Virus record (IMG/VR): IMGVR_UViG_3300035670_000104
Source of the DNA: an uncultured virus (IMG/VR IMGVR_UViG_3300035670_000104)
Taxonomy: Duplodnaviria > Heunggongvirae > Uroviricota > Caudoviricetes
DNA: 64,000 nt
Strand: one strand, 5' to 3'
Part shown: piece after piece, positions 1 to 64,000 of the stretch
Numbering within the stretch: position 1 is the stretch's first letter
How the letters are laid out: each line of letters starts with the position of its first letter
Made by a program: the position numbers and the translations under genes
Notes under the pieces: generated by a model
Database searches by the model: none
What the model was told of the DNA's origin: nothing
The model's input: the letters and a program-made list of their open reading frames with translations, nothing else

Positions 1-191
1 GGATACAGCAAGCCCTTACTATGATTCTGAGATCACATCTTGGTTTATTGGGTATGCGCTCTCAGACTTTGATTCTTCTCATCTCTCACACATGATTACA
101 GAGATGAAAGATATGGACGAGAAATTTCAAAAACGATTTGGTGTTCGTGGCTATATTACAGCATGTGCTAATGTTACGTGAGGATGCTCTA

Positions 192-464
192 ATGAAGATG
201 TTACATTATGATTTGCATAGTGCCTTTGATTCTGGAGAGCCACGCCATGCACAAACTGTGTTGAAAAGCATGGGAGTTACTTATCTCCACGCAGTCCCGC
301 AGTCTATAGCAGATTGCTGGTGGTTTTATGGCCCACACAACCTGCCAGAACCTTTACCAGATTATATGAGTGTGCGAGAAGTTAATCCTATAGATCACGT
401 AGGGTGGGGTTTGAGTGAAGAAGATGCAAAGTTTTTGTTGGAGAGGAATAAGAAATGGACATGA
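192..464 (+). CDS. hypothetical protein
   Basis: ORF in + operon; start moved to ATG 192 after GAGGA. Confidence 0.6.
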   Translation: MKMLHYDLHSAFDSGEPRHAQTVLKSMGVTYLHAVPQSIADCWWFYGPHNLPEPLPDYMSVREVNPIDHVGWGLSEEDAKFLLERNKKWT

Positions 465-670
465 CAATTTTTCTAATTGCGTATGCTATTGTGTATGTAC
501 TATGGCTTATTGCAATCTTTGTAATGGGAGAGACAGATAAGATTTTGCATATCACTTTCTTCTACGTGTTCTCTCCGTTGTTTGCTATTGCAGTGATGGT
601 GATTACTCCAATTATGATCATTCTTAGTAAAGAAACTCGGCGTATTGCTAAGGAGAAGTATAATGAGTAG
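455..670 (+). CDS. small membrane protein
   Basis: Two hydrophobic segments; overlaps neighbours. Confidence 0.55.
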   Translation: MDMTIFLIAYAIVYVLWLIAIFVMGETDKILHITFFYVFSPLFAIAVMVITPIMIILSKETRRIAKEKYNE

Positions 671-828
671 TGTAATTATTTTTATTCTTTACTGGATTGG
701 CTGCTTTATGATGTATGCGCTTCTTGTTCATACGCGAAGCGTAGGTCATAACAACATTTTCACTGTTCTTTTGTACATGGTGACTTGGCCTGTGGGTTTT
801 GTCGTTTGGTGTTTGAAAGGGCATAAGG

Positions 829-1014
829 ATGAGTGAAGTTTTTCGTTATGTAATTGCACGAGAGGAAAGTGGTCATCTTATGACGTGGATGTTTATGAAC
901 AGTGAGATTCTAAAGGGAGACTTGCAGGATGCTTGCAATGATCTAGACTACGTTCGCGGTGCTACGAGAGAAAAGGGTTGGGAAATCTTTAAGGTGAGTT
1001 TGGAGAAGATTTGA
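829..1014 (+). CDS. hypothetical protein
   Basis: Coupled ORF in operon. Confidence 0.55.
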   Translation: MSEVFRYVIAREESGHLMTWMFMNSEILKGDLQDACNDLDYVRGATREKGWEIFKVSLEKI

Positions 1015-1024
1015 AGGAGGTTTA

Positions 1025-1426
1025 ATGGCTTTTCTTGAAAAACCCAATGGTTGGAAGCATTGGTTAAAACAGTCCGCTAGAATGTGCTTTCCGATGATGC
1101 AAGACTTCTATGGGTGCTGGGATGCTACAAAGGAATTTGTTGCAAAAGTAGGAGGAATGCTCTTAAAACTTATTGTAAGACTGTGTTTACTTGTGTCATT
1201 CCCAATCTCTATCCCACTGTTAACCTACATGTTCACTAAACAAAATAGACGTACAATGGAATACCGTGCGAATTGGTTAAGTACAGAGCAAGACGGATTT
1301 CCGCCTCAGTATACGAGGGAAGAGGTAGATAGGGTGTTGCGAGGTGAGTGTACGTTGGAACAATTGGAAAAAGAGCGTGAAGTTAAGTGGGCTAGTGGTT
1401 TGGTGGTAACAAAGGAGGAAAATTAA
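1025..1426 (+). CDS. hypothetical membrane protein
   Basis: AGGAGG RBS; one hydrophobic segment. Confidence 0.65.
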   Translation: MAFLEKPNGWKHWLKQSARMCFPMMQDFYGCWDATKEFVAKVGGMLLKLIVRLCLLVSFPISIPLLTYMFTKQNRRTMEYRANWLSTEQDGFPPQYTREEVDRVLRGECTLEQLEKEREVKWASGLVVTKEEN

Positions 1427-1428
1427 AT

Positions 1429-2178
1429 ATGGCACGACAAGCAGTGACACGAAAGAGTAAGGTAGAATCAGGTACAACTCGTACTATTAAGCCAAAGTTC
1501 GCAGAGCAACGTGAGGCAACTATTCAGGCGAAACCTTTGGTAGCTATGAATTCAAAGCAGAGAGAATACATTGCAACTTTGCAAGAAAAATCTGTGATTG
1601 TGGCGACAGGATACGCAGGAACCTCGAAGACATACATCCCTACGGTGATGGCGGCAGACTTATACAAAATGGGCAAGATTGACAAGATTATCATCACGCG
1701 CCCTGCGGTAAGTTCTAGCAAGAGTGTGGGCTATTTTAAGGGAACAGCTACAGAAAAGCTCGCGGTTTGGCTAAACTCTGTAATCCCCATCTTTAAAGAA
1801 CGACTTGGTGCAGCAGGGTTGGAGATTGCTCTTGCATCTGGAGATATTGAGTTTGTACCGCTTGAAGTTATCAAGGGAATGTCGATTAATAATGCTTGGG
1901 TGTTGGCAGAAGAGTCTTCTGATTTGACTAAAGATGAGGTCATCAAACTTGTAACACGGATGGGTAAAAACTCAAAATTGGTTTTGAGTGGAGATATTAG
2001 GCAGGCCGAATTAAAAGGTGATCTGGGCTTGGCGTGGGTTGCTGAGTTTGTTAAACGGCACAATCTGGAGGAAAACTTCGGTTTTATAGATTTTAATGAT
2101 GTCAATGACATTGTTCGTTCAGATGCTGTGCGTCAATTCATTGTTGCCCTTGTTCGGGATGAGAAGCGAAAGGATTAA
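1429..2178 (+). CDS. phoH: PhoH-like ATPase
   Basis: GYAGTSKT P-loop, IIITRP, TRMGKNSKLVLSGDIRQ, DIVRS motifs. Confidence 0.92.
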   Translation: MARQAVTRKSKVESGTTRTIKPKFAEQREATIQAKPLVAMNSKQREYIATLQEKSVIVATGYAGTSKTYIPTVMAADLYKMGKIDKIIITRPAVSSSKSVGYFKGTATEKLAVWLNSVIPIFKERLGAAGLEIALASGDIEFVPLEVIKGMSINNAWVLAEESSDLTKDEVIKLVTRMGKNSKLVLSGDIRQAELKGDLGLAWVAEFVKRHNLEENFGFIDFNDVNDIVRSDAVRQFIVALVRDEKRKD

Positions 2179-2180
2179 GT

Positions 2181-2894
2181 ATGGAAATTTTTAAGCAAAT
2201 GCAAGGGAACAGTCCTGTACAACGTGTGACTATGAGCTTTGACCATATTCATATTACGTTTGATGAGCGTGGTATTGGTGGGGTATCACAGCACATGGAA
2301 GAAATTGAGGCTATGACGAATGCAGGAGAGAATGATACAATTATCCTGCATATGAGAGGCTGCCCTGGCGGCAGTATGGATACTTTGCTTGTTTTTGCCA
2401 ACTTGCTAGTAACTACTACAGCTAGGACAATTGCTGTTATTGAGGGGTACAATGCCAGTGCTGCCACAATGCTTCCACTTCTATGTCAACACCACGAAGT
2501 AACGCCCTACGCTGGCTTCATGTGTCATACAGCACAGTCTGGTGAGTTCGGGGCTGTTGGAAATGTAGAGCGTGCTGCTGTATTCAATGCACAACGTTGC
2601 CACGAGTTTTTGGAAGACATCTATTCTGGTTTCTTTGAGCCAAATGAAATTCAAAAGCTGAAAGACGGGATTGAGATTTATTTGAATGCGGACGAGATTC
2701 AAGAGCGCCTGGAACGACGTGCAAGGGTGATGCAGTGTGATATTACAGAGGAATTTCCAGAGAACGCTTGCGGAATGTGTGAAGACTGCGAAGCGGAGAA
2801 GTTGGTGGCAATAGATGAGGTGGTGAAACCTACCCCTGTAAAGAAGACCCCTGCAAAGAAAGCTGCTCCCAAGAAGGAAGCTAAGAAAGAATAA
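2181..2894 (+). CDS. ClpP-like protease
   Basis: PGG, NASAA (catalytic Ser region) and FMCH (His) motifs; Lys/Pro/Ala-rich tail. Confidence 0.75.
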   Translation: MEIFKQMQGNSPVQRVTMSFDHIHITFDERGIGGVSQHMEEIEAMTNAGENDTIILHMRGCPGGSMDTLLVFANLLVTTTARTIAVIEGYNASAATMLPLLCQHHEVTPYAGFMCHTAQSGEFGAVGNVERAAVFNAQRCHEFLEDIYSGFFEPNEIQKLKDGIEIYLNADEIQERLERRARVMQCDITEEFPENACGMCEDCEAEKLVAIDEVVKPTPVKKTPAKKAAPKKEAKKE

Positions 2895-2904
2895 TTCTTG
2901 ACTA

Positions 2905-2947
2905 AAGAAGCTGGACATTTGTTCCAGCTTTTATTTTGTGATAGAAT
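2905..2947 (+). promoter_or_regulatory. intrinsic terminator overlapping sigma70-type promoter
   Basis: AAGCTGGA/TCCAGCTT hairpin + T-run; TTGTTC-17 nt-TAGAAT with TG extension. Confidence 0.7.
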
Positions 2948-2975
2948 TTCCAACATTGAACAACAAGGAGGAAAG

Positions 2976-4226
2976 ATGTACGCTAACCGTAGTGGAAAGA
3001 TCACAGTAGAACTTCATGAAAATTTGACAGCAACAGGATACATTGATGGGAAGAAAGTCTACAAGGGGAGTATCTTCAGAAAAGTGTCTGTAAAGACGCT
3101 AAATAGGGGGAAGTGGGATACTGAGGCTGAAGTTTTTCCTGTTGAAACAAAGGATGATCTATGGGATTTGAAATCCTCCCGAAAAGTCAAGTTTATGAAT
3201 AATCCGTCTAAGGAGTTTTATAAGAAACATGCAGTGACACCATCACAGTTCTGTAAGGTGTTTAATGCTGCCGTATTTAAGTCGGCTATTGCCCCTTATA
3301 TGGAATTTGCATCTTTGTATTTTCAAAGGAAGTCAAACATTCCCGGCAAATTTGCATCTGTTGTAAAAAATCATGACCTTCTTGTCCAAGCGGTGAAAGA
3401 TGGTCAAAAGAATATTCTACCACTCCTTAATAAATATGGAAAGACCCCTCAAGAGCTTAAGAAAGAGATGGGTAAAGGGTTGTGGAAGAGGTTGTGTGCG
3501 AATACGTTACACCGTAACAAGTTGATTATCCTTTCACCTAGACCGGTATGTGAAGCTATTAACCTTGACAGCGGTGCATTGGAATTTGAAAATGGTGCAG
3601 AAGCGGCACACTGGGTTAGGAATACCTGTAAAATCCCTTACTCTAAAAAGGACTCCCGCGATTGGAAAGACTCTCAAACCCTGTTTACAGATACTAAATT
3701 CATGGCATTGCAAAACGATCAACCTTTTAATCCTGAATGGTCTAAATTGAAGATGCAGGAGAAACACAATGAATACATGGGTATTGTACATCGCGCCCAG
3801 GAAGCTCGTCGTAAGGAACAAGATGAAGCGTATCGTTTGAAGATGGAAAAGATTGAGAAAATTGATTTGTCAAAAGTTTACCCTCAAACCGAATTTGAAT
3901 TAAATGGGGCTAAAGCTAAAATCTTAACGACTTATGAACAAATTAAACAAGAAGGTGTTGTTCAAAATCATTGCGTAGGAATTTACGCAGAGAGCGCCAC
4001 TGTTGGACAGTATGCTGTTGTTCATATTTCTGGCGATGACGAAGAAACCACCTTGGGATTGTCTACGTCTGTAGGTGCGGCTGGTAAGATTGTGTTCAGC
4101 ATTCAACAGCACTATGGAAAGTACAATTCAGGAGTTAGTAGTCAGGGTCACAAGGAGATTGCTGAGATTGTGGTAGAATATTTGAACAGCCTAAACTTGG
4201 AACGCAATCATTTTGAAAAGCTGTAA
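2976..4226 (+). CDS. PcfJ-like domain protein
   Basis: C-terminal EGVVQNHCVGIY and QHYGKYN motifs; AGGAGG RBS before ATG 2976. Confidence 0.75.
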   Translation: MYANRSGKITVELHENLTATGYIDGKKVYKGSIFRKVSVKTLNRGKWDTEAEVFPVETKDDLWDLKSSRKVKFMNNPSKEFYKKHAVTPSQFCKVFNAAVFKSAIAPYMEFASLYFQRKSNIPGKFASVVKNHDLLVQAVKDGQKNILPLLNKYGKTPQELKKEMGKGLWKRLCANTLHRNKLIILSPRPVCEAINLDSGALEFENGAEAAHWVRNTCKIPYSKKDSRDWKDSQTLFTDTKFMALQNDQPFNPEWSKLKMQEKHNEYMGIVHRAQEARRKEQDEAYRLKMEKIEKIDLSKVYPQTEFELNGAKAKILTTYEQIKQEGVVQNHCVGIYAESATVGQYAVVHISGDDEETTLGLSTSVGAAGKIVFSIQQHYGKYNSGVSSQGHKEIAEIVVEYLNSLNLERNHFEKL

Positions 4227-4244
4227 AAACAGAGGAACAGATTT

Positions 4245-4508
4245 ATGAAGCAAGTGAAACGTGTATCCCCTTATGGTGAACTAGACTGGATTGCTCCCGA
4301 AGAGCGAGATCGGTATATTTATGTCTATAAGGTGGACTTTGAGGAAGAAGGATTTAAGTCACCCGCAGCGTGGTATGTCAACACGGCCTTCGGAGATAGA
4401 TTGTATCTGAAGGCCCGCGACAGGAAGAAAGCGGAAGAGCTGGTGGTAAATTTCTTTGGTAGTGCGAAATATTCGCTAGTTGCAGATAAGGCAATTAATA
4501 TTCGATAA
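4245..4508 (+). CDS. hypothetical protein
   Basis: GAGGA RBS. Confidence 0.6.
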   Translation: MKQVKRVSPYGELDWIAPEERDRYIYVYKVDFEEEGFKSPAAWYVNTAFGDRLYLKARDRKKAEELVVNFFGSAKYSLVADKAINIR

Positions 4509-4518
4509 GGAGAAGTAG

Positions 4519-4704
4519 ATGACTGACTTTGTATTAATTTTCGTAAGTGGACTGGTTGTTGGTGCTGCCTGTGCAGGGTATACAGTAGCCAAAAGGGTGG
4601 ACAATAATATGGAACGGTCTTGTCAAGGGACGCCTTGGATTATTGAAGAGTCCTTAATCACAAAAACTTTGACTTGTAAAGTGGAATTGAAGGAGAAGAA
4701 ATGA
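4519..4704 (+). CDS. small membrane protein
   Basis: AGGAG RBS; N-terminal hydrophobic helix. Confidence 0.55.
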   Translation: MTDFVLIFVSGLVVGAACAGYTVAKRVDNNMERSCQGTPWIIEESLITKTLTCKVELKEKK

Positions 4705-4765
4705 AAAATCTAGCCATTGCTTGTGCCGTAGTAGTAGACTGTACAGACAAGAAAGGTAAGACGCT

Positions 4766-5065
4766 ATGAACCATTCAGCACGTAGAGCAGCGTTTTCGTC
4801 GGTAGAGGAGACATGTCCTTATGTAGACGAAGCGTTTTCAAACATGGTTTACGACATAAAACGCATGACAATTGATGAGTTGGCTGGTGCAGAGTTTGAC
4901 GAAGCTGTTGAAAAATGCGTTGACCTTGTGAAAGTACAAACTGTAGCTCTTCGTGATGCGCTGATATTTGCGTATGAAGAAAAAGAAGAGCTTACGGATG
5001 AGTTGAAAGACAAGATTTACTCCTTAGAACAGCGTATTCAAGAAATGGAGAACCAAATTGGCTAA
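4766..5065 (+). CDS. hypothetical coiled-coil protein
   Basis: ORF in operon. Confidence 0.6.
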   Translation: MNHSARRAAFSSVEETCPYVDEAFSNMVYDIKRMTIDELAGAEFDEAVEKCVDLVKVQTVALRDALIFAYEEKEELTDELKDKIYSLEQRIQEMENQIG

Positions 5066-5144
5066 AACTGATAAGTTGTATATGGACATTGCAAAACGTG
5101 TTGCACAAGAGTCTAAATGTCCACGAAAGAAAGTTGGGAGTTGA
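5058..5144 (+). pseudogene. 28-aa N-terminal stub of a dCMP deaminase
   Basis: GGAG RBS, TTG start; MAKTDKLYMDIAKRVAQESKCPRKKVGS* matches the deaminase N-terminal helix and SxCxRxxVG motif. Confidence 0.75.
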
Positions 5145-5147
5145 CAT

Positions 5148-5798
5148 ATGGCATATCAAGATATTACAGGAATACGTTCTGGAAGATTAGTTGCTGTTTC
5201 TTACAGTCATAAGAGTGAAAATAATGGTCATCTGTGGAATTGCATTTGTGACTGCGGAAATAAGTCGGTCGTAGGAGAATCTCAGATTAAAGGAGGACAC
5301 ACACTGTCTTGTGGTTGTTTAAGAAGAGATCGGTCTAAAGAAGCTGCCACCCATGGGCTGTACGGAACTCCTATTTATAGACGATGGGCTTCGATGAAGC
5401 AGCGATGTGATAATCCTAAGACAACAAATTTTGAAATTTACGGAGGTAGAGGAATAACCTACGACCCCGCGTGGAAAGATTTTGATGCTTTCTATAGAGA
5501 TATGTCAGAAGGTTTTAGAGATGATTTAGAATTAGACCGTATAGATGTAAATGGAAACTGCTGTAAAGAAAATTGCCGTTGGACAACCCACGAGGAAAAT
5601 AATTACAACAAGACTATTCAATCGAATAATATTTCAGGAAAAACTGGAGTATCGTTCGATAAACGTTCTAGTAGATGGAGGAGCTACATTAATTTTAAAG
5701 GTAAGAGGATAGAGCTTGGGAAGTTCATTACCATTGAGATGGCAGTTCAGGCGCGAGAGGAAGCAGAAATTAAATATTATGGATACAACAGAGATTAA
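5148..5798 (+). CDS. HNH-family homing endonuclease with C-terminal AP2-like domain
   Basis: CxCDCG, SCGC, YGGRGI, LDRID..ENCRW; SGKTGV..LGKF..AVQAREEAE. Confidence 0.9.
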   Translation: MAYQDITGIRSGRLVAVSYSHKSENNGHLWNCICDCGNKSVVGESQIKGGHTLSCGCLRRDRSKEAATHGLYGTPIYRRWASMKQRCDNPKTTNFEIYGGRGITYDPAWKDFDAFYRDMSEGFRDDLELDRIDVNGNCCKENCRWTTHEENNYNKTIQSNNISGKTGVSFDKRSSRWRSYINFKGKRIELGKFITIEMAVQAREEAEIKYYGYNRD

Positions 5799-6264
5799 GT
5801 ATAAACACAAACGAGCATACATGGAATGTGCTGAAGCTTTTGCTAAGTGCTCTGTCGGTAAGAGATTGACTGTAGGGACGGTGATTGTAAAAAATAACCG
5901 TATCATCTCTTGTGGGTATAATGCGCTACCAAAAGCAATTGACGGGCCTCTTGAGGACGAAAATAACGTCACCAAGGCTGAAGTCCGCCATAGTGAGAAA
6001 AGTGCGCTAATGGGGTTGATTCGATCTACTGAAAGTGCAGTTGGTGCTGTGATGTTCTGCACACATGCGTGCTGCAAACCGTGCTCTATTGACATCGTTG
6101 ATGCGGGAATAACACACTTTATCTATAAACATGATTACCGTTGCAAGGAAGGGTTAGAATACTTGAAGAAGAACGGAGTAAAGGTGGAAAAGTTTGAAGA
6201 AAATATTAATGATGACCATCCTTGTAGTAGGGATTCTCCTAACAACGAACAAGAGTGTTGTTGA
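5779..6264 (+). CDS. dCMP deaminase
   Basis: VGTVIVKNNRIISCGYN, HSE, CCKPC zinc motifs; exact start uncertain. Confidence 0.88.
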   Translation: MDTTEIKYKHKRAYMECAEAFAKCSVGKRLTVGTVIVKNNRIISCGYNALPKAIDGPLEDENNVTKAEVRHSEKSALMGLIRSTESAVGAVMFCTHACCKPCSIDIVDAGITHFIYKHDYRCKEGLEYLKKNGVKVEKFEENINDDHPCSRDSPNNEQECC

Positions 6265-6700
6265 GGGGATTCCTACGGAATCCGGGGCCTCTTCTGATGA
6301 CTACTACAAAGCCTTGTGCTTGAAGAGTTTGAAATGTAAGCTCTTGGCTGAAGGGGGCTACTATGAGGCGAGAGGGGAATCTGATGAAGGCGTGGCTGCT
6401 GTAATGTTTGTGATCCTCAACCGTGTGAAGCATCCTACGAGGTGGCCTTCTACTGTTGCAGAAGTTCTGTCGCAAAAGTTGCAATTTAGCTACAAGCATG
6501 ATGGTCAGATGAAGAAAGGTTTTGCAGAGAAGGAACAGTACGATAGAATTCTTGTGATTGCCGCGAAAGTGGTTACTGGTGCAATAGACTCTCCAGTAGG
6601 AGAAGCTACACACTACCACACAACCAGCATCAAAGTTCCTAAGTGGGCTAAGAAGAAAAGAAAGGTGGCTACAATTGGAGAACATGTATTCTATGAATGA
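6194..6700 (+). CDS. SleB/Hydrolase_2-like cell wall hydrolase
   Basis: YYEARGES, VILNRV, QFS, ATHYH, IGEHVFY; N-terminal hydrophobic signal. Confidence 0.88.
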   Translation: MKKILMMTILVVGILLTTNKSVVEGIPTESGASSDDYYKALCLKSLKCKLLAEGGYYEARGESDEGVAAVMFVILNRVKHPTRWPSTVAEVLSQKLQFSYKHDGQMKKGFAEKEQYDRILVIAAKVVTGAIDSPVGEATHYHTTSIKVPKWAKKKRKVATIGEHVFYE

Positions 6701-6892
6701 ACAACTTACAATGGACGACATTAAGTTACATGATGTCTGGATGATGAAGTGTGGTACAATAGTTCAAATCACTGTACTGCATGGAGGTTACACAGACAAG
6801 CCGTTTCAAGTAAGGCGTGCAGGTAGTTTGCACAACTGGGCGATGAATTTTCATCGTTTGGATTACAAAATTTCTGAATAAAGGAGAGAATT

Positions 6893-7264
6893 ATGGAATT
6901 TGCAATTTTTGTTTGGGTGGCTAGTGTGATTGGTAAATTGGCAGGTTTCTTTACTGGAGCTGCGATTTTGTTTGCAGCAGTGGTGGCAGTTGATATTATT
7001 TGTACAGCTAGCCATAATGGAGTGTACGATGAAAAGAAGAAGTATCCGTTTCAAAAGCGTTGGGGTAAGTGGTGTACATTTATCGCTGCATTTCTTATGC
7101 TAATCGCTTCTCTTCTTCCTTCTGAAAAGACAATGTATGTGATGGCTGGGGCATGGGCTGGGCAAAAGATGGTGGAATCTGAAGCAGCAGGGAAGGTGAT
7201 GAAAATCATCAACCTGAAGTTGGATGAATATTTGCAAGAAGCAGAGAAAGAGTTGAAGAAATGA
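6893..7264 (+). CDS. membrane protein
   Basis: AGGAG RBS; TM segments; LPSEKTMY. Confidence 0.65.
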   Translation: MEFAIFVWVASVIGKLAGFFTGAAILFAAVVAVDIICTASHNGVYDEKKKYPFQKRWGKWCTFIAAFLMLIASLLPSEKTMYVMAGAWAGQKMVESEAAGKVMKIINLKLDEYLQEAEKELKK

Positions 7265-7563
7265 AACATACACTAACTGCGGTTGTCTATGACAAAAGAG
7301 GAAGACCTCTTTCGATTGGGCAGAATTCATACACACGTACTCACCCAAGACAGGCTGCTATTGCTGCTAAAGTAGGACTTCCTGAGAAGAAATTTGTGCA
7401 TGCGGAATTTGTAGCCATTACAAAATGTAGAGACTTGAAGAAAGCACACAAGATTGTGATTACGAGGTATAATAAGCAAGGTGAGCCAGTGAACGCTAAA
7501 CCTTGTCCGGTGTGTATGGAGCTTATCAGGATTAGTGGCATTAAAGAAATCGAACATACTTGA
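7261..7563 (+). CDS. cytidine-deaminase-fold protein
   Basis: HAE and PCPVC zinc-binding motifs. Confidence 0.8.
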   Translation: MKHTLTAVVYDKRGRPLSIGQNSYTRTHPRQAAIAAKVGLPEKKFVHAEFVAITKCRDLKKAHKIVITRYNKQGEPVNAKPCPVCMELIRISGIKEIEHT

Positions 7564-7744
7564 AAGGAGCACATGTGAAGGTGTATCTATGTTATGAGCA
7601 ATATTTCGATGGGTGTGATTTTTGGCCTAAATTGCAGGTTGTTTTTGACACAGAAGATAAAGCATGGCGATGGGAGATTGAAAAAGGTATAGAGAACACC
7701 TGCGAGAATACTAGCTTTTACTATGAAGAATGGGAGGTTGAATA

Positions 7745-8002
7745 ATGAAATTTGAAACAGAAGTGAAGCCAACTCCAAAGCAACTCGCAGAAGCTTTTTG
7801 GAATATGTACGATGATGAGCAAGTGGAGTTCTTTGCTGAACTTTTCAATGCTGCAGGTATGGGAGAAAGCTACTACAACTTTGAGTTGCAAGCATTCCAT
7901 ATCCACGATAAAATTCGTAGTACGGAAAATGAGGAAGCTAAAGAAGCGTTGATGTCTTTGGCTGCACCATTCTTCTATCACACACTCAACGACACTTATT
8001 GA
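7745..8002 (+). CDS. hypothetical protein
   Basis: GGAGG RBS. Confidence 0.6.
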   Translation: MKFETEVKPTPKQLAEAFWNMYDDEQVEFFAELFNAAGMGESYYNFELQAFHIHDKIRSTENEEAKEALMSLAAPFFYHTLNDTY

Positions 8003-8013
8003 AAGGACTGTAT

Positions 8014-8244
8014 ATGAAAGTATTTGTTTGGAAAAGTTATGGTGAACTAGATATTCGAGACATCTCGACTCAGGAGCAAAAGACATTACTGAAGATTGAG
8101 TTAGTTAAAGCTTTGCAGTCTGAAGGAGAGACAGATGTTGACGAATCCATGTCTCTTGGAGGTGTTATTGACTTGGTTTATGACCAACTAGGCAATAGTG
8201 ATGTATTCGAGCATGGTACTGGTATTTATAAGGTGAAAGGATAA
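8014..8244 (+). CDS. hypothetical protein
   Basis: AGGA RBS. Confidence 0.55.
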   Translation: MKVFVWKSYGELDIRDISTQEQKTLLKIELVKALQSEGETDVDESMSLGGVIDLVYDQLGNSDVFEHGTGIYKVKG

Positions 8245-8246
8245 GT

Positions 8247-9353
8247 ATGTACGAGAAGGTTACACTATACACAAAACAAGGTGTAAAATTCCGCCAATGG
8301 TCGGTTTGGACAGAAGGTGCTGAAGTTATTGTTGAACACGGTCAGTTGGACAGTAAGCTAACACAAAAGCGTTACACAGCAGAACCTAGGAATGTTGGCC
8401 GCGCCAATGCCACTACGGCAGAAGAGCAAGCTACACAAGAGGCTGAAGCTAAGGTTGTAAAGCAGCTCAAAAGCGGGTATTACCACACAATCGAAGAAGC
8501 AACAGAACATGTAGAATTCACGCCTATGAAAGCTCAGAATAGTGATGATTACAAGCACAAGCTAGTGTTTCCTTGCTATATTCAACCAAAGCTTAATGGT
8601 CAACGCTTGATGATTGATAAGAATGGTAATGCTTGGTCAAAACAAGGAGAACCGTTAGAACTCCCTGAGCACTGGAAAAACGTAAAAGAAATTGCAAAAA
8701 CTTTTGGTGGGTTAGATGGGGAGATTTACGCAGGACTGGAAAATCGTGGTGGTTTGTCTCTTCAACAAATTATTTCTGCTTTTCGTAAACCAAACAAAGA
8801 TACTCAAAAGCTAAAACTGTTTGTCTATGACCTACCACTTAACAATCTGACGTTTAATTTACGACAAGCAATTATGTTTCAAATAGAAGAAGAATATGAT
8901 GTAAGTGATATTGTCATTGTAGCTCCAACAGTTGTGCAAAACTGGGAAGAGGCAGTGAGTATTGCGAAATCTTATGTTAAGCAAGGTTACGAAGGTGCAA
9001 TCTTGCGGAACTTTGATGGGATGTACGAATTCGGTAAACGTTCTTACGATCTGCAGAAACTTAAGTTTCGATTGGATGCCGAGGCCGTTGTTGTGTCTGT
9101 GACACAAGACAAGAATGGTGACGGTGTTCTTCTGTGTCAAGCTATCAACGGTAAGCAAACTGGTGTACAATTCGAGTGTCTTATGCGTAAGGATGCTGAT
9201 CCTAATATCAACTACCGGAAGTATTCTAATGCTTTGCTGTTGATTGGTAAAACGATCACATATGAGTATGAAGAGCTTTCAGACAAAGGTGTTCCGACGA
9301 AGCCTGTGGCAGTTAGTTTGCGGGAAATGGTTGGTAATGAAGGTCGTTATTAA
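8247..9353 (+). CDS. ATP-dependent DNA ligase
   Basis: QPKLNGQR (motif I), LDGEIY, YEGAILR, LQKLK; C-terminal OB fold. Confidence 0.92.
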   Translation: MYEKVTLYTKQGVKFRQWSVWTEGAEVIVEHGQLDSKLTQKRYTAEPRNVGRANATTAEEQATQEAEAKVVKQLKSGYYHTIEEATEHVEFTPMKAQNSDDYKHKLVFPCYIQPKLNGQRLMIDKNGNAWSKQGEPLELPEHWKNVKEIAKTFGGLDGEIYAGLENRGGLSLQQIISAFRKPNKDTQKLKLFVYDLPLNNLTFNLRQAIMFQIEEEYDVSDIVIVAPTVVQNWEEAVSIAKSYVKQGYEGAILRNFDGMYEFGKRSYDLQKLKFRLDAEAVVVSVTQDKNGDGVLLCQAINGKQTGVQFECLMRKDADPNINYRKYSNALLLIGKTITYEYEELSDKGVPTKPVAVSLREMVGNEGRY

Positions 9354-9362
9354 GGAGGAAAT

Positions 9363-9722
9363 ATGCTGAAGTTTGAAAAAGTAAATATGGTGGATGTTGG
9401 TGATTGGGATGCGTTAGTTGAAGAAACTTATGGAAAGCCTTATAGCTTCCAACAACAAGATGGTTGTAAGCCAAGAGGAGTGGAGCACTTCAGTGTTCCG
9501 AATCATTATCCGTGGGACTATGAAAATGACACACTCCCTTATAAAATCAACGGGGAAGAAATGGGAGTGAGTTTTAAAGAATGGTTGTCAACAAACCCGA
9601 CTGCTTATAAGGATATTTTCTGGGAGAGGAATTTTTACCTAGCACTAGAGATTCTTGCAGATGACCTATATCAGAGGGGTTTGATTCCAGAAGGTGAATA
9701 TACAATTAACGTTGATTGGTAA
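9363..9722 (+). CDS. hypothetical phage protein
   Basis: AGGAGG RBS. Confidence 0.7.
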   Translation: MLKFEKVNMVDVGDWDALVEETYGKPYSFQQQDGCKPRGVEHFSVPNHYPWDYENDTLPYKINGEEMGVSFKEWLSTNPTAYKDIFWERNFYLALEILADDLYQRGLIPEGEYTINVDW

Positions 9723-9733
9723 GGAGGAAATGT

Positions 9734-10429
9734 ATGAGTGGACGAAGACCGACACTATTAAAAGATGAGACAGGAAAGGTATATGGAAAGTGGACAGTCC
9801 TTCATCTAGACGAAGAATCTGATGTTAATACAAGGCATTGGGTCTGTAGATGTGAGTGCGGTACGGTTAAATCTGTTAGAGGACAAAGTTTAAGGGAGGG
9901 GAAAAACACTCAGTGCAAGGCATGCTGTTCAAAAGAACGTGCAGCGGCAAATGTAAAACACGGGGCACTGATTAAAGGAAAAGACAGGAAAACATTCTAT
10001 TCCTATGAAGCAATGTTAGCGAGATGTTTTAGAGAGGATAACCTCAACTATGAGAACTACGGGGGTCGTGGAATAACAGTATGTGCCAGGTGGATGGAAG
10101 ATGGTGGGAAAGGATATTTAAATTTTCACGAAGATATGGGAGAGCGCCCTAACAAACATGTTTTAGATCGAATAGATCCAAACAAAAATTATGAGCCCGA
10201 TAATTGCAGATGGGTTACTGGCTCTGAAAGTTCTTACAATAGGAGACGGTCCAAAAATAATCTATCGGGACGTACTGGGGTTACGTGGAACAAAGCCAGA
10301 GAATTGTGGTTAGCTACAATTTATATTAACTACAAAACAATTCAACTAGGGGCTTTTGATAGTTTTGAAGATGCTGTGAAAGCCAGGGAAGAAGCAGAGA
10401 TGAATTATTGGGGTTACACTAAAGAATGA
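9734..10429 (+). CDS. HNH/AP2 homing endonuclease
   Basis: CRCECG, YGGRGITVC, LDRIDP..NCRW, AP2-like tail. Confidence 0.9.
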   Translation: MSGRRPTLLKDETGKVYGKWTVLHLDEESDVNTRHWVCRCECGTVKSVRGQSLREGKNTQCKACCSKERAAANVKHGALIKGKDRKTFYSYEAMLARCFREDNLNYENYGGRGITVCARWMEDGGKGYLNFHEDMGERPNKHVLDRIDPNKNYEPDNCRWVTGSESSYNRRRSKNNLSGRTGVTWNKARELWLATIYINYKTIQLGAFDSFEDAVKAREEAEMNYWGYTKE

Positions 10430-10695
10430 AAGGAAATAATATGTCAAAAGACGGGATTGCCAAAATCCAAAACGTAGGGCAAGATGCTTCTGGTCAAACA
10501 GTGATCTACGTTCAAGGCACAAGTTCAGAAATTGCTGACACGAAGTTTTCAATGAAGATTCCAGATGGACCTTATGCTTTCTATAATCTGGAGGTAGCTA
10601 AGAAGCTAAAAGGTATGCAAGTAATTTTCACTTACTTGTCCACAAACGATGTTCGTGTGCCGCGTAGCATTACGTTTAAATCTGTGGTAGAGTAA
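10426..10695 (+). CDS. stand-alone DNA-ligase OB-fold-like protein
   Basis: Aligns by eye to the C-terminal ~85 aa of the ligase at 8247-9353. Confidence 0.55.
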   Translation: MKGNNMSKDGIAKIQNVGQDASGQTVIYVQGTSSEIADTKFSMKIPDGPYAFYNLEVAKKLKGMQVIFTYLSTNDVRVPRSITFKSVVE

Positions 10696-10735
10696 TTAGT
10701 CTAGTAGACTAATTTGTTTAATAAAGGAGAGAAGT

Positions 10736-10903
10736 ATGTTGGATGAACTACTGATTAAGAAGTATGATTTGAAGAATCGGCTAGCACTTCTAAATTCTGA
10801 GTGGAAAGAACTCGAAGATGACCTTCGTTGGTTAAAAGAGGATTACGAAGAGCTTGAAGAAGAACTGGCCCGCGTTGAGCAAGAAATTCAGGAGGAAATG
10901 TAA
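10736..10903 (+). CDS. small acidic coiled-coil protein
   Basis: AGGAG RBS; 55 aa, below ORF-track cutoff. Confidence 0.6.
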   Translation: MLDELLIKKYDLKNRLALLNSEWKELEDDLRWLKEDYEELEEELARVEQEIQEEM

Positions 10904-11196
10904 TGGCTAAAGTTTGGAAGAAGCTTACGGTAACTTTGACAAAAGAAATGACAGTAGGTGTAGATGAAGAGTGTCTGACGCCAGAGGCTCTGGAGTTGTT
11001 CTCCAATCATTTTTGGAGAGTCAGCGACCCAGATGAAATCTTTGATACAATCGGTGATCAGTATGTACGTAATGGTGCTAATTTCATCGAAGGTGTGGGT
11101 AAGGTTTCCAGTTGGAATCCAGAAATGCCTATCCAGATTATTGATGATTTCGAGGACACAGAAGTAGAGATTGCAGACGCTAAGGAGGAAATGTGA
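10903..11196 (+). CDS. hypothetical protein
   Basis: Coupled ORF. Confidence 0.6.
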   Translation: MAKVWKKLTVTLTKEMTVGVDEECLTPEALELFSNHFWRVSDPDEIFDTIGDQYVRNGANFIEGVGKVSSWNPEMPIQIIDDFEDTEVEIADAKEEM

Positions 11197-11324
11197 TGTA
11201 CGAGTTTGAGAAGGCTAAGATTAAGCAATCAATTGGTGTTGATGTCTATGACATGCTGAAAGACTTGAAGTGTGTTCTGGCAGGTGGAGCTATCACTTCT
11301 ATCTTTACAGGGAAAGAAGTCTAG
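11196..11324 (+). pseudogene. 42-aa N-terminal stub of a nucleotidyltransferase
   Basis: MYEFEKAK..CVLAGGAITSIFTGKEV* ends just before the expected DxD. Confidence 0.7.
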
Positions 11325-11327
11325 ATA

Positions 11328-12017
11328 ATGTCTAAGAGAGATATTGATGTAACAGGTCAAATCTTTTCTAGACTGACTGTAGTGGGAAGGGGTGCGCCAT
11401 ATTTCCCTCCGAGCGGACAAAAACCTATCCCAAGATGGATTTGTAATTGTGAATGTGGTAATACTGTAGAGGTTGGAATCTATCAACTCCTGTCTAAGCA
11501 CACTGAATCTTGTGGTTGTTTGCGAAAAGAGATTGCAGATAAAAATAGGACTAAGCATGGGATGAAGCATTCACGAATTTATAACATCCATCAGAATATG
11601 TTGGCTAGGTGCAATAGAAAGAGCCTTCCTGCTTACGAGGATTACGGAGCTAGAGGAATAACTGTGTGCGATAGGTGGATGGAAGAGGCCCCAAGTGGAT
11701 TTCTAAATTTCTTAGAAGATATGGGCGAGCCTACGAATGACTCATTAGAACTTGATAGAATTGATAACGAAAAAGGGTACTGCAAAGAAAATTGTAGGTG
11801 GACAAATAGGACAGAACAGTGCTATAACCAACGAAAGAGGAAAGACAACAAAACAGGGCGAACAGGAGTTTCTTGGAAAGAGTCTATAAATAAGTATCAA
11901 GTAGTTATTTCAAAAGATGGTAAGAACATCTATCTCGGGGTATACTCAAGCTTTGAACAAGCGTGTAAAGTGAGAGAAGAGGCTGAGATAGGTCTGTACG
12001 GATACGTAAAGGAGTAG
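11328..12017 (+). CDS. HNH/AP2 homing endonuclease
   Basis: CNCECG, SCGC, YGARGITVC, LDRIDN..ENCRW, AP2-like tail. Confidence 0.9.
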   Translation: MSKRDIDVTGQIFSRLTVVGRGAPYFPPSGQKPIPRWICNCECGNTVEVGIYQLLSKHTESCGCLRKEIADKNRTKHGMKHSRIYNIHQNMLARCNRKSLPAYEDYGARGITVCDRWMEEAPSGFLNFLEDMGEPTNDSLELDRIDNEKGYCKENCRWTNRTEQCYNQRKRKDNKTGRTGVSWKESINKYQVVISKDGKNIYLGVYSSFEQACKVREEAEIGLYGYVKE

Positions 12018-12020
12018 AAA

Positions 12021-12593
12021 ATGGAAACTATCGAAAATCAAAAGCGTGTAGCTAAGAAAATTCTGGAAAAGCTGTCTATCATTGATCCGTATGCCATTCT
12101 TGCTGGAGGTGCTCCTCGTGATTGGTATTTCAACGAAGAAGCTAAAGACCTGGATTTCTACTACTACACGCAAGAGCGTACAATGGGTGCAAGTAGTAAA
12201 CAACTGGAATTCTTCTTCCCCAAGGTTATTCCTTCTTTGCAAGGAGATGGTGATTGGAAGCTATACGAACATATGCCTGGATTGAAGCGTGTTTGGAATA
12301 CAACAATTGAAGGCATCCCTGTTCAATTCATTCAGATGGATTCAGAGGAAGCTCGGAGAAACGTTGTAGAGAACATGGACGTATCTATTTGCAAGATTTC
12401 AATGAATCGTTTTGAGACAACTTTGCACAAGGATTTCAAATTGACAGTTGGAAGCGGTAAAATGTTTTTGAAGGAAGGATATTCTTGGAACGACCCTCAC
12501 CCTACAAAAATGATTGAGAAGTACAAAGAAAAGTTCGGGACAACGTATTCTCGTGAAAGTGCAGTGGACTGGATGATTGCTAAAGTGGTTTAA
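12021..12593 (+). CDS. polyA-polymerase/CCA-type nucleotidyltransferase head-domain protein
   Basis: LAGGAPRD..KDLDF motif; MDVSICK. Confidence 0.75.
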   Translation: METIENQKRVAKKILEKLSIIDPYAILAGGAPRDWYFNEEAKDLDFYYYTQERTMGASSKQLEFFFPKVIPSLQGDGDWKLYEHMPGLKRVWNTTIEGIPVQFIQMDSEEARRNVVENMDVSICKISMNRFETTLHKDFKLTVGSGKMFLKEGYSWNDPHPTKMIEKYKEKFGTTYSRESAVDWMIAKVV

Positions 12594-12594
12594 T

Positions 12595-12918
12595 ATGTAC
12601 TACACAGAACTTCCTGAACTAGATGCTGCAAGATGGGAGGATAGTTTGGAAGCTCAACAAGACTTGTTTGAAAAGCTTTGTGAACAGAAAGCTACACTCC
12701 CTGAATACGACCCATTTACAATGGAACATTTGTACGAGTCTTTGTGCTACACTACAAAGGAACAAGACAAGAAAGTAGAAGAAGCTATGAGAGCTTTTGA
12801 TAAGTCAAATAGTCTTGAAGATGCTTTCTTGTTAGCTTCTTTGTTAATTGGGTTGACAACATCTCTTCAAAACAATAGAATTGAAGAAGATGTGATTAAA
12901 GAAATGAAAGGAATGTAA
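12595..12918 (+). CDS. hypothetical protein
   Basis: ORF in operon. Confidence 0.55.
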   Translation: MYYTELPELDAARWEDSLEAQQDLFEKLCEQKATLPEYDPFTMEHLYESLCYTTKEQDKKVEEAMRAFDKSNSLEDAFLLASLLIGLTTSLQNNRIEEDVIKEMKGM

Positions 12919-14015
12919 TGGAGGTAATTAAGTTCTTGCAGAGTAATGCAAATGATTTTTCAAAACTAACTCTAGCTTTTGGTATCAAAGTCAAAGACTA
13001 TCCAGAACAAGGGATTGTGGTACTAAATTACGACCAGATTGAAAGCCCTAAAATGGACCCTGTTGTCGTAGAGTGTCGTGGCCTTATTCTGGATTACAAT
13101 CTTAACGTACTCTGCCGACCTTTTGATCGCTTCTTCAACTACGGAGAAGCTTTTACAGATAAGATGGATTTGACAGGTTACACTTACCAACCCAAACTCG
13201 ATGGTAGCCTTATTAAAGTTTACTGGCTGGGTGGTAGTTGGCGCATTGCAACCCGTGGTACAGCATTTGCAGAATCAGATGTTGGTGGATGGGGTATCAC
13301 CTTTGAAGAATTAACTCTTCGTGCTCTAGGCTTCGATTCTTTGGTTATGTTTAGTGAAGCAATGGAAGACGAGGGTATGCCTCACCACTACACGTGCCTT
13401 CTAGAGCTTACAGCAATGGAGAACAGGGTTGTAACATACTATTCAGAACCATCTGTCACACTATTGGCTGTAAGAAACAACCAATCAGGTGATTACGCCC
13501 CTGCTGAAAACTATGCTACATACTTTTGGAAAACAAACAGCGTAGTGTCTGGGTTGACCATTGAAGACATCATTCAAAAGGCAGACAGTTTGAAAAACCT
13601 TGAAGAAGGATTTGTAGGATATGACCAACAGGGTGTCCCTCGAATCAAGATCAAATCTGCTGCCTATGTGGCTGTCCACCACATCCGAGGAGAAGGATTG
13701 AATCCAAAACGGGTTGCAGAACTTGTGATTTCCGGAGAGGAAGAGGAATATTTGACCTACTTCCCAGAAGATCGTGATACAATCCTGCCATACTCGAATT
13801 CTTTGAGTAAACTTATCTCTGAGTTAGAAGTGGCTATGTTTAAAAACCACAAGATTAAAGATCAAAAAGAATTTGCATTAGCTATTAAAGATGTGTATAG
13901 TAAGTCTGTATTGTTTACCGCACGAAAGTTGAATATTCCGGTTGCAGAGGCATTTCATGGTGGTACAATGCAGGCTAAGGTAAAAGCATTGTTAGGTTAT
14001 TCACAAAGGAGTTAA
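12918..14015 (+). CDS. RNA ligase 1 (T4 Rnl1-like)
   Basis: ECRGLI, RPFDRFFN, KLDGSL, EGFV, RIKIKS. Confidence 0.9.
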   Translation: MEVIKFLQSNANDFSKLTLAFGIKVKDYPEQGIVVLNYDQIESPKMDPVVVECRGLILDYNLNVLCRPFDRFFNYGEAFTDKMDLTGYTYQPKLDGSLIKVYWLGGSWRIATRGTAFAESDVGGWGITFEELTLRALGFDSLVMFSEAMEDEGMPHHYTCLLELTAMENRVVTYYSEPSVTLLAVRNNQSGDYAPAENYATYFWKTNSVVSGLTIEDIIQKADSLKNLEEGFVGYDQQGVPRIKIKSAAYVAVHHIRGEGLNPKRVAELVISGEEEEYLTYFPEDRDTILPYSNSLSKLISELEVAMFKNHKIKDQKEFALAIKDVYSKSVLFTARKLNIPVAEAFHGGTMQAKVKALLGYSQRS

Positions 14016-14016
14016 A

Positions 14017-14496
14017 ATGAAGGCTGAGATTTTGATCGGTGTATCCGCCAGCGGAAAGACAACTTATGCAACAATGCTTGAGGGATACACAACTATCTCT
14101 CGTGATGACATTCGTTTTGGTATTGTTGCTAAGGGTAAGAACTGGACTAACTACAAGTTCTCTAAGGAGAATGAGAACAAGGTCACAGAGATTCAACAAC
14201 AAATGATTGAAGATTGTGCCAAGCACGGAGAGAATGTCGTTATTGCTGATACAAATCTCAACCCTTCTGTCCGTCAAAAGGTGGTGGAAAAGCTTCGTGC
14301 TTGTGGCTATGAGGTTAGCTTTGTAATGTTCCAAGTCAGTAAAGCCGATTGCATTGAGCGAGATTCTTACCGTGGTGCATTCTCTGTTGGGGAAGATGTT
14401 ATTGAAAAGCAATGGGAGAATTGGGAACGTACTGTACGAGGAATGAAGTCGGAGAAGAAGCGACTTGGTGTGAACGTTGTTTATTTGGAGAATTAA
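14017..14496 (+). CDS. polynucleotide kinase (kinase domain)
   Basis: GVSASGKTT, SRDDIR, IADTNL, CIERD..R. Confidence 0.85.
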   Translation: MKAEILIGVSASGKTTYATMLEGYTTISRDDIRFGIVAKGKNWTNYKFSKENENKVTEIQQQMIEDCAKHGENVVIADTNLNPSVRQKVVEKLRACGYEVSFVMFQVSKADCIERDSYRGAFSVGEDVIEKQWENWERTVRGMKSEKKRLGVNVVYLEN

Positions 14497-14497
14497 A

Positions 14498-15076
14498 ATG
14501 AGTAAAATCTGGGTAACGAGTGATCTTCACATTAGTCATAGGAAAATCTGTGAATACACCGACCGTAAGCTGGTGGTATCTCAAGACCTGCACGACCAAT
14601 GGCTTATTGATCTTTGGAATTCACAAGTTAGCAAGAACGACACTGTTATTCAATGCGGAGACTTTGTTTTCAATTGTCGTGATTTCAATAAGTGGCAATC
14701 TGTTGTAAATCAACTGAATGGAAAGATTATTCACATTGCTGGCAATCACGATTCACACGAAGTTCTGCGTAAGTCTAGACATGAGTGGTATGACCTGAAG
14801 ACAAAGACATTCTCTGTCGGAGGTGTTAAACGACAGTTTGTATTCTGTCACTACGCTATGAGAGTGTGGCAAAATAGTCACCACGGTAGTATTCATTGCT
14901 TCGGACACAGCCATGGAGGGATCAAGGAGCAACACGGAAAGAGCCTTGATGTTGGGCTAGACAGCAGCTATAATTACTTTGGAAAACACAAGTTTTTCTC
15001 TTTGGAGGAGATTGTAGAAATTGCTGACCGACAGGGTGTTGCAACAGTAGATCATCACACAGAAAGGACACAATAA
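14498..15076 (+). CDS. calcineurin-like phosphoesterase
   Basis: SDLH, GD, GNHD, HY, GHSH. Confidence 0.88.
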   Translation: MSKIWVTSDLHISHRKICEYTDRKLVVSQDLHDQWLIDLWNSQVSKNDTVIQCGDFVFNCRDFNKWQSVVNQLNGKIIHIAGNHDSHEVLRKSRHEWYDLKTKTFSVGGVKRQFVFCHYAMRVWQNSHHGSIHCFGHSHGGIKEQHGKSLDVGLDSSYNYFGKHKFFSLEEIVEIADRQGVATVDHHTERTQ

Positions 15077-15231
15077 TGAACAAACACAAACAACGAGGAT
15101 ATTTACCAGACTTAACATCATTCTTTATTTTCTTGATTCTTGCAGGAGTGGTGATTGGTGTGGTATTATCTTTTGGTGTCCCATTCCTATGGGAACTCAT
15201 CAAGCCACTTATTCACGCAGCGACAGCATGA
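15076..15231 (+). CDS. small membrane protein
   Basis: AGGA RBS; 51 aa with TM helix. Confidence 0.5.
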   Translation: MNKHKQRGYLPDLTSFFIFLILAGVVIGVVLSFGVPFLWELIKPLIHAATA

Positions 15232-15399
15232 CTTGGTTCTTTTTCTTTGTTTTCTCCATAACTGCACTAAACAGTATTATAATCTGGGGACTGCTAAAGA
15301 AAGCTGGATTTGAAGACACAAATATACTTCTTGTATCTGGGTTGTGCTTGCTTTCAGCTTGTTTGATGTATAATTCTGCTACAGGAGGAAATCAGAAAA

Positions 15400-16110
15400 A
15401 TGTATTTGAAATACGACAAGAACACACAAGGAACTGACTACTGTGTAGGTGATTTGCACGGTTGTATCGATCGTCTGTATGACTTTCTTGCAGCGTTAGA
15501 TTTCAATCCTAAGAAAGATCGTCTGTTCTCAGTGGGCGACCTAGTTGACAGAGGCCCAGACTCGGAACAAATCCTTTCGTTGCTGGAAGAAGATTGGTTT
15601 CACCCCGTCCTAGGCAACCACGAACAGATGGTGATTGAGGCTTACGAAGATGTTGCTGGAAGTGCAGAAGATTGCCTATTCCAGAACGGTGGTGCTTGGT
15701 GGTTTGGGCAACCACAGTCTTTTCAAGACGAAGTTGCTTGGGCTTTCCGTTCTTTGCCAGTAATGATTGAAGTTCCTGTAGGGGATAAAACATTTGGTAT
15801 CATCCACTCTGATGTACTAGGAAATAGCTGGACTACGACCAGAGAAGAGTTGTGCTATAATAACTACTCCACAAAGAACTATGTCCTGTGGAACAGAGCA
15901 CGACAAATGGATGAGTGGGTGAGTGTAGTGGAAGATGTAGATTGTCTACTTGTTGGGCATACACCAGTAGAACATGCTGCAATGCTTGGAAATGTGGTAA
16001 ACTTGGATACAGGTGCTGTGTTTAAAGGTAAGTTTCCTGAGCACGAAGATGGGCTAACTATTTTAAACATGAATGACTTTGAATTTTACAAGGAGAGTGA
16101 TTATGTCTAA
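15400..16110 (+). CDS. Ser/Thr protein phosphatase (PphA/NinI-like)
   Basis: GDLHG, GDLVDRG, GNHE, GHTP, DTGA. Confidence 0.9.
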   Translation: MYLKYDKNTQGTDYCVGDLHGCIDRLYDFLAALDFNPKKDRLFSVGDLVDRGPDSEQILSLLEEDWFHPVLGNHEQMVIEAYEDVAGSAEDCLFQNGGAWWFGQPQSFQDEVAWAFRSLPVMIEVPVGDKTFGIIHSDVLGNSWTTTREELCYNNYSTKNYVLWNRARQMDEWVSVVEDVDCLLVGHTPVEHAAMLGNVVNLDTGAVFKGKFPEHEDGLTILNMNDFEFYKESDYV

Positions 16111-16495
16111 CCAAATCAATATGTCTAACATGCAAGCTAAGAAAATTGTTGTGCAAGGAAAGAAAGGAAGCTATAGTATTCCTGTGAAGGCGCTGATGTT
16201 ATCTAAAGTAAAGCAACAGTATTTATACGAGGAGTATTGGAAGTAATGGAACTACTATCCCTCATCCTAAGCTCTTTCTGGGCTTTTGTAGGAACAATTA
16301 TCCTGATCTACGCCATTGGTGATTCCATTGGCTACATCGTAAAACAATTTAAGAAGGAAACTAAATAATGAACTGCTCTACTTGGAATGCTATGGTGAAT
16401 TCTGCTGAAATCGACTTCGACACATATACATTGGCAGATGCTATTGACTATGCTGAATTCATTGAAGATGTTAATAGTTGGGAAGAGGAGGACTA

Positions 16496-17257
16496 ATGAA
16501 AATTCTTGTAGGCAGTAGTGCTGCTAAAGTACATCTGCCATTTTTACGAGAAGCAAAAGACATAGACGCATGGTGTAGAGAGAAAATTTTGGGTGTAGAT
16601 TATTCAGTGATGCCTCCTGAAATCTTTAGACTAATGGAACACGATAGTCTGGTGAATAGGTGTGCATCTTTGAACGACCTGCTTACAATCAAACTATCTC
16701 ACCTACCTTACGACATCTTTTGGCACAAGCACTTAAATGACTATCTTGTTTTTAAGAAGCATGGTGCTACGGTAAACAAAAAGTTGTACGAGTATTTACA
16801 GGAATATTGGAAAGAGGTTCATGGAAATAAGACAAACCTATCTCTTTACAAAACAAAGGATGTGTTTTTCGATGACTTTGTGAAGAAAGAGTACGATCAC
16901 GACTACTTACATGAGCTTGTTGCTTTTCCGCACAACCCGGTATACTCTGTGTGCCTTAAAGACGGACAAGATGTTATGATTGACAAGGAAAAATTCTTTT
17001 CTCTGCCTTTTGAACAACAAGTCAAAATGTTTAGGGAAGAAGTTAATGTAATTGCTTGTGAACGGTGGTTGATTCCAACAAGGGACACGAGTAAAATTAC
17101 TTTCCGAGAGGCTTACTCAAAGTCTCTGCACAAGACGGTGACAGCTCTGACTAAAGGATGGGCTTCAAGGTTTATGTGTGAAAATATTGAGTTGTTCCTC
17201 AAACCAAACCGCAAGGAAGTGGAACATTTGTTTTGTGTTGTAGGTATTAATGTTTAA
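16496..17257 (+). CDS. putative nucleotidyltransferase-fold protein
   Basis: ILVGS..KDID N-terminal motif; HDYLHE. Confidence 0.55.
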   Translation: MKILVGSSAAKVHLPFLREAKDIDAWCREKILGVDYSVMPPEIFRLMEHDSLVNRCASLNDLLTIKLSHLPYDIFWHKHLNDYLVFKKHGATVNKKLYEYLQEYWKEVHGNKTNLSLYKTKDVFFDDFVKKEYDHDYLHELVAFPHNPVYSVCLKDGQDVMIDKEKFFSLPFEQQVKMFREEVNVIACERWLIPTRDTSKITFREAYSKSLHKTVTALTKGWASRFMCENIELFLKPNRKEVEHLFCVVGINV

Positions 17258-17268
17258 AGGAGAAAATT

Positions 17269-17613
17269 ATGGCAAAGCGTATTGGTAGTATTGAGCAATT
17301 TCTGGAAGATGTGGTTCGTGGGGTACAACGTAAGAGTTGGATACCGGAGGAAGGTAGTCCTGTAGAAGACACCTGTGAGTTCCTTATGGGCTTCGAGGAT
17401 GGCGATTATGTCATGAACGGTGTTGACATGAAGCATATTGAACAAGACGGTGGTGGAGAAGGTGGCGCCGAACATTGTGAGACTGTGGTTCAAGTTGGTG
17501 AGAAATATTACAAGATTGTATATTCTTACTATTCCTATGACGGTTATAACTACGATCATGCAGATGTGTATGAAGTAGTCCCTGCTGAACGTCTAGTAAC
17601 TTTCTACAAGTGA
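17269..17613 (+). CDS. hypothetical phage protein
   Basis: AGGAG RBS; GGEGG and YYSYDG. Confidence 0.7.
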   Translation: MAKRIGSIEQFLEDVVRGVQRKSWIPEEGSPVEDTCEFLMGFEDGDYVMNGVDMKHIEQDGGGEGGAEHCETVVQVGEKYYKIVYSYYSYDGYNYDHADVYEVVPAERLVTFYK

Positions 17614-17620
17614 GGACTAA

Positions 17621-17887
17621 ATGCAATTTACCTATGAAGAAGCCTTGAAAGAGGTGATGTTGTTTGTTGACAGCAATACCAGTGCTTAGAATAGCTACAA
17701 GATGTCTTGTGTAATGGCTGTTCTCCTTGAAGGCGATACCTCTCTAGAAGAAGAGCGTGAAAATATCTATCAAGACGGGTACGATGATGGATACAGTCGA
17801 GGTCTTCGGGATGTAGACGAAGCTGCTGAAGATGCCTATCAAGAAGGCTATGAGGCTGGACTAGCTCAAGCACACAACAACGAATAA
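17621..17887 (+). pseudogene. ORF interrupted by in-frame TAG at 17687-17689
   Basis: GAGGA RBS and ATG 17621 in frame with ORF 17702-17887. Confidence 0.5.
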
Positions 17888-17894
17888 TAAACAC

Positions 17895-17939
17895 AAGCTC
17901 CTGTCAAGAATTGTCTTGCGGGAGCTTTTCGTTTATAAT
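17895..17939 (+). promoter_or_regulatory. terminator overlapping sigma70-type promoter
   Basis: AAGCTCC/GGAGCTT stem + T-run; TTGTCT-17 nt-TATAAT. Confidence 0.7.
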
Positions 17940-17960
17940 TTGGTTTTGAATAAAGGAGAA

Positions 17961-18311
17961 ATGATGATTTCACAAATTAAGGTGCAAGAGATTCCTAACT
18001 TCGTTGAGAAGTTAAAAGATGCACTACAAGCTAACAGGGATGAGTTGTCATATATTGAATACAAAGTGTGGAAACGTCACAACAGACTGGAGTTGCTTTG
18101 GAACAAATATTTTGGGAACTACATTGAAGCAACGGTGGATAGTGTAGAATATGCAGCAGCTAATAGCCTGTGGGCTGTGGCGCAGAGATACTACTTAGAA
18201 CAAGATATTAAGGAGCAAGAGAATCTGTTGATGAGATTGGAATATGCCTTAGCAACAGATTCTTTCATAATGCTCGAAGATAGTGATTACGAATTACTAG
18301 AAAGGGACTAG
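17961..18311 (+). CDS. hypothetical protein
   Basis: AGGAG RBS. Confidence 0.65.
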   Translation: MMISQIKVQEIPNFVEKLKDALQANRDELSYIEYKVWKRHNRLELLWNKYFGNYIEATVDSVEYAAANSLWAVAQRYYLEQDIKEQENLLMRLEYALATDSFIMLEDSDYELLERD

Positions 18312-18695
18312 AACAATGTTTGATAAGCACACTCTGCCCTATGGATGGGAAGTTAAAGATGAACAAAAGTATTTGGTGTTTGTGGAACAACGGTTTGGAA
18401 CTCATATTTGCAGGGAACACTTAGATGAGCTTTATGAGTATAGTCTAAGAAATTCTTGGAAGATTCTTACGGGTTCGACAACAGAGGTTGTATTGAGGAA
18501 GGTAGATTGAAGTGAGTGTTGAGCTACAAGCAGGGTACAGTTATTGTCGTAAAGGACATGAGCTATACATTAAGAGTCCTCAAGGTAAGGAAGTTGTGAA
18601 GTGTGTTATGGCTTCTATTGCTGATGAGCGTGTTAGACAATTCATGCTCAGTTTGACAGAAGGACAATTGAAAGACATGTTTAAAGGGAAGTGGA

Positions 18696-18944
18696 ATGAG
18701 TAAAGTAATTATTGATTTGAATGAGTTTGTACATCTCAAAGGAGAATCTGTGTACAACCATAACTACTACAAACATAAAGAGTTTGGCTACACTATTCTG
18801 ATAGAATGTAGTGAAGAGTTTCAAACACTACATTTCTATAAAGTTGAAAGTGGTGGAAGGGTGTTCCTGTTCTCATGCCAGTGTTTCACAGGGTATGAGG
18901 AAGAGGATGTCTATGAAGGTGATCTTGGATTCTTTTGGAGTTGA
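18696..18944 (+). CDS. hypothetical protein
   Basis: Coupled ORF in run of small genes 18316-18944. Confidence 0.55.
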   Translation: MSKVIIDLNEFVHLKGESVYNHNYYKHKEFGYTILIECSEEFQTLHFYKVESGGRVFLFSCQCFTGYEEEDVYEGDLGFFWS

Positions 18945-19121
18945 TCATGAATGATATTCAGAAACAAGTGTTAGAATACATGAAGACTGTTTGCGACCAA
19001 GAAGATGTATATTTCCTTGAAGCTTGGAAAGCCGTGGAGCTATATGTTCTGGATGCACTGAGTGATTAAAAACAAGCCTCTTTAACAGGAGGCTATTTGT
19101 GTTTATTGAAAGGAGTAGAGA

Positions 19122-19364
19122 ATGGAAGTCTACCTAGAACACCTGTCTAAATCTATGTCTGAAATTACTCAGACTATGAACACCTTAAAGAAATCTAAGG
19201 TGTATGATGAAGTATTACTGGCTCACTTACAAGAGATACATAGAACTCTTGTGTACACTTGTCGTGACATTGGAGAGCAGAGACATCATTATTTTTCTGG
19301 AAAATTAGCAAAAGAGATTAAGGATAGAAAAGTGAAGAACGCTTTTGGAGGTAAGGTCGTTTAA
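19122..19364 (+). CDS. hypothetical protein
   Basis: AGGAG RBS. Confidence 0.6.
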   Translation: MEVYLEHLSKSMSEITQTMNTLKKSKVYDEVLLAHLQEIHRTLVYTCRDIGEQRHHYFSGKLAKEIKDRKVKNAFGGKVV

Positions 19365-19406
19365 AGATAGTTATCAAATCCCACCCCCACAATTTTAGAA
19401 ACCACT

Positions 19407-19430
19407 AGCAGCCCTTGAGGCTGCTTTTTC
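19407..19430 (+). terminator. intrinsic terminator ending the + block
   Basis: AGCAGCC-CTTGA-GGCTGCT followed by T-run. Confidence 0.8.
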
Positions 19431-20241
19431 TTTGCCTAAAATATCTGCCCACTATTTCTTTTGTTTTCTATTTGCCCGGATATTTAGTAAAGGTGTCTCT
19501 TCTGTGCTTTATCAATCTTGTGGCTCTATAGGAAAGGGGTCTAGCACCTAACCAGCCCGACCCCTGACATAATCCTACGATTCACGAATATCTAAGAGCT
19601 TGAACAATCCCCTAGATGCTGGAGATAATCAGGTGGGCATTAACTGCTACTCTCAGCTATGCCATGGATAATCATTCGATAATCTGAGCCATTAGATTTT
19701 GATTAAATGCTTTTGAATAAGCAGGGAAACCTGCGGCTGTTTCAATAAGCTATCTCTATCCCTTGTGAATAGTGGATAGTCTGTAGCTAATAAACTACCC
19801 TCTATTTAACATAATGATGGTTGTATTTATTTGACTAGCTACTCATAGCTAATTAGGAGGCTGAAGACTGGCTCCCCATCAGGCATAGCCTGATACATTG
19901 TCAGCCTCATATATTGAGCCTATGGCTCATTATTTGTCCATAGCTTAATAAGCTATGTCCTACAGATAATAATCACAATAATGCATTCGGATTAATAAAT
20001 AATCCTCACACATTAACATTCGAGAATTGATCGCTTTTTAAGCTCTCATTCTCTCATTTTGTGTAAATTAATGACCCACTGGTCATTATATAATTTTATA
20101 TAGTGTTGTGCTCCGGCGTAGCCCACCCACATACGTGTGTGTCCTCCTTGTCGCGTTAATTTTCAGCCTTTGGCTGTATATAGGCTTACATATTCCCCAT
20201 ATGCAAGCCATTGACCTATAAGGCTTTTGATTGTCTTTAGA

Positions 20242-20344
20242 AGCTCTAGAGATAGTCCTCTAGAAAGCCCTAGAAACCTTTTAAATTGATTGGGTAAGGG
20301 GTAGGCTAGGGATTGGGAAATTCTTCGTTATAGGGCCTTCTAGC
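20242..20344. repeat. dispersed imperfect inverted-repeat element, copy A
   Basis: CTAGAAAGCCCTAGAAAC-48 nt-CGTTATAGGGCCTTCTAG; similar to 25061-25160 and 41667-41753. Confidence 0.65.
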
Positions 20345-20465
20345 CCTATTGTTAGCTATTTATTGTTTTATTCTTTTGTTATTGTTCTTTATTTATTTTT
20401 GTTATGTTTACTGTATTCTACCAGAATTTGGGATTGATTGAATTTAGCTATGAATAGGACAAAAG

Positions 20466-20487
20466 AAAAAGCCCCGGAGGGCTTTTA
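20466..20487 (-). terminator. intrinsic terminator
   Basis: AAAAGCCC/GGGCTTTT hairpin with A-run on + strand. Confidence 0.7.
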
Positions 20488-20490
20488 GGT

Positions 20491-20718
20491 TTAGTGTTTC
20501 TCTAACTCTGCTAGGCATGCCTGCTTCAATTGGTCGTAGATTTTCTTGTTGTCTTTTGTAAGCATGCACAGCCCATCTGTGTAGTCGCTGAAGAATGAAA
20601 ACTTTACACCATCAGGACATACTTGTGCTGTCATGCGGTGATGTTCACCTTCTGCAACAACGCGGGCGTGTACTACGTGACGACCTGCTTTAAAAGATGG
20701 TGTGTAAGTTACTTTCAT
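20491..20718 (-). CDS. hypothetical early protein
   Basis: GGGGA RBS; own promoter TGTTATACT at ~20764-20772. Confidence 0.65.
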   Translation of the reverse strand: MKVTYTPSFKAGRHVVHARVVAEGEHHRMTAQVCPDGVKFSFFSDYTDGLCMLTKDNKKIYDQLKQACLAELEKH

Positions 20719-20959
20719 TTTATTCCCCTAAGTTTCCCCTGCACTATTGCAAGGTATGGCTAGAGTATAACACAGTTTTTCCACACAAAGCAAAGAACCT
20801 CAAAGAAAATTAATTCTATCGAGGCTTGTTTTCTATAGCTTTTGACTATTAGCTATTGCTCAGTGTGATGGGTGGTGAGGGTTCCCACTCTTCAAACTTT
20901 TCATATTGAGCCATCTTTATTCCTCTTCAATTTCTCTAGGTTTTGCTGATTTTTGCTTA

Positions 20960-21318
20960 TCAATTAAACTGCACGCCCTGGCGCTCCATGGTTTCCACAA
21001 AATCGCCCAGGGATTGCACGCGATAACGGCCACGCCAATAGATTACCGTGGGCGCGTAGGCGTCTCCAGTGTTTAGATAATCGGCAAACTCGCCGTTTGT
21101 AGTTTGCACAGCCTCTACACCATGCAAGCCGCTATCACATGCGTTCAAAACGTGTAAGCGCAGGTCGTAAGTTTTGGGGGCATGGTAGCATTCTTTATAG
21201 CGTGCTGCACCTGCTTCGGTTTCCGATAGCTGGACACGGCTCATCTCAAAAATAGCTCGGGCTTTCTTCGGATCGCTAAAAACGGTCGATATGGTTTTGA
21301 TGCTGGGTTTTTGAACAT
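20960..21318 (-). pseudogene. early gene with apparent 1-nt frameshift near the 5' end
   Basis: AAGGA RBS and ATG 21318 are one base out of frame with KPSIKTIS..MSRVQL. Confidence 0.5.
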
Positions 21319-21380
21319 GGTGGGTTTTCCTTATTTAGCTAGTTGCAAGAGAAGATCAATCAAAATAAATACAGCCATTA

Positions 21381-21668
21381 TTATTCCTTTTTTATAAAGA
21401 GTTCTGAGGTGTTAACCACGCCTCTATGCTCTTCTAACATTTGCCACACAAGACTAACAGGTACATAGGGGTAAACTGTCCCGGTCAAATTCTCTCCGTC
21501 TTCTGCATATTCCGCTACATAATCCGGGGGCGGTGAGCTAGGGAAACCAAGTTCAACTTTTGTATACTTGTCTGCATTATCTATGCGAGGCCAGCAATAA
21601 TGGAATGCTGAAGCCTGAACAGATACAGAAAAACCATCATTACACACAATTCGATTACGATTAGTCAT
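21381..21668 (-). CDS. hypothetical phage protein
   Basis: DGFSVSVQAS, VELGFPS, TVYPYVP; GGGGA RBS. Confidence 0.7.
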   Translation of the reverse strand: MTNRNRIVCNDGFSVSVQASAFHYCWPRIDNADKYTKVELGFPSSPPPDYVAEYAEDGENLTGTVYPYVPVSLVWQMLEEHRGVVNTSELFIKKE

Positions 21669-21678
21669 TTATTTCCCC

Positions 21679-21972
21679 TTATGCAAAATTAGATTGTTGC
21701 TTACGTACCACTACAGACAAAACTTCTTTTGTCCGATAGCTAAACATGCATGCATCAGCATAAGTAGCCGCCATCCATTCTAACGCATCTTTTCGCGTCA
21801 TGCAATAGAAATATTTTTGACTATCGCTGTGGTAAACAAGAAACCCGAAACCCATAGCTTTTGCAATTCGCACAATGTCCTTCTTTGTTGTGCCAGCAAT
21901 TGCCACCAACGTGACAATAAACGCAAAGCATGCTGCAGCATGGATCAGGGTGGAAACAATGAATTCTGCCAT
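21679..21972 (-). CDS. hypothetical early protein
   Basis: GAGG RBS; TGCTAGAAT promoter upstream. Confidence 0.6.
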   Translation of the reverse strand: MAEFIVSTLIHAAACFAFIVTLVAIAGTTKKDIVRIAKAMGFGFLVYHSDSQKYFYCMTRKDALEWMAATYADACMFSYRTKEVLSVVVRKQQSNFA

Positions 21973-22084
21973 TTGAAAACCTCAGTTTGTTTGTTGATGG
22001 CTCAATTCTAGCATGAAAATTCAGAGAAAAGAAAAGCCCCAGTAAATTGTGGGGGCTTTTAAATTTCCTATCGATTTTGACCTA

Positions 22085-22225
22085 TCAATCAATCAAAACA
22101 ATGTCACCGCATGCTGCGCGGAACAGGGCTAATTCTTTCGCTTGTTCTATTGTAATCTCCTCCCCTTCATCGGCGTATTGTTCTATGAGAATTTCAGCGT
22201 ACTCTGCAACTGTATATTCAGGCAT
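22085..22225 (-). CDS. small acidic early protein
   Basis: AAGGA RBS. Confidence 0.55.
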   Translation of the reverse strand: MPEYTVAEYAEILIEQYADEGEEITIEQAKELALFRAACGDIVLID

Positions 22226-22346
22226 TTGATTAATCCTTTGGTTTATTTGTCCAGCATGTAAGCGAATAGCGGAGCAGTAAACAATACCGCCACAATGGCA
22301 CATTGCAAAAGCTCAATAATTAGGGTTTTCAGTTTGTAGGACATTT

Positions 22347-22550
22347 TTATACCTTCTTTCTCTGATTTTTCCAGAAATCAAGCTCACCTAATAGCATTTG
22401 ACCAACTGGCGAAGAGCGATCAAAGCCTTTTAACGTGCTTTTTAGGTTTTCTATGCGCTCATCAATTGAGATCGAAGCTGTGCCGTATTTCTTCAAACTC
22501 TCCCGGCCTTCTTTAATCCCCATTATATACTCTTGTGTCACGCTTTGCAT
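22347..22550 (-). CDS. hypothetical early protein
   Basis: TGGTAAAAT promoter upstream. Confidence 0.6.
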   Translation of the reverse strand: MQSVTQEYIMGIKEGRESLKKYGTASISIDERIENLKSTLKGFDRSSPVGQMLLGELDFWKNQRKKV

Positions 22551-22610
22551 GTTTTACCCTGATAGTCTATTGATGCCGAAATTTTACCACAAAATTTAAG
22601 GCTTTGTGCG

Positions 22611-22811
22611 TTACTTACCATTCTTGCAGGCCATAACAATAAGCACAACAATTGCCGCACAAGAGAATAGAATGTTCAACATCGGGACAAACCCTAGAAT
22701 GCACATCACCAAGCCTAGGGCAATGTTACGATGCACCTTGTCTGTAAAGAAGAAAATCCCAGTGAGAATACAGACAATCAGCGGGACAGTGTAAAAGAAA
22801 AACATTTTCAT
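22611..22811 (-). CDS. small membrane protein
   Basis: AGGAG RBS; two TM segments; TGCTAGAAT promoter. Confidence 0.6.
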   Translation of the reverse strand: MKMFFFYTVPLIVCILTGIFFFTDKVHRNIALGLVMCILGFVPMLNILFSCAAIVVLIVMACKNGK

Positions 22812-23020
22812 ATCTCCTTGGTTAAAGTTTTCTTATTCTAGCACGCTTTTACAAACATGCTAGATAAAAATTCTCTATCGACTTTCCCTTATTTCCAAAT
22901 TTTTTCTATTGCTTTTGGTTCTGTAGATTCTACATTGCCTGCAGCCCCGTGCCAGCCGTACATATAACCAACAATCCAGCCAAAGCCCATCCCGCATAAG
23001 AACAAAAAGAAAAACATTGT

Positions 23021-23116
23021 TTAGCTCCAATTCCTTTTTTGTTCCCGGCGTTCTTTTCGTTGTTTTTGTTCTTGAATCTTTTTGCGCTTCTCTTGCTTGT
23101 TTTCGTAAAATTTCAT
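23021..23116 (-). CDS. 31-aa basic peptide
   Basis: GGGG RBS; MKFYENKQEKRKKIQEQKQRKERREQKRNWS. Confidence 0.45.
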   Translation of the reverse strand: MKFYENKQEKRKKIQEQKQRKERREQKRNWS

Positions 23117-23318
23117 TTTTAACCCCAGTTTGTAAACATCTGATGATGCGGGAAAATATAAAGCATTGTAGTTTTATTGCATGGGGTGAGATTTCCGAAT
23201 TCATCCATTACAGCAAAACATGCGCGCATGGGTGTATTGTATTCATTTAGAAAATGAGGCATTTTCTTATTCCTTAAATGGGCTATATTTCAAGCCCTTA
23301 TTAAATCCCATCCTAAAC

Positions 23319-23675
23319 TCAAAAAGCTTGCCAAATAATTAGATTCTCTTCGCAAACTACTACGCTAGTATTCTCTTGCAAATAATTCTCAATTGCTTCT
23401 AGCTTTTCGTCGTCGTCCATCTCCTCCCATTCCTCTGCACCAATGTCGGAATAAATCCCGTATTCTTGCCACCAGTCTTCTGCGGATTCTGCCATGCTGT
23501 AGTCGCAGCAAATGCCCACAATATCAACCTCAATATCTTCCCCAATGTCTTCGCTCAGGTTTTCCAAGTATTCTCCAATAGCGTTCCAGCCATTGTAGCC
23601 GAAATTGTGCCCACGATCCATGCGGCAAGCCATATGATACAAGTCAGAAGAGGAGATTTTTTCGATCAGTGCCAT
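23319..23675 (-). CDS. highly acidic early protein
   Basis: AGGA RBS; near-consensus promoter (TTGACA..TGTTAGAAT) upstream. Confidence 0.7.
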   Translation of the reverse strand: MALIEKISSSDLYHMACRMDRGHNFGYNGWNAIGEYLENLSEDIGEDIEVDIVGICCDYSMAESAEDWWQEYGIYSDIGAEEWEEMDDDEKLEAIENYLQENTSVVVCEENLIIWQAF

Positions 23676-23765
23676 TTTATTTCCTACTGTGTAGGCCGTT
23701 TGTTGAAGGTGAATAAATTCTAACAAGGGAATTTTGTTTTGTCAAATTCCCCCATTTTGTGGGGA

Positions 23766-23948
23766 TTATACGGGGGTGTCGGTTTCGTTATCCACTAGCA
23801 CAGCGTGCAAACAGGGGTACAACGCGTTAAAATCCTCCGCATGCCCTTCTGCTATGGCTTTTGTTGCCCAAAAACTACGTCCTTTGTGCGACATATAAGA
23901 GTGAAACTTCATATCATGTTTCGTGAAAATCTTGATAGCGTACAACAT
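23766..23948 (-). CDS. hypothetical early protein
   Basis: ORF in early block. Confidence 0.5.
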   Translation of the reverse strand: MLYAIKIFTKHDMKFHSYMSHKGRSFWATKAIAEGHAEDFNALYPCLHAVLVDNETDTPV

Positions 23949-23977
23949 ATAAGACCCTTTTTGATTTATTGCAAGCC

Positions 23978-24097
23978 TCAGCCAAGGATTTTAACAGCCC
24001 AGCGGCTGCCGATAGTGTCTGCGCCCAGGTCAAAAACTTTACGGCCAGACTTCGCGGCAAATGTACGGGCTTTGGAGCGTGTAGAGAATTTCAGCAT
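23978..24097 (-). CDS. 39-aa basic early peptide
   Basis: AAGGA RBS; TGATAGAAT promoter upstream. Confidence 0.55.
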   Translation of the reverse strand: MLKFSTRSKARTFAAKSGRKVFDLGADTIGSRWAVKILG

Positions 24098-24371
24098 GCT
24101 GTGCATCCTTGTGTGCGGTTAAGATGGTTTCATTCTATCACAATTTTAACGCTTCAAACTTCGCCACTGAGAAAAATTTCTTTTCTTGAATCAACCCCGG
24201 CACAGCCTTTGAGAGGGTCAATCCGTTCCGTCGTTTGTTACGTTGGGTTCAACTATACCGGAAAAATCCACGCCGTAAACAAAAGATTTTCTATCAGGTT
24301 TCCACGATTGATAGGAATTAGCTATTGTATGGATAAATAAAAAGCGCCACCAGTGGGGCGCTTGTTTATTA

Positions 24372-24575
24372 TCACTCTGATCTTAGTGCAGCCCTGCATA
24401 GTAATGCGTAAAAATAGCGCGCTGTCGATCCGTTCGCTGTTTTTGGTTTGCGGTAGCCGTATTCCTTGGACGCAATCAAAATTCTATCCACTATTTCAGA
24501 CGGGAGGGTATGAAAATCAGCGTGTAAAGGTATCTGATTGTTTGTAGCTATTTGCTTTGCAGTGTATGGGTGCAT
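24372..24575 (-). CDS. hypothetical early protein
   Basis: AAGG RBS; GYRKPKTANGSTARYFY. Confidence 0.6.
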   Translation of the reverse strand: MHPYTAKQIATNNQIPLHADFHTLPSEIVDRILIASKEYGYRKPKTANGSTARYFYALLCRAALRSE

Positions 24576-25060
24576 GGTAAACCTTAATTCTGCATAGCGC
24601 CCTGTGCGATGCATTGCCTAAATTATAACCACAAATTCTAGCATCTCTCAATTGAAATTTTCTATTAACTCAATAGTTATAATCAATCAAGAATGTCCTG
24701 ATTTTATGGCTATAATCGGTCCCAGTGGCTCGGATTATCTCCAGATTATCTCCAGGCCGTCTGCTCAATTTTTAGGCAGCGGCTGCGGCTTTTTCTCGCC
24801 TGCTTGGCGCTATGCTCGGCCCGGCGCTCATTTTGCCGCGTTTGGCCCAGTGTATTTTCTCGGTCGCCAAGTGCTGTGCGATCTAGAAATTTCGCCCGCG
24901 ATGTATAAAATTTTTGGCCTAGTGAGCTGCTATATTACTTTCGTTCGCTATGTATGGAATTCTACTTGAAGCGTCAGCGAGCTATTGAGCTTTCGAGGCA
25001 GAGCGAGACAACGACAAGTCTTATATCATATAAACCCCTAGTACCCTGGGAGATACTGCG

Positions 25061-25160
25061 GCTGTACGGCCTTGTAGCGCTTTAAATAGTATAAGTAATA
25101 CTTAGCCCTACCCCAAGCCCTGTTGAGCGTTTCTAGGGCGTAATAAAGCCCTCTAAAGCT
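25061..25160. repeat. dispersed imperfect inverted-repeat element, copy B (inverted relative to A)
   Basis: TTTAAATAG..GCGTTTCTAGGGC. Confidence 0.65.
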
Positions 25161-25266
25161 ATTATGCAATAGATGGCTAAAATTTGTATGCAAAATTTTT
25201 GAAAACGTCAGCCACCAACTCACGCAATATCTGAGGGTTCAAATATTCAGTAGTTTAAATATTTCC

Positions 25267-25539
25267 TTAGTCCCAAGTGCGGTGAACCTCTGCTACCCAC
25301 TCAACTCCATCATACTCTCCAATTGTCCATTCCACATCATCAGGAATCTCTACTACTTTTAGTTCAGAAAGTCCTCCATTGGCTGCTTCTCCCAACTCTT
25401 CCACACATTTCACAAGTTGTGCGTTTGATCGGTCGTCATTGAAACAGCACCCATAATTATCCCACTCAATACCTAAGTAGTTATAAGCTTTCTCCGACAA
25501 ACCATATCCACCATAACACTTATTGATAACAACTTTCAT
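25267..25539 (-). CDS. hypothetical phage protein
   Basis: KVVINKCYGGYGLS..EYDGVEWVAE. Confidence 0.75.
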   Translation of the reverse strand: MKVVINKCYGGYGLSEKAYNYLGIEWDNYGCCFNDDRSNAQLVKCVEELGEAANGGLSELKVVEIPDDVEWTIGEYDGVEWVAEVHRTWD

Positions 25540-25937
25540 TTAATATTTCCTTTCATAAACTCAACAATCTCCCACTCCTTCACCTTCTTAGCCTTCCGCT
25601 TCAAGAACATGCTTTGAATGTCACTGCTAATTGTACTAGCTTTATCAGCTTTGTAAAGACTAACTTTGAATCCTAGCCGATGTAAAACATCTGGCTTTTT
25701 CATCCACTCTTTCAAAGCATTCCGAGTAGGAGCACCAAACCTGTAATCTTCTACCCAGATTTTACGCAGAACATCTCGATCAATTCCTTTATCAAACTTT
25801 GGAGGCGGAAGATCACAGTTGATTGAATCTTCTAGTCTGCAATCCTCTTCTGTAGGGTAGTATTGAAAAGGCCCTCTACCTCGCTTTTCAATGCGATAAA
25901 CACTAATGTATTCTTTCTTTGAAGAAGACCTCTTCAT
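25536..25937 (-). CDS. hypothetical protein
   Basis: AGGAG RBS. Confidence 0.65.
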   Translation of the reverse strand: MKRSSSKKEYISVYRIEKRGRGPFQYYPTEEDCRLEDSINCDLPPPKFDKGIDRDVLRKIWVEDYRFGAPTRNALKEWMKKPDVLHRLGFKVSLYKADKASTISSDIQSMFLKRKAKKVKEWEIVEFMKGNIK

Positions 25938-25948
25938 GTTCTCTCCTA

Positions 25949-26404
25949 TTAGAAACTATCTCCAGAAACACTCTTTTGCTTACGAATCGCTTGTTGCAAT
26001 TCTACTAGCTTTGCTAGACGTTGTTTAGCATGCTTTGTCTTGTTCCGGTAGAATGTATCATAGCGATTATCAAGATAGTCTTGGTGTGCATAATATTTCT
26101 GCCACTCAGCAGCTTTAATCCAAGCTGTCACCACCTTCTCCATCTTTTGAAGATAGTTGTCAGGAATGCAGAAATTGCATGCATAGACACGCTTCACTAC
26201 CATTTGAATCTTAGAAGCTTTCTTGTAATACTCCGCTTCTTTCTCACGCCATTTGTACAAGCTTGCCATGTCGTAGTAGTTAAAATTCGCTTTGCAATAA
26301 CGAATCTCAGTCTCTGTGTCCTCACGGCCACATTGAATGAAAGAAAGCTGCTCAGACATATGAGACATAAATCGTTGCATCAAGCTCTTAGTCAAATACT
26401 TCAT
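25949..26404 (-). CDS. hypothetical protein
   Basis: AGGAG RBS. Confidence 0.65.
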   Translation of the reverse strand: MKYLTKSLMQRFMSHMSEQLSFIQCGREDTETEIRYCKANFNYYDMASLYKWREKEAEYYKKASKIQMVVKRVYACNFCIPDNYLQKMEKVVTAWIKAAEWQKYYAHQDYLDNRYDTFYRNKTKHAKQRLAKLVELQQAIRKQKSVSGDSF

Positions 26405-26427
26405 TTAATTTCTCCTTTTTATGTGAG

Positions 26428-26913
26428 TTAGTTTACAACTGGACGATAAATGAATTTATAGTTTGCAGAAAGCCATCCAAGCTCATCTTTATCTACAAAC
26501 TCTTCACTACAGTATCCATCTCCCAGACACTTGTAGCGAATTTCTTCCGAATTTACTTGAATCACTTCATACCTGACACCTAGACGGTTGTTATAGCCCT
26601 GAGTTATAGCTTCAATAATATCCCCAACCTTCCAGTTCTCTGCATTGGACATATCTTCACTAGTGTCTGTGACGTAGGGCACTGTGCTTTGCTGTGGAGC
26701 ACTCCCCCAATTCCCCAATTCAATTGCTTTTTGAAGAGCTTTGATTAGATTTTCTGCATGTTCTGCACTACGGATGTAAAGATAAGCATCCCCATCCTGA
26801 ATTGCAGTGTCTACACCGTTTAGAATAATCTTGTGGGCATCCTCCCAAACAGCATCCCAAAATCGAATCTCTGTAATTTTATCACTAAATCCATCACGAA
26901 TGTCAATTTGCAT
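26428..26913 (-). CDS. hypothetical protein
   Basis: AGGAG RBS before ATG 26913. Confidence 0.65.
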   Translation of the reverse strand: MQIDIRDGFSDKITEIRFWDAVWEDAHKIILNGVDTAIQDGDAYLYIRSAEHAENLIKALQKAIELGNWGSAPQQSTVPYVTDTSEDMSNAENWKVGDIIEAITQGYNNRLGVRYEVIQVNSEEIRYKCLGDGYCSEEFVDKDELGWLSANYKFIYRPVVN

Positions 26914-27015
26914 TATTTTCTCCTTAAATAAAACGTTCAATTGCTTTCAAACTTTCAGCCAATGCTACCACAACAATAGGCTGCTGTACAAGATAAATGT
27001 AAAATTCATTCAAAA

Positions 27016-27231
27016 TTATTCTCCCACTAGTTCAAGCAAAGCTTGTGCAAGAAGTTTAGCTTCTTCCTTTGACACAGAAATGTCACAAGCTCCATACCAC
27101 TCTTTGCAATCTGTTCGCTCATTGGTTGTAATTGTAATACGGTCAACACAATCTGCATTAGGCTTTACGCTAATAAACACACCCTCTTTGTCGTCATAAA
27201 TACGCAAATGCTTCTCCAATGTATAGCTCAT
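27016..27231 (-). CDS. hypothetical protein
   Basis: AGGAG RBS. Confidence 0.6.
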   Translation of the reverse strand: MSYTLEKHLRIYDDKEGVFISVKPNADCVDRITITTNERTDCKEWYGACDISVSKEEAKLLAQALLELVGE

Positions 27232-27242
27232 GTCAGTTCTCC

Positions 27243-27575
27243 TTATTTATAACTCACTGTCACTTTGGTTTCAGTAATCTTCTCCATTACACCATGCTTC
27301 TCACACAAATGCAACCACTGAGAGTTTCCGAAGTCTCTTCCACACATTGCACGTTTGAAACCATACATCAAATCCTCAAGGCTTTCAATCACCTCTGACA
27401 TGTCATACCGCATCCGTAGTACTAGACTTCCGTCTTCTAATTCGTGAAGATGCCCATGACTTTTAGCGTCAAAGCTTAAATCTGCGTATATATTTTCACA
27501 AATTGGGTCCCAATCTAGTGTAACAGGAATTCCTTGCTCCACAACTTCTTTCACTAGGTTCATAAACTTAGACAT
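27243..27575 (-). CDS. hypothetical protein
   Basis: AGGAG RBS. Confidence 0.65.
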   Translation of the reverse strand: MSKFMNLVKEVVEQGIPVTLDWDPICENIYADLSFDAKSHGHLHELEDGSLVLRMRYDMSEVIESLEDLMYGFKRAMCGRDFGNSQWLHLCEKHGVMEKITETKVTVSYK

Positions 27576-27584
27576 TTGATCTCC

Positions 27585-27845
27585 TTAAAAATTGTAAACC
27601 TTACCACCAATAGCCAACCGCTTAATAACTGTTGTGTCAACATTACGGAATTGACTCTTTCCATTTCCAAGATTCTCACAGATAGTGATGTACTTGTCAA
27701 TATGTGCCACTGTATTTACTCCATCGTGTCCTTGCTTATAGCAATGTTGTCCGTTCAGTGTACGCAGTTCCCCACTTTTCTTTACGAAAGTGACGCCCAG
27801 GTATTGCCCTTTGTGAGCTTGGATGAGAGATTTTAGGCAAGTCAT
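27585..27845 (-). CDS. SH3/WYL-like beta-barrel protein
   Basis: VTFVKKSGELRTLNG and FRNV motifs. Confidence 0.55.
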   Translation of the reverse strand: MTCLKSLIQAHKGQYLGVTFVKKSGELRTLNGQHCYKQGHDGVNTVAHIDKYITICENLGNGKSQFRNVDTTVIKRLAIGGKVYNF

Positions 27846-27859
27846 GTTCAGTTCCTTTA

Positions 27860-28108
27860 TCAATTGAATTTCCAAAAATACTTCTCTTTTTCCTCGTCTG
27901 TCAATTCAAAATCAATTGTCTCAACAGCTTCTACATTATACACACTGTAGTATACATCATATGCACAAGACATTCTCTCGTAGTAGCAATGAAATTTCAC
28001 CTCAGCTTCACCTTCCGAAGATGCGACAACACGCTTGGTCACACGAAGTTCTGTTTCCTCTTCACTCATGTAGCGTCGTTCAACAACTGTTCCAGTTACA
28101 AGGTACAT
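27860..28108 (-). CDS. hypothetical protein
   Basis: AGGAG RBS; TGCTACAAT promoter upstream. Confidence 0.6.
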   Translation of the reverse strand: MYLVTGTVVERRYMSEEETELRVTKRVVASSEGEAEVKFHCYYERMSCAYDVYYSVYNVEAVETIDFELTDEEKEKYFWKFN

Positions 28109-28234
28109 TTTCTCTCCTTATTGATTAAGTTGAGGCTATTGTAGCACACAACCTCTATCCCTTGTCTAGGATAGTTGAGTAGGTTGTGTGGTTACTCACT
28201 GGCGCTCGCAGTTACTCGTTTTACTCGTGACAGG

Positions 28235-30328
28235 TCAATGGGTTTCCTTCCAGTTGTGTCCAATCTTAGCTTCACCAGCTAAGGGAACCTTGATCTTCAG
28301 AAACTCTCCTGCCTTCGCAATAGCTTTGACAATCATATCACCAATCTCTTCAGCAATAGGCTCCTCGGCCTCAAATTCTGCCTCATCGTGCATGTATCCG
28401 ATTCGACGCACTTTATGCCCCTTATAGAGATAGTAAGGCTTGCGATCTTCCCAATGAATTTCACCAAGCCAGTGATCCATGAAGCATAGAGCATAGTCCA
28501 TTGCAATACCACCACAAGATTGAAAGATTGTATTCAATAGTGCAGATTTCTTACGAGTGCAGAGCATTCGACCATCAATGGCAGGAAGATACTTCTCTTT
28601 GCCAACCTGTTTCCAATATTTCTCAAGATTGTCCTTCAGTTGCTTTGTTGCAGGATTGGCAGCCCAAAACTTCTCAGAGATTTCCTTACCCCTGTGCTCT
28701 GGCAAGCCCGCTGTCGCAGCAATTTTGGCATCCCCCGCCCCATACAATCCGGCATAGAATACGTTCTTACTACGATCACGGAATGGCTTAAAGAAAGGGT
28801 CATCCTTGTTGAAATTAGGTGCAGTAATGTCAATATGGGCAAGTTCATCTTCATAAACTGATTTAGCTGTCTTACTGTGAATATCTCCTTCAAGCAAGTC
28901 TCGTGCTGTAGCTCCGCCATCGTATTTCCAAGTGTAATGCCCTTGGACTCGCCCTTCGAGGGCTGCCGCATCCGCCGCCGCAATCAGAAACCCATCTTCA
29001 CTTGTCCACAGAGAACGAAACTCATGACCAAGCAAAACCTTCTCTGATGCCTTGGGCACATTTACAACAACCGAGTGCTTCTGTCTGTGTGTCGCGGCAA
29101 TACCTGTTCGACTAGCCCCAATACGGCCATCCATGCGTAGTCGCGGATTGTCTAGCCACCCTTGAAGAACACTACGACGATTACGGAGTGACAACCACTT
29201 GACAACATCACCAACAATCCCTGTTTCCATTGCAAGCAGATTTTTACAAATCTTCCCCTGTTCCTGAATCTTAGGACTAGATTTAATCAGTTCCCTTGTC
29301 TTTGGATCACGCATTGGTTTCCCGTCTGGACCCTTCTTATAATTCCAAAGCGTAGGTTTCCATCCCTGTTCTAAGAACCAGTCCTTCATTTGATCTTGAT
29401 TTGCCATTTCCATTGGTAATTCAATATCTAGTTGTTTTCCAGATTCGGGCTTGTACAATTTTCCATAGAACTCCCACTCTTCACCCACTTCTTTGCCACC
29501 ATGTTTTGCAACAAATTTTTCCCATGTAGAAGAGAAAGAGCCGTCCTTCTTAAAAGGCTTTGATGGCATAGTATAGTCCTTTTCCTCTGTTTTCTTCAGA
29601 GCACGAGGCGGAAGCTTGGGTTCCACTTCAGCACGAATCTCTTCCATCATGCCGTCAATACGTACTGCAAGTTTCTTTGCTTCTTCTTGGTCAAACTTCC
29701 ATCCTGCTAATTCTTGGCAAGACATAAGATAAAAGGATTTCTGACCGCACTTGAAAGCTTGGGTATGTGTGAATGAGGTTCCGTAGATAGATTCCCATTC
29801 CTTTTTCAAACCATCAAGCACAAGAATGTTAACATCAACGTCGCGAGCACAATAAACGTCCATTTCAGGATGCCACTGCATAAACTCTGCGCCCTTTGGG
29901 CTTGAATGTTCAATCAGCCCAAGTTCAATAGCTTTTTCACGCCAGTTGATCTTCTCCAACCCTAGCTTATCACCAAACCACTCAATACTGTGCCCAGCAC
30001 GATCAGGATTCAGGTACATTGAAAGATAGAATGTGTCAACCCACTTAACAGGCTTGCCTTCAATTGTATCTGGGCCAACTGTTGAGTTAATTCCTAAGAG
30101 ATTACGGATAACAAAGTTATCAAAGCCCAAAATAAAGTGCCCTGCAATCGTAGGACATTCACCAAAAGAGAAGATAAAATCAATTACTTTCTTCTTTGCA
30201 TACATGTCTTTGAATGGATTAACTCTAAGACTTTGACCTGTTTGCTTATGTTTCAAGACAATTGTCCAAATCTTAGTAGATTCAAAAATAAATCCATCAC
30301 TCTCAATGTCGTAGACAATCTCATTCAT
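28235..30328 (-). CDS. DNA polymerase, family A, with 3'-5' exonuclease
   Basis: YDIE exo motif, DAAALEGR (A), RDRSKNVFYAGLYG (B; Tyr at 762-equivalent), MHDE (C). Confidence 0.95.
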   Translation of the reverse strand: MNEIVYDIESDGFIFESTKIWTIVLKHKQTGQSLRVNPFKDMYAKKKVIDFIFSFGECPTIAGHFILGFDNFVIRNLLGINSTVGPDTIEGKPVKWVDTFYLSMYLNPDRAGHSIEWFGDKLGLEKINWREKAIELGLIEHSSPKGAEFMQWHPEMDVYCARDVDVNILVLDGLKKEWESIYGTSFTHTQAFKCGQKSFYLMSCQELAGWKFDQEEAKKLAVRIDGMMEEIRAEVEPKLPPRALKKTEEKDYTMPSKPFKKDGSFSSTWEKFVAKHGGKEVGEEWEFYGKLYKPESGKQLDIELPMEMANQDQMKDWFLEQGWKPTLWNYKKGPDGKPMRDPKTRELIKSSPKIQEQGKICKNLLAMETGIVGDVVKWLSLRNRRSVLQGWLDNPRLRMDGRIGASRTGIAATHRQKHSVVVNVPKASEKVLLGHEFRSLWTSEDGFLIAAADAAALEGRVQGHYTWKYDGGATARDLLEGDIHSKTAKSVYEDELAHIDITAPNFNKDDPFFKPFRDRSKNVFYAGLYGAGDAKIAATAGLPEHRGKEISEKFWAANPATKQLKDNLEKYWKQVGKEKYLPAIDGRMLCTRKKSALLNTIFQSCGGIAMDYALCFMDHWLGEIHWEDRKPYYLYKGHKVRRIGYMHDEAEFEAEEPIAEEIGDMIVKAIAKAGEFLKIKVPLAGEAKIGHNWKETH

Positions 30329-30329
30329 C

Positions 30330-31124
30330 TTATTTTCCTTTCTTACCTCGGACATAGCCTTGAGAATCTACCCACTCCAAAGTTTTCAAAACATTTTCGT
30401 GAGCAGTGTCTTCATTATCGAAGTATCCTACACACTTTTGTTTAATTGGTGAACAACTCGTTAGTCTATAGTTGACATATGCTCTCCACTTATTTTTAGA
30501 ATTGCTCCAGCAGACTCCATAGTATTTAGAAGTTTTTCCAGAGTAGAATCTTTTCCCATTCGGAGTAGTTCCATCCAATTCTAAGAAATGTTCCACAATT
30601 TCATCATCTGTATGTGTTGATTTCATGGCTACAGCCTCTTCATATCTCTTTTTCGCTTTATCTATTTCATGTAGTCCAAATATTCCAACACATGTTCCAA
30701 CATTGTTAATGGAGATTATACTTCTCAGTGTCTCACCATCCTGTGCAACTCCGATTACACCCGTACCTCTTTTAATTGCTAATGTCAAGTTATTTTGCTG
30801 TTCTCTTTTTGTTGCCCACCGGCAATTCTCTTTTGAATACCCCAAATCATTGTCAATCCTGTCAATTGTCATCCCATCTGGACGTGGAAACATATCTTGC
30901 AAGAAGTTTTTAAAACCTGACGCACTATCCCATCTCCATTCAAAACAAACAGTGATACCCGAGCCTCCATAATGATTATATGCCTTGTGCCTGTCATCAT
31001 AGCACCTAACATTCATCATTCTCCAAGTCATGAACAACTCGTGAGAATTATAACTCTCTACACCAACCTGCCTTGTATACGCTATCTCACCAGAAAATTT
31101 TCTCTTGTATCCCATTATGACCAT
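30330..31124 (-). CDS. HNH homing endonuclease with AP2-like domains
   Basis: YGGSGITVC, IDRIDN..ENCRW; SKYYGVCW. Confidence 0.88.
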   Translation of the reverse strand: MVIMGYKRKFSGEIAYTRQVGVESYNSHELFMTWRMMNVRCYDDRHKAYNHYGGSGITVCFEWRWDSASGFKNFLQDMFPRPDGMTIDRIDNDLGYSKENCRWATKREQQNNLTLAIKRGTGVIGVAQDGETLRSIISINNVGTCVGIFGLHEIDKAKKRYEEAVAMKSTHTDDEIVEHFLELDGTTPNGKRFYSGKTSKYYGVCWSNSKNKWRAYVNYRLTSCSPIKQKCVGYFDNEDTAHENVLKTLEWVDSQGYVRGKKGK

Positions 31125-31135
31125 CTCCTTTAAAC

Positions 31136-31168
31136 AAAAATAGGGAAACCCTTTCGGAATTTCCCTAT
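31136..31168 (-). terminator. terminator between helicase and HNH gene
   Basis: ATAGGGAAA/TTTCCCTAT stem + T-run on - strand; TGGTATAAT abuts it upstream. Confidence 0.65.
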
Positions 31169-31189
31169 TATACCATAACTTAAGCTGTT

Positions 31190-33838
31190 TTAAAAGTAGT
31201 CTGCCGGTGCAGGCTCAAGCTGCCCTGTTTCCTCATTCAGCTTAACAACGTCTGCATGACCAAGCTGGCCCCAAGGTCGGTTCTTCAACACTGTCAGACG
31301 CAAACGTCCTCGTGAACGATCCGGCATGATTTCTGGCTCAAGACCTAGAATAACCCAACTAAGCTGTTCCAAGCTGGCGGAACCACGTAGGCTTTCCTTT
31401 TTTACATTGATAAAGAAAGGCTCGTCTTCCTTGCCCTTCGGAGGCTTGAACTCCTCTGCAACACCACGATTCAAGTGAGACACAGCAATGATGCCAACAT
31501 CATGACTAGCAACAAAAGCAGCAAGCTCTGTCATCACCATATCAAGCATTTTTCGTTCGTCTGTTGTAGCAATACCACTAACAAGCATAGACAAGTGATC
31601 CAGAACGATGTAGTTCACATCAAACACGGACATTAGGTACTTGATCTTGTTCATTAGCTGCTCAATCAGCATACTGCCGAAGTGGTCTAGGAAAACAAAC
31701 CCATCATCTTCCTTTACCCACTTAAACGCTTCTTGAAGTTCTTCCTCCGAAACATACTTGCGAGGGTCAAACTTCATTCGGTTATAGTTTACTTGGCATT
31801 TGTGAGCAATCATGCGCAGGACAGTTTCTTTCAACTCTTCCTCCAGAAAGATCATACCAACCTTATATCCTGCAAGACGGATTTCGGCTGCAACCGTGGA
31901 ACACAAGGTAGAGTTGTGAGTAATTTGACCGTCAGGAAGGCAGTACAAATGATCTCCATCTACCTCAAAACCGTAGTAGCGTCCGACGCCGACTTCCTCC
32001 ACCTTCAAGCCAGTACGAAGCGGGTTCTTGTTAGGATTACGAACAGACTTTTTACGCAACAAACGATTTGGAATGCGATTTGTAAGCCCAGAAATAATAA
32101 TCCGTGAATACATCTCTCCTGCGAAGCCGGGGCACTTACAGAACTTGTCCTTAACGGTTACAACCAACCCAAGTGTGCGGGCAAGTTTGACAACATCTAA
32201 CGCAAGCTGATTCTTTTTCATAATCAGTTCATAAACCCCATTTGTGTAGTAGCCATCTCCGTCCAAGATTCCTGCAAGAACATCTAACCGTGTACTCTGG
32301 TTTCCTAGCAACAGCTTTTCAGGGATATGTTTAAACCCTTCAAGTGCGTTAGACCGGAGCTTATTGATAAAACCACCACTCACGCGGCAGGTTACACTGT
32401 TTTCGCGGTCATTTGTAGGAGAGACAACCAGATTGTAGCCATTCTCTTCTGCATACTTCTTTAATTCCTCATGCAACTCCTTGTCGTGGCGATTTAGAGT
32501 AAAGCCAGTCCCGTTTGTCTCGCCTTCAGCCAACCACAAACCAAGGATATAAGCATCTTTATCCGCAGTGCCCTCACCACCCAGATTCACCATATCTGCA
32601 TACTTACCTGAAAGTACATGTTCTTTATAGTAATTAGGCAACCCGATGAAGTCCTTGACGGACACCAAGAACGAGTGGTTCTTTACCATACCTCTCGACA
32701 CAACATCTGTATTACTTTCTGTATACAAGATGTGCTCACTATTTACTGTGTAACTTTGACCCTTGTTTGGTGTGACTTTGTAAATCATATCCACACCGGA
32801 GTGTAAAGCTTTAACAATACGTGCAGAACCATCGGAACCCATAACTTTGTCTCCAATACGGATATCCTCTACTTTCTTAACTGAAAGATCATGCATCAAG
32901 ATTTCTTGACCCTCACCATGGCACTTGCCATACCCGGAAGGGCCAGTTACCACCCAAAGCTCACGCATACGGGGGCCGCCAGTCATTTCCATCAGCTCTG
33001 GGAACTGCGGGATGTTGACTCCAGGGACACGAGGCTTGATAAGCTCCTCAAAAGAGAGGCTATCGGCTGTCACTACTTTGTCTGCTGTGAACTTCTTTGT
33101 TGCAAAACTCAAAGCATTAGCTAGTTCCTTATATTTGCCAGCTTTTACATAGTCGTTAGGGTCATGGAAGTCTTTGTATTCCGCAACCATAACCTGTGAC
33201 TTTGTGATTAGTAGGCCAACATCTTCTGTAGCTTCCTTGCCCTTCTTGATTTTCTTTGCAGCCTCCTCTGGTGTGGCTTCATCGTTGTCAAAACCAAGTA
33301 CATTGACTTCAAATGATTCTACAAAGTCTAGGTTTACAGACACTGCGGCCTTGGCATTCCCCGTCCCGCAAGAGAGTCCAACAACAAAAGGCTCCATTCC
33401 TGCATATTTTGTACCTTCCAATGTATCAACACACGCTTGGTAGGAACTTAACACGTCCCATTCTCCTTCGACAAGGAAAAGCTTTTTCTTAGGACGTTTA
33501 ATACTCTCCGCTACCTGTTGTCCGAACAGCTTGTTTTGGATACCAACTTTTCCTACGACAGTAAAATGGCCTGTGTCATACTTGTCCAGAGTTAGGTCAC
33601 GCTTTTTGTAACCTGTTAGCTTCCCATCTTCATTATAGTAAGGAAAGTAAATAGCCTCTACAGAACGGTCTGTTGTTGAGAGTGCCATGCGGACACCAAA
33701 CTTCTCGTAAACCTCTTTACGAATACCTCGTTCGGGGTAGTCTGCAAAAGGAAGTTTACTAACTTCTGCCACTGTCTCTTTTTCTGCCATTTTTGTGTAA
33801 TTCCCCTTCTTCATTCCACGTTTAAATTCATAACTCAT
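31190..33838 (-). CDS. T7 gp4-like primase-helicase containing an intein
   Basis: TOPRIM VEGEWD and FDND; Walker A GPSGYGK|ST; VLDHL, VSHL, LRGS, KNR. Confidence 0.93.
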   Translation of the reverse strand: MSYEFKRGMKKGNYTKMAEKETVAEVSKLPFADYPERGIRKEVYEKFGVRMALSTTDRSVEAIYFPYYNEDGKLTGYKKRDLTLDKYDTGHFTVVGKVGIQNKLFGQQVAESIKRPKKKLFLVEGEWDVLSSYQACVDTLEGTKYAGMEPFVVGLSCGTGNAKAAVSVNLDFVESFEVNVLGFDNDEATPEEAAKKIKKGKEATEDVGLLITKSQVMVAEYKDFHDPNDYVKAGKYKELANALSFATKKFTADKVVTADSLSFEELIKPRVPGVNIPQFPELMEMTGGPRMRELWVVTGPSGYGKCHGEGQEILMHDLSVKKVEDIRIGDKVMGSDGSARIVKALHSGVDMIYKVTPNKGQSYTVNSEHILYTESNTDVVSRGMVKNHSFLVSVKDFIGLPNYYKEHVLSGKYADMVNLGGEGTADKDAYILGLWLAEGETNGTGFTLNRHDKELHEELKKYAEENGYNLVVSPTNDRENSVTCRVSGGFINKLRSNALEGFKHIPEKLLLGNQSTRLDVLAGILDGDGYYTNGVYELIMKKNQLALDVVKLARTLGLVVTVKDKFCKCPGFAGEMYSRIIISGLTNRIPNRLLRKKSVRNPNKNPLRTGLKVEEVGVGRYYGFEVDGDHLYCLPDGQITHNSTLCSTVAAEIRLAGYKVGMIFLEEELKETVLRMIAHKCQVNYNRMKFDPRKYVSEEELQEAFKWVKEDDGFVFLDHFGSMLIEQLMNKIKYLMSVFDVNYIVLDHLSMLVSGIATTDERKMLDMVMTELAAFVASHDVGIIAVSHLNRGVAEEFKPPKGKEDEPFFINVKKESLRGSASLEQLSWVILGLEPEIMPDRSRGRLRLTVLKNRPWGQLGHADVVKLNEETGQLEPAPADYF
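31913..32923 (-). mobile_element. intein (337 aa) with LAGLIDADG endonuclease
   Basis: Starts CHGEGQEILM, ends QITHN followed by Ser; LGLWLAEG and LAGILDGDG. Confidence 0.93.
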
Positions 33839-33937
33839 AAGTTCCTATCTATCTAAGGAGTGCTTCAGCACGACTACTCTGCTTTAGCAGAACCGCGTAA
33901 CAACTTTGCTTTCTTTAGAAATACTCAATGTCTCTCC

Positions 33938-34129
33938 TCAATCAATAAATAGTTGAAATCCCGCATCTAGTCCCAAATAATCATCTCTATAGGGCGAGTA
34001 TTTTATAGTAAAATTATTTTTAGATTTAGTCCAATACATCCCGTCATAACTGTTTTTATGAACGATATCAATATCCCCGTACTCTTCCTTAACTTTCTCA
34101 AGAAGCTCTTGCAATTCACTGATTTTCAT
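33938..34129 (-). CDS. hypothetical protein
   Basis: RBS; promoter upstream. Confidence 0.6.
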   Translation of the reverse strand: MKISELQELLEKVKEEYGDIDIVHKNSYDGMYWTKSKNNFTIKYSPYRDDYLGLDAGFQLFID

Positions 34130-34189
34130 ATTTCCCTTTCAAAGACAACAAGCCTCACCAGAGGCTGTTGCATTATACATAATTTCTGC

Positions 34190-35041
34190 TTAAGAAAACT
34201 TGACTTGTTCTCCGAGTTCATGGAAGCTGAAATAATCTTTGTGGAATATTTCTCCACTACGCATAGATACAGAATCTTCTGATTCTTTCTCCACATAGCC
34301 ATAACATGCTACCCGACCATACTCATTAATGACAATCACTTTATCATCAAACTTCAAAGTTGGAACAAAAGTCTTCTTAGGAGGCATTCTTTCTGCAATG
34401 ATTTTAGGCTCAGAGAAGAATAACGTACGATTAATTCCTCCATAAATAACACCAATTGTGTCGAAGTTAAGTGCATTATTGTTATTTCGGAAGCATACAT
34501 GAATTTTATTGTCTTCAATGGAAACACTACTCACAACACCATTCCCATAGGAACAATCCCATACTTCTTGCCCAGCTTGCCAGTGAATTTGACCATTTTC
34601 GTTGGAGGTTTCTTGAGAAGATTCTTCAATTTTTGCTAGATTGGCTAGTTCCAGCGGGTATGTCCAACAATTATCACCAAAGTCAATAACAAACCGATCT
34701 TCGGATACACGACAAACTGTTCCGTGTTCCCCGACAACATCATCCATTGACTCGGGGTATCCAATACCCGGATAGTCGTCCCCATCAAAAACAAAACCCT
34801 TAACCTCATCACCAACCTTTGGAATGTACTTTTCCATAACCTTCTCCTTTTCTACGTAGTGTTCAAAATGTGTCTTGTGGTAGTATCCTGGCAGTTCCTT
34901 GAGACTGACTACCCGGCTCCCAGGACCATAGCTCTCCTTTATTGTAAACACATCACCTTCCTTAGCGTCAATCATACCAGATTCCAAAGAAGACTTACAA
35001 AACACAACTTTGTCACCAGATTTAAACTTTGTATTGTTCAT
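34190..35041 (-). CDS. protein of tandem small beta-barrel-like modules
   Basis: Repeated FKSGDKV / PKVGDEV / WQAGQEV / LKFDDKV module starts. Confidence 0.6.
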   Translation of the reverse strand: MNNTKFKSGDKVVFCKSSLESGMIDAKEGDVFTIKESYGPGSRVVSLKELPGYYHKTHFEHYVEKEKVMEKYIPKVGDEVKGFVFDGDDYPGIGYPESMDDVVGEHGTVCRVSEDRFVIDFGDNCWTYPLELANLAKIEESSQETSNENGQIHWQAGQEVWDCSYGNGVVSSVSIEDNKIHVCFRNNNNALNFDTIGVIYGGINRTLFFSEPKIIAERMPPKKTFVPTLKFDDKVIVINEYGRVACYGYVEKESEDSVSMRSGEIFHKDYFSFHELGEQVKFS

Positions 35042-35050
35042 TCAATACCC

Positions 35051-36100
35051 TCAAGCTGTAACAACTTCAATACCCTTAATTTTCATAAGTTCCAAACCGT
35101 CTGTTTTTAGCTTAGAACCTCCAAGGATGGCGTTTCCACATGTAACTAGCCCATCTTCTTCGTCCATAGATGGGACAAACACCAACACGTCAAACCCGTT
35201 TTCTTTCAAAGACTCCTCTACGGGTGTGTAGGGTGCATAGCTCACGTAACCACTCTCTGTCTCGATTCCGTTTTCACGGCAAGCCGTGTTATTGTGAATT
35301 GGTGTAATTTTACACATAAACTTCTCTTTGTCAAAAAGATTTGCAACCTTCTTTCCATCAATCTCAAAGTCCGTAGAGTAGGCAAAATTTAGACAATATT
35401 TTCGACTAACAGGATCGGGAAACTTCTCAGCAATCTTAGCAAACTCTTCGAGTGTTAGTGACATCCCTTTATACATCTGCTGACGTTGAACCTCATTAGT
35501 CGAATTGATGCTGAATTGCAATCCGGCTTGTCCGTTGTACAAGTTGTTTTTAATATCAATCCAACGCTGCAGGCGGTCTTCCAAGCTTTTCAAACTACGG
35601 GGTAGAGATGTTGTCAAGACTGGATGAATAACTTCAATAGACAACCCTGTATCAGTCTTGATCTGACGTTTATTGTTATACAGCCACACACTAAATTCAA
35701 ATACAGCATTATTAAAGATAGGCTCGCCCATCCGTGCAAAATGAATATTCATCCGTTCTGTATAAGTTTGCCCCTCGAACATACCAATTGCGTTATAAAA
35801 CTGGTCTTTCAAATCTTGAAAAGATACATTACCTTTCCATTCTACATTAGGAACATCACAGAACGTACAGTCCATGATACAACCATATTGGGTAGAAAGC
35901 GTAATAACCCACTTTTCAGATAGCGGCATACAGTTTGTATTAGGTACTCCATTGAGTGGTTTAGTATACCCCAGAAAATCTGCCTTTACGTTAACATGCT
36001 TACCGTAGTCACCAATAGACAATGTTTCCAAGCCACCCTTGGAATAGTTACCTGTAAACAGATAGCCGGTTGGTAAAGGAAAAATCTTATCTACGCTCAT
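35051..36100 (-). CDS. RlmN/Cfr-like radical SAM protein
   Basis: STQYGCIMDCTFC (CxxxCxxC), RMGEP, LQFSINST, C-terminal TCGN; AGGAG RBS before ATG 36100. Confidence 0.8.
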   Translation of the reverse strand: MSVDKIFPLPTGYLFTGNYSKGGLETLSIGDYGKHVNVKADFLGYTKPLNGVPNTNCMPLSEKWVITLSTQYGCIMDCTFCDVPNVEWKGNVSFQDLKDQFYNAIGMFEGQTYTERMNIHFARMGEPIFNNAVFEFSVWLYNNKRQIKTDTGLSIEVIHPVLTTSLPRSLKSLEDRLQRWIDIKNNLYNGQAGLQFSINSTNEVQRQQMYKGMSLTLEEFAKIAEKFPDPVSRKYCLNFAYSTDFEIDGKKVANLFDKEKFMCKITPIHNNTACRENGIETESGYVSYAPYTPVEESLKENGFDVLVFVPSMDEEDGLVTCGNAILGGSKLKTDGLELMKIKGIEVVTA

Positions 36101-36110
36101 TTTACTCTCC

Positions 36111-36812
36111 TTAAAGAAATTCAGCCATATCAAACAATCGCGGAACAAAACCTCCTTGGTATGTCCCAGGAATAGGAATCAACGTATCTCCTGCAATGTC
36201 AGCTCCCGGAAGTGAAGTGATGTTCTTGTACCAAGACTTCACGTACTTCTCTTCAATCGCGTCAAGGCGAATGATAACATGAAATCCTCCTCGTGTCTCA
36301 AGAATTTTTACAGCGTCTGGGTTGATGAAATTTCCAATCTGCTTCACAGTGGGTTCAATCTCAACGTTGTCAAAGTCTACATCAACAAACAGCTTTCGTC
36401 CAACGCTTTTGTGAATTGCTGTCAAGCTTTCTTGATAGACGTTAACATTCTGCTCCCCATCTGCAACAACGTCAGCAAGACGCTTTAGAAGCCACTTGGC
36501 AGCTTTTGTTTGACTACGAGGGTTGATTGTCATGTAAGCAGCTAGAGCTTGTTGTGGAACTTCTATGCCTTTTACAGCATAGTTTCCAATTTCTGTTTCA
36601 CATTGCTTTAGCTTCAATAGAAGGCGCTCACTCTTTGTTGTAAAACGAGCACACTGATGTTTGTCAGAATTGAATGTTCCAATTCCTAGCTCACGGATGT
36701 ACTTGTCTCGTGCAAGCAGAGTTACGTAGTGACATTCCTCTTTCTCAAGAGGAGGAAGCCATTGTAGGAATTTGTTGAATTCCTGTTCGTCTACAACTAG
36801 CTTGTAATTCAT
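36111..36812 (-). CDS. AEP (primase-polymerase superfamily)-like protein
   Basis: FVDVDFD and ETRGGFHV motifs. Confidence 0.55.
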   Translation of the reverse strand: MNYKLVVDEQEFNKFLQWLPPLEKEECHYVTLLARDKYIRELGIGTFNSDKHQCARFTTKSERLLLKLKQCETEIGNYAVKGIEVPQQALAAYMTINPRSQTKAAKWLLKRLADVVADGEQNVNVYQESLTAIHKSVGRKLFVDVDFDNVEIEPTVKQIGNFINPDAVKILETRGGFHVIIRLDAIEEKYVKSWYKNITSLPGADIAGDTLIPIPGTYQGGFVPRLFDMAEFL

Positions 36813-36815
36813 ACT

Positions 36816-36992
36816 TTAACCTTTCAAGAAATAATTGTGCAATCCTGCACCGATTCTTTGCTTCTCAATCTTACCTTCTTTAACCATCTTCTTCAAGAGC
36901 TTGACAGTTTTCTCATTGCGATAGGACAATGGGTTATCTGGAACACCCCCTTTAGAAGCAATCACAGCTAAAATTGTTTCTTGTTTAACCAT
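36816..36992 (-). CDS. small wHTH-like protein
   Basis: LLKKMVKEGKIEK; AGGAG RBS. Confidence 0.45.
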   Translation of the reverse strand: MVKQETILAVIASKGGVPDNPLSYRNEKTVKLLKKMVKEGKIEKQRIGAGLHNYFLKG

Positions 36993-36996
36993 TCTT

Positions 36997-37242
36997 TTAC
37001 TCCTTAAGGTCTTTATCGATCTTTGCAATCAGTTCTAGAATAACTGGACGAGTGTCTGTAAACCAATCGCTCTCACCACCATCTTCTTTGTTGGGTTGTT
37101 TTGCAAGCATGAATGCTGTATAGGCGACATCAATGATCCGAGGTGTCAGACGATTGTGTAAATCGTTCTGCAAAATATATGCAACAAGACCATCAAAAGA
37201 ACTCTTCCAAGCCAGAGGGACTTCAGTTTCTGTGTATAGCAC
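36997..37242 (-). CDS. hypothetical protein
   Basis: AGGAG RBS, GTG start; TTGACA..TGTACAAT promoter upstream. Confidence 0.6.
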   Translation of the reverse strand: MLYTETEVPLAWKSSFDGLVAYILQNDLHNRLTPRIIDVAYTAFMLAKQPNKEDGGESDWFTDTRPVILELIAKIDKDLKE

Positions 37243-37382
37243 TTCTTTCTCCTTTCAAATTATCAACAATACCTATTGTACACCACTCATTGCCTATCTG
37301 TCAACAACCTTCACATTAGAATTTCTTAATCAACATTAGAATTTATTAGGTACATAACTACGTAGGACAGTACGTAGTTCTA

Positions 37383-37410
37383 TTGACAAATGGAAAAACT
37401 GTGGTATACT
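37383..37410 (+). promoter_or_regulatory. strong sigma70-type promoter
   Basis: TTGACA-16 nt-TATACT with TG extension. Confidence 0.75.
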
Positions 37411-37416
37411 TATATC

Positions 37417-37760
37417 TATACATTGAACAAATGTAGCTCTTGTACTTCGGTGAAGATGTGTCTTAACAACATGCATCCGGACGGTCGGTACAAGTTCTAT
37501 GCCCAAGGCGCGGATGGGGCTAAGTGTGATAGCTTCTGTAGTACGATGTACATATAAGTCTACAGAAGTGTGTGGGGCTGACAGATTTAACCTGCACGAA
37601 GTATCGTTGTATTGTACCTGAAGATACAACTCTAGGCTAAACCTAGACAAATAACAGGCTCCGGGGGAATAGTTCTCTGGTGGGTTAGTTGCTTACAATA
37701 AATTTATACCATGAGAGTGGTAGGGTTTATTGTATCTTCAAAAACTCACCAAGGGAATAA
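37417..37760 (+). ncRNA. candidate structured non-coding RNA
   Basis: No credible ORF; multiple nested stems directly after the promoter. Confidence 0.5.
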
Positions 37761-37950
37761 TATACTAATAGATATAAGAATATTAATAGAGATAGACTAT
37801 AAAGATAGTACATTCTCTAACATACAATGTACCAAATAAACAACATCAAGGAAGAAAGAGCTAGAAGAACAAAGAATTCTTCAGTTCCTTCTTCCTTTTC
37901 TTGTTTTTGTGTGCTATGATACGTTTATCCACTAACTTAAAGGAGGTTGT

Positions 37951-38334
37951 ATGGAAATTAGTAAGGATTTTAAAGAATGGCTGAGTCAGTATGGTCATGA
38001 TTATTCAGAGAGAAACACAGTAGAGCGACGAGAGTATATAAGTAGCACTAACTTGTTTGACGGCAAGACACTTTCGGAGGTGATTCTAAGTGCCAAGGCA
38101 TTAATGGCTGAATACGGTGATGTAACCTATGAAGAACATTGGACAGGGTATGAAGATATGTCGCCTTCTTTGGTTTGGTATGCAGAAGAGACAGATGAGG
38201 AATACTCTGATAGGATTGAAGGGCTTCACAATACTTATCTGAAGCAATGTGCTGAAGAGAAGAAACGTAAAGAACGAGAGAAGCTTGAAGAAGAAATGAA
38301 AGCTATTCAAAATAAGTTGAATGCTTTGAAGTAA
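37951..38334 (+). CDS. hypothetical protein
   Basis: AGGAGG RBS; TGCTATGAT promoter. Confidence 0.7.
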   Translation: MEISKDFKEWLSQYGHDYSERNTVERREYISSTNLFDGKTLSEVILSAKALMAEYGDVTYEEHWTGYEDMSPSLVWYAEETDEEYSDRIEGLHNTYLKQCAEEKKRKEREKLEEEMKAIQNKLNALK

Positions 38335-38347
38335 ACTTAATAAAGGA

Positions 38348-38557
38348 GTGAACATGAAGTTTAAGAAATCTTACACAAATGATACAACCATAACTGAGGA
38401 TGTTTATGACAACAGTTATCCTAAAGAGCCTATAGGAGGTACAAATCCGTATTGGTGTTGTACTAGTTGTGGAAAAAGTGATCCAGCAATCAATGGTAGG
38501 TTGCAAAATCATCACACGTGGTGTGAATACAGGTTGCGTAAAGAATCAGAAATTTGA
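38348..38557 (+). CDS. small Zn-binding protein
   Basis: CTSC..HHTWC. Confidence 0.55.
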   Translation: MNMKFKKSYTNDTTITEDVYDNSYPKEPIGGTNPYWCCTSCGKSDPAINGRLQNHHTWCEYRLRKESEI

Positions 38558-38591
38558 TAGGATACACTCATCACTTAACAAAGGAGAGACT

Positions 38592-38903
38592 ATGAAACTT
38601 ACTATCTATTCATTCAAGACATATGAAGATTTTCAAACCCTTAAAGGTGAATTTAACCATCTTGGGTATGATGTTATGTACAACATTTATGGAGCCTATG
38701 TGCGCCATTCCGAAGAAGCTGTGAAGTACTTCACTTCAATCACAGAAGGTGTTTCAACACAGGAAATCTTGTGCAACAATGGAGACATGGTGAATTACAT
38801 GCTCGGTTGGTGCGAAGACAATGGTTGGGATGCGGAGGTTGTGTACTGTTCTGAAGGTAAAATTGATACAGCTCCTATGGTAGATGGTTTCTTGACAAAC
38901 TGA
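38592..38903 (+). CDS. hypothetical protein
   Basis: AGGAG RBS before ATG 38592. Confidence 0.6.
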   Translation: MKLTIYSFKTYEDFQTLKGEFNHLGYDVMYNIYGAYVRHSEEAVKYFTSITEGVSTQEILCNNGDMVNYMLGWCEDNGWDAEVVYCSEGKIDTAPMVDGFLTN

Positions 38904-38940
38904 CCTTATGGTTGGTATATTCCAGAATAAAGGAGAAAAC

Positions 38941-39372
38941 ATGCAGCACATCGCTATGATAGAAAGGAAAGAAGAGACTTCTTGGTTTCCTAAGATTGGT
39001 GTTTATGATTTCAATCATTGGTATCCTAAATCTAAAGTTAAGAAGTGGTTGAAGAAATCAATCGAGAGGTTTCTAATGAAACAGAAGATTGAGTATAATG
39101 AAGCAACTGTGAAGTTCAAGAACATTAGGATTGATGAAGACAATATTCTTGCTCAACTTAAAATCTCTTCTGATGTACTTTACAAAGCTCACATGGAAGC
39201 TAGACACATCTTGATTGGCAGGGACAGATATTATGAACTGGTTGGAGAGATTGGACAAATGTTTACAGTTTCTGCAAACTATCAAGACAGATTTGAAGTG
39301 TTTGGAATGAAAGTTACATTTGTTCCATGGATGGAAGGTGTTCTTATTTTACCAAAGGATTTTAAATGCTAA
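38941..39372 (+). CDS. hypothetical protein
   Basis: AGGAG RBS before ATG 38941. Confidence 0.65.
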   Translation: MQHIAMIERKEETSWFPKIGVYDFNHWYPKSKVKKWLKKSIERFLMKQKIEYNEATVKFKNIRIDEDNILAQLKISSDVLYKAHMEARHILIGRDRYYELVGEIGQMFTVSANYQDRFEVFGMKVTFVPWMEGVLILPKDFKC

Positions 39373-39650
39373 CAGTTCCAAAAACACTTGAAGAATTTGC
39401 AAAAGCAAATAACAAATCAGTAGAAGTTGTCAAACGTGAGCTTTTCAGTTATATCGATATGTTGATGGAAATGAATATTTCGGCGGAGGTGTTGGATTGT
39501 GGACTCTATCATAACCACATACACAATTCTCCGAAGAATATGGTAGACTCCCATAAAGCTTTGTTATTTGCAAAGTATGACCACCTTTGTGGAAATATCC
39601 CAGAACCGTCTGGACCGAGCATTATTTTTGTTTATCATGAGGAGATTTAA
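39366..39650 (+). CDS. hypothetical protein
   Basis: Coupled ORF in run of small genes to 40255. Confidence 0.55.
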   Translation: MLTVPKTLEEFAKANNKSVEVVKRELFSYIDMLMEMNISAEVLDCGLYHNHIHNSPKNMVDSHKALLFAKYDHLCGNIPEPSGPSIIFVYHEEI

Positions 39651-40244
39651 TGACCAATGAGCAAATGAAAATCCGTCTCAAATCTCTTGAGAAAGCTCTT
39701 GAAATTTCTGAAAAAGATGCTGACAGATATCGCTGGCTTAAGGAATGTGGATTGGTTAATTGGTTATCATTCCTTGAATTCTCTGCAGGTCAGGATGTAG
39801 ATGTAGCTATCGATTTTATTAGATACAGCGGGGATCAATAGCATGGTCTTATCTGGAAAAGCAAAAGAGCAACAGAATGCAGCCTATCTTTGGAAATTAC
39901 GTATAGAAGACCGTGGAATTGACGCAGCAATATGTGACAAATACCCAGATCTGTTTACTGAAGATGAGGAGTTGTACTCTGCACATTCCCAATACTTAGA
40001 TGCAATTGAAAAGATAAATTCACGGATGAAGGTGCTTTCGATTACATCAGGAAAATCACTGAAGGATCTATAATGGATTTTGAAAATATTATTTTGGAAG
40101 AGCAATCTAGATATTTCAAAGATGGGTTCTATTCGTTTAGAAATACAGGAAAAATTGTTCTTCCTGATGGGGAAGGACAGGAGGCTATTGAAGAATATGT
40201 TTTAGGATTTGAATACGGGAATTATTACTTCAATGACGAGGAGA

Positions 40245-40583
40245 ATGACTATTAAAATGACAACCTATGAATACCTACTAGACAGAAAGAACAACAATCT
40301 TCCTGTTGTTCCTGAATGAATTGTCTGTGCTGCGAATAGAAAAGGAATTGTACTTTTATTATCTGTACGCCACTGGGATGTGGAAATGATGCTACAATAC
40401 GACAGATACAAGCATGCAGGAGGGGAATATGATATAGATCATTTTGAAGAAGGCTTCTATACGAATTGGCATCGCTTTGTTTCTCGTGAAGAAGCTATGA
40501 AGATTGCTAAAGAACAAGGACAAATTTATCGTCCAGAAGGAACACACAACCCTGATGTGCTGTATAGTGAGTGTTTGTATTGA
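40245..40583 (+). pseudogene. phage ORF interrupted by in-frame TGA at 40317-40319
   Basis: ..VVPE*IVCAANRK..RHWD..EGFYTN..REEAMKIA..LYSE read in one frame. Confidence 0.6.
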
Positions 40584-41120
40584 AAGGAATTTGAAATGTC
40601 GGTAAACTATGTTGTCGCACTACTTATGTTGGAGATTTGGAGTGTGGAAAAGATTGACAAACGACTTCCACGGAAATACTATAACAGATGTGCTTTGTAT
40701 AGAAAAACCCGTGGCATTGTGCTGCATGATCGTGCCATGAATGGAGAGTTTGATGTATAATTTACCCTACGACTACGCACGTTGTAATGGAACAACAAAT
40801 GAAACATGCTCAGACTGCATGCGTAAGCTGTCTCCAGGACGTGCTGTGTGGCAATCTTTCATTTCTGTTGCTCCAGAAGATAACGGACAATGCAAGTACA
40901 AGATTTCTGTAGAACAATGGACAGGAGAGAAACATGAGTAACAATCTAACAACAGCAGAATATTTGCTTAAGCAGCTTACCAACGCTCTTGACAATGCAT
41001 TCATTTCCACATGGCAAAGTACACATGCTTGGCAAGCACAACTGGATGAAGCTAAACAGTACCTATATGAAAAAGAGAACGCAGAGGAAATCAAATCCAC
41101 ATTGAAGTCACTAGGTAAGG

Positions 41121-41495
41121 ATGTCAAGCATGATTAAACCTATTTGGTCGAAGGCTCCAGAATGGGCTTCCTACTTCGTAGAGCTTGAAGGCGGACGAGT
41201 GTTCTGGTCTGACAAGGAGTATTCTGGTAGAATTGGGTTTAACCTGAACGAGTCTCTCCCTGCTATTGTTCTCCCAGATGTAGAGGATTCTAATGAATTC
41301 TTCTCCCTACGTGTGGTACAATGCACTCCACGTCCTAAATGGAAAACATTGATTCATTTCAAGTGGGATGGAGTAGTGGTAACATACGAGGCTGAAGGAA
41401 AGCTTACACATTCTACTGTAAAACGTCAGCTAATGGATGAAATGGGAGTTGACGCAAGCATTCGTGTTATGCTAGAATACATTGAAATTGTTTAA
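41121..41495 (+). CDS. hypothetical protein
   Basis: WSKAPEWA motif. Confidence 0.6.
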   Translation: MSSMIKPIWSKAPEWASYFVELEGGRVFWSDKEYSGRIGFNLNESLPAIVLPDVEDSNEFFSLRVVQCTPRPKWKTLIHFKWDGVVVTYEAEGKLTHSTVKRQLMDEMGVDASIRVMLEYIEIV

Positions 41496-41666
41496 AGGAG
41501 AATGAAATGGTAGAAGTATTGGTTTGGATGCTTATTCATACTTCAAGTCCTTACGGAATCGTAAACAATCTTGGAAATTTTAAGACCAAAGAACAATGCG
41601 AGAGTGTGGGAAAGCAAATTAAAAGAGGAGACTATTCTTGTATCCAAGCAAACATCCTTGTCCTGC

Positions 41667-41753
41667 GCTAAAACGCTCTTAAAACGTTTTAAATAGCTTG
41701 TTAGTACGTAGCCTTTGGTTGTGTTAAAATAAGCGTTTCTAGGCTGTTCTAGC
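41667..41753. repeat. dispersed imperfect inverted-repeat element, copy C
   Basis: Shares TTTAAATAG and GCGTTTCTAGG with copy B at near-identical spacing. Confidence 0.65.
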
Positions 41754-41785
41754 CGTGTTAAAAGTCATTTTGAAAGGAGAATTAA

Positions 41786-41992
41786 GTGAAAGTATTCAAG
41801 ATTAAGATTATTTATAAGTCTGGTGCTACTCATGAGTTCTTGGCTAAGAAGTTTGAATATGAAGGATTTGCAGTGGGTGGTAAAGTGACTTGGAAGACTT
41901 ACTCTATGGAAAATCAGCCGCTGCTTTTTGGTCTAGACGATGTCGCTGCTATATGGCAAGTCGGTGTGTTGGAAGTTGGAGATAATTCTTGA
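41786..41992 (+). CDS. hypothetical protein
   Basis: AGGAG RBS, GTG start. Confidence 0.6.
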   Translation: MKVFKIKIIYKSGATHEFLAKKFEYEGFAVGGKVTWKTYSMENQPLLFGLDDVAAIWQVGVLEVGDNS

Positions 41993-42497
41993 CTAAAGAA
42001 TAGGGAAATAACACAGCCCTTTAAATTTGTGTTATAATTCAGGTATAACAAGTGTTGTTATGTTTTAACGTAAAGGAGAAAAATGTTTTCAACTCTATTG
42101 AATGATAACTACAACAAGGTTGTAGAAGCTTTTAAAGACTGGGAAGATGAGTATCGCAAAGACCCAACTTCATTTCTGACTCCAAAGGAATGCGAGAAGA
42201 TGGAAGTTGCAGATATTAGTGAACAACGTGCGATTGCATTCATTGCATATGTACGTCAACGTGAAGATTAAATTAAAGGAGAAAGTAAATGAAGAGTGTA
42301 AATGAGCTGCGTATTCCAGCTTATGCTGTTGTGAATGTTGATACGAAGAAGGTGGTACATCTGGCTTATAGTCGTGAAGAAGGTCGTGTAGAACTTCAAG
42401 ACCGCAAGACACGGTTTACAGAGTACAATTACAAGCTGTTGAAGCTTGCCCCAGAAAAGTTCGTTCGTTGAATGGGTTGTTCATTAAAGGAGATTTA

Positions 42498-42722
42498 ATG
42501 TTTAAGATGAAAAGAAAGTTTGTTGTGGAGCTTACATACAAGCAATACAACGAGCTGTGTAAGCGGGCTGAAAAGAATCCGAAAGGTGATGACGCAGATT
42601 TCAACCCAATGGACTACTCTGGTGGCAATTTTGATGATTGCTACTACCTTGGACGAGAAGATGGCGATATTGATGCAGCACGAGAAGTTCTGTCTCTATT
42701 GACAGAAGAAATTGAAGATTAA
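42498..42722 (+). CDS. hypothetical protein
   Basis: AGGAG RBS; one of the small genes 42083-42722. Confidence 0.6.
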   Translation: MFKMKRKFVVELTYKQYNELCKRAEKNPKGDDADFNPMDYSGGNFDDCYYLGREDGDIDAAREVLSLLTEEIED

Positions 42723-42750
42723 AGTTTAAACAGAGAAGGAAATTAAGAAA

Positions 42751-43554
42751 ATGGTAAAGCTAGTACAAGGTGTAATTCAACGTATCTCCATCAAGCCAAT
42801 CCCAAATGGCCCTGATCGTTTTGAGAACAATTTCCGTCGATCTTTTCAGGTTGATGACGTGTGGTACAGCATGGGAGGGTGTAAGACTGATAAGTGGAAT
42901 GTGAAGATCGGTAACGACTTTAAGGTTCTGGGTGTTGGTAGCACTGTTGCTTTCAAGGCAGAACAGTCTGGTGACTTCTGGAATGGTAAGAGTCTGATGG
43001 TTCTTGAATTGGTTGAAGGTAGTGACGCAAAGCCTGCCCAGCAACAGCAGTCTTCAGATACAGCTAAGGGTAGCTACACACCAAAGCCACGCAATGACAC
43101 AGGCATTCAACTGGGACATTCCGTAAATGGTGCAATGAATTTTCTAATCACTTGGGGTGTTGAAGCTTCCAATGAAAACATTATTTCTTACGGCAAGAAA
43201 GTTCACGGTGCAACAGAAAAGCTAAAGAAGGAACACAAGGAAGCTAACCATGAGATGAGTGATTATGATGCTTCTGCGAGTGTCGGTAATGCTATTCTGA
43301 ATGCATGTAAGCTTGTCGGTACAGAAGCTGACTTTGAGCAAGGAGTATATGAGATTGCAAAGGATTTGCTAGAAAATGTTGTAAAACCTCTTGGTGAATT
43401 TATTCGTGCTCCGAAGGAATCAGTACAGCCTGCCAAAATTACGCGATCAGCTCCATCCAAGAAAACAGCCACTAAAGCAAAGCCTGTAGAGCAAGAGATT
43501 CCAGAGCCTGCTGATGCTGGATTTGATGATCTGGGAGACGATTTTCCGTTCTGA
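42751..43554 (+). CDS. putative single-stranded DNA-binding protein
   Basis: OB-like N-terminus; acidic tail ending DDLGDDFPF. Confidence 0.65.
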   Translation: MVKLVQGVIQRISIKPIPNGPDRFENNFRRSFQVDDVWYSMGGCKTDKWNVKIGNDFKVLGVGSTVAFKAEQSGDFWNGKSLMVLELVEGSDAKPAQQQQSSDTAKGSYTPKPRNDTGIQLGHSVNGAMNFLITWGVEASNENIISYGKKVHGATEKLKKEHKEANHEMSDYDASASVGNAILNACKLVGTEADFEQGVYEIAKDLLENVVKPLGEFIRAPKESVQPAKITRSAPSKKTATKAKPVEQEIPEPADAGFDDLGDDFPF

Positions 43555-43634
43555 TGTAGAGTAGGTTGTTTGCAGAGGAATTAGTCCCCCTCTGCAAGCT
43601 AGAATTGTTTAAAACAAGAAGTTGAAGGGAATGT

Positions 43635-44030
43635 ATGTCTAAGTCCAATTTGCAAGAAATCTCTCCTGAACAACGACAGGAGATGATTGAGAAGGCCCGG
43701 ATTGCACGAGAAGCTAAGCAAGAAGCAGGCAAGAATCTGAAACAAGATTGGCTTGATGCTCCGTTGTGGGCATACTTGCGAAGTGAGGTTGGACTGCGTT
43801 CACCTCCTTCTTATATTTCTTGCTCAGAAACGAAGTACATCAAACGTACTTTGAAAGCTATAGGTAAGGATAATGAGTGGTACTATGAGAATTTTAGTAG
43901 TCCTATGACTAAGTTTGCAAAGGATAACCCGAATGTTCCTGCCTATGTGTTGCAAGGGTTGATGCTGGAAGCAGCTTACTCTGAGTTGGTGAACAACAGA
44001 AAGAGTGAAGGAAACAGTAATGACAACTAA
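43635..44030 (+). CDS. hypothetical protein
   Basis: RBS; TAGAAT promoter upstream. Confidence 0.6.
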   Translation: MSKSNLQEISPEQRQEMIEKARIAREAKQEAGKNLKQDWLDAPLWAYLRSEVGLRSPPSYISCSETKYIKRTLKAIGKDNEWYYENFSSPMTKFAKDNPNVPAYVLQGLMLEAAYSELVNNRKSEGNSNDN

Positions 44031-44137
44031 TTGGGAGTTTTGGGCAGAGTGTTTGGAGCAAGCTCTTGAAGAAATGGATGGTACAGATTTGATTATTGAA
44101 CGTGCTCAAGAGCTTTATAACAGCGGAGATAACGAAC

Positions 44138-44470
44138 ATGACTGAATTTACACAAGAACAGTTGATTAAAATTTTAAAAGTCTGCGACCCGGATGAGGAT
44201 TATTCTGAACATCGTCGAGGTTCTACATTCTACGTAGGACATTATGTAGAAGTAACACGAGAGGATGTTTCTTGGGTTTCAGAGCATGCTAACCTCGACA
44301 TTTCGAGTTTGGTTGGCAAGAGAATTTATGCACATGGTACATACGATGACAACTGGGGAAGTGATTACTTTGAGGCCTACGTGCTGGAAAAGACTGAAGA
44401 AGTAGTTCCTGCTTGGACAGAAGTGATTGAACATCCTGAGTCGGTGAAGGTTACATGGAATAAAATTTAA
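44138..44470 (+). CDS. hypothetical protein
   Basis: GGAG RBS. Confidence 0.6.
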   Translation: MTEFTQEQLIKILKVCDPDEDYSEHRRGSTFYVGHYVEVTREDVSWVSEHANLDISSLVGKRIYAHGTYDDNWGSDYFEAYVLEKTEEVVPAWTEVIEHPESVKVTWNKI

Positions 44471-44488
44471 TTGAAAGGAAATTAAGAA

Positions 44489-44779
44489 ATGAATATTGAA
44501 GAACGTCTGTCTCGTTATGGTGTTGCTGATGAAAACGGCGAGTTGGTGATTGATAAGGTGCGTGAAAAGAAGGACATTATTGATTCCGGTGTTCGACTTC
44601 TGCATGAAATTGAAACTCTGAAGTCAGCCATTAAGGAAATTCTGGAAGATGCGAAGGACCGTGGGTATGACAAAAAGTCAATAAAACTAATTATTGACAA
44701 TGTTTTTAAAAATGAAATTAGTGAAAAGATTGCAGAACTTCAGCAAATTGAATTGGAAATATCTAACCTCTATGGTTGA
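44489..44779 (+). CDS. GapR/DUF2312- or T4 DsbA-like dsDNA-binding protein
   Basis: IKEILEDAKDRGYDKKSIKLII motif. Confidence 0.65.
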   Translation: MNIEERLSRYGVADENGELVIDKVREKKDIIDSGVRLLHEIETLKSAIKEILEDAKDRGYDKKSIKLIIDNVFKNEISEKIAELQQIELEISNLYG

Positions 44780-44824
44780 AGCATAAACACCCGTAGGGTG
44801 TTTATTTATTTATCGGAGATGAAT

Positions 44825-45520
44825 ATGGGTGTTAGTAGAGTTGGCGTACTTGTTGGAGATAAAAACAATTTCCTAGAAGTTCTATACCTAGTTAAGTGGC
44901 GCGCGTCAAGTAAGATTCGGACAATGGCTTGGGTAAGGTGTGTCTGCGGCGTGGAAAAGTTTATCAAGGCCAGCGATTTTAAGAGGGGGACGACAAAGAG
45001 TTGTGGATGTAAACGGTCATTTTTAATATCGAAGGGAGAGGGTAATCACGGGTACTCTCATCACCCCCTGTGGAGCATTTATTCTTCTATGAAACAGAGG
45101 TGTAAAGATCAGTCGCAACAAGCATACTCCGAATATGGTGGAAGAGGTATTAGAGTGTGTGATAGATGGCTTGAACCTGATGGGAAAGGATTCCTGAACT
45201 TTCTTGAAGACATGAGTGAACGTCCTGAAGGTATGACACTAGATAGGATTAATCCGGACGGTGATTATTGTAAAGAAAATTGCAGATGGGAAAGTAGAAA
45301 TGTCCAGTCTTTTAACACAAGAAAAAGAAAAGACAATCCTCTAGGTTGTACTGGAGTTGGATTATCTGAGAATGGCGAGAAATATCTTGCTCGTATAGCT
45401 GTTGGTGGAAAGACAATTCACTTGGGAACATTTTTGTCTTTAGAGTCAGCAATTACTGCGCGAAGGCAAGCTGAGTTAAAATATTATGGTGAATTAAAAC
45501 CAGAAGCAAGGGAGGAATAA
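44825..45520 (+). CDS. HNH/AP2 homing endonuclease
   Basis: CVCG, SCGC, YGGRGIRVC, LDRINP..ENCRW, AP2-like tail; ATAAACACCC/GGGTGTTTAT hairpin upstream. Confidence 0.9.
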   Translation: MGVSRVGVLVGDKNNFLEVLYLVKWRASSKIRTMAWVRCVCGVEKFIKASDFKRGTTKSCGCKRSFLISKGEGNHGYSHHPLWSIYSSMKQRCKDQSQQAYSEYGGRGIRVCDRWLEPDGKGFLNFLEDMSERPEGMTLDRINPDGDYCKENCRWESRNVQSFNTRKRKDNPLGCTGVGLSENGEKYLARIAVGGKTIHLGTFLSLESAITARRQAELKYYGELKPEAREE

Positions 45521-46536
45521 TGAGCTTTCACACGAACTTAGTTGATGCAGACTGGATACTTCATGCAGCATCTCACTCCGGGGAGAAAAAGACGATTAAG
45601 GCAATTGAAAAGCAATCAGGTAATGAATATGATCTGAAGTCACGTACTGAGCTGTGGGGTCGGAAGAAGTCTAGGGATGGCGGTTTTCTTGCCGAACTGA
45701 ATAAGTCTAGAACAACACTCCTCACATGGGAAGACTTTGACATTATTGATGTACAAACACCAGAAGAAATCTCTAATGTTCTTCATACAGTCAAGATGAT
45801 GGTGCAAGGTGTTGCCAAGTCAACCGGCGTAGAAAGGACAAAGTTATTTGTTGGCGAAGGTAAATCCTTTAGATACGACAGAGCAACTCTTCTAGAATAC
45901 AAGGGAACGAGAACTCATAACCTTATTCCAGTACACAAAGATGCGGTTAAAGAGTATTTGATTAAACATCATGGAGCAGAAGTCATTACCGATCTAGAAG
46001 TGGATGACTGGGTTGTGTGTTTAGGTCAAGAAAAAGGTAATCTTGTAGTGTCTGTTGACAAAGATAGTATGGGATGCCCTATTGATCTTTTTAATCCTAT
46101 GCATCCTGAGTGGGGTATTATGGATTGTAGAGGTCTTGGAAAATTATGGTGGGATACAACAGGTAAGCAAAAGAAGCTCCGTGGTATTGGTCGTAAGTGG
46201 TTGTATACACAATGCCTAATTGGAGACCCAGTTGATGCGATTAGTCCGACAGCAGCATCTACTCTAGAGTTTGGTGAGGTATCGGCATTTAACGCCCTAA
46301 GCGAATGCACATCAGATTTGGAATGCTTTAAGATTATGAAAGATGTCTACCAGAAAATGTACCCAAAGATGGTGAGAGTACACCACTGGAATTCTACAGA
46401 AGATAATCCGATTATTCTGAATGTTGATTGGCGCTACGCACTTAACGAAGTATGGGATTTGGTTAGGATGCGTAGAAGTGTTGACGATATTGTAACTGCT
46501 CAGGAAGTATTTACAAAACACGGACTTTGGAATTGA
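45520..46536 (+). CDS. 5'-3' exonuclease (T7 gp6/FEN-like)
   Basis: VDADW, YKGTR, EVDD, VDKD, GDPVD. Confidence 0.88.
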   Translation: MSFHTNLVDADWILHAASHSGEKKTIKAIEKQSGNEYDLKSRTELWGRKKSRDGGFLAELNKSRTTLLTWEDFDIIDVQTPEEISNVLHTVKMMVQGVAKSTGVERTKLFVGEGKSFRYDRATLLEYKGTRTHNLIPVHKDAVKEYLIKHHGAEVITDLEVDDWVVCLGQEKGNLVVSVDKDSMGCPIDLFNPMHPEWGIMDCRGLGKLWWDTTGKQKKLRGIGRKWLYTQCLIGDPVDAISPTAASTLEFGEVSAFNALSECTSDLECFKIMKDVYQKMYPKMVRVHHWNSTEDNPIILNVDWRYALNEVWDLVRMRRSVDDIVTAQEVFTKHGLWN

Positions 46537-46550
46537 GAAAGTGTGGTATA

Positions 46551-47150
46551 ATGACTAGAAAGAAACCTTATAAGTATGAGAAATACTGGAACTTCCCCGG
46601 ATCAATCTGGAAAACAGAATCTGCATGGTTCTCATGGATTAGATCGTCCCTTCGTAAATCGTGGAATAGGCATCCCTGCAAGATTGCTAAATTGAATGCA
46701 GAAAGAATCAAGATTCCTAACCCAAACCCTAAAGGGGTCACTAGGTTTCCTGAAGTGTGGGGTGGGAAGTGTTCATGCTGTGGGGGTGTCTATCCGCTAT
46801 CGACTTCTAAGAAGGAAGGTCGTGCAAAAGTAGTCATCCAAGTGGATCACATCTTAGAAAGCGGCAGTCTCACAGATGTATCCCATCTACAACGTTTCGT
46901 AGAGCGTCTTTTTGTTGTTTCTCCAGATGATTTACAATTGATTTGCTCTGTGTGCAATAAAGTGAAGGATTACGCAGCACGTAACAACATGACATTTGAG
47001 GAAGCAAAGCTAGAGAAAGAAGCTAAAGCTATTGTTGACGCTAAGGAAGACAAACAATTCTTGCTTGACAGAGACATTCTCCCAGCCTCTGCACAAGCTA
47101 ACAGACGCAAGCAGGTCTTTGAACAGCTTAAGAAAGAGAGAGGACTGTGA
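46551..47150 (+). CDS. HNH endonuclease
   Basis: CSCC, QVDHI, LQLICSVCN. Confidence 0.75.
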   Translation: MTRKKPYKYEKYWNFPGSIWKTESAWFSWIRSSLRKSWNRHPCKIAKLNAERIKIPNPNPKGVTRFPEVWGGKCSCCGGVYPLSTSKKEGRAKVVIQVDHILESGSLTDVSHLQRFVERLFVVSPDDLQLICSVCNKVKDYAARNNMTFEEAKLEKEAKAIVDAKEDKQFLLDRDILPASAQANRRKQVFEQLKKERGL

Positions 47151-47325
47151 AGTTTACACATCAAGAATACAAAGACATGACTGAAGCTGCTTGGAGAGCT
47201 TTCGAAGAAACTCTGAGCACTTGGGGAGTTACGGAAGATCAGATTAACAAGTTTTATCGCTATGCTGACGATTCAATTGCTAAGATTGATGACTATGTAG
47301 CACAAGTTATTGAATGGGAGGATGA

Positions 47326-47661
47326 ATGAATATTTTTGCAAGACAACACACAGCTTATCATTCAGATATTGAGAAAGCATTGGGTAAGAAGCTTTCAGAA
47401 GCCTCTAAAGAGGAAATCTTAGCTTTGTTTCCAGAGAACATGTTTGAGCGTTGGGCTAAAAACGAGACAGACCTTAAGCTAACAGTAGGTAAGTTTCAAT
47501 ACGACAAGACTATGTGTTGGTGGCAACGACTTAACTATGTTTGGGTGTTACCTCTGTACGTGGTCGTAATCGGCCCCGTTCATTGGATTGCAACAGGTAG
47601 TTGGGGAGTTGAGCGAACTTCTTCCTTTGGTAAGTTATTGAAGAAACTTGTAGGAGAATGA
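47326..47661 (+). CDS. hypothetical protein
   Basis: GGAGG RBS. Confidence 0.6.
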   Translation: MNIFARQHTAYHSDIEKALGKKLSEASKEEILALFPENMFERWAKNETDLKLTVGKFQYDKTMCWWQRLNYVWVLPLYVVVIGPVHWIATGSWGVERTSSFGKLLKKLVGE

Positions 47662-48429
47662 ATGAAAATTTGTTGCGTAGCTGATACACAGTGTAAGCCA
47701 GGAGAAGACCTATCTTACATGCACGCTATTGGGAAATATCTGGCTGATAAGCGCCCAGATGTCATTGTCCATATAGGTGATGCTTATGATTTTGAAAGTC
47801 TTTCTTCCTACGACAAAGGTAAGCGTTCTTTTGAAGGACGAAGACTGAAGGCAGATATTGAGGCGGGGAACAAAGGTATGGAACTGCTGATGGAACCTAT
47901 CAGAAACTTGCAAAACCAGCAAAAACGGTTTAAGAAGAAGGTGTATAATCCACGTTTGGTGTTCTGCCTCGGGAATCATGAAGACCGCTTTGATCGTATG
48001 TCAAGAGATATGCCAGAGCTTGAGGGTTTTGTTGGAACGGAAACACTAAACCTTGAAGAAAATGGTTGGGAAGTTCATCCTTTTCTGAAGCCATGCGTAA
48101 TTGAAGGAATCCATTTCGTACACTATCTTGCCAACCCGTTTACAGGGAAGCCTTATGGTGGTACAGCTTTGAGTCAGTTGAAGAATGTTGGCGCTTCTTT
48201 TGTTGTAGGTCACAAGCAGACACTTGATGTTGCCATGCTTCCAACTCTGGACGGTAAAATGCGTTTAGGTGTTATCAATGGGGCTTGCTATCCATTCGAG
48301 GAAAACTATAAGGGTTATCAAGGTAACAATCACTTCCGTGGTATTACAATGTTGCATGAAGTCAAGGATGGATTTGCACTCCCGATGTTTGTTTCTCTAG
48401 ATTTTTTGCAAAACAAGTATCTCGGTTAA
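47662..48429 (+). CDS. calcineurin-like metallophosphoesterase
   Basis: ADTQ, IGD..D, GNHE, GHKQ. Confidence 0.85.
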   Translation: MKICCVADTQCKPGEDLSYMHAIGKYLADKRPDVIVHIGDAYDFESLSSYDKGKRSFEGRRLKADIEAGNKGMELLMEPIRNLQNQQKRFKKKVYNPRLVFCLGNHEDRFDRMSRDMPELEGFVGTETLNLEENGWEVHPFLKPCVIEGIHFVHYLANPFTGKPYGGTALSQLKNVGASFVVGHKQTLDVAMLPTLDGKMRLGVINGACYPFEENYKGYQGNNHFRGITMLHEVKDGFALPMFVSLDFLQNKYLG

Positions 48430-48471
48430 TAAATCTGTGGTATAATTACATTTTAGACAGAAAGGAAAACA

Positions 48472-48750
48472 ATGGAACAAAACAATCTACTAATTGCACA
48501 AGGCTTGAACAACTTGTTTGTGTGGTTTGCTTCTTTGAAGCCTAACGCTTACACTAAGAAGCCTTCTGTAAATATTAAGCAAGCTGATGCTATTGAAATT
48601 CTGAAGCAGCTAAATCAAATCTGTGCTATTACAGGTTATCAAAATCGTGTTGTAGAAAATGGGGATGGGACAGTGAGTGTTATTCTGGAGCCAATTGAGT
48701 TTCCAGAATCAGAAGAGCAAGCTGTTGAACAAGTAACTAAGGAGGGTTAA
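48472..48750 (+). CDS. hypothetical protein
   Basis: TGGTATAAT promoter; AGGA RBS. Confidence 0.6.
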   Translation: MEQNNLLIAQGLNNLFVWFASLKPNAYTKKPSVNIKQADAIEILKQLNQICAITGYQNRVVENGDGTVSVILEPIEFPESEEQAVEQVTKEG

Positions 48751-49256
48751 TGAAAGATAGTCGCGTTGAGCGTTTTAACGTAATTACAGGTAAAGCTCCT
48801 AGTAAGGATATTAAGGAACTTTATAAGCAAATTGAGAACCAATGCACTTACCTCCTTGAAGAAGTCGAGGAGACTATGAAAGCTGCTCAAGAAGAAGACA
48901 TGGTTGAAGTTCTAGATGGAGTGGCCGATGTCAAGTACGTTGCTTCTCAGCTTCAAACTTTGCTAGAATCTGTTGGTGTGGACTTTGACGGGGCTTTTTC
49001 TGCTGTGTGCGAGAACAATGATTTAAAGTTCACAACTTTGTTTGGTGTCGCAGATAACTGGGCAGTGTATCACGACAAATCCGGCAAAGACGTGTACATT
49101 TCAAGTGTAGAATATGAAGGTGTTAATTACTACACAGTTTGTGACTATCACACAAACAAAACCTTGAAGCCTCAAAACTTTCCTCGTGTAGATCTGAAGC
49201 CCTTTATTCCAAACGATTTAATTGATTGGGATGTTCACTATAACTACGAACCATAA
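48750..49256 (+). CDS. MazG/PRA-PH-like NTP pyrophosphohydrolase
   Basis: LEEVEE..EVLDGVADVKYV; VCENNDLKF. Confidence 0.75.
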   Translation: MKDSRVERFNVITGKAPSKDIKELYKQIENQCTYLLEEVEETMKAAQEEDMVEVLDGVADVKYVASQLQTLLESVGVDFDGAFSAVCENNDLKFTTLFGVADNWAVYHDKSGKDVYISSVEYEGVNYYTVCDYHTNKTLKPQNFPRVDLKPFIPNDLIDWDVHYNYEP

Positions 49257-49458
49257 AGAGATTATTGATGCACATTGAGCATATCGTGAGTGAAGATGGT
49301 GATTGGGTGGTTATCAAGGTAGATGATAAAGAGTATTACTCAGGACACTCCGTGTCTGATTTTGTATGGATGACTTTGCTTCATACTGTGTCCAATCATT
49401 CAATTACATCATCGTCTAAAGAAATTTCTAATGAGGACATGGAAGAAGGGAATTATTA

Positions 49459-50121
49459 ATGTCTGAATCTGTTCTAAATACTCAGTATGGGGGTGAACAC
49501 TACAAAGGCAAGGCTATTCAACCTATTGAATATGCACATGCAAACAACCTCTCTTTCTTCCAAGGAAATGTAGTAAAATATGTTACTCGGTACAAAGATA
49601 AGAAAGGTGCAGAGGATATTGAGAAAGCTGTACACTACTTACAGATGATTCTTGAGTTTGAGTATGGTGTGAAAACTTCCTTTAAGAAGGAAGAAGATAT
49701 TTCTGAACAAGAGTGTGTTGATTATCACCAGAAGCTGTGGAAGGAAGGAACTATTCAGCCTCAATCACAGGTTAAACAGGAGAAGCCTGAGCAATGCGAT
49801 ACGTGTAAAGACGGCCTACTTCCTTGGCCTTATTCTGCAAGTAAGGATGGGAGTCCTTGCCACATGTGCAAAGCAGGCGAAGCATTGGCAGAAGCTAACC
49901 GTAAGCCTTGGTATCCTCCTGTAGAAGATGGTGGAAATCCTTGGATTGAGTGGAACAAAGGGTATATGCCTCTCGGTGCAACAGGGTGTCGTGTTGATCT
50001 TCTCCTCTTGGTTGAACAAGATGAACGCGAAGCTATTCATAATACTGGCGTATATGCTAATGACGTGGATTGGAGTTTACGCGGAGATATGTATGATATT
50101 GTTGCCTACCGTGTCGTATGA
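49459..50121 (+). CDS. DUF3310-domain fusion protein
   Basis: GGEHY, QPIE, GNVVKYVTRY, DIEKAVHYL; then CxxC..CxxC and a WIEW..DIVAYRV domain. Confidence 0.75.
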   Translation: MSESVLNTQYGGEHYKGKAIQPIEYAHANNLSFFQGNVVKYVTRYKDKKGAEDIEKAVHYLQMILEFEYGVKTSFKKEEDISEQECVDYHQKLWKEGTIQPQSQVKQEKPEQCDTCKDGLLPWPYSASKDGSPCHMCKAGEALAEANRKPWYPPVEDGGNPWIEWNKGYMPLGATGCRVDLLLLVEQDEREAIHNTGVYANDVDWSLRGDMYDIVAYRVV

Positions 50122-50184
50122 TACTGCCTGTGTTGTGACGGGGGCTCTTTAGAGTCCTATTTAAATCGGAGAAGGAGAGAAGAA

Positions 50185-51105
50185 TTGTATCTAAGTGAAG
50201 TTAAGAAGAGTCAGTGTACAGCACGAGTAGTTGCGTATTCAGTAAGTGAAGAAACTAATGAAAAGATTATTACTTTTGAATTAGAGTACCCTCGGCTAAT
50301 TCATTCCGAGCTGATGACGCACCGCCTGTTTAGCCGTAATGCAGCTTCAAGCCGAGCTATTCCTGTACAGAAGATGATCGAAATGGTGTTGGACAATCCG
50401 GCAATGCCTGTACGTTTTGGTAAGAATCAGTCCGGTATGCAAGATACTGGGGAAGATTTCCAAGGTGTAGTAAATTTTGGTGCCTTGAGCCTTCTTTCAG
50501 AAGATGCTTGGAGTTGGGCAGCACGAGATGCTGCAGAGATGGCTAGTAAGTTTTCGACGGCTGGCTTTCATAAGCAGATTGCTAACCGACTATTAGAGCC
50601 TTTTCAATATATCAAGACGGTTGTTACGTTTACGGGTAATGGTAGTAATTTCTACGGATTGCGTGACCACCCTGATGCTGATCCAACAATCTGTGAACTA
50701 GCTCAGGCAATGAAGGAAGCCCAGGACGGGGCTAAGGTTCGTGTGCTTGGTGTAGGAGATTGGCACCTGCCTTACTATGAGAACGGCGTGTTCCGTAAAG
50801 GTATTGATAAAGGGTTGGAACAAGCAAAACGAATCTCAGCTTCTTGTTGTGCTCAAGTCAGTTTCCGAAAGCTAGACAATTCTTCTGAAAAAGCAGATAA
50901 GGTGTTTGAACGTCTGGTAGAATCTAAGCCTGTGCATGCAAGTCCTACAGAACACCAAGCCACCCCACTTAAGGTAGGTGTTGGTTTTCGGAGTAAGTAT
51001 GTGACGCACATTGACCGAAATGGAAATCCTTGGAGTGGTAATTTCCGTAACTGGGGTCAGTTTCGGCAAGTGATTGAGGGTAATGTAATTCAGGATGCTG
51101 AATAA
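50185..51105 (+). CDS. thyX: flavin-dependent thymidylate synthase
   Basis: ELMTHRLFSRNAASSR; HASPTEH. Confidence 0.88.
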   Translation: MYLSEVKKSQCTARVVAYSVSEETNEKIITFELEYPRLIHSELMTHRLFSRNAASSRAIPVQKMIEMVLDNPAMPVRFGKNQSGMQDTGEDFQGVVNFGALSLLSEDAWSWAARDAAEMASKFSTAGFHKQIANRLLEPFQYIKTVVTFTGNGSNFYGLRDHPDADPTICELAQAMKEAQDGAKVRVLGVGDWHLPYYENGVFRKGIDKGLEQAKRISASCCAQVSFRKLDNSSEKADKVFERLVESKPVHASPTEHQATPLKVGVGFRSKYVTHIDRNGNPWSGNFRNWGQFRQVIEGNVIQDAE

Positions 51106-51114
51106 GGAGATACA

Positions 51115-51510
51115 ATGGCTAAAGTACCGTTTAATGTGAGTGTGTTTGATCTAAACCATGTTCTATCTCAAGTAGATAAAACTGTAGACGATTTGACACA
51201 ACAAGAGATTGAAGAGATTTTGTTTTCAATTGGAATGGACAAGAAGGGAATTGAAACAGAAGAAGTGATGCATCGTCCAATGTATTCTCCCAATCATCAG
51301 CCTTGGTTTGGTAAGCGATATACAGGGTTTGAACGGCAGGATAAGGAATGGATGTATTACAGTGGTAAGTGTAGTTTGGAAAACATTATCAGTAGTCAAG
51401 GCGATGCCGATCACAAGGCAGATTTGATGATGATGAGCCGTCAGCCAAACTTTACAGAAGAGTATTGCTTGTCTTTGGAGGAGCAATCTAAGGGTGGTAA
51501 TCTAAGTTAA
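51115..51510 (+). CDS. hypothetical protein
   Basis: AGGAG RBS. Confidence 0.65.
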   Translation: MAKVPFNVSVFDLNHVLSQVDKTVDDLTQQEIEEILFSIGMDKKGIETEEVMHRPMYSPNHQPWFGKRYTGFERQDKEWMYYSGKCSLENIISSQGDADHKADLMMMSRQPNFTEEYCLSLEEQSKGGNLS

Positions 51511-51531
51511 TAAGAAGAAAGGTTAGTTATA

Positions 51532-52536
51532 GTGAGCAATATTCCACGTATCCTTACACCAAAGGAAACATTTGTAGTGGACTATCCAGAAGCTATTGAG
51601 TTTATGAATAGTCAACAAAAAATCTTCTGGCCTCATTTTGAGGTGAAGGTTGGTAAGGACAAACAAGACATTCTTGTAAATATGACAGAGGCGGAACGAC
51701 ATGGTACTATTGAGGTACTCCGCCTTTTTACAAAGTATGAGGTTATTATTGGGAACGAATTCTGGATCAATTGGGTGATGAAGAAGTTCCCCCGGCCAGC
51801 AGATATTCACCCGATGGCTGCCATGTTTGGTGCTACAGAATTGGCTATACATCAAATGTTTTACAAGACCCTTAACGAAGAGATTGGTGTAGCAACAGAT
51901 GAATTCTACAACTCCTATAAAGAAGATGCAGAGTTAGCAGCACGAATTGCTTATCTTGAGAATGCGCTGAAAGGTAAGAACGACCTGAAAGCTCTCGGCA
52001 GTTTTACTTTTGGTGAGGGTGCTGTACTCTATGTGTCTTTTGCCTTTTTGAAGCACTTCCAAAGTCAAGGTAAGAACAAGCTGTTGAATGTTGTGTCTGG
52101 AATTAATTTCAGTAGTCGAGATGAGAATCTACATGCAGAAGCCGCAGCATGGCTATTTCGCACATTGAAGAAAGAAGGGTACGAGAGTGGTTTGTATTCT
52201 GATGAGTATCTTGAGGATGTAAAAAACTACATCTACCAAGCCGCTAATGAAGTGCTGGAGCATGAGAAAGTCATCATCAAGAAGATTTTCTCTAAGGGTA
52301 AGATTGAGGGTATTACAGAACATCAACTACACAATTTTGCAATGAGTCGTATTGATCTTTGCTTGAAAAATCTTGGTTATGAGCCTTTGTTTAAGGTAGA
52401 ATATAATCCAATTGGAGAGTGGTTCTACAAAGGCATTACAGGCTACATGGCACAAGACTTTTTCAACTCTCAGGGTAATCAATACCAGCGAGATTGGAGT
52501 GCAATGGGTTTTACGTGGAATAAGAAGGGAGATTGA
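51532..52536 (+). CDS. nrdB: ribonucleotide reductase class I beta subunit
   Basis: FW..E, ELAIH..FY, EG..LY.SF, RDENLH, DFF. Confidence 0.92.
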   Translation: MSNIPRILTPKETFVVDYPEAIEFMNSQQKIFWPHFEVKVGKDKQDILVNMTEAERHGTIEVLRLFTKYEVIIGNEFWINWVMKKFPRPADIHPMAAMFGATELAIHQMFYKTLNEEIGVATDEFYNSYKEDAELAARIAYLENALKGKNDLKALGSFTFGEGAVLYVSFAFLKHFQSQGKNKLLNVVSGINFSSRDENLHAEAAAWLFRTLKKEGYESGLYSDEYLEDVKNYIYQAANEVLEHEKVIIKKIFSKGKIEGITEHQLHNFAMSRIDLCLKNLGYEPLFKVEYNPIGEWFYKGITGYMAQDFFNSQGNQYQRDWSAMGFTWNKKGD

Positions 52537-54227
52537 TTTTGACAAGTGTATATGAACGTTTGAGCGAAGAACGAAAGAAGTTGCAAGAACAAGATTTGGC
52601 TCCTGCATTCTGGTCTACAGGCGGGTATCAGCTATTCAAGGAAAAGTATCTGTACCAAGCTGCAAACCCTCGTGAGCAGTATGAGCGTATTGCACGAACC
52701 CTTGCCACGCATACCCCTGACCCTCATAAGTGGTTTACTAAGTTCTTTGACATCATGTGGAAGGGTTGGTTGAGTCCTTCAACTCCTATTTTGGCTAATA
52801 CAGGAACAAGTCGTGGACTGCCTGTGTCGTGTGCTGGTTCGTATTTCCCGGATTCCATTGATGGGATTTATAAAGCAAAGCATGAAACAGCTATGCTAAC
52901 AAAGTATGGGTTCGGTACTGCTGGCTATCTCGGTGATGTTCGACCTCGTGGTGCTAAAATCTCTGTAGGTGGTAAGAGTATAGGTGTTCTACCCATTGTC
53001 CAGGGTATGCAGCACGACATGGAATATGTTGCACAAGGTACTGCACGTCGCGGTTCTTGGGCAGCGTATCTTCCTGTAAGTCATGGAGACTTTGATGAAG
53101 TTTGTGACTACCTAGAGCAACACCCGGACGGCAATAATGTTGGATGGGTTTGGTTGGACAGTGACACAGAGAAGATGCAGCAGGGTGATGAGGAAATGCT
53201 TCGACGTTACCAGCGCATTATGAAAACTAAGATGGTGACAGGTAAGGGATACTTCTCTTTCCAAGATAAGCAAAACCGTGCCCGCCCTGAGTGGTATGTC
53301 AAAAATAACCTTGACATCAAGGCCCCACAGCTCTGTAATGAGGTTATGCTCCACTCTAGTGAGGACTACACTTACACTTGTGTCCTGGCTAGTATGAATT
53401 TGTTGTACTGGGATGACTGGAAAGATACAGATGCTGTTTTTGTAGCTACTGTGTTTTTGGATGCTGTAGCTCAGGAATTTATTGAACGAGCCAAGAATGT
53501 GTCTGGACTGGAAAAAGCAGTAGCGTTCACAAAGAAGTCGCGGGCTTTAGGTCTTGGTGCTTGTGGACTGCACAGCTTGTATATTAGCAAGATGCTTCCT
53601 TTTGGTAGCTTGGAGGCTTATATCCTGAACAGTGAGATTTTCCGAGTAATTCGAGAACAGGCAGAGGAAGCTACAAAGTGGATTGCTGCTCACTACGGAG
53701 AACCGGAGTGGTGTAAGGGATATGGCCGTGCCAATAGTCACGTAATGGCCGTCGCCCCAACTAAGAGCACCTCACTTATCATGGGGGCGGTGAGTGAAGG
53801 CATCAACCCAGATACGGGCATGGTGTTTACACAACGCTCTGCTGGAGGAGAGATTGACCGAATCAATCCTTTCTTGCTGAAGCTAATGAAGGACAGAAGT
53901 GTTTACAACAAAACCACAGTGGAGCGTATTCGTACTGCAATGGGTAGTGTTCAAAACGAAGACTGGTTGACACAAGACGAAAAGGAAGTGTTCAAAACAG
54001 CCTTTGAGATCAACCAAAACGACATCATCAATCAAGCAATTGATCGTGGTGTTTATCTTGACCAATGGCAATCTTTGAATCTTTTCTTTAGTGCGGAAGA
54101 GGATGAGTCTGTGATCTCAGAAATTCACCAACGTGCTATCGAAGAAGAGGGTATTCTGGGCCTGTACTACATCTACTCACAAGCAGGAGTGCAAGCGTCT
54201 AATGGCGAGTGTCTAGCCTGTCAATAA
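52533..54227 (+). CDS. nrdA: ribonucleotide reductase class I alpha subunit
   Basis: STPILAN, VSC, QLCNE, APT, LYY, C-terminal CLACQ. Confidence 0.93.
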   Translation: MILTSVYERLSEERKKLQEQDLAPAFWSTGGYQLFKEKYLYQAANPREQYERIARTLATHTPDPHKWFTKFFDIMWKGWLSPSTPILANTGTSRGLPVSCAGSYFPDSIDGIYKAKHETAMLTKYGFGTAGYLGDVRPRGAKISVGGKSIGVLPIVQGMQHDMEYVAQGTARRGSWAAYLPVSHGDFDEVCDYLEQHPDGNNVGWVWLDSDTEKMQQGDEEMLRRYQRIMKTKMVTGKGYFSFQDKQNRARPEWYVKNNLDIKAPQLCNEVMLHSSEDYTYTCVLASMNLLYWDDWKDTDAVFVATVFLDAVAQEFIERAKNVSGLEKAVAFTKKSRALGLGACGLHSLYISKMLPFGSLEAYILNSEIFRVIREQAEEATKWIAAHYGEPEWCKGYGRANSHVMAVAPTKSTSLIMGAVSEGINPDTGMVFTQRSAGGEIDRINPFLLKLMKDRSVYNKTTVERIRTAMGSVQNEDWLTQDEKEVFKTAFEINQNDIINQAIDRGVYLDQWQSLNLFFSAEEDESVISEIHQRAIEEEGILGLYYIYSQAGVQASNGECLACQ

Positions 54228-54232
54228 CAACA

Positions 54233-54253
54233 GAGGGCTTTTGCCCTCTTTTT
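54233..54253 (+). terminator. intrinsic terminator
   Basis: AGAGGGC/GCCCTCT + T-run. Confidence 0.75.
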
Positions 54254-54264
54254 AAAGGGAATTT

Positions 54265-55101
54265 ATGCAAGAAATTACAATTAGCCCAGGTCAATACCTG
54301 AATCTTACAGCTCAAGGTGCTCCTAACACACAACTCTTGGTGCAAAACCAAGGCCCGAATGTGATGTACCTCATCAAGTCGTCTACACCTCCTTCCAATA
54401 ACAATCCTTCGTTTGATGTGAAGGCTGGGGAGGATTGCACAATTGATAACACATCCGGTGATTGGTGGGTTTCTACAGTTCAGACAGGGCGTTTGTTTGT
54501 GACACCAAGTACCGAAATTTTTAGTTCTGGTAGCTCCATTCCACTTGATTTGTACACCTCCACTACTGAAGGGTTCCGTAGACTGCGTGTAGATTCTGAG
54601 CAAACTTCGTTCTTTGCTGGTAGAGAGTTCCGTACTTTCTATGAATTCAATATTCCAGCTAACAACGTACAAACTATCAAGTTTAACTCTCCCATTGATT
54701 TTATTTTGTGGGAACAAAATCTTGAACTAGATGCTGGTAGTATTCGTCTTGAGGTGTTTACAGGCACTGTGACTGAGATTGCTACGTTTAATATAGCCCT
54801 CCCAAAGGTGGGCAAGAATCGTATGATTTCTCGTCAACAGCCATACTACACTTCTGTGATTAATGCAACAACGCATAGCGCCCCTGTTGCTCTTGGTAAT
54901 AGTATTAACGTAACATCGGCTACACAAACTGATAAGCTTCGTCTTGTAGCAGCTAATGCTACTGCACAACAGCAGTCTGTGTCTGGTGGTGCTCAGAGTG
55001 AACGTGGTATTCCTCCAGGAAGCTACTACATCCGCCTGCATAACTTTGGCTCTGGAGCAGCTACAGGGACTTACTCTGTCATTTGGGAAGAACGTCCATA
55101 A
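54265..55101 (+). CDS. hypothetical beta-rich protein, possibly virion-associated
   Basis: Thr/Ser/Asn/Gly-rich 278-aa ORF. Confidence 0.6.
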   Translation: MQEITISPGQYLNLTAQGAPNTQLLVQNQGPNVMYLIKSSTPPSNNNPSFDVKAGEDCTIDNTSGDWWVSTVQTGRLFVTPSTEIFSSGSSIPLDLYTSTTEGFRRLRVDSEQTSFFAGREFRTFYEFNIPANNVQTIKFNSPIDFILWEQNLELDAGSIRLEVFTGTVTEIATFNIALPKVGKNRMISRQQPYYTSVINATTHSAPVALGNSINVTSATQTDKLRLVAANATAQQQSVSGGAQSERGIPPGSYYIRLHNFGSGAATGTYSVIWEERP

Positions 55102-55110
55102 GGAGGAAAT

Positions 55111-55377
55111 ATGAAGAAGATTGACTTGAATTCTTCTCCTTCTTCAATTCTTTCTGCTACAATCGGAAGTGTATTTCTTCTAGACGAGGCAGAATTTGTT
55201 CTAGAAGGAGACAACCTTGTGTTCTTGACACTGGTTGACAGCGAGGAAGAAGAGGAGTACAATACTTCGTCTGGATACAAGAGATGGGCACATGTCCGAA
55301 ACAAAGCAGGGTATGCTTTGATGACAAGACAAGAGATGTGTGATATGATTGAGTCTGGAAATTACTTTATTGAATAG
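55111..55377 (+). CDS. hypothetical protein
   Basis: AGGAGG RBS. Confidence 0.6.
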   Translation: MKKIDLNSSPSSILSATIGSVFLLDEAEFVLEGDNLVFLTLVDSEEEEEYNTSSGYKRWAHVRNKAGYALMTRQEMCDMIESGNYFIE

Positions 55378-55385
55378 GAGAAGTT

Positions 55386-55775
55386 ATGGAAATGTTTTAT
55401 CCAAAGCCAGGAGACACCATCGTTTGTCGTAATGGTAAAGAATATACGTGTGTAAGCAAAGGTGATTACACATCTAAAGATGTCTATCCAAATCATGTAA
55501 TTTTCGCACATGGGAAAGATTTTCCATACAACTGCGGGAGTCACAATTGTTGGGAGGATCACACAGGCAAAGTACGGCACGCAGAAGGCTTTGACATCGT
55601 AAAGATTATTCCTAGTAAAGTAGAAATCTGCTCTATTGATGCTGTACTAGCTGCTCTGGAAGCTCTTGGTATTTCCCATCCGGGAGAAGAAATTCTTGCA
55701 GACACTCTGAAGAAAGTTGTTGACCCAGACTACCCTAAGTATCTGGAATTGAAGAAGAAGTTTGAAGGAGAATAA
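55386..55775 (+). CDS. hypothetical protein
   Basis: AGGAG RBS. Confidence 0.6.
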   Translation: MEMFYPKPGDTIVCRNGKEYTCVSKGDYTSKDVYPNHVIFAHGKDFPYNCGSHNCWEDHTGKVRHAEGFDIVKIIPSKVEICSIDAVLAALEALGISHPGEEILADTLKKVVDPDYPKYLELKKKFEGE

Positions 55776-55777
55776 TC

Positions 55778-56098
55778 ATGACTACTTCAGTAGATGATTG
55801 GATGAAACACCAAGCAATTGCTCAATATCCTGTCCATGACCAAATGTATGTTTCTACAACAACTTCTGTAGAAACTAAAGCTCTTTGCTCTGTTCTACGA
55901 AAGGCGGAACAAGGCGGAGAACGAAAGCTAGTTGAAACAATGATTGAAATCTGTGATCCTCAGAGTGGACTACGCTTTGAACAGGTTTGGGATTGGTGGA
56001 AGAAACATAAAGCAGAGGATGAGTTGAAGAAGGTTGTACAAGTTAGCGTTCCTTTTCAACAAATTTATGATCCAACCAAAGTTACAGTTATTTGTTAA
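55778..56098 (+). CDS. hypothetical protein
   Basis: AGGAG RBS. Confidence 0.6.
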   Translation: MTTSVDDWMKHQAIAQYPVHDQMYVSTTTSVETKALCSVLRKAEQGGERKLVETMIEICDPQSGLRFEQVWDWWKKHKAEDELKKVVQVSVPFQQIYDPTKVTVIC

Positions 56099-56255
56099 GG
56101 AGAAGAAGTATGGAGCAAAAACTCAAAGCCATTATTGAACTTGCGGACACTGCACTAGATATGGACGATCAAGGTATCATTGATGCACTCTACGAAATCA
56201 AACATAAAGCAAGAGAGGTTCTAGAAATGATGTGGGATTTGGAGGGAGAAGACTA

Positions 56256-56492
56256 ATGCGTGAGACAGGGTATGTTGTAATGGGTAAGCCTAATTGTGCA
56301 GGCTGTGAACAAGCTAAAGCTCTACTTGAAGCTAAAGGAGAAGGCTATGAATACATTGACGTAATGCGTAGTCCAGAAGCTCAAGCTTTGTTCCGTGAAC
56401 GAGGCTTTCGTAGTGTTCCTCAGATTTTTCTGGATGGGGAGCATATTCCTGATGGCTTCAATGGTCTGAAGAAAAAGCTAGAGAATACTTGA
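56256..56492 (+). CDS. glutaredoxin
   Basis: CAGC active site; RSVPQIF. Confidence 0.9.
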   Translation: MRETGYVVMGKPNCAGCEQAKALLEAKGEGYEYIDVMRSPEAQALFRERGFRSVPQIFLDGEHIPDGFNGLKKKLENT

Positions 56493-56499
56493 CTAATTT

Positions 56500-56550
56500 A
56501 AGAGGACTTATAAGAATTATCTTGTAGTCCTCTTTTCTTTGGTCTACAAT
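56500..56550 (+). promoter_or_regulatory. terminator overlapping sigma70-type promoter
   Basis: AAGAGGACT/AGTCCTCTT stem + T-run; TTGTAG-17 nt-TACAAT. Confidence 0.65.
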
Positions 56551-56816
56551 TCAAGCATGTTCAATAAAGGAGATTAGATGTTTAAGCTATCCAAAGGTGA
56601 TGTATGCATGATTAAATATGCTCCAGAAGCCTATGACGAATTGAATGGGTGGGTTGTAAAATTGCGACAAGGAAGTTTGTACAACGAGGTAGAGTCGTGG
56701 TATACTGAAGAACAAATTCCAAACATCTTCTCCGAAGTTATGTTTCCGATTCCTGAGAGTTGGTTGTGGAAGTTTGAAATTCAAGCAAAGCCTTAATATT
56801 TGTAAAGGAGAAATCT

Positions 56817-57380
56817 ATGAGTAAGTTTAAAGTTGGTGACAAAGTAGTTGGGAACATGCTACCAAATGATAAAGGGGTTCTCTATCTTCACACCTACCTT
56901 ACACAAAATAAGGTATACTATGTTGAGAAGGTGGAGAGTGGTTTGGTTGTAGTTACGGCTGACGATGGAGTCACCTCTTATTGGTCGGAAGACTGGTTTA
57001 AACTTTATGAAGAAAAGGGAACAGAAATGACAGCAGAACGTATTCGTGAAGATATTCTTCACATTGAAAAGCGTATTGAAGAAGCTAAGAAAGACATTAC
57101 TTCTATGGAACAAGAGAAGAATGCTCTTATCGAGAAGCTTCGTGAGAAGGGGTTTACATTGACTGGTGAAATTTCTCGGACGGATAGCGATAAACCTTTT
57201 CTAGAAATCGGGGCTGCATATGTTGTCAATGACAGTGAGGAGGCTTCTACATATTTTAGGGCTGGTACTAAAGTCAAATTGCTTGACATAGATGTAAGAG
57301 ATACAGCTTTTAATGTGAAAGTTGAAAATGATGTCGGCGATAAAGACTGGATGAATTCCACAGGTCTTACTAAGATTTAA
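56817..57380 (+). CDS. hypothetical protein
   Basis: KFKVGDKV start; central coiled coil; AGGAG RBS. Confidence 0.65.
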   Translation: MSKFKVGDKVVGNMLPNDKGVLYLHTYLTQNKVYYVEKVESGLVVVTADDGVTSYWSEDWFKLYEEKGTEMTAERIREDILHIEKRIEEAKKDITSMEQEKNALIEKLREKGFTLTGEISRTDSDKPFLEIGAAYVVNDSEEASTYFRAGTKVKLLDIDVRDTAFNVKVENDVGDKDWMNSTGLTKI

Positions 57381-57388
57381 ATAAAAAG

Positions 57389-57420
57389 AAGCCTACAAGA
57401 TGATGAGTCTTGTAGGCTTT
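57389..57420. terminator. bidirectional terminator-like hairpin
   Basis: AAGCCTACAAGA-TGATGAG-TCTTGTAGGCTT. Confidence 0.75.
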
Positions 57421-57450
57421 AGTCGTTGAGGGAATATATAGGAGGAATTT

Positions 57451-58176
57451 ATGGACGTTGGGGAAGTATACGAAAGTAAGAGATGTGGTAAATTGGAAAT
57501 TTTAGAATATATCAACTACAAGAATGTTGTTGTAAAATTTCAAGATACTGGTGAAGTATATACCTTTTATAAACAGGCAATCGTATCTGGGAATGTCTTG
57601 GATAGAATGTGCCCAACTGTGGTAGGAGTGGGCTACCTAGGCAGGGGAGGTTTTAAAGCCACACACGATGGGAGAAATTCAAAATGTTACCGTGCGTGGG
57701 TTGCTATGCTCACCCGATGCTATGATCCTGAAAGTTGGCACGAATCCTATATTGGATGTTCGGTCGATGATAATTGGCACAATTTTCAAAATTTTGCAGA
57801 ATGGTACTACACTAATTACATCGAAGGTTGGGAAGTGGATAAGGATTTTTGTGTCTTTGGAAATAAACACTATAGTAAGGAATTTTGTACATTCATTCCA
57901 CAGGAAATAAACACTTTTGCTCCAAGAAGTAACAAAAGAAAATTCCAAGGATTCACTATGACAAGCTCGGGGAAATTTGTGACACAATTGCTAAGCAATA
58001 GGTTTGGGAATTACTATAAAATATTCAATACATCGGAGGAGGCTTATTCTGATTACTGTAGAGTTAAAAATATTGATGCTGGACTTTTAGCTGAGAAGTG
58101 GAAAGGTGAAATAGATGAGAGAGTTTATGCAAATTTGGTAAATTTCGACACAGATGCATATATAAATTCTTTCTAA
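57451..58176 (+). CDS. HNH-family homing endonuclease (distinct subfamily)
   Basis: W..MLTRCY, WHNFQNFAEW, EVDKD, YS..FCTFIP..IN. Confidence 0.8.
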   Translation: MDVGEVYESKRCGKLEILEYINYKNVVVKFQDTGEVYTFYKQAIVSGNVLDRMCPTVVGVGYLGRGGFKATHDGRNSKCYRAWVAMLTRCYDPESWHESYIGCSVDDNWHNFQNFAEWYYTNYIEGWEVDKDFCVFGNKHYSKEFCTFIPQEINTFAPRSNKRKFQGFTMTSSGKFVTQLLSNRFGNYYKIFNTSEEAYSDYCRVKNIDAGLLAEKWKGEIDERVYANLVNFDTDAYINSF

Positions 58177-58180
58177 AAAT

Positions 58181-58214
58181 AAAGCCTCTACATTGATGAG
58201 ATGTAGAGGCTTTT
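58181..58214. terminator. bidirectional terminator at convergence point
   Basis: AAAGCCTCTACAT-TGATGAG-ATGTAGAGGCTTT. Confidence 0.8.
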
Positions 58215-58252
58215 AATATAGAGGAATTGATTGTTCTTATTGTTATTTCTTA

Positions 58253-58561
58253 CTATCGCTTTTCTCTGAGCATGTTGATATGAAAGATGATGTCTCCCTT
58301 CATTCCATCCATGTTTTTTGAGATTCTTTCTTCCATTTCTCTTAGCTCTTGCTTACTCACCTTGTCTACCTGAAGCTGTTGAACTCTTACATCAAGCTGT
58401 TCAATTTTTTCTTCTTGTTTCACATAAAGCCAAGCACACAAAGCTACCAAGCTGCAAGCAATGTAGATTGCAAATCTCTCCCAATACATTGCAAGCTTAG
58501 AGTCGATAATCTGAGAAGGGCTTGTAGAGTTGTTTGTAGAGTTATTTTGATGTCTCTCCAC
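58253..58561 (-). CDS. single-TM coiled-coil protein of lysis cassette (holin/antiholin candidate)
   Basis: One TM followed by coiled coil; last gene of cassette. Confidence 0.5.
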   Translation of the reverse strand: MERHQNNSTNNSTSPSQIIDSKLAMYWERFAIYIACSLVALCAWLYVKQEEKIEQLDVRVQQLQVDKVSKQELREMEERISKNMDGMKGDIIFHINMLREKR

Positions 58562-58850
58562 TTTGCTTTTCTCCTTCCTTCACGTTATCGAAGTATTTTC
58601 GTTGTTCTTCTACTTGTGCTTCGTACTTCTTTCCACACAACGTATTATGTACGTAAGCATCTCCAAGCTCTCCGACAGTTTCTCCGGGAGGCTGTAGGAC
58701 ACAAAACTTCTGCATCAAAGACACAGGTAAGGACACAAATACAACATGTTCCTCTGGCGTTCCATCATTCAGAAACCGCGTCATTGAGCAAGCGCTTAAC
58801 ATCATCAGGCAGCTTACGATCAAGAAACTTTTTAGTATCCTCATTAGCAT
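58542..58850 (-). CDS. o-spanin (lipoprotein)
   Basis: Lipobox LSAC; overlaps 3' end of i-spanin. Confidence 0.75.
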   Translation of the reverse strand: MLMRILKSFLIVSCLMMLSACSMTRFLNDGTPEEHVVFVSLPVSLMQKFCVLQPPGETVGELGDAYVHNTLCGKKYEAQVEEQRKYFDNVKEGEKQSGETSK

Positions 58851-59133
58851 CTTTCACTTTCCTCACTTCTTCGGTGTAGTTAATCTTTTTCTTGTCCAGA
58901 ACTTCAATCTTGTTTGTGAGAGCTAAGTAGGACTTATTAGCAGTTTCAATCTGTTTACCAAGAGCATTCAATTGTACAGAAATTCTCTCCAGCTTTTCCT
59001 GCGTATTCTTTTGCTTTTGGTTGATAGCTGCAATCTCTTGGTTTTTTGCGTCAATCACTTTGTTGTTGTACACTATCATGCCTAGAAGCACTAGCGTCAC
59101 TACCAACAACACTTGAACCAATGTGTTCTTCAT
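58765..59133 (-). CDS. i-spanin
   Basis: N-terminal TM, coiled coil, LPDDVKRLL end. Confidence 0.8.
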   Translation of the reverse strand: MKNTLVQVLLVVTLVLLGMIVYNNKVIDAKNQEIAAINQKQKNTQEKLERISVQLNALGKQIETANKSYLALTNKIEVLDKKKINYTEEVRKVKDANEDTKKFLDRKLPDDVKRLLNDAVSE

Positions 59134-59425
59134 ATTTTAAAAGCCTTTCCACATCATCCTCTACAGAATCAATATACCTTCCAATTACACCTATCAGGAA
59201 AAGAAAGATTGCTAAAACAATCAACACTGTAAGTGACATGGGGACTACTCCTAGAGCCATTAACCCTGTTGTACTAACAGAGACTAAGAAGTTTCCAATT
59301 TGTATATGGGCAACATGTGAACGTATTGAGAGCTTTTGTTGCTCTTCTCTTTTACGAACACATGCTACAACTCTTGTATGGAGTAAATTGCGGAGTTGGC
59401 TAAAGCGTTTACCTAGCCAATCCAT
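59051..59425 (-). CDS. putative holin
   Basis: Hydrophobic segments; between endolysin and spanins. Confidence 0.5.
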   Translation of the reverse strand: MDWLGKRFSQLRNLLHTRVVACVRKREEQQKLSIRSHVAHIQIGNFLVSVSTTGLMALGVVPMSLTVLIVLAIFLFLIGVIGRYIDSVEDDVERLLKYEEHIGSSVVGSDASASRHDSVQQQSD

Positions 59426-59439
59426 AAACTTCCTCTCAA

Positions 59440-60117
59440 TTATTTAAGACAGAACCAAAGGAACTTCCAGCACTTCTCAACAGGAGCTTCAGGAGTGATA
59501 TCAGGTACGGAAATTTCAGGCTCAATTAGAGGCTCTGTAATCGTTGAAACAGGCTCACCCTCACCTACCCCTTGACTCATAGAAATAAGCGTTTCTGGAG
59601 CCTCCTGCTGCACTGAAAGGCTATTCAAAGCAGCATTAACTGTCTCATCTTTCCCAAGACAAACCTTTTGCTCATGCAGACGCCTATTTGTCAGCCCCTT
59701 TACGACAACGCCACCTGCCTTGTTCCATCTAGGTAATTCGTTGCAAGCACCAACCCTGTCTCCCGAATTTAGTTTCTTCAGGAGTGTAGAATTCTTGAAG
59801 TTTGTTTCTCCAACATTCCACACAAATGAAGTGTAAGCAACTTCCTCATAAGGCTTTAGCTCTACCTTGACATGTTTTTTCATTGCCTTGTTATAAGCTG
59901 TAAGCTCAGAGACAAGGGATTCTTCACACTGCTTGTCTGTGCGGTAGTCCCCCATCTTCACACCCTTAGTTTCACCAAAACAAATCGTAGCAACCCCAAC
60001 AATGTCTTTGTAGGCGTGGTTTTCCTTTCCCTCCCAGGGACTCACCAAGTAAGCACCAGAAACAGCAATTACAGAAGAAGCTCCTAGTAGAGAAAGTCTT
60101 TTCACTAAAGGGTTCAT
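59440..60117 (-). CDS. GH24 lysozyme, probable SAR endolysin
   Basis: WEG..YKDIVGVATICFGET (E-D-T triad), WNVG, GLTNRR; Ala/Gly/Ser-rich N-terminal anchor. Confidence 0.9.
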   Translation of the reverse strand: MNPLVKRLSLLGASSVIAVSGAYLVSPWEGKENHAYKDIVGVATICFGETKGVKMGDYRTDKQCEESLVSELTAYNKAMKKHVKVELKPYEEVAYTSFVWNVGETNFKNSTLLKKLNSGDRVGACNELPRWNKAGGVVVKGLTNRRLHEQKVCLGKDETVNAALNSLSVQQEAPETLISMSQGVGEGEPVSTITEPLIEPEISVPDITPEAPVEKCWKFLWFCLK

Positions 60118-60118
60118 G

Positions 60119-61168
60119 CTATACACCCACGGCAAACCAAATTACTTGTCCGGGAACGGGGCCTGTCGCACCGGCTGTTACGTATGAATTGGACACCGAC
60201 ATACCTGTTAAGGATAGTGATCCTGTCTGACCAACCTCTACAAAAGTTGTTTGTGTTAAATCTCCCTCACAACCAGAAAAGAACACCGCAGAGGTGAATG
60301 GCTTGTCAAAAGTGACAGAATCACCTACAAGACTTCCGCTATAGTTATGCCTACCCCAGTTTATAATAAGTCCTCCCGGTAGAACATAGTGACCCTTAGA
60401 GGCGGTCAAGTTTCTTTGGAAAAACGAGGCGATATCTACAGCATGTGTGTGCGAGGTAGCTGTGACTGTGTTCGTAGAGGTGGCAGTCAAGTGTCCTGGG
60501 GTTCCCAAGACAATAGACCTATCGGTTGATAGATTGCCACCCCCTGTAAGTCCATTACCTGCCAGAATGCTTCTGCTGTTTTGAACTGAGTTTACAATTC
60601 TAGTATCATCGCCAGCGGCCACGGTTCCTGCAGAATTTCCAACATTTAGTGTTGCAGAATTCCCTAGACCTAGGTTTGTTCTTGCTGTGGCCTTATTAGG
60701 TACATCTGAAAAATTACTACCTTTCAGAAGATACCTTCCATCATAGAACTCTGTTGTAGCAATACCTAAGTTAGTTCTGGCTAAAGCCTTGTCAGGGACA
60801 TCCGCAAGGTTTTGAGACTTAAGCAAAGCATTACCAGAAGCTTCAAAAGCAACTACCCAGTTGTTTGAAATATCAATCTCGGGATTAATATTGATGTGTG
60901 TTGTAAGTGCTCTGTATACAACCCCGGAAGTAGTCCCTTGAACATAAGATTTCCCTGCCTGGTATTCTACGGTAGAATCCCACAAAGGAATCCCCAATTG
61001 ATTCAGGTGCGCCAGCATAGCATCTTGACGATTCTGAATCCAGTTTTCATACTCGTGCGGTGGAATTTCAACAATCCAACCAGAGGATATTTTCGTACTT
61101 GCTGGGGCCAGCTTTACCCCTGTAGAAGCCCACACATTATTGAATTGTGGTTTTGTAAATAAAGGCAT
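60119..61168 (-). CDS. tail fibre protein
   Basis: ARTNLG repeats; LPGGLIINWG C-terminal domain; N-terminus paralogous to 61751-63208. Confidence 0.85.
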   Translation of the reverse strand: MPLFTKPQFNNVWASTGVKLAPASTKISSGWIVEIPPHEYENWIQNRQDAMLAHLNQLGIPLWDSTVEYQAGKSYVQGTTSGVVYRALTTHININPEIDISNNWVVAFEASGNALLKSQNLADVPDKALARTNLGIATTEFYDGRYLLKGSNFSDVPNKATARTNLGLGNSATLNVGNSAGTVAAGDDTRIVNSVQNSRSILAGNGLTGGGNLSTDRSIVLGTPGHLTATSTNTVTATSHTHAVDIASFFQRNLTASKGHYVLPGGLIINWGRHNYSGSLVGDSVTFDKPFTSAVFFSGCEGDLTQTTFVEVGQTGSLSLTGMSVSNSYVTAGATGPVPGQVIWFAVGV

Positions 61169-61485
61169 TAAAACTCCAATTCTCGAAATACATTTCTAAC
61201 AGTATCTGACGCGCCGGAAGCAATTACTTTGAAACGTGTTATCAGTGATTCCCGCATATCCTCATACGTTTCAGCCACTAGGAATGTCGGGTCTTTGGTG
61301 ATGTCTAAGAGGGCAGTACGTAGAACTGAACATTCTTCCCTTATAGCCTCATCCTGTGCGAATATTGCGATTCCTGACAAACGGCTCAGGAATGTGTCAC
61401 GAAGAGGGTTGAGAGCTGCCCTCACACGATCCCTAATTTGCTCAACATCCTCTAGCCGCAATACATCAACCTTGATGATACTCAT
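61168..61485 (-). CDS. putative tail fibre assembly protein
   Basis: Position; RTALLDITKDP motif. Confidence 0.55.
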   Translation of the reverse strand: MSIIKVDVLRLEDVEQIRDRVRAALNPLRDTFLSRLSGIAIFAQDEAIREECSVLRTALLDITKDPTFLVAETYEDMRESLITRFKVIASGASDTVRNVFRELEF

Positions 61486-61736
61486 TGCGCTCCTCCCTCT
61501 TCGAACACACCACCAACCCCAACACCGTCTGTTAACTCGGCAGTGTCTACAGTCCACGCCTCGCGCTGTGTGCGGTCGGTGGGAATTTCGGATGCGTTGA
61601 TGATTTTGTAAGGCTTGCCGGCTGGCACATCCTTTTGCGCAATGGCGTGGATGCCGTACTGCGCCAGCGCCTCGTCGGTTGGCCGCACGATGGCAGCCAC
61701 ACCGTTATCCTGCTTGTAAACAATAACCTGATTCAT
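61482..61736 (-). CDS. putative tail fibre assembly chaperone
   Basis: IAQKDVPAGKPYKI..PTDRTQREAW; directly follows fibre. Confidence 0.65.
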   Translation of the reverse strand: MNQVIVYKQDNGVAAIVRPTDEALAQYGIHAIAQKDVPAGKPYKIINASEIPTDRTQREAWTVDTAELTDGVGVGGVFEEGGAQ

Positions 61737-61750
61737 GTGCCGATCCTCAC

Positions 61751-63208
61751 TTAGCGAAACACAGCAAAAGAGACATATTCCGCGTCGAACGCCCCGCCGC
61801 TGGTGCCGGATTCGTAGCTGCATAGAATTTGGCATGCAGTCGTAGTTGTTGTGGCAGAACCCGTTGTCGGCTTCACGGAAGTGACGTTTGCAGTCCCTGT
61901 CCAGTTCGAGCAACTACCGATGGCCGCGTAATTTGCATCTGGCATCGCTGTCGTGAAGTTGATGGTGAACAGTCCAACGCCGTTGTCCGTAATGCTACTC
62001 ACATTGCCGCTGGAGCGAATTGCGGGCGTCCCGCCTGCGGCACCGAAGTTTACCCAGGCACGGCATGCATACACTGGCGCAGTACCTGTAGCATTAAAAG
62101 CTTGCCGGATTCCTAGAGGATCAACCGCTTTGTTCTGAACAATACCCGCTGCATTTTCGGAAGGACTGGAAAAAACAAACGAAGATGTTATAGCAGTTTG
62201 TACAAATGCTGTTGTGGCGATTCGCTCAGATGAGTCGCCTGAGTTTGCGGTCGGTGCATTCGGAGTTCCACTAAGTACAGGACTGTCTGAAAGAACTACA
62301 CTTCCTGTTCCCGAAGATGAAGTCGTCCCTGTACCACCCCTCGCCACTGAAAGAGTTCCAGTTGTGGTCGAGTTAATATCTTGTGTTCCGGTGTGGTTTG
62401 ACCTGTTAAGCAGGTAAGCCTCAGACTGATTCGTGTCTAGCGTCCAAGCTGCACCATTGAAGGTTTCTTTTTGTTTGGTCGTAGAGTTCCAACGTGTGTA
62501 CCCCTCTTGAGGGGACACATCTCTTTGACCTGTTGTACCAGAAGGGAGAATAAGACTCCCCGTGGCAGAAGTTTTCAGTACAGCGTTATTTAGTGCAGAG
62601 ACAGGGACAGTACCAGAACTGATTGAGGATGCGTTCAGACCTGCTATATTAAGGGTGGCATTACCACTGCCGTCAAACGAGGTGCTCCCTGAAGCACCCC
62701 CAGACAAGGTCAGGGTGATGCTATTTGTCCACTTGTCCGCAGCAGGGGCATTACCTGTAACAGACTTTAGAACAATTGAGTCTGCTGAGATTGTTGCAGC
62801 CGTTCCAAGACCGAGATTTGTTCTAGCATCTGTTGCTGTGGTTGCCCCGGTGCCGCCAGAAGAGATTGGCACTGTACCGTTGGGGGCAATAGTGACAGTC
62901 AGTTTTCTCCACGTAACTGTGTCTGTTGGCACAACACCTGTATTGTTTACAATTGAGATGTACAGGTTACTAGAATATGAGACAATCGACTTGTTTGCTA
63001 TGTACTCTTGAGCACTATCCCACTCGGGAACGCCTTTTTGTAGAAGATACGCAATTGAGGTATCATTTCTATTTTGCAGAAAATTCTCATACTGGTAGGG
63101 CATAAGCTCTTGAACCCAACCTGAAGAAATCTTGGCCGATCCAGGGGAGAAAAATTCTCCAGAGCTTGCCCAAATTTCGTTATAAACTGGTCTAATAATA
63201 TCAGCCAT
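61751..63208 (-). CDS. tail fibre protein
   Basis: GGTGATTA, PTAN..IATTAFV, CRAWVNF..NVSSITDNGVG tip domain. Confidence 0.88.
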   Translation of the reverse strand: MADIIRPVYNEIWASSGEFFSPGSAKISSGWVQELMPYQYENFLQNRNDTSIAYLLQKGVPEWDSAQEYIANKSIVSYSSNLYISIVNNTGVVPTDTVTWRKLTVTIAPNGTVPISSGGTGATTATDARTNLGLGTAATISADSIVLKSVTGNAPAADKWTNSITLTLSGGASGSTSFDGSGNATLNIAGLNASSISSGTVPVSALNNAVLKTSATGSLILPSGTTGQRDVSPQEGYTRWNSTTKQKETFNGAAWTLDTNQSEAYLLNRSNHTGTQDINSTTTGTLSVARGGTGTTSSSGTGSVVLSDSPVLSGTPNAPTANSGDSSERIATTAFVQTAITSSFVFSSPSENAAGIVQNKAVDPLGIRQAFNATGTAPVYACRAWVNFGAAGGTPAIRSSGNVSSITDNGVGLFTINFTTAMPDANYAAIGSCSNWTGTANVTSVKPTTGSATTTTTACQILCSYESGTSGGAFDAEYVSFAVFR

Positions 63209-63222
63209 TTAAATCCTTGTCC

Positions 63223-63963
63223 TTAAAAATAGGCGTTAGCAAAAATACCGCCATTAAACGGGAACGATAAACTCACCATGCCTTTTGCGCCAGGAGTGCC
63301 TAAGAACCCCAGTGTTCCTACTGAATCAAACTCCCCATATCCCATACCAACCCCAACGGGTTTTGGGTGATATGTGAATTGATAATTAACACCGTCAAAC
63401 ACATAAGCCATTAAGGCTTGTTCAAATAAGGTTAGTCTACGTCCAACAAGTACAGTAGAACTCCCAGAGTGATCGTTGGAAAAAGTTATTTTCGTGTCAA
63501 AAACAAAATTACCAAATCGTATGTAATCTTCGTTTGTCCCTCGTGAGTTGTTTTTGATAATCCGCGCCTTAATGATAAGTCTATATTGCTCATCATTAAG
63601 TGTTACATCTCCTCCGATTTTACCGCCATAGGAATACCAATAACCACCGACCTGATTGTTGTAATAAGTGCCAAAGCTATTAGCAACAAGATCACCCATA
63701 AATCCGAAGAAAGGATAAAGATCAGCATTAACTAGAATTCTTGGTTGACCAACAATTTCACCAATAATGTCCAACTGATTGCCCGTTGCACTATCAATGT
63801 CTCTCTTCTGCATTAAGTCTTGATTTACTGACATAGACTCTTGTATAGCACCGAGCAACAAATCAAGATATTTTTTGAAAACAGGTTTGTCTTCAAATTG
63901 GGTCGTTATTAGGTCACGAGACTCCGCCACAAAATCATTATATTCAAAAGGTATTAATGCCAT
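63223..63963 (-). CDS. baseplate wedge protein (DUF2612-like)
   Basis: ATGNQLDIIGEIVG, YRLIIKARIIKN, PKPVGV. Confidence 0.8.
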   Translation of the reverse strand: MALIPFEYNDFVAESRDLITTQFEDKPVFKKYLDLLLGAIQESMSVNQDLMQKRDIDSATGNQLDIIGEIVGQPRILVNADLYPFFGFMGDLVANSFGTYYNNQVGGYWYSYGGKIGGDVTLNDEQYRLIIKARIIKNNSRGTNEDYIRFGNFVFDTKITFSNDHSGSSTVLVGRRLTLFEQALMAYVFDGVNYQFTYHPKPVGVGMGYGEFDSVGTLGFLGTPGAKGMVSLSFPFNGGIFANAYF

Positions 63964-64000
63964 CGTCTATCCTTTTTAAATAACGGTTATATCAATATTT

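Follow-up and report, generated by a model that had tools for sequence, protein, structure and literature searches.

Selfish homing endonuclease genes appear to occupy the exact break points of resident enzyme genes in the phage DNA analyzed here, a stretch of 64,000 nucleotides from the uncultured Caudoviricetes virus IMGVR_UViG_3300035670_000104 (referred to below as the window). Our preferred reading, which we consider probable, is that three HNH/AP2 genes, HNH1, HNH2, and HNH3, encode free-standing homing endonucleases of the IPA-HNH class (ICP1-like phage AP2-associated HNH) and that they entered the phage lineage through break repair in which only one side was homologous. The initial annotation had described two of them as preceded by a 5' stub of an enzyme gene and followed by a complete but distant homolog of the same enzyme, and this architecture was borne out at both loci.

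At the deaminase locus, stub 1 (positions 5058 to 5144, plus strand) comprises the N-terminal 27 to 28 codons of a putative UAVern/PBS1-type dCMP deaminase. Its TTG start codon overlaps the stop of a 99-amino-acid open reading frame (ORF) upstream, and its 3' end encodes K-V-G-S, where the conserved VGAVIV strand begins. In a PHROG profile search, residues 2 to 27 matched the dCMP deaminase family phrog_174 (E value, 1.4e-8). Comparison by tblastn with the N termini of annotated phage deaminases gave 68 to 72% identity: residues 2 to 26 of the deaminase from Pseudomonas phage UAVern were 68% identical, and the PBS1/AR9 deaminase was 72% identical. Identity to the deaminase encoded downstream was only 35%. 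Judged by these matches, stub 1 is a genuine gene fragment, and a chance ORF is ruled out. The junction with HNH1 (5148 to 5798, plus strand; phrog_374, E value of 2.8e-76) reads GGG AGT TGA CAT ATG, so that the stub is in frame with the endonuclease gene and stops 3 nt before its ATG at 5148. The sequence GGGAG lies 7 nt 5' of the HNH1 ATG within the final codons of the stub, and the 3'-terminal 20 nt of HNH1 overlap the start of deamB (5779 to 6264, plus strand).

The deamB gene encodes a complete predicted dCMP deaminase of the Pakpunavirus/phiAB441 type (phrog_174, E value of 6.8e-43), showing 63 to 65% amino acid identity to the ZGC and phiAB441 deaminases and 35% to that of UAVern. The gene is chimeric. 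Its breakpoints were located by comparison with L016, a metagenome relative with a ligase 78% identical in amino acid sequence to that of the window and without HNH1, HNH2, or HNH3. Positions 5779 to 6165 are foreign and 6166 to 6199 are of the local type: at 6166, nucleotide identity to the L016 deaminase jumps from about 50% to 33 of 34 at its 3' end. From about 6195 onward, the gene encodes a 22-amino-acid tail whose counterpart in L016 is the 3' end of a DNA methylase gene. This chimerism is compatible with a diverged allele having been imported together with HNH1, and at this locus the proposal that an imported homolog replaced the resident gene fits. The stub 1-HNH1-deamB block is also present, at 96% identity, in the 86,129-nt contig of run X8, where it is common from 5033 onward and the sequence 5' of the block differs. 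Similarity of an X7 contig to the window ends at 5060, precisely where stub 1 starts. An intact stub 1-type deaminase behind the 99-amino-acid ORF was found in no relative searched. The gene arrangement of X8 was deduced from match tables and 30-letter loose contig ends; its two leftover ends (439 plus 432, or 871 letters) match the sum of the 841 letters predicted from L016 and a circular overlap of 30 nt. The size of this phage lineage is roughly 86 kb.

At the nucleotidyltransferase locus, stub 2 (11193 to 11324, plus strand) comprises the N-terminal 43 codons of a putative Gad2-like nucleotidyltransferase, with a probable ATG start at 11196 behind a strong Shine-Dalgarno sequence, AAGGAGG. 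It covers positions 1 to 43 of 365 in phrog_18122 (PHROG profile search; E value, 2e-11), matched residues 1 to 43 of annotated Gad2 and its relatives by tblastn, and breaks off immediately 5' of the N-D-x-D catalytic motif. Stub 2, too, is on this evidence a true gene fragment and not a chance ORF. The junction reads GTC TAG ATA ATG, again in frame and with the stop 3 nt ahead of the HNH2 ATG at 11328. HNH2 (11328 to 12017, plus strand; phrog_374, E value of 8.1e-71) has no well-placed Shine-Dalgarno sequence of its own, and its final codons, AAG GAG TAG, form the Shine-Dalgarno sequence for NT (12021 to 12593, plus strand), a complete predicted nucleotidyltransferase of 190 amino acids (phrog_10174, E value of 1.4e-25; phrog_1614, E value of 5.3e-15). 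Both NT and the Gad2-like gene matched phrog_1614, and the N-terminal motif alone is common to the two (35% over 31 amino acids; E value, 0.006), which points to NT as a distant paralog of the Gad2-like gene.

The initial annotation predicted that relatives without the endonuclease would carry, at the corresponding position, an intact gene that begins as the stub does, and L016 does so at this second locus. Its Gad2-like gene (L016 positions 11749 to 12696) encodes 315 amino acids, and the start of this gene is identical to stub 2 at 95.7% of nucleotides and 41 of 43 amino acids. Window positions 11183 to 11320 align with L016 11739 to 11876 at the same 95.7%; homology is lost after codon 43 and regained at 12594, one base 5' of the ATG of the next gene. 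Contigs of three further runs, X6, X7, and X8, likewise continue beyond 11305 to 11314 into the catalytic motif, N/M-D-x-D. L016 lacks NT as well as HNH2. In X8, which also lacks HNH2, the Gad2-like gene is intact and NT begins 15 nt after it. Since NT was already a neighbor there, it was probably not imported, and HNH2 would have replaced codons 44 to 315 without bringing a substitute; replacement by an imported homolog, as first proposed, is not supported at this locus. Vibrio phage R16F carries homologs of both NT and the Gad2-like gene, unlinked.

The third locus had been read as a mirror image, with an intact ligase upstream of HNH3 and a ligase C-terminal remnant downstream. The ATP-dependent DNA ligase gene (8247 to 9353, plus strand; phrog_114, E value of 2.4e-73; Pfam DNA_ligase_A_M and OB_2) is indeed complete with its own OB domain, but a complete gene, orf119 (9363 to 9722, plus strand; phrog_27943), intervenes between it and HNH3 (9734 to 10429, plus strand; phrog_374, E value of 4.1e-67), which has a strong Shine-Dalgarno sequence of its own. 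The orf119 gene is an indel flanked by the 11-nt repeat AAGGAGGAAAT at 9352 and 9721, a boundary motif with 4 occurrences versus 0.08 expected. One X5 contig is missing orf119 and joins the ligase straight to HNH3 (9350 to 9720, with 12 shared letters). Both the window and contigs of X5 and X7 carry HNH3; it is missing from L016 and from X6 and X7 contigs in which 9362/9364 is joined to 10470/10471.

Directly after HNH3, orf89 (10426 to 10695, likely start at 10441, plus strand) encodes a predicted stand-alone ligase-type OB-fold protein. Its similarity to the OB domain of the upstream ligase is collinear. Smith-Waterman scores were reached by 1 of 500 shuffles against the C-terminal 109 residues of the ligase and by 5 of 500 against the whole protein, and hhalign gave an E value of 0.018 at a probability of only 2.5%. 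The seven best structural matches of the orf89 model among 48,161 chains were all DNA ligase OB domains (Z scores, 10.2 to 7.8). The ligase relationship therefore stood in the form of the fold, but the remnant did not. The L016 protein is 92% identical, codon differences comprise 15 synonymous versus 7 nonsynonymous changes, homologs form seven clusters of 83 to 85 amino acids, and HNH3-free relatives also carry the gene. These features mark orf89 as a conserved gene under purifying selection and rule out a decaying ligase remnant, and because of them any tie of orf89 to an endonuclease event is conjecture.

The initial annotation counted three related HNH/AP2 genes; the window contains at least six, and its copies are diverged (26 to 44% identity). 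The fourth (44819 to 45520, plus strand) follows a hairpin terminator and has its own Shine-Dalgarno sequence and no stub. The fifth (30330 to 31124, minus strand) lies between the primase-helicase and DNA polymerase genes, overlapping the polymerase start by 26 nt; the neighboring primase-helicase gene contains an intein. A distant sixth member (57451 to 58176, plus strand) matched phrog_953 best and also phrog_374. The AP2 domain of HNH1 was recognized by Pfam (E value, 1.8e-6) and by fold (2gcc; Z score of 7.0, root mean square deviation [RMSD] of 1.6 Å over 53 residues). The nuclease part gave a weak profile match to I-HmuI (E value, 0.035) and a weak fold match to PacI (Z score, 4.8; RMSD, 4.6 Å), and the family motif is atypical in having an invariant Arg where I-HmuI has the catalytic His.

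Remnant-flanked copies recur in at least four further phage loci in IMG/VR. Of the loci that contain family members, 77 could be tested, and flank-to-flank similarity reached a z score of ≥5 at 7 of these (5 distinct). At four distinct loci (the L093/96/97 set, L094, L069, and L040), the order is an intact upstream gene, the endonuclease gene, and a diverged copy of the C terminus of the upstream gene, with the remnant starting ≤6 nt from the endonuclease stop; remnant and upstream gene matched the same PHROG in two of the four. The flank pairs of the window itself reached z scores of ≤1.4 in this simple test, and a PHROG search of short ORFs 5' of family members in IMG/VR found no enzyme stubs (0 of 29).

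We infer where the cuts fell, in which direction events ran, and how translation is coupled, as follows. An endonuclease from a coinfecting donor phage would cut a resident enzyme gene next to a conserved motif. Distal to the endonuclease gene, repair would cross over through homology, within the deaminase 3' end at locus 1 and in or past the neighboring nucleotidyltransferase gene at locus 2. On the near side, homology is absent, and so illegitimate joining would attach the broken end to the border of the endonuclease gene. Whatever part of the resident gene lay outside the cut would persist as a remnant, giving the 28-codon deaminase stub and the 43-codon Gad2-like stub; orf89 may be a 3' counterpart from an older event. 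The distant homolog beside the endonuclease, imported at the deaminase locus and already resident at the nucleotidyltransferase locus, may take over the lost function. The finished allele would be homologous to unbroken targets on both sides and therefore could spread by ordinary homing. The ribosome-binding site and start codon of each stub would be retained, and with its stop only 3 nt from the following ATG, ribosomes that terminate there probably go on to reinitiate at the endonuclease gene. T4 offers a precedent for homing that is one-sided and leaves illegitimate junctions at microhomology (PMC2988022, section 5, citing Parker et al. 1999), and in the part of PMC3630166 that we drew on, fungal mitochondrial mORFs have a foreign C terminus inserted and the native one displaced.

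The full model of the initial annotation, in which the mobile unit at both loci is an endonuclease plus a cleavage-resistant distant homolog that displaces the victim gene, seems unlikely to us. It would account for deamB, with codons 1 to 129 Pakpunavirus-like and only the last 34 nt of the local type, for the block shared with X8 at 96% from 5033 behind different upstream sequence, and for PAK_P2, in which a family member about 0.7 kb 5' of the deaminase is missing in the relative ZGC. At the second locus, however, NT follows an intact Gad2-like gene in the HNH2-free X8, has just a motif in common with that gene, is unlinked to it in R16F, and is absent along with HNH2 from L016. We assign a small probability to the stubs being collateral. 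In that case, either break repair or illegitimate recombination of the ordinary kind would have brought in the endonuclease genes, the true cut would lie elsewhere (e.g., close to where the downstream gene starts), exonuclease would have resected most of the upstream gene before joining, and the motif positions and shared frame would be coincidental. A stub end need not equal the cut site, as resection followed by illegitimate joining would leave the identical picture; according to the material in PMC2988022, one-sided T4 homing showed extensive degradation with microhomology junctions, and free-standing endonucleases often cut away from their own gene. Both stubs would share the frame by chance about 1 time in 9. 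Against this, both stub ends and the start of the OB copy coincide with edges of catalytic or conserved motifs, and the remnants in the four other loci start ≤6 nt after the endonuclease stop, as expected if the gene edge met the cut end.

It is very improbable that the proteins are inactive as nucleases, for example AP2-type DNA-binding regulators, with the mosaic reflecting ordinary module shuffling at conserved gene-boundary sequences. The invariant Arg replacing the first canonical His of the HNH motif and the overrepresented AAGGAGGAAAT around the orf119 indel would suit this reading, but the left junctions lie within coding sequence, away from gene boundaries. The family is also multicopy, diverged, polymorphic for presence or absence among near-identical genomes, and repeatedly flanked by partial duplicates of neighboring genes, all typical marks of homing elements.

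We found no phage description of an endonuclease with a gene remnant beside a second copy of the enzyme type; the arrangement is known from fungal mitochondria. The closest precedent is the mORF hybrid genes of Allomyces macrogynus (atp6) and Glomus (atp6, atp9, cox2, and nad3), as outlined in PMC3630166, citing Paquin et al. 1994. According to that outline, there too an endonuclease ORF lies in or against a host gene, between a diverged, imported part-copy and a displaced native part, the native part being close to endonuclease-free relatives and the inserted part distant. The fungal endonucleases are LAGLIDADG or GIY-YIG rather than HNH/AP2, and the fungal C terminus is replaced and fused in frame, whereas the phage loci have an N-terminal stub with a stop codon and then a separate whole gene; unlike the fungal cases, phage locus 2 imported nothing. 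The T4-type seg and mob genes, in the portions of PMC2988022 that cover them, are similarly free-standing between or against conserved genes and show presence/absence polymorphism, coconversion of flanks, and microhomology junctions from one-sided homology. In the T4 cases, neighbors are intact or split into two working halves (nrdA/mobE, gene 39-60/mobA, and gene 43/seg), and those portions do not mention a dead 5' stub beside a paralog.

The IPA-HNH class was named by Barth et al. 2023 (PMC10448857). In the excerpts of that paper on which we rely, its members share with the window genes a divergent HNH region not called by Pfam, a C-terminal AP2 domain, and multiple copies near essential genes and at genetic-exchange boundaries; a term search of the paper gave no match for "remnant" or "pseudogene," and its matches for truncation, splitting, and disruption were unrelated to partial duplicates of target genes. 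Gad2 is described in the part of bioRxiv 10.1101/2023.05.01.538930 consulted as the Gabija antidefense protein of SPbeta-like phages, 400 amino acids long with a predicted nucleotidyltransferase N terminus like that of the truncated gene at locus 2. The intact L016 gene is 39% identical to SPbetaL7 Gad2 over 228 amino acids (E value, 5e-54), which identifies the truncated gene as a predicted Gad2 homolog. Unlike Gad2, the L016 protein has 315 amino acids and a dissimilar C-terminal part, and the window retains 43 codons only.

The stretch from 4,200 to 13,000 is a single dense run of plus-strand genes, in which a scan gave no promoter-like or terminator-like sites above shuffled controls. Two of its endonuclease genes are directly preceded by a short open reading frame in frame with them. 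Stub1 (5058-5144, +) ends in GGG AGT TGA CAT ATG, placing its stop codon 3 nt upstream of the ATG of HNH1 (5148-5798, +), and stub2 (11193-11324, +) ends in GTC TAG ATA ATG, with the same 3-nt distance to HNH2 (11328-12017, +). Each endonuclease gene is followed by a complete gene, a dCMP deaminase designated deamB (5779-6264, +) and a 190-aa nucleotidyltransferase designated NT (12021-12593, +). The initial annotation had described this architecture of stub, endonuclease, and complete diverged gene, and had taken the stubs for fragments of deaminase and nucleotidyltransferase genes; both points were borne out. Stub1 matched the dCMP deaminase family phrog_174 (E 1.4e-8), and stub2 matched positions 1 to 43 of phrog_18122 (E 2e-11) and residues 1 to 43 of annotated genes, among them SPbetaL7 Gad2. 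These profile matches, together with matches by tblastn, rule out that the stubs are chance open reading frames.

Megablast against the phage collection gave no close relative, and blastn matches to it (66 to 70%) were confined to the ligase and deaminase genes. In IMG/VR, queries with the 99-aa ORF, orf97, the ligase, NT, and the Gad2-like protein of L016 (the metagenome relative introduced below) gave either no match or G001, a near-identical record, alone; a weak 33-aa IMG/VR match, L006, was rejected as a relative because it carries no other gene of the window. By tblastn, orf97 had zero matches in phages, and PADLOC returned a weak "homing endonuclease" match for HNH2 and otherwise nothing. 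A metagenome scan with the ligase query found L016, whose ligase is 78% identical. Its gene order is collinear with the window and lacks HNH1, HNH2, and HNH3, a presence/absence polymorphism at fixed sites between close relatives. Logan contigs from four public sequencing runs of four studies (X5 to X8) were also placed on 4200-13000 at a likeness of at least 80%. Further indels relative to L016 lie at 2970-4241 (a 442-aa ORF), 10917-11182 (orf97), and 12921-15059, the last comprising an RNA-repair set of RNA ligase, polynucleotide kinase, and phosphoesterase, in place of which L016 has a different phosphoesterase.

At the stub2 position, L016 has an intact gene of 315 aa, and 41 of its first 43 residues are those of stub2; an endonuclease-free relative of exactly this kind had been anticipated. 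The window is 95.7% identical to L016 in nucleotides over 11183-11320, the likeness stopping within codon 43, and homology restarts at 12594, one base upstream of the ATG of the next gene. Thus, 11321-12593, consisting of the stop codon, HNH2, and NT, occupies the place of L016 codons 44 to 315. Stub2 ends one residue upstream of the N-D-x-D catalytic motif. The L016 gene matches phrog_18122 with an E value of 2.7e-81 and shares 39% identity with Gad2 across 228 aa (E 5e-54); its Gad2-family homology includes the nucleotidyltransferase N terminus, while the window keeps residues 1 to 43 only, and the rest of the gene was not found elsewhere in the window. The anti-Gabija activity of Gad2 is verified according to the available part of the original report (bioRxiv 10.1101/2023.05.01.538930), in which a nucleotidyltransferase domain is predicted for the protein; SPbetaL7 Gad2 and a homologue from Brevibacillus are the only ones for which inhibition of Gabija was shown. 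Contigs from X6, X7, and X8 that match stub2 likewise continue past 11305-11314 into the intact gene (...D-W-D-L-Y..., ...N-D-F-D-I...).

The earlier proposal went further, suggesting that the endonuclease may cut an enzyme gene, swap in a resistant distant homologue, and keep the 5' end of the victim as a leader. NT and the Gad2-like gene have only the N-terminal motif in common, and both match phrog_1614. An X8 contig of 86,129 nt, which is collinear with stub1-HNH1-deamB at 96% identity (5033-6660), bears directly on the origin of NT. At the second locus, 11196-11314 is matched 439 nt short of one contig end, and 12019-12917, which comprises NT and the gene after it, 432 nt short of the opposite end. 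Translated, the loose end ahead of NT closes with T-I-P-Y-stop, as the L016 gene does, and 15 nt follow. The letters at the two ends add up to 871, the sum of the 841 nt that L016 would predict and a 30-nt overlap of a circular assembly. No piece of the contig matches HNH2 or HNH3, and an intact Gad2-like gene takes the place of HNH2. As read from the match tables, the intact Gad2-like gene and NT thus stand side by side in the HNH2-free X8, which argues that NT was not imported by HNH2; import of a diverged allele is contradicted at this locus. NT neighbors genes for an RNA ligase, a polynucleotide kinase, and a phosphoesterase (12918-15076), which suggests an RNA (tRNA) repair module.

At the deaminase locus, import of a diverged allele is plausible, in line with the replacement proposal. 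Stub1, whose start overlaps the stop codon of the preceding ORF, resembles the N termini of annotated deaminases from Pseudomonas phage UAVern and Bacillus phages PBS1 and AR9 (68 to 72% identity over the first 25 residues), the match beginning at residue 2 of those genes. It spans profile positions 114 to 139 only and ends just past K-V-G-S, where the conserved VGAVIV strand starts. The catalytic H-x-E and the C-x-x-C zinc motifs are not in it; since it ends upstream of both, stub1 is a gene fragment rather than an enzyme. DeamB has both motifs (H-S-E and C-K-P-C) and is complete (phrog_174, E 6.8e-43), with 63 to 65% identity to the deaminases of Pakpunavirus and phiAB441 and 35% to stub1. 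The L016 deaminase at this locus is of a third type (48% identity to deamB), and a DNA methylase gene comes after it. In nucleotides, deamB and the L016 deaminase are about 50% identical up to 6165 and agree at 33 of 34 positions over 6166-6199; from there deamB runs on into 22 codons corresponding to the 3' end of the L016 methylase gene, the two homology blocks overlapping by 5 nt. DeamB is therefore a chimera, because its body is foreign and its 3' end local, and such a chimera would be the product expected from co-conversion with HNH1. The N6/N4 DNA methylase gene itself (L016:7099-7920) is missing from the window, its end corresponding to the deamB tail at about 6195-6264; the 5-nt overlap suggests either a microhomology deletion or an insertion of the methylase.

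None of the relatives compared was found to have an intact deaminase of the stub1 type downstream of the 99-aa ORF. In distant syntenic phages, a single deaminase lies between the protease and ligase genes, of the stub type in UAVern and of the deamB type in Pakpunaviruses; a member of the endonuclease family lies some 0.7 kb 5' of the deaminase in PAK_P2, whereas ZGC lacks one. In an X6 contig, position 4510 is followed by 11 letters of other sequence and then by 5763, so that of HNH1 just the final 36 nt remain ahead of deamB; the endonuclease was apparently lost there by deletion. We also considered that stub1 and a short deaminase at 7261-7563 might be halves of one split gene. Their PHROG positions do abut (114 to 139 and 140 to 221), but the 100-aa protein of 7261-7563 is a widespread stand-alone family with the same gene length in many phages, and the split-gene reading was rejected on that ground. 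The UAVern deaminase has no match to the 100-aa protein.

The third locus runs from the ligase (8247-9353, +) through orf119 (9363-9722, +) and HNH3 (9734-10429, +) to orf89 (10426-10695, +). In L016, the order is ligase, a 57-aa ORF, and orf89. Contigs from X6 and X7 join the ligase end directly to orf89, bridging the HNH3 site without HNH3, and in an X5 contig HNH3 follows the ligase immediately, orf119 being absent. The initial annotation had regarded the ORF behind HNH3 as a ligase remnant; the homology is supported mainly by the predicted fold, and the notion of debris was not upheld. Orf89 has no Pfam or PHROG match. It aligns collinearly with ligase residues 276 to 350 (Smith-Waterman z 4.7), a score reached by 1 of 500 shuffles against the C-terminal 109 residues of the ligase and by 5 of 500 against the whole ligase; hhalign gave an E value of 0.018 and a probability of only 2.5%. 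In a structural model built from nine input sequences (pLDDT 78), DNA ligase OB domains took ranks 1 to 7 and 9 of 48,161 chains. The best match was Chlorella virus ligase 2q2t (Z 10.2, rmsd 2.2 Å, 78 residues aligned), compared with Z values of at most 7.4 for generic OB folds, and the predicted fold of orf89 is a ligase-type OB fold. Between orf89 and its L016 copy there are 15 synonymous and 7 nonsynonymous codon differences, and its homologues form seven clusters of 83 to 85 aa, both of which indicate a maintained gene.

Orf119 is flanked on both sides by the repeat AAGGAGGAAAT. This 11-mer, a Shine-Dalgarno sequence plus spacer, occurs four times in the window against 0.08 expected, each time at a gene boundary (9352-9362, 9721-9731, 11182-11192, and 55100-55110, the first two bracketing orf119), and may be a recombination hot spot for the swapping of gene cassettes. 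A low-depth X6 contig joins HNH3 sequence (10150) to HNH1 sequence (5535) with 15 other letters between, and represents either a further paralogue, an intercopy recombinant, or an assembly chimera.

HNH1, HNH2, and HNH3 are only 37 to 42% identical to one another, and the window has at least three further members of the family, at 44819-45520 (+), 30330-31124 (-), and 57451-58176 (+). All of HNH1 to HNH3 match the HNH endonuclease family phrog_374 (E 1e-67 to 1e-76). Pfam AP2 was matched below the gathering score by HNH1 (E 1.8e-6) and HNH3 (E 1.2e-4), and not by HNH2. In the HNH1 model (pLDDT 94.6), residues 162 to 216 superimpose on the GCC-box domain of AtERF1 (Z 7.0, rmsd 1.6 Å, 53 aligned), and Foldseek found the AP2 domain alone (probability 1.00), so the model clearly predicts a C-terminal AP2 DNA-binding domain. 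The putative HNH nuclease core is less certain. A 49-member profile had I-HmuI (1u3e) as its sole PDB match (E 0.035), with D-R-I-D aligned to D-H-K-D, which puts an invariant arginine at the position of the catalytic histidine, and the HNH1 model gave Z 4.8 against PacI (rmsd 4.6 Å, 87 aligned). A near-invariant H69 might substitute for the missing histidine. Residues 1 to 52 of the model form a small beta-barrel, and C34, C36, C55, and C57, invariant or nearly so, are probably a zinc site. The domain plan is shared with the IPA-HNH genes described by Barth et al. 2023 (PMC10448857), genes that the Pfam HNH profile misses.

Recurrence was sought among at least 561 endonuclease relatives from an IMG/VR profile scan, the best 80 of which were kept. 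By PHROG, none of 29 short ORFs upstream of family members resembled an enzyme stub, and pairing each upstream ORF with its downstream counterpart by blastp, at 45 IMG/VR loci, had no discriminating power. A flank test compared 190 nt upstream with 285 nt downstream of the endonuclease ORF at 77 loci, in three frames and with codon-shuffle controls. Seven of the 77 reached a z of at least 5; they amount to five distinct cases, of which one is not convincing. The L093/96/97 set, L094, L069, and L040 each have an intact upstream gene, then the endonuclease and, starting within 6 nt of its stop codon, a diverged copy of the last 18 to 35 residues of that gene. Found in the upstream position are a neck/tail-completion protein, phrog_2072, the large terminase, and an unnamed ORF, and at L094 and L097 the remnant and the upstream gene match the same PHROG. 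L057 may be a 5' case. The count is a lower bound, because the window's own flank pairs are too diverged for the test (z of at most 1.4).

One-sided homing would be the simplest account of these loci. The cut end beside the endonuclease gene would have no homology partner and would undergo illegitimate joining, and on the far side of the cut a crossover would occur by homology. One-sided homing events with microhomology junctions are described for T4 in the available part of PMC2988022. In fungal mitochondria (mORF), the accessible part of PMC3630166 describes a product made of a gene core, a foreign C terminus, an endonuclease ORF, and the displaced native C terminus. As there, the native remnant is near to endonuclease-free relatives and the copy beside the endonuclease is distant: stub2 is 95.7% identical to L016 in nucleotides and NT shares only a motif, and stub1 is 68% identical to the UAVern type and 35% to deamB. 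Unlike the fungal case, there is no in-frame fusion to the gene core, the stubs being closed by stop codons and the downstream genes separate and complete; the deamB 3' end is the sole fusion. From the sequence, the stubs may also act as translational leaders: HNH2 has no well-placed Shine-Dalgarno sequence and stub2 has a strong one, its start most likely being the ATG at 11196, six bases behind AAGGAGG; for HNH1, GGGAG lies within the last codons of stub1. Target-gene remnants flanking phage endonuclease genes were not described in the main texts searched, which cover part of the literature. The earlier proposal is, from these comparisons of sequence, partly supported: the endonuclease appears to have truncated resident genes, import of a diverged allele is plausible for the deaminase, and it is contradicted for NT.

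Taken as a whole, we think it rather unlikely that the family routinely makes partial gene duplications in phages, 5' and 3', whose by-products are then used. In such a scheme, a 5' stub would be a ready-made translated leader, with the endonuclease expressed through termination-reinitiation. A displaced domain could persist as a new small gene, the candidate being orf89, which purifying selection conserves in at least seven clusters. If this is true, new phage genes, and tandem distant paralogues like the Gad2-like/NT pair, would arise from selfish endonucleases.

Irrespective of that scheme, the loci probably give a base-resolved natural example, leftovers included, of how a free-standing homing endonuclease enters a coding gene with neither intron nor intein. 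The remnant ends are precise cut-site predictions for this endonuclease family. The anti-Gabija gene gad2 has a homologue among the victims, so endonuclease drive can remove a counter-defense gene from a phage. The signature of gene, endonuclease, and diverged gene end, found also beside terminase and neck genes on unrelated phage contigs, could help in annotating short orphan ORFs, locating endonuclease targets across genomes, and following gene exchange among phages.

Other putative mobile elements occur in the window. A gene of a different HNH family, phrog_1985 (46527-47150, +), lies directly 3' of an exonuclease gene, with the fourth HNH/AP2 copy two genes upstream. The primase-helicase gene (31190-33838, -; 882 aa) has an insert whose best matches are intein-containing terminase families; it starts with C-H-G-E and ends with H-N-S, and is probably an intein with a homing endonuclease domain.
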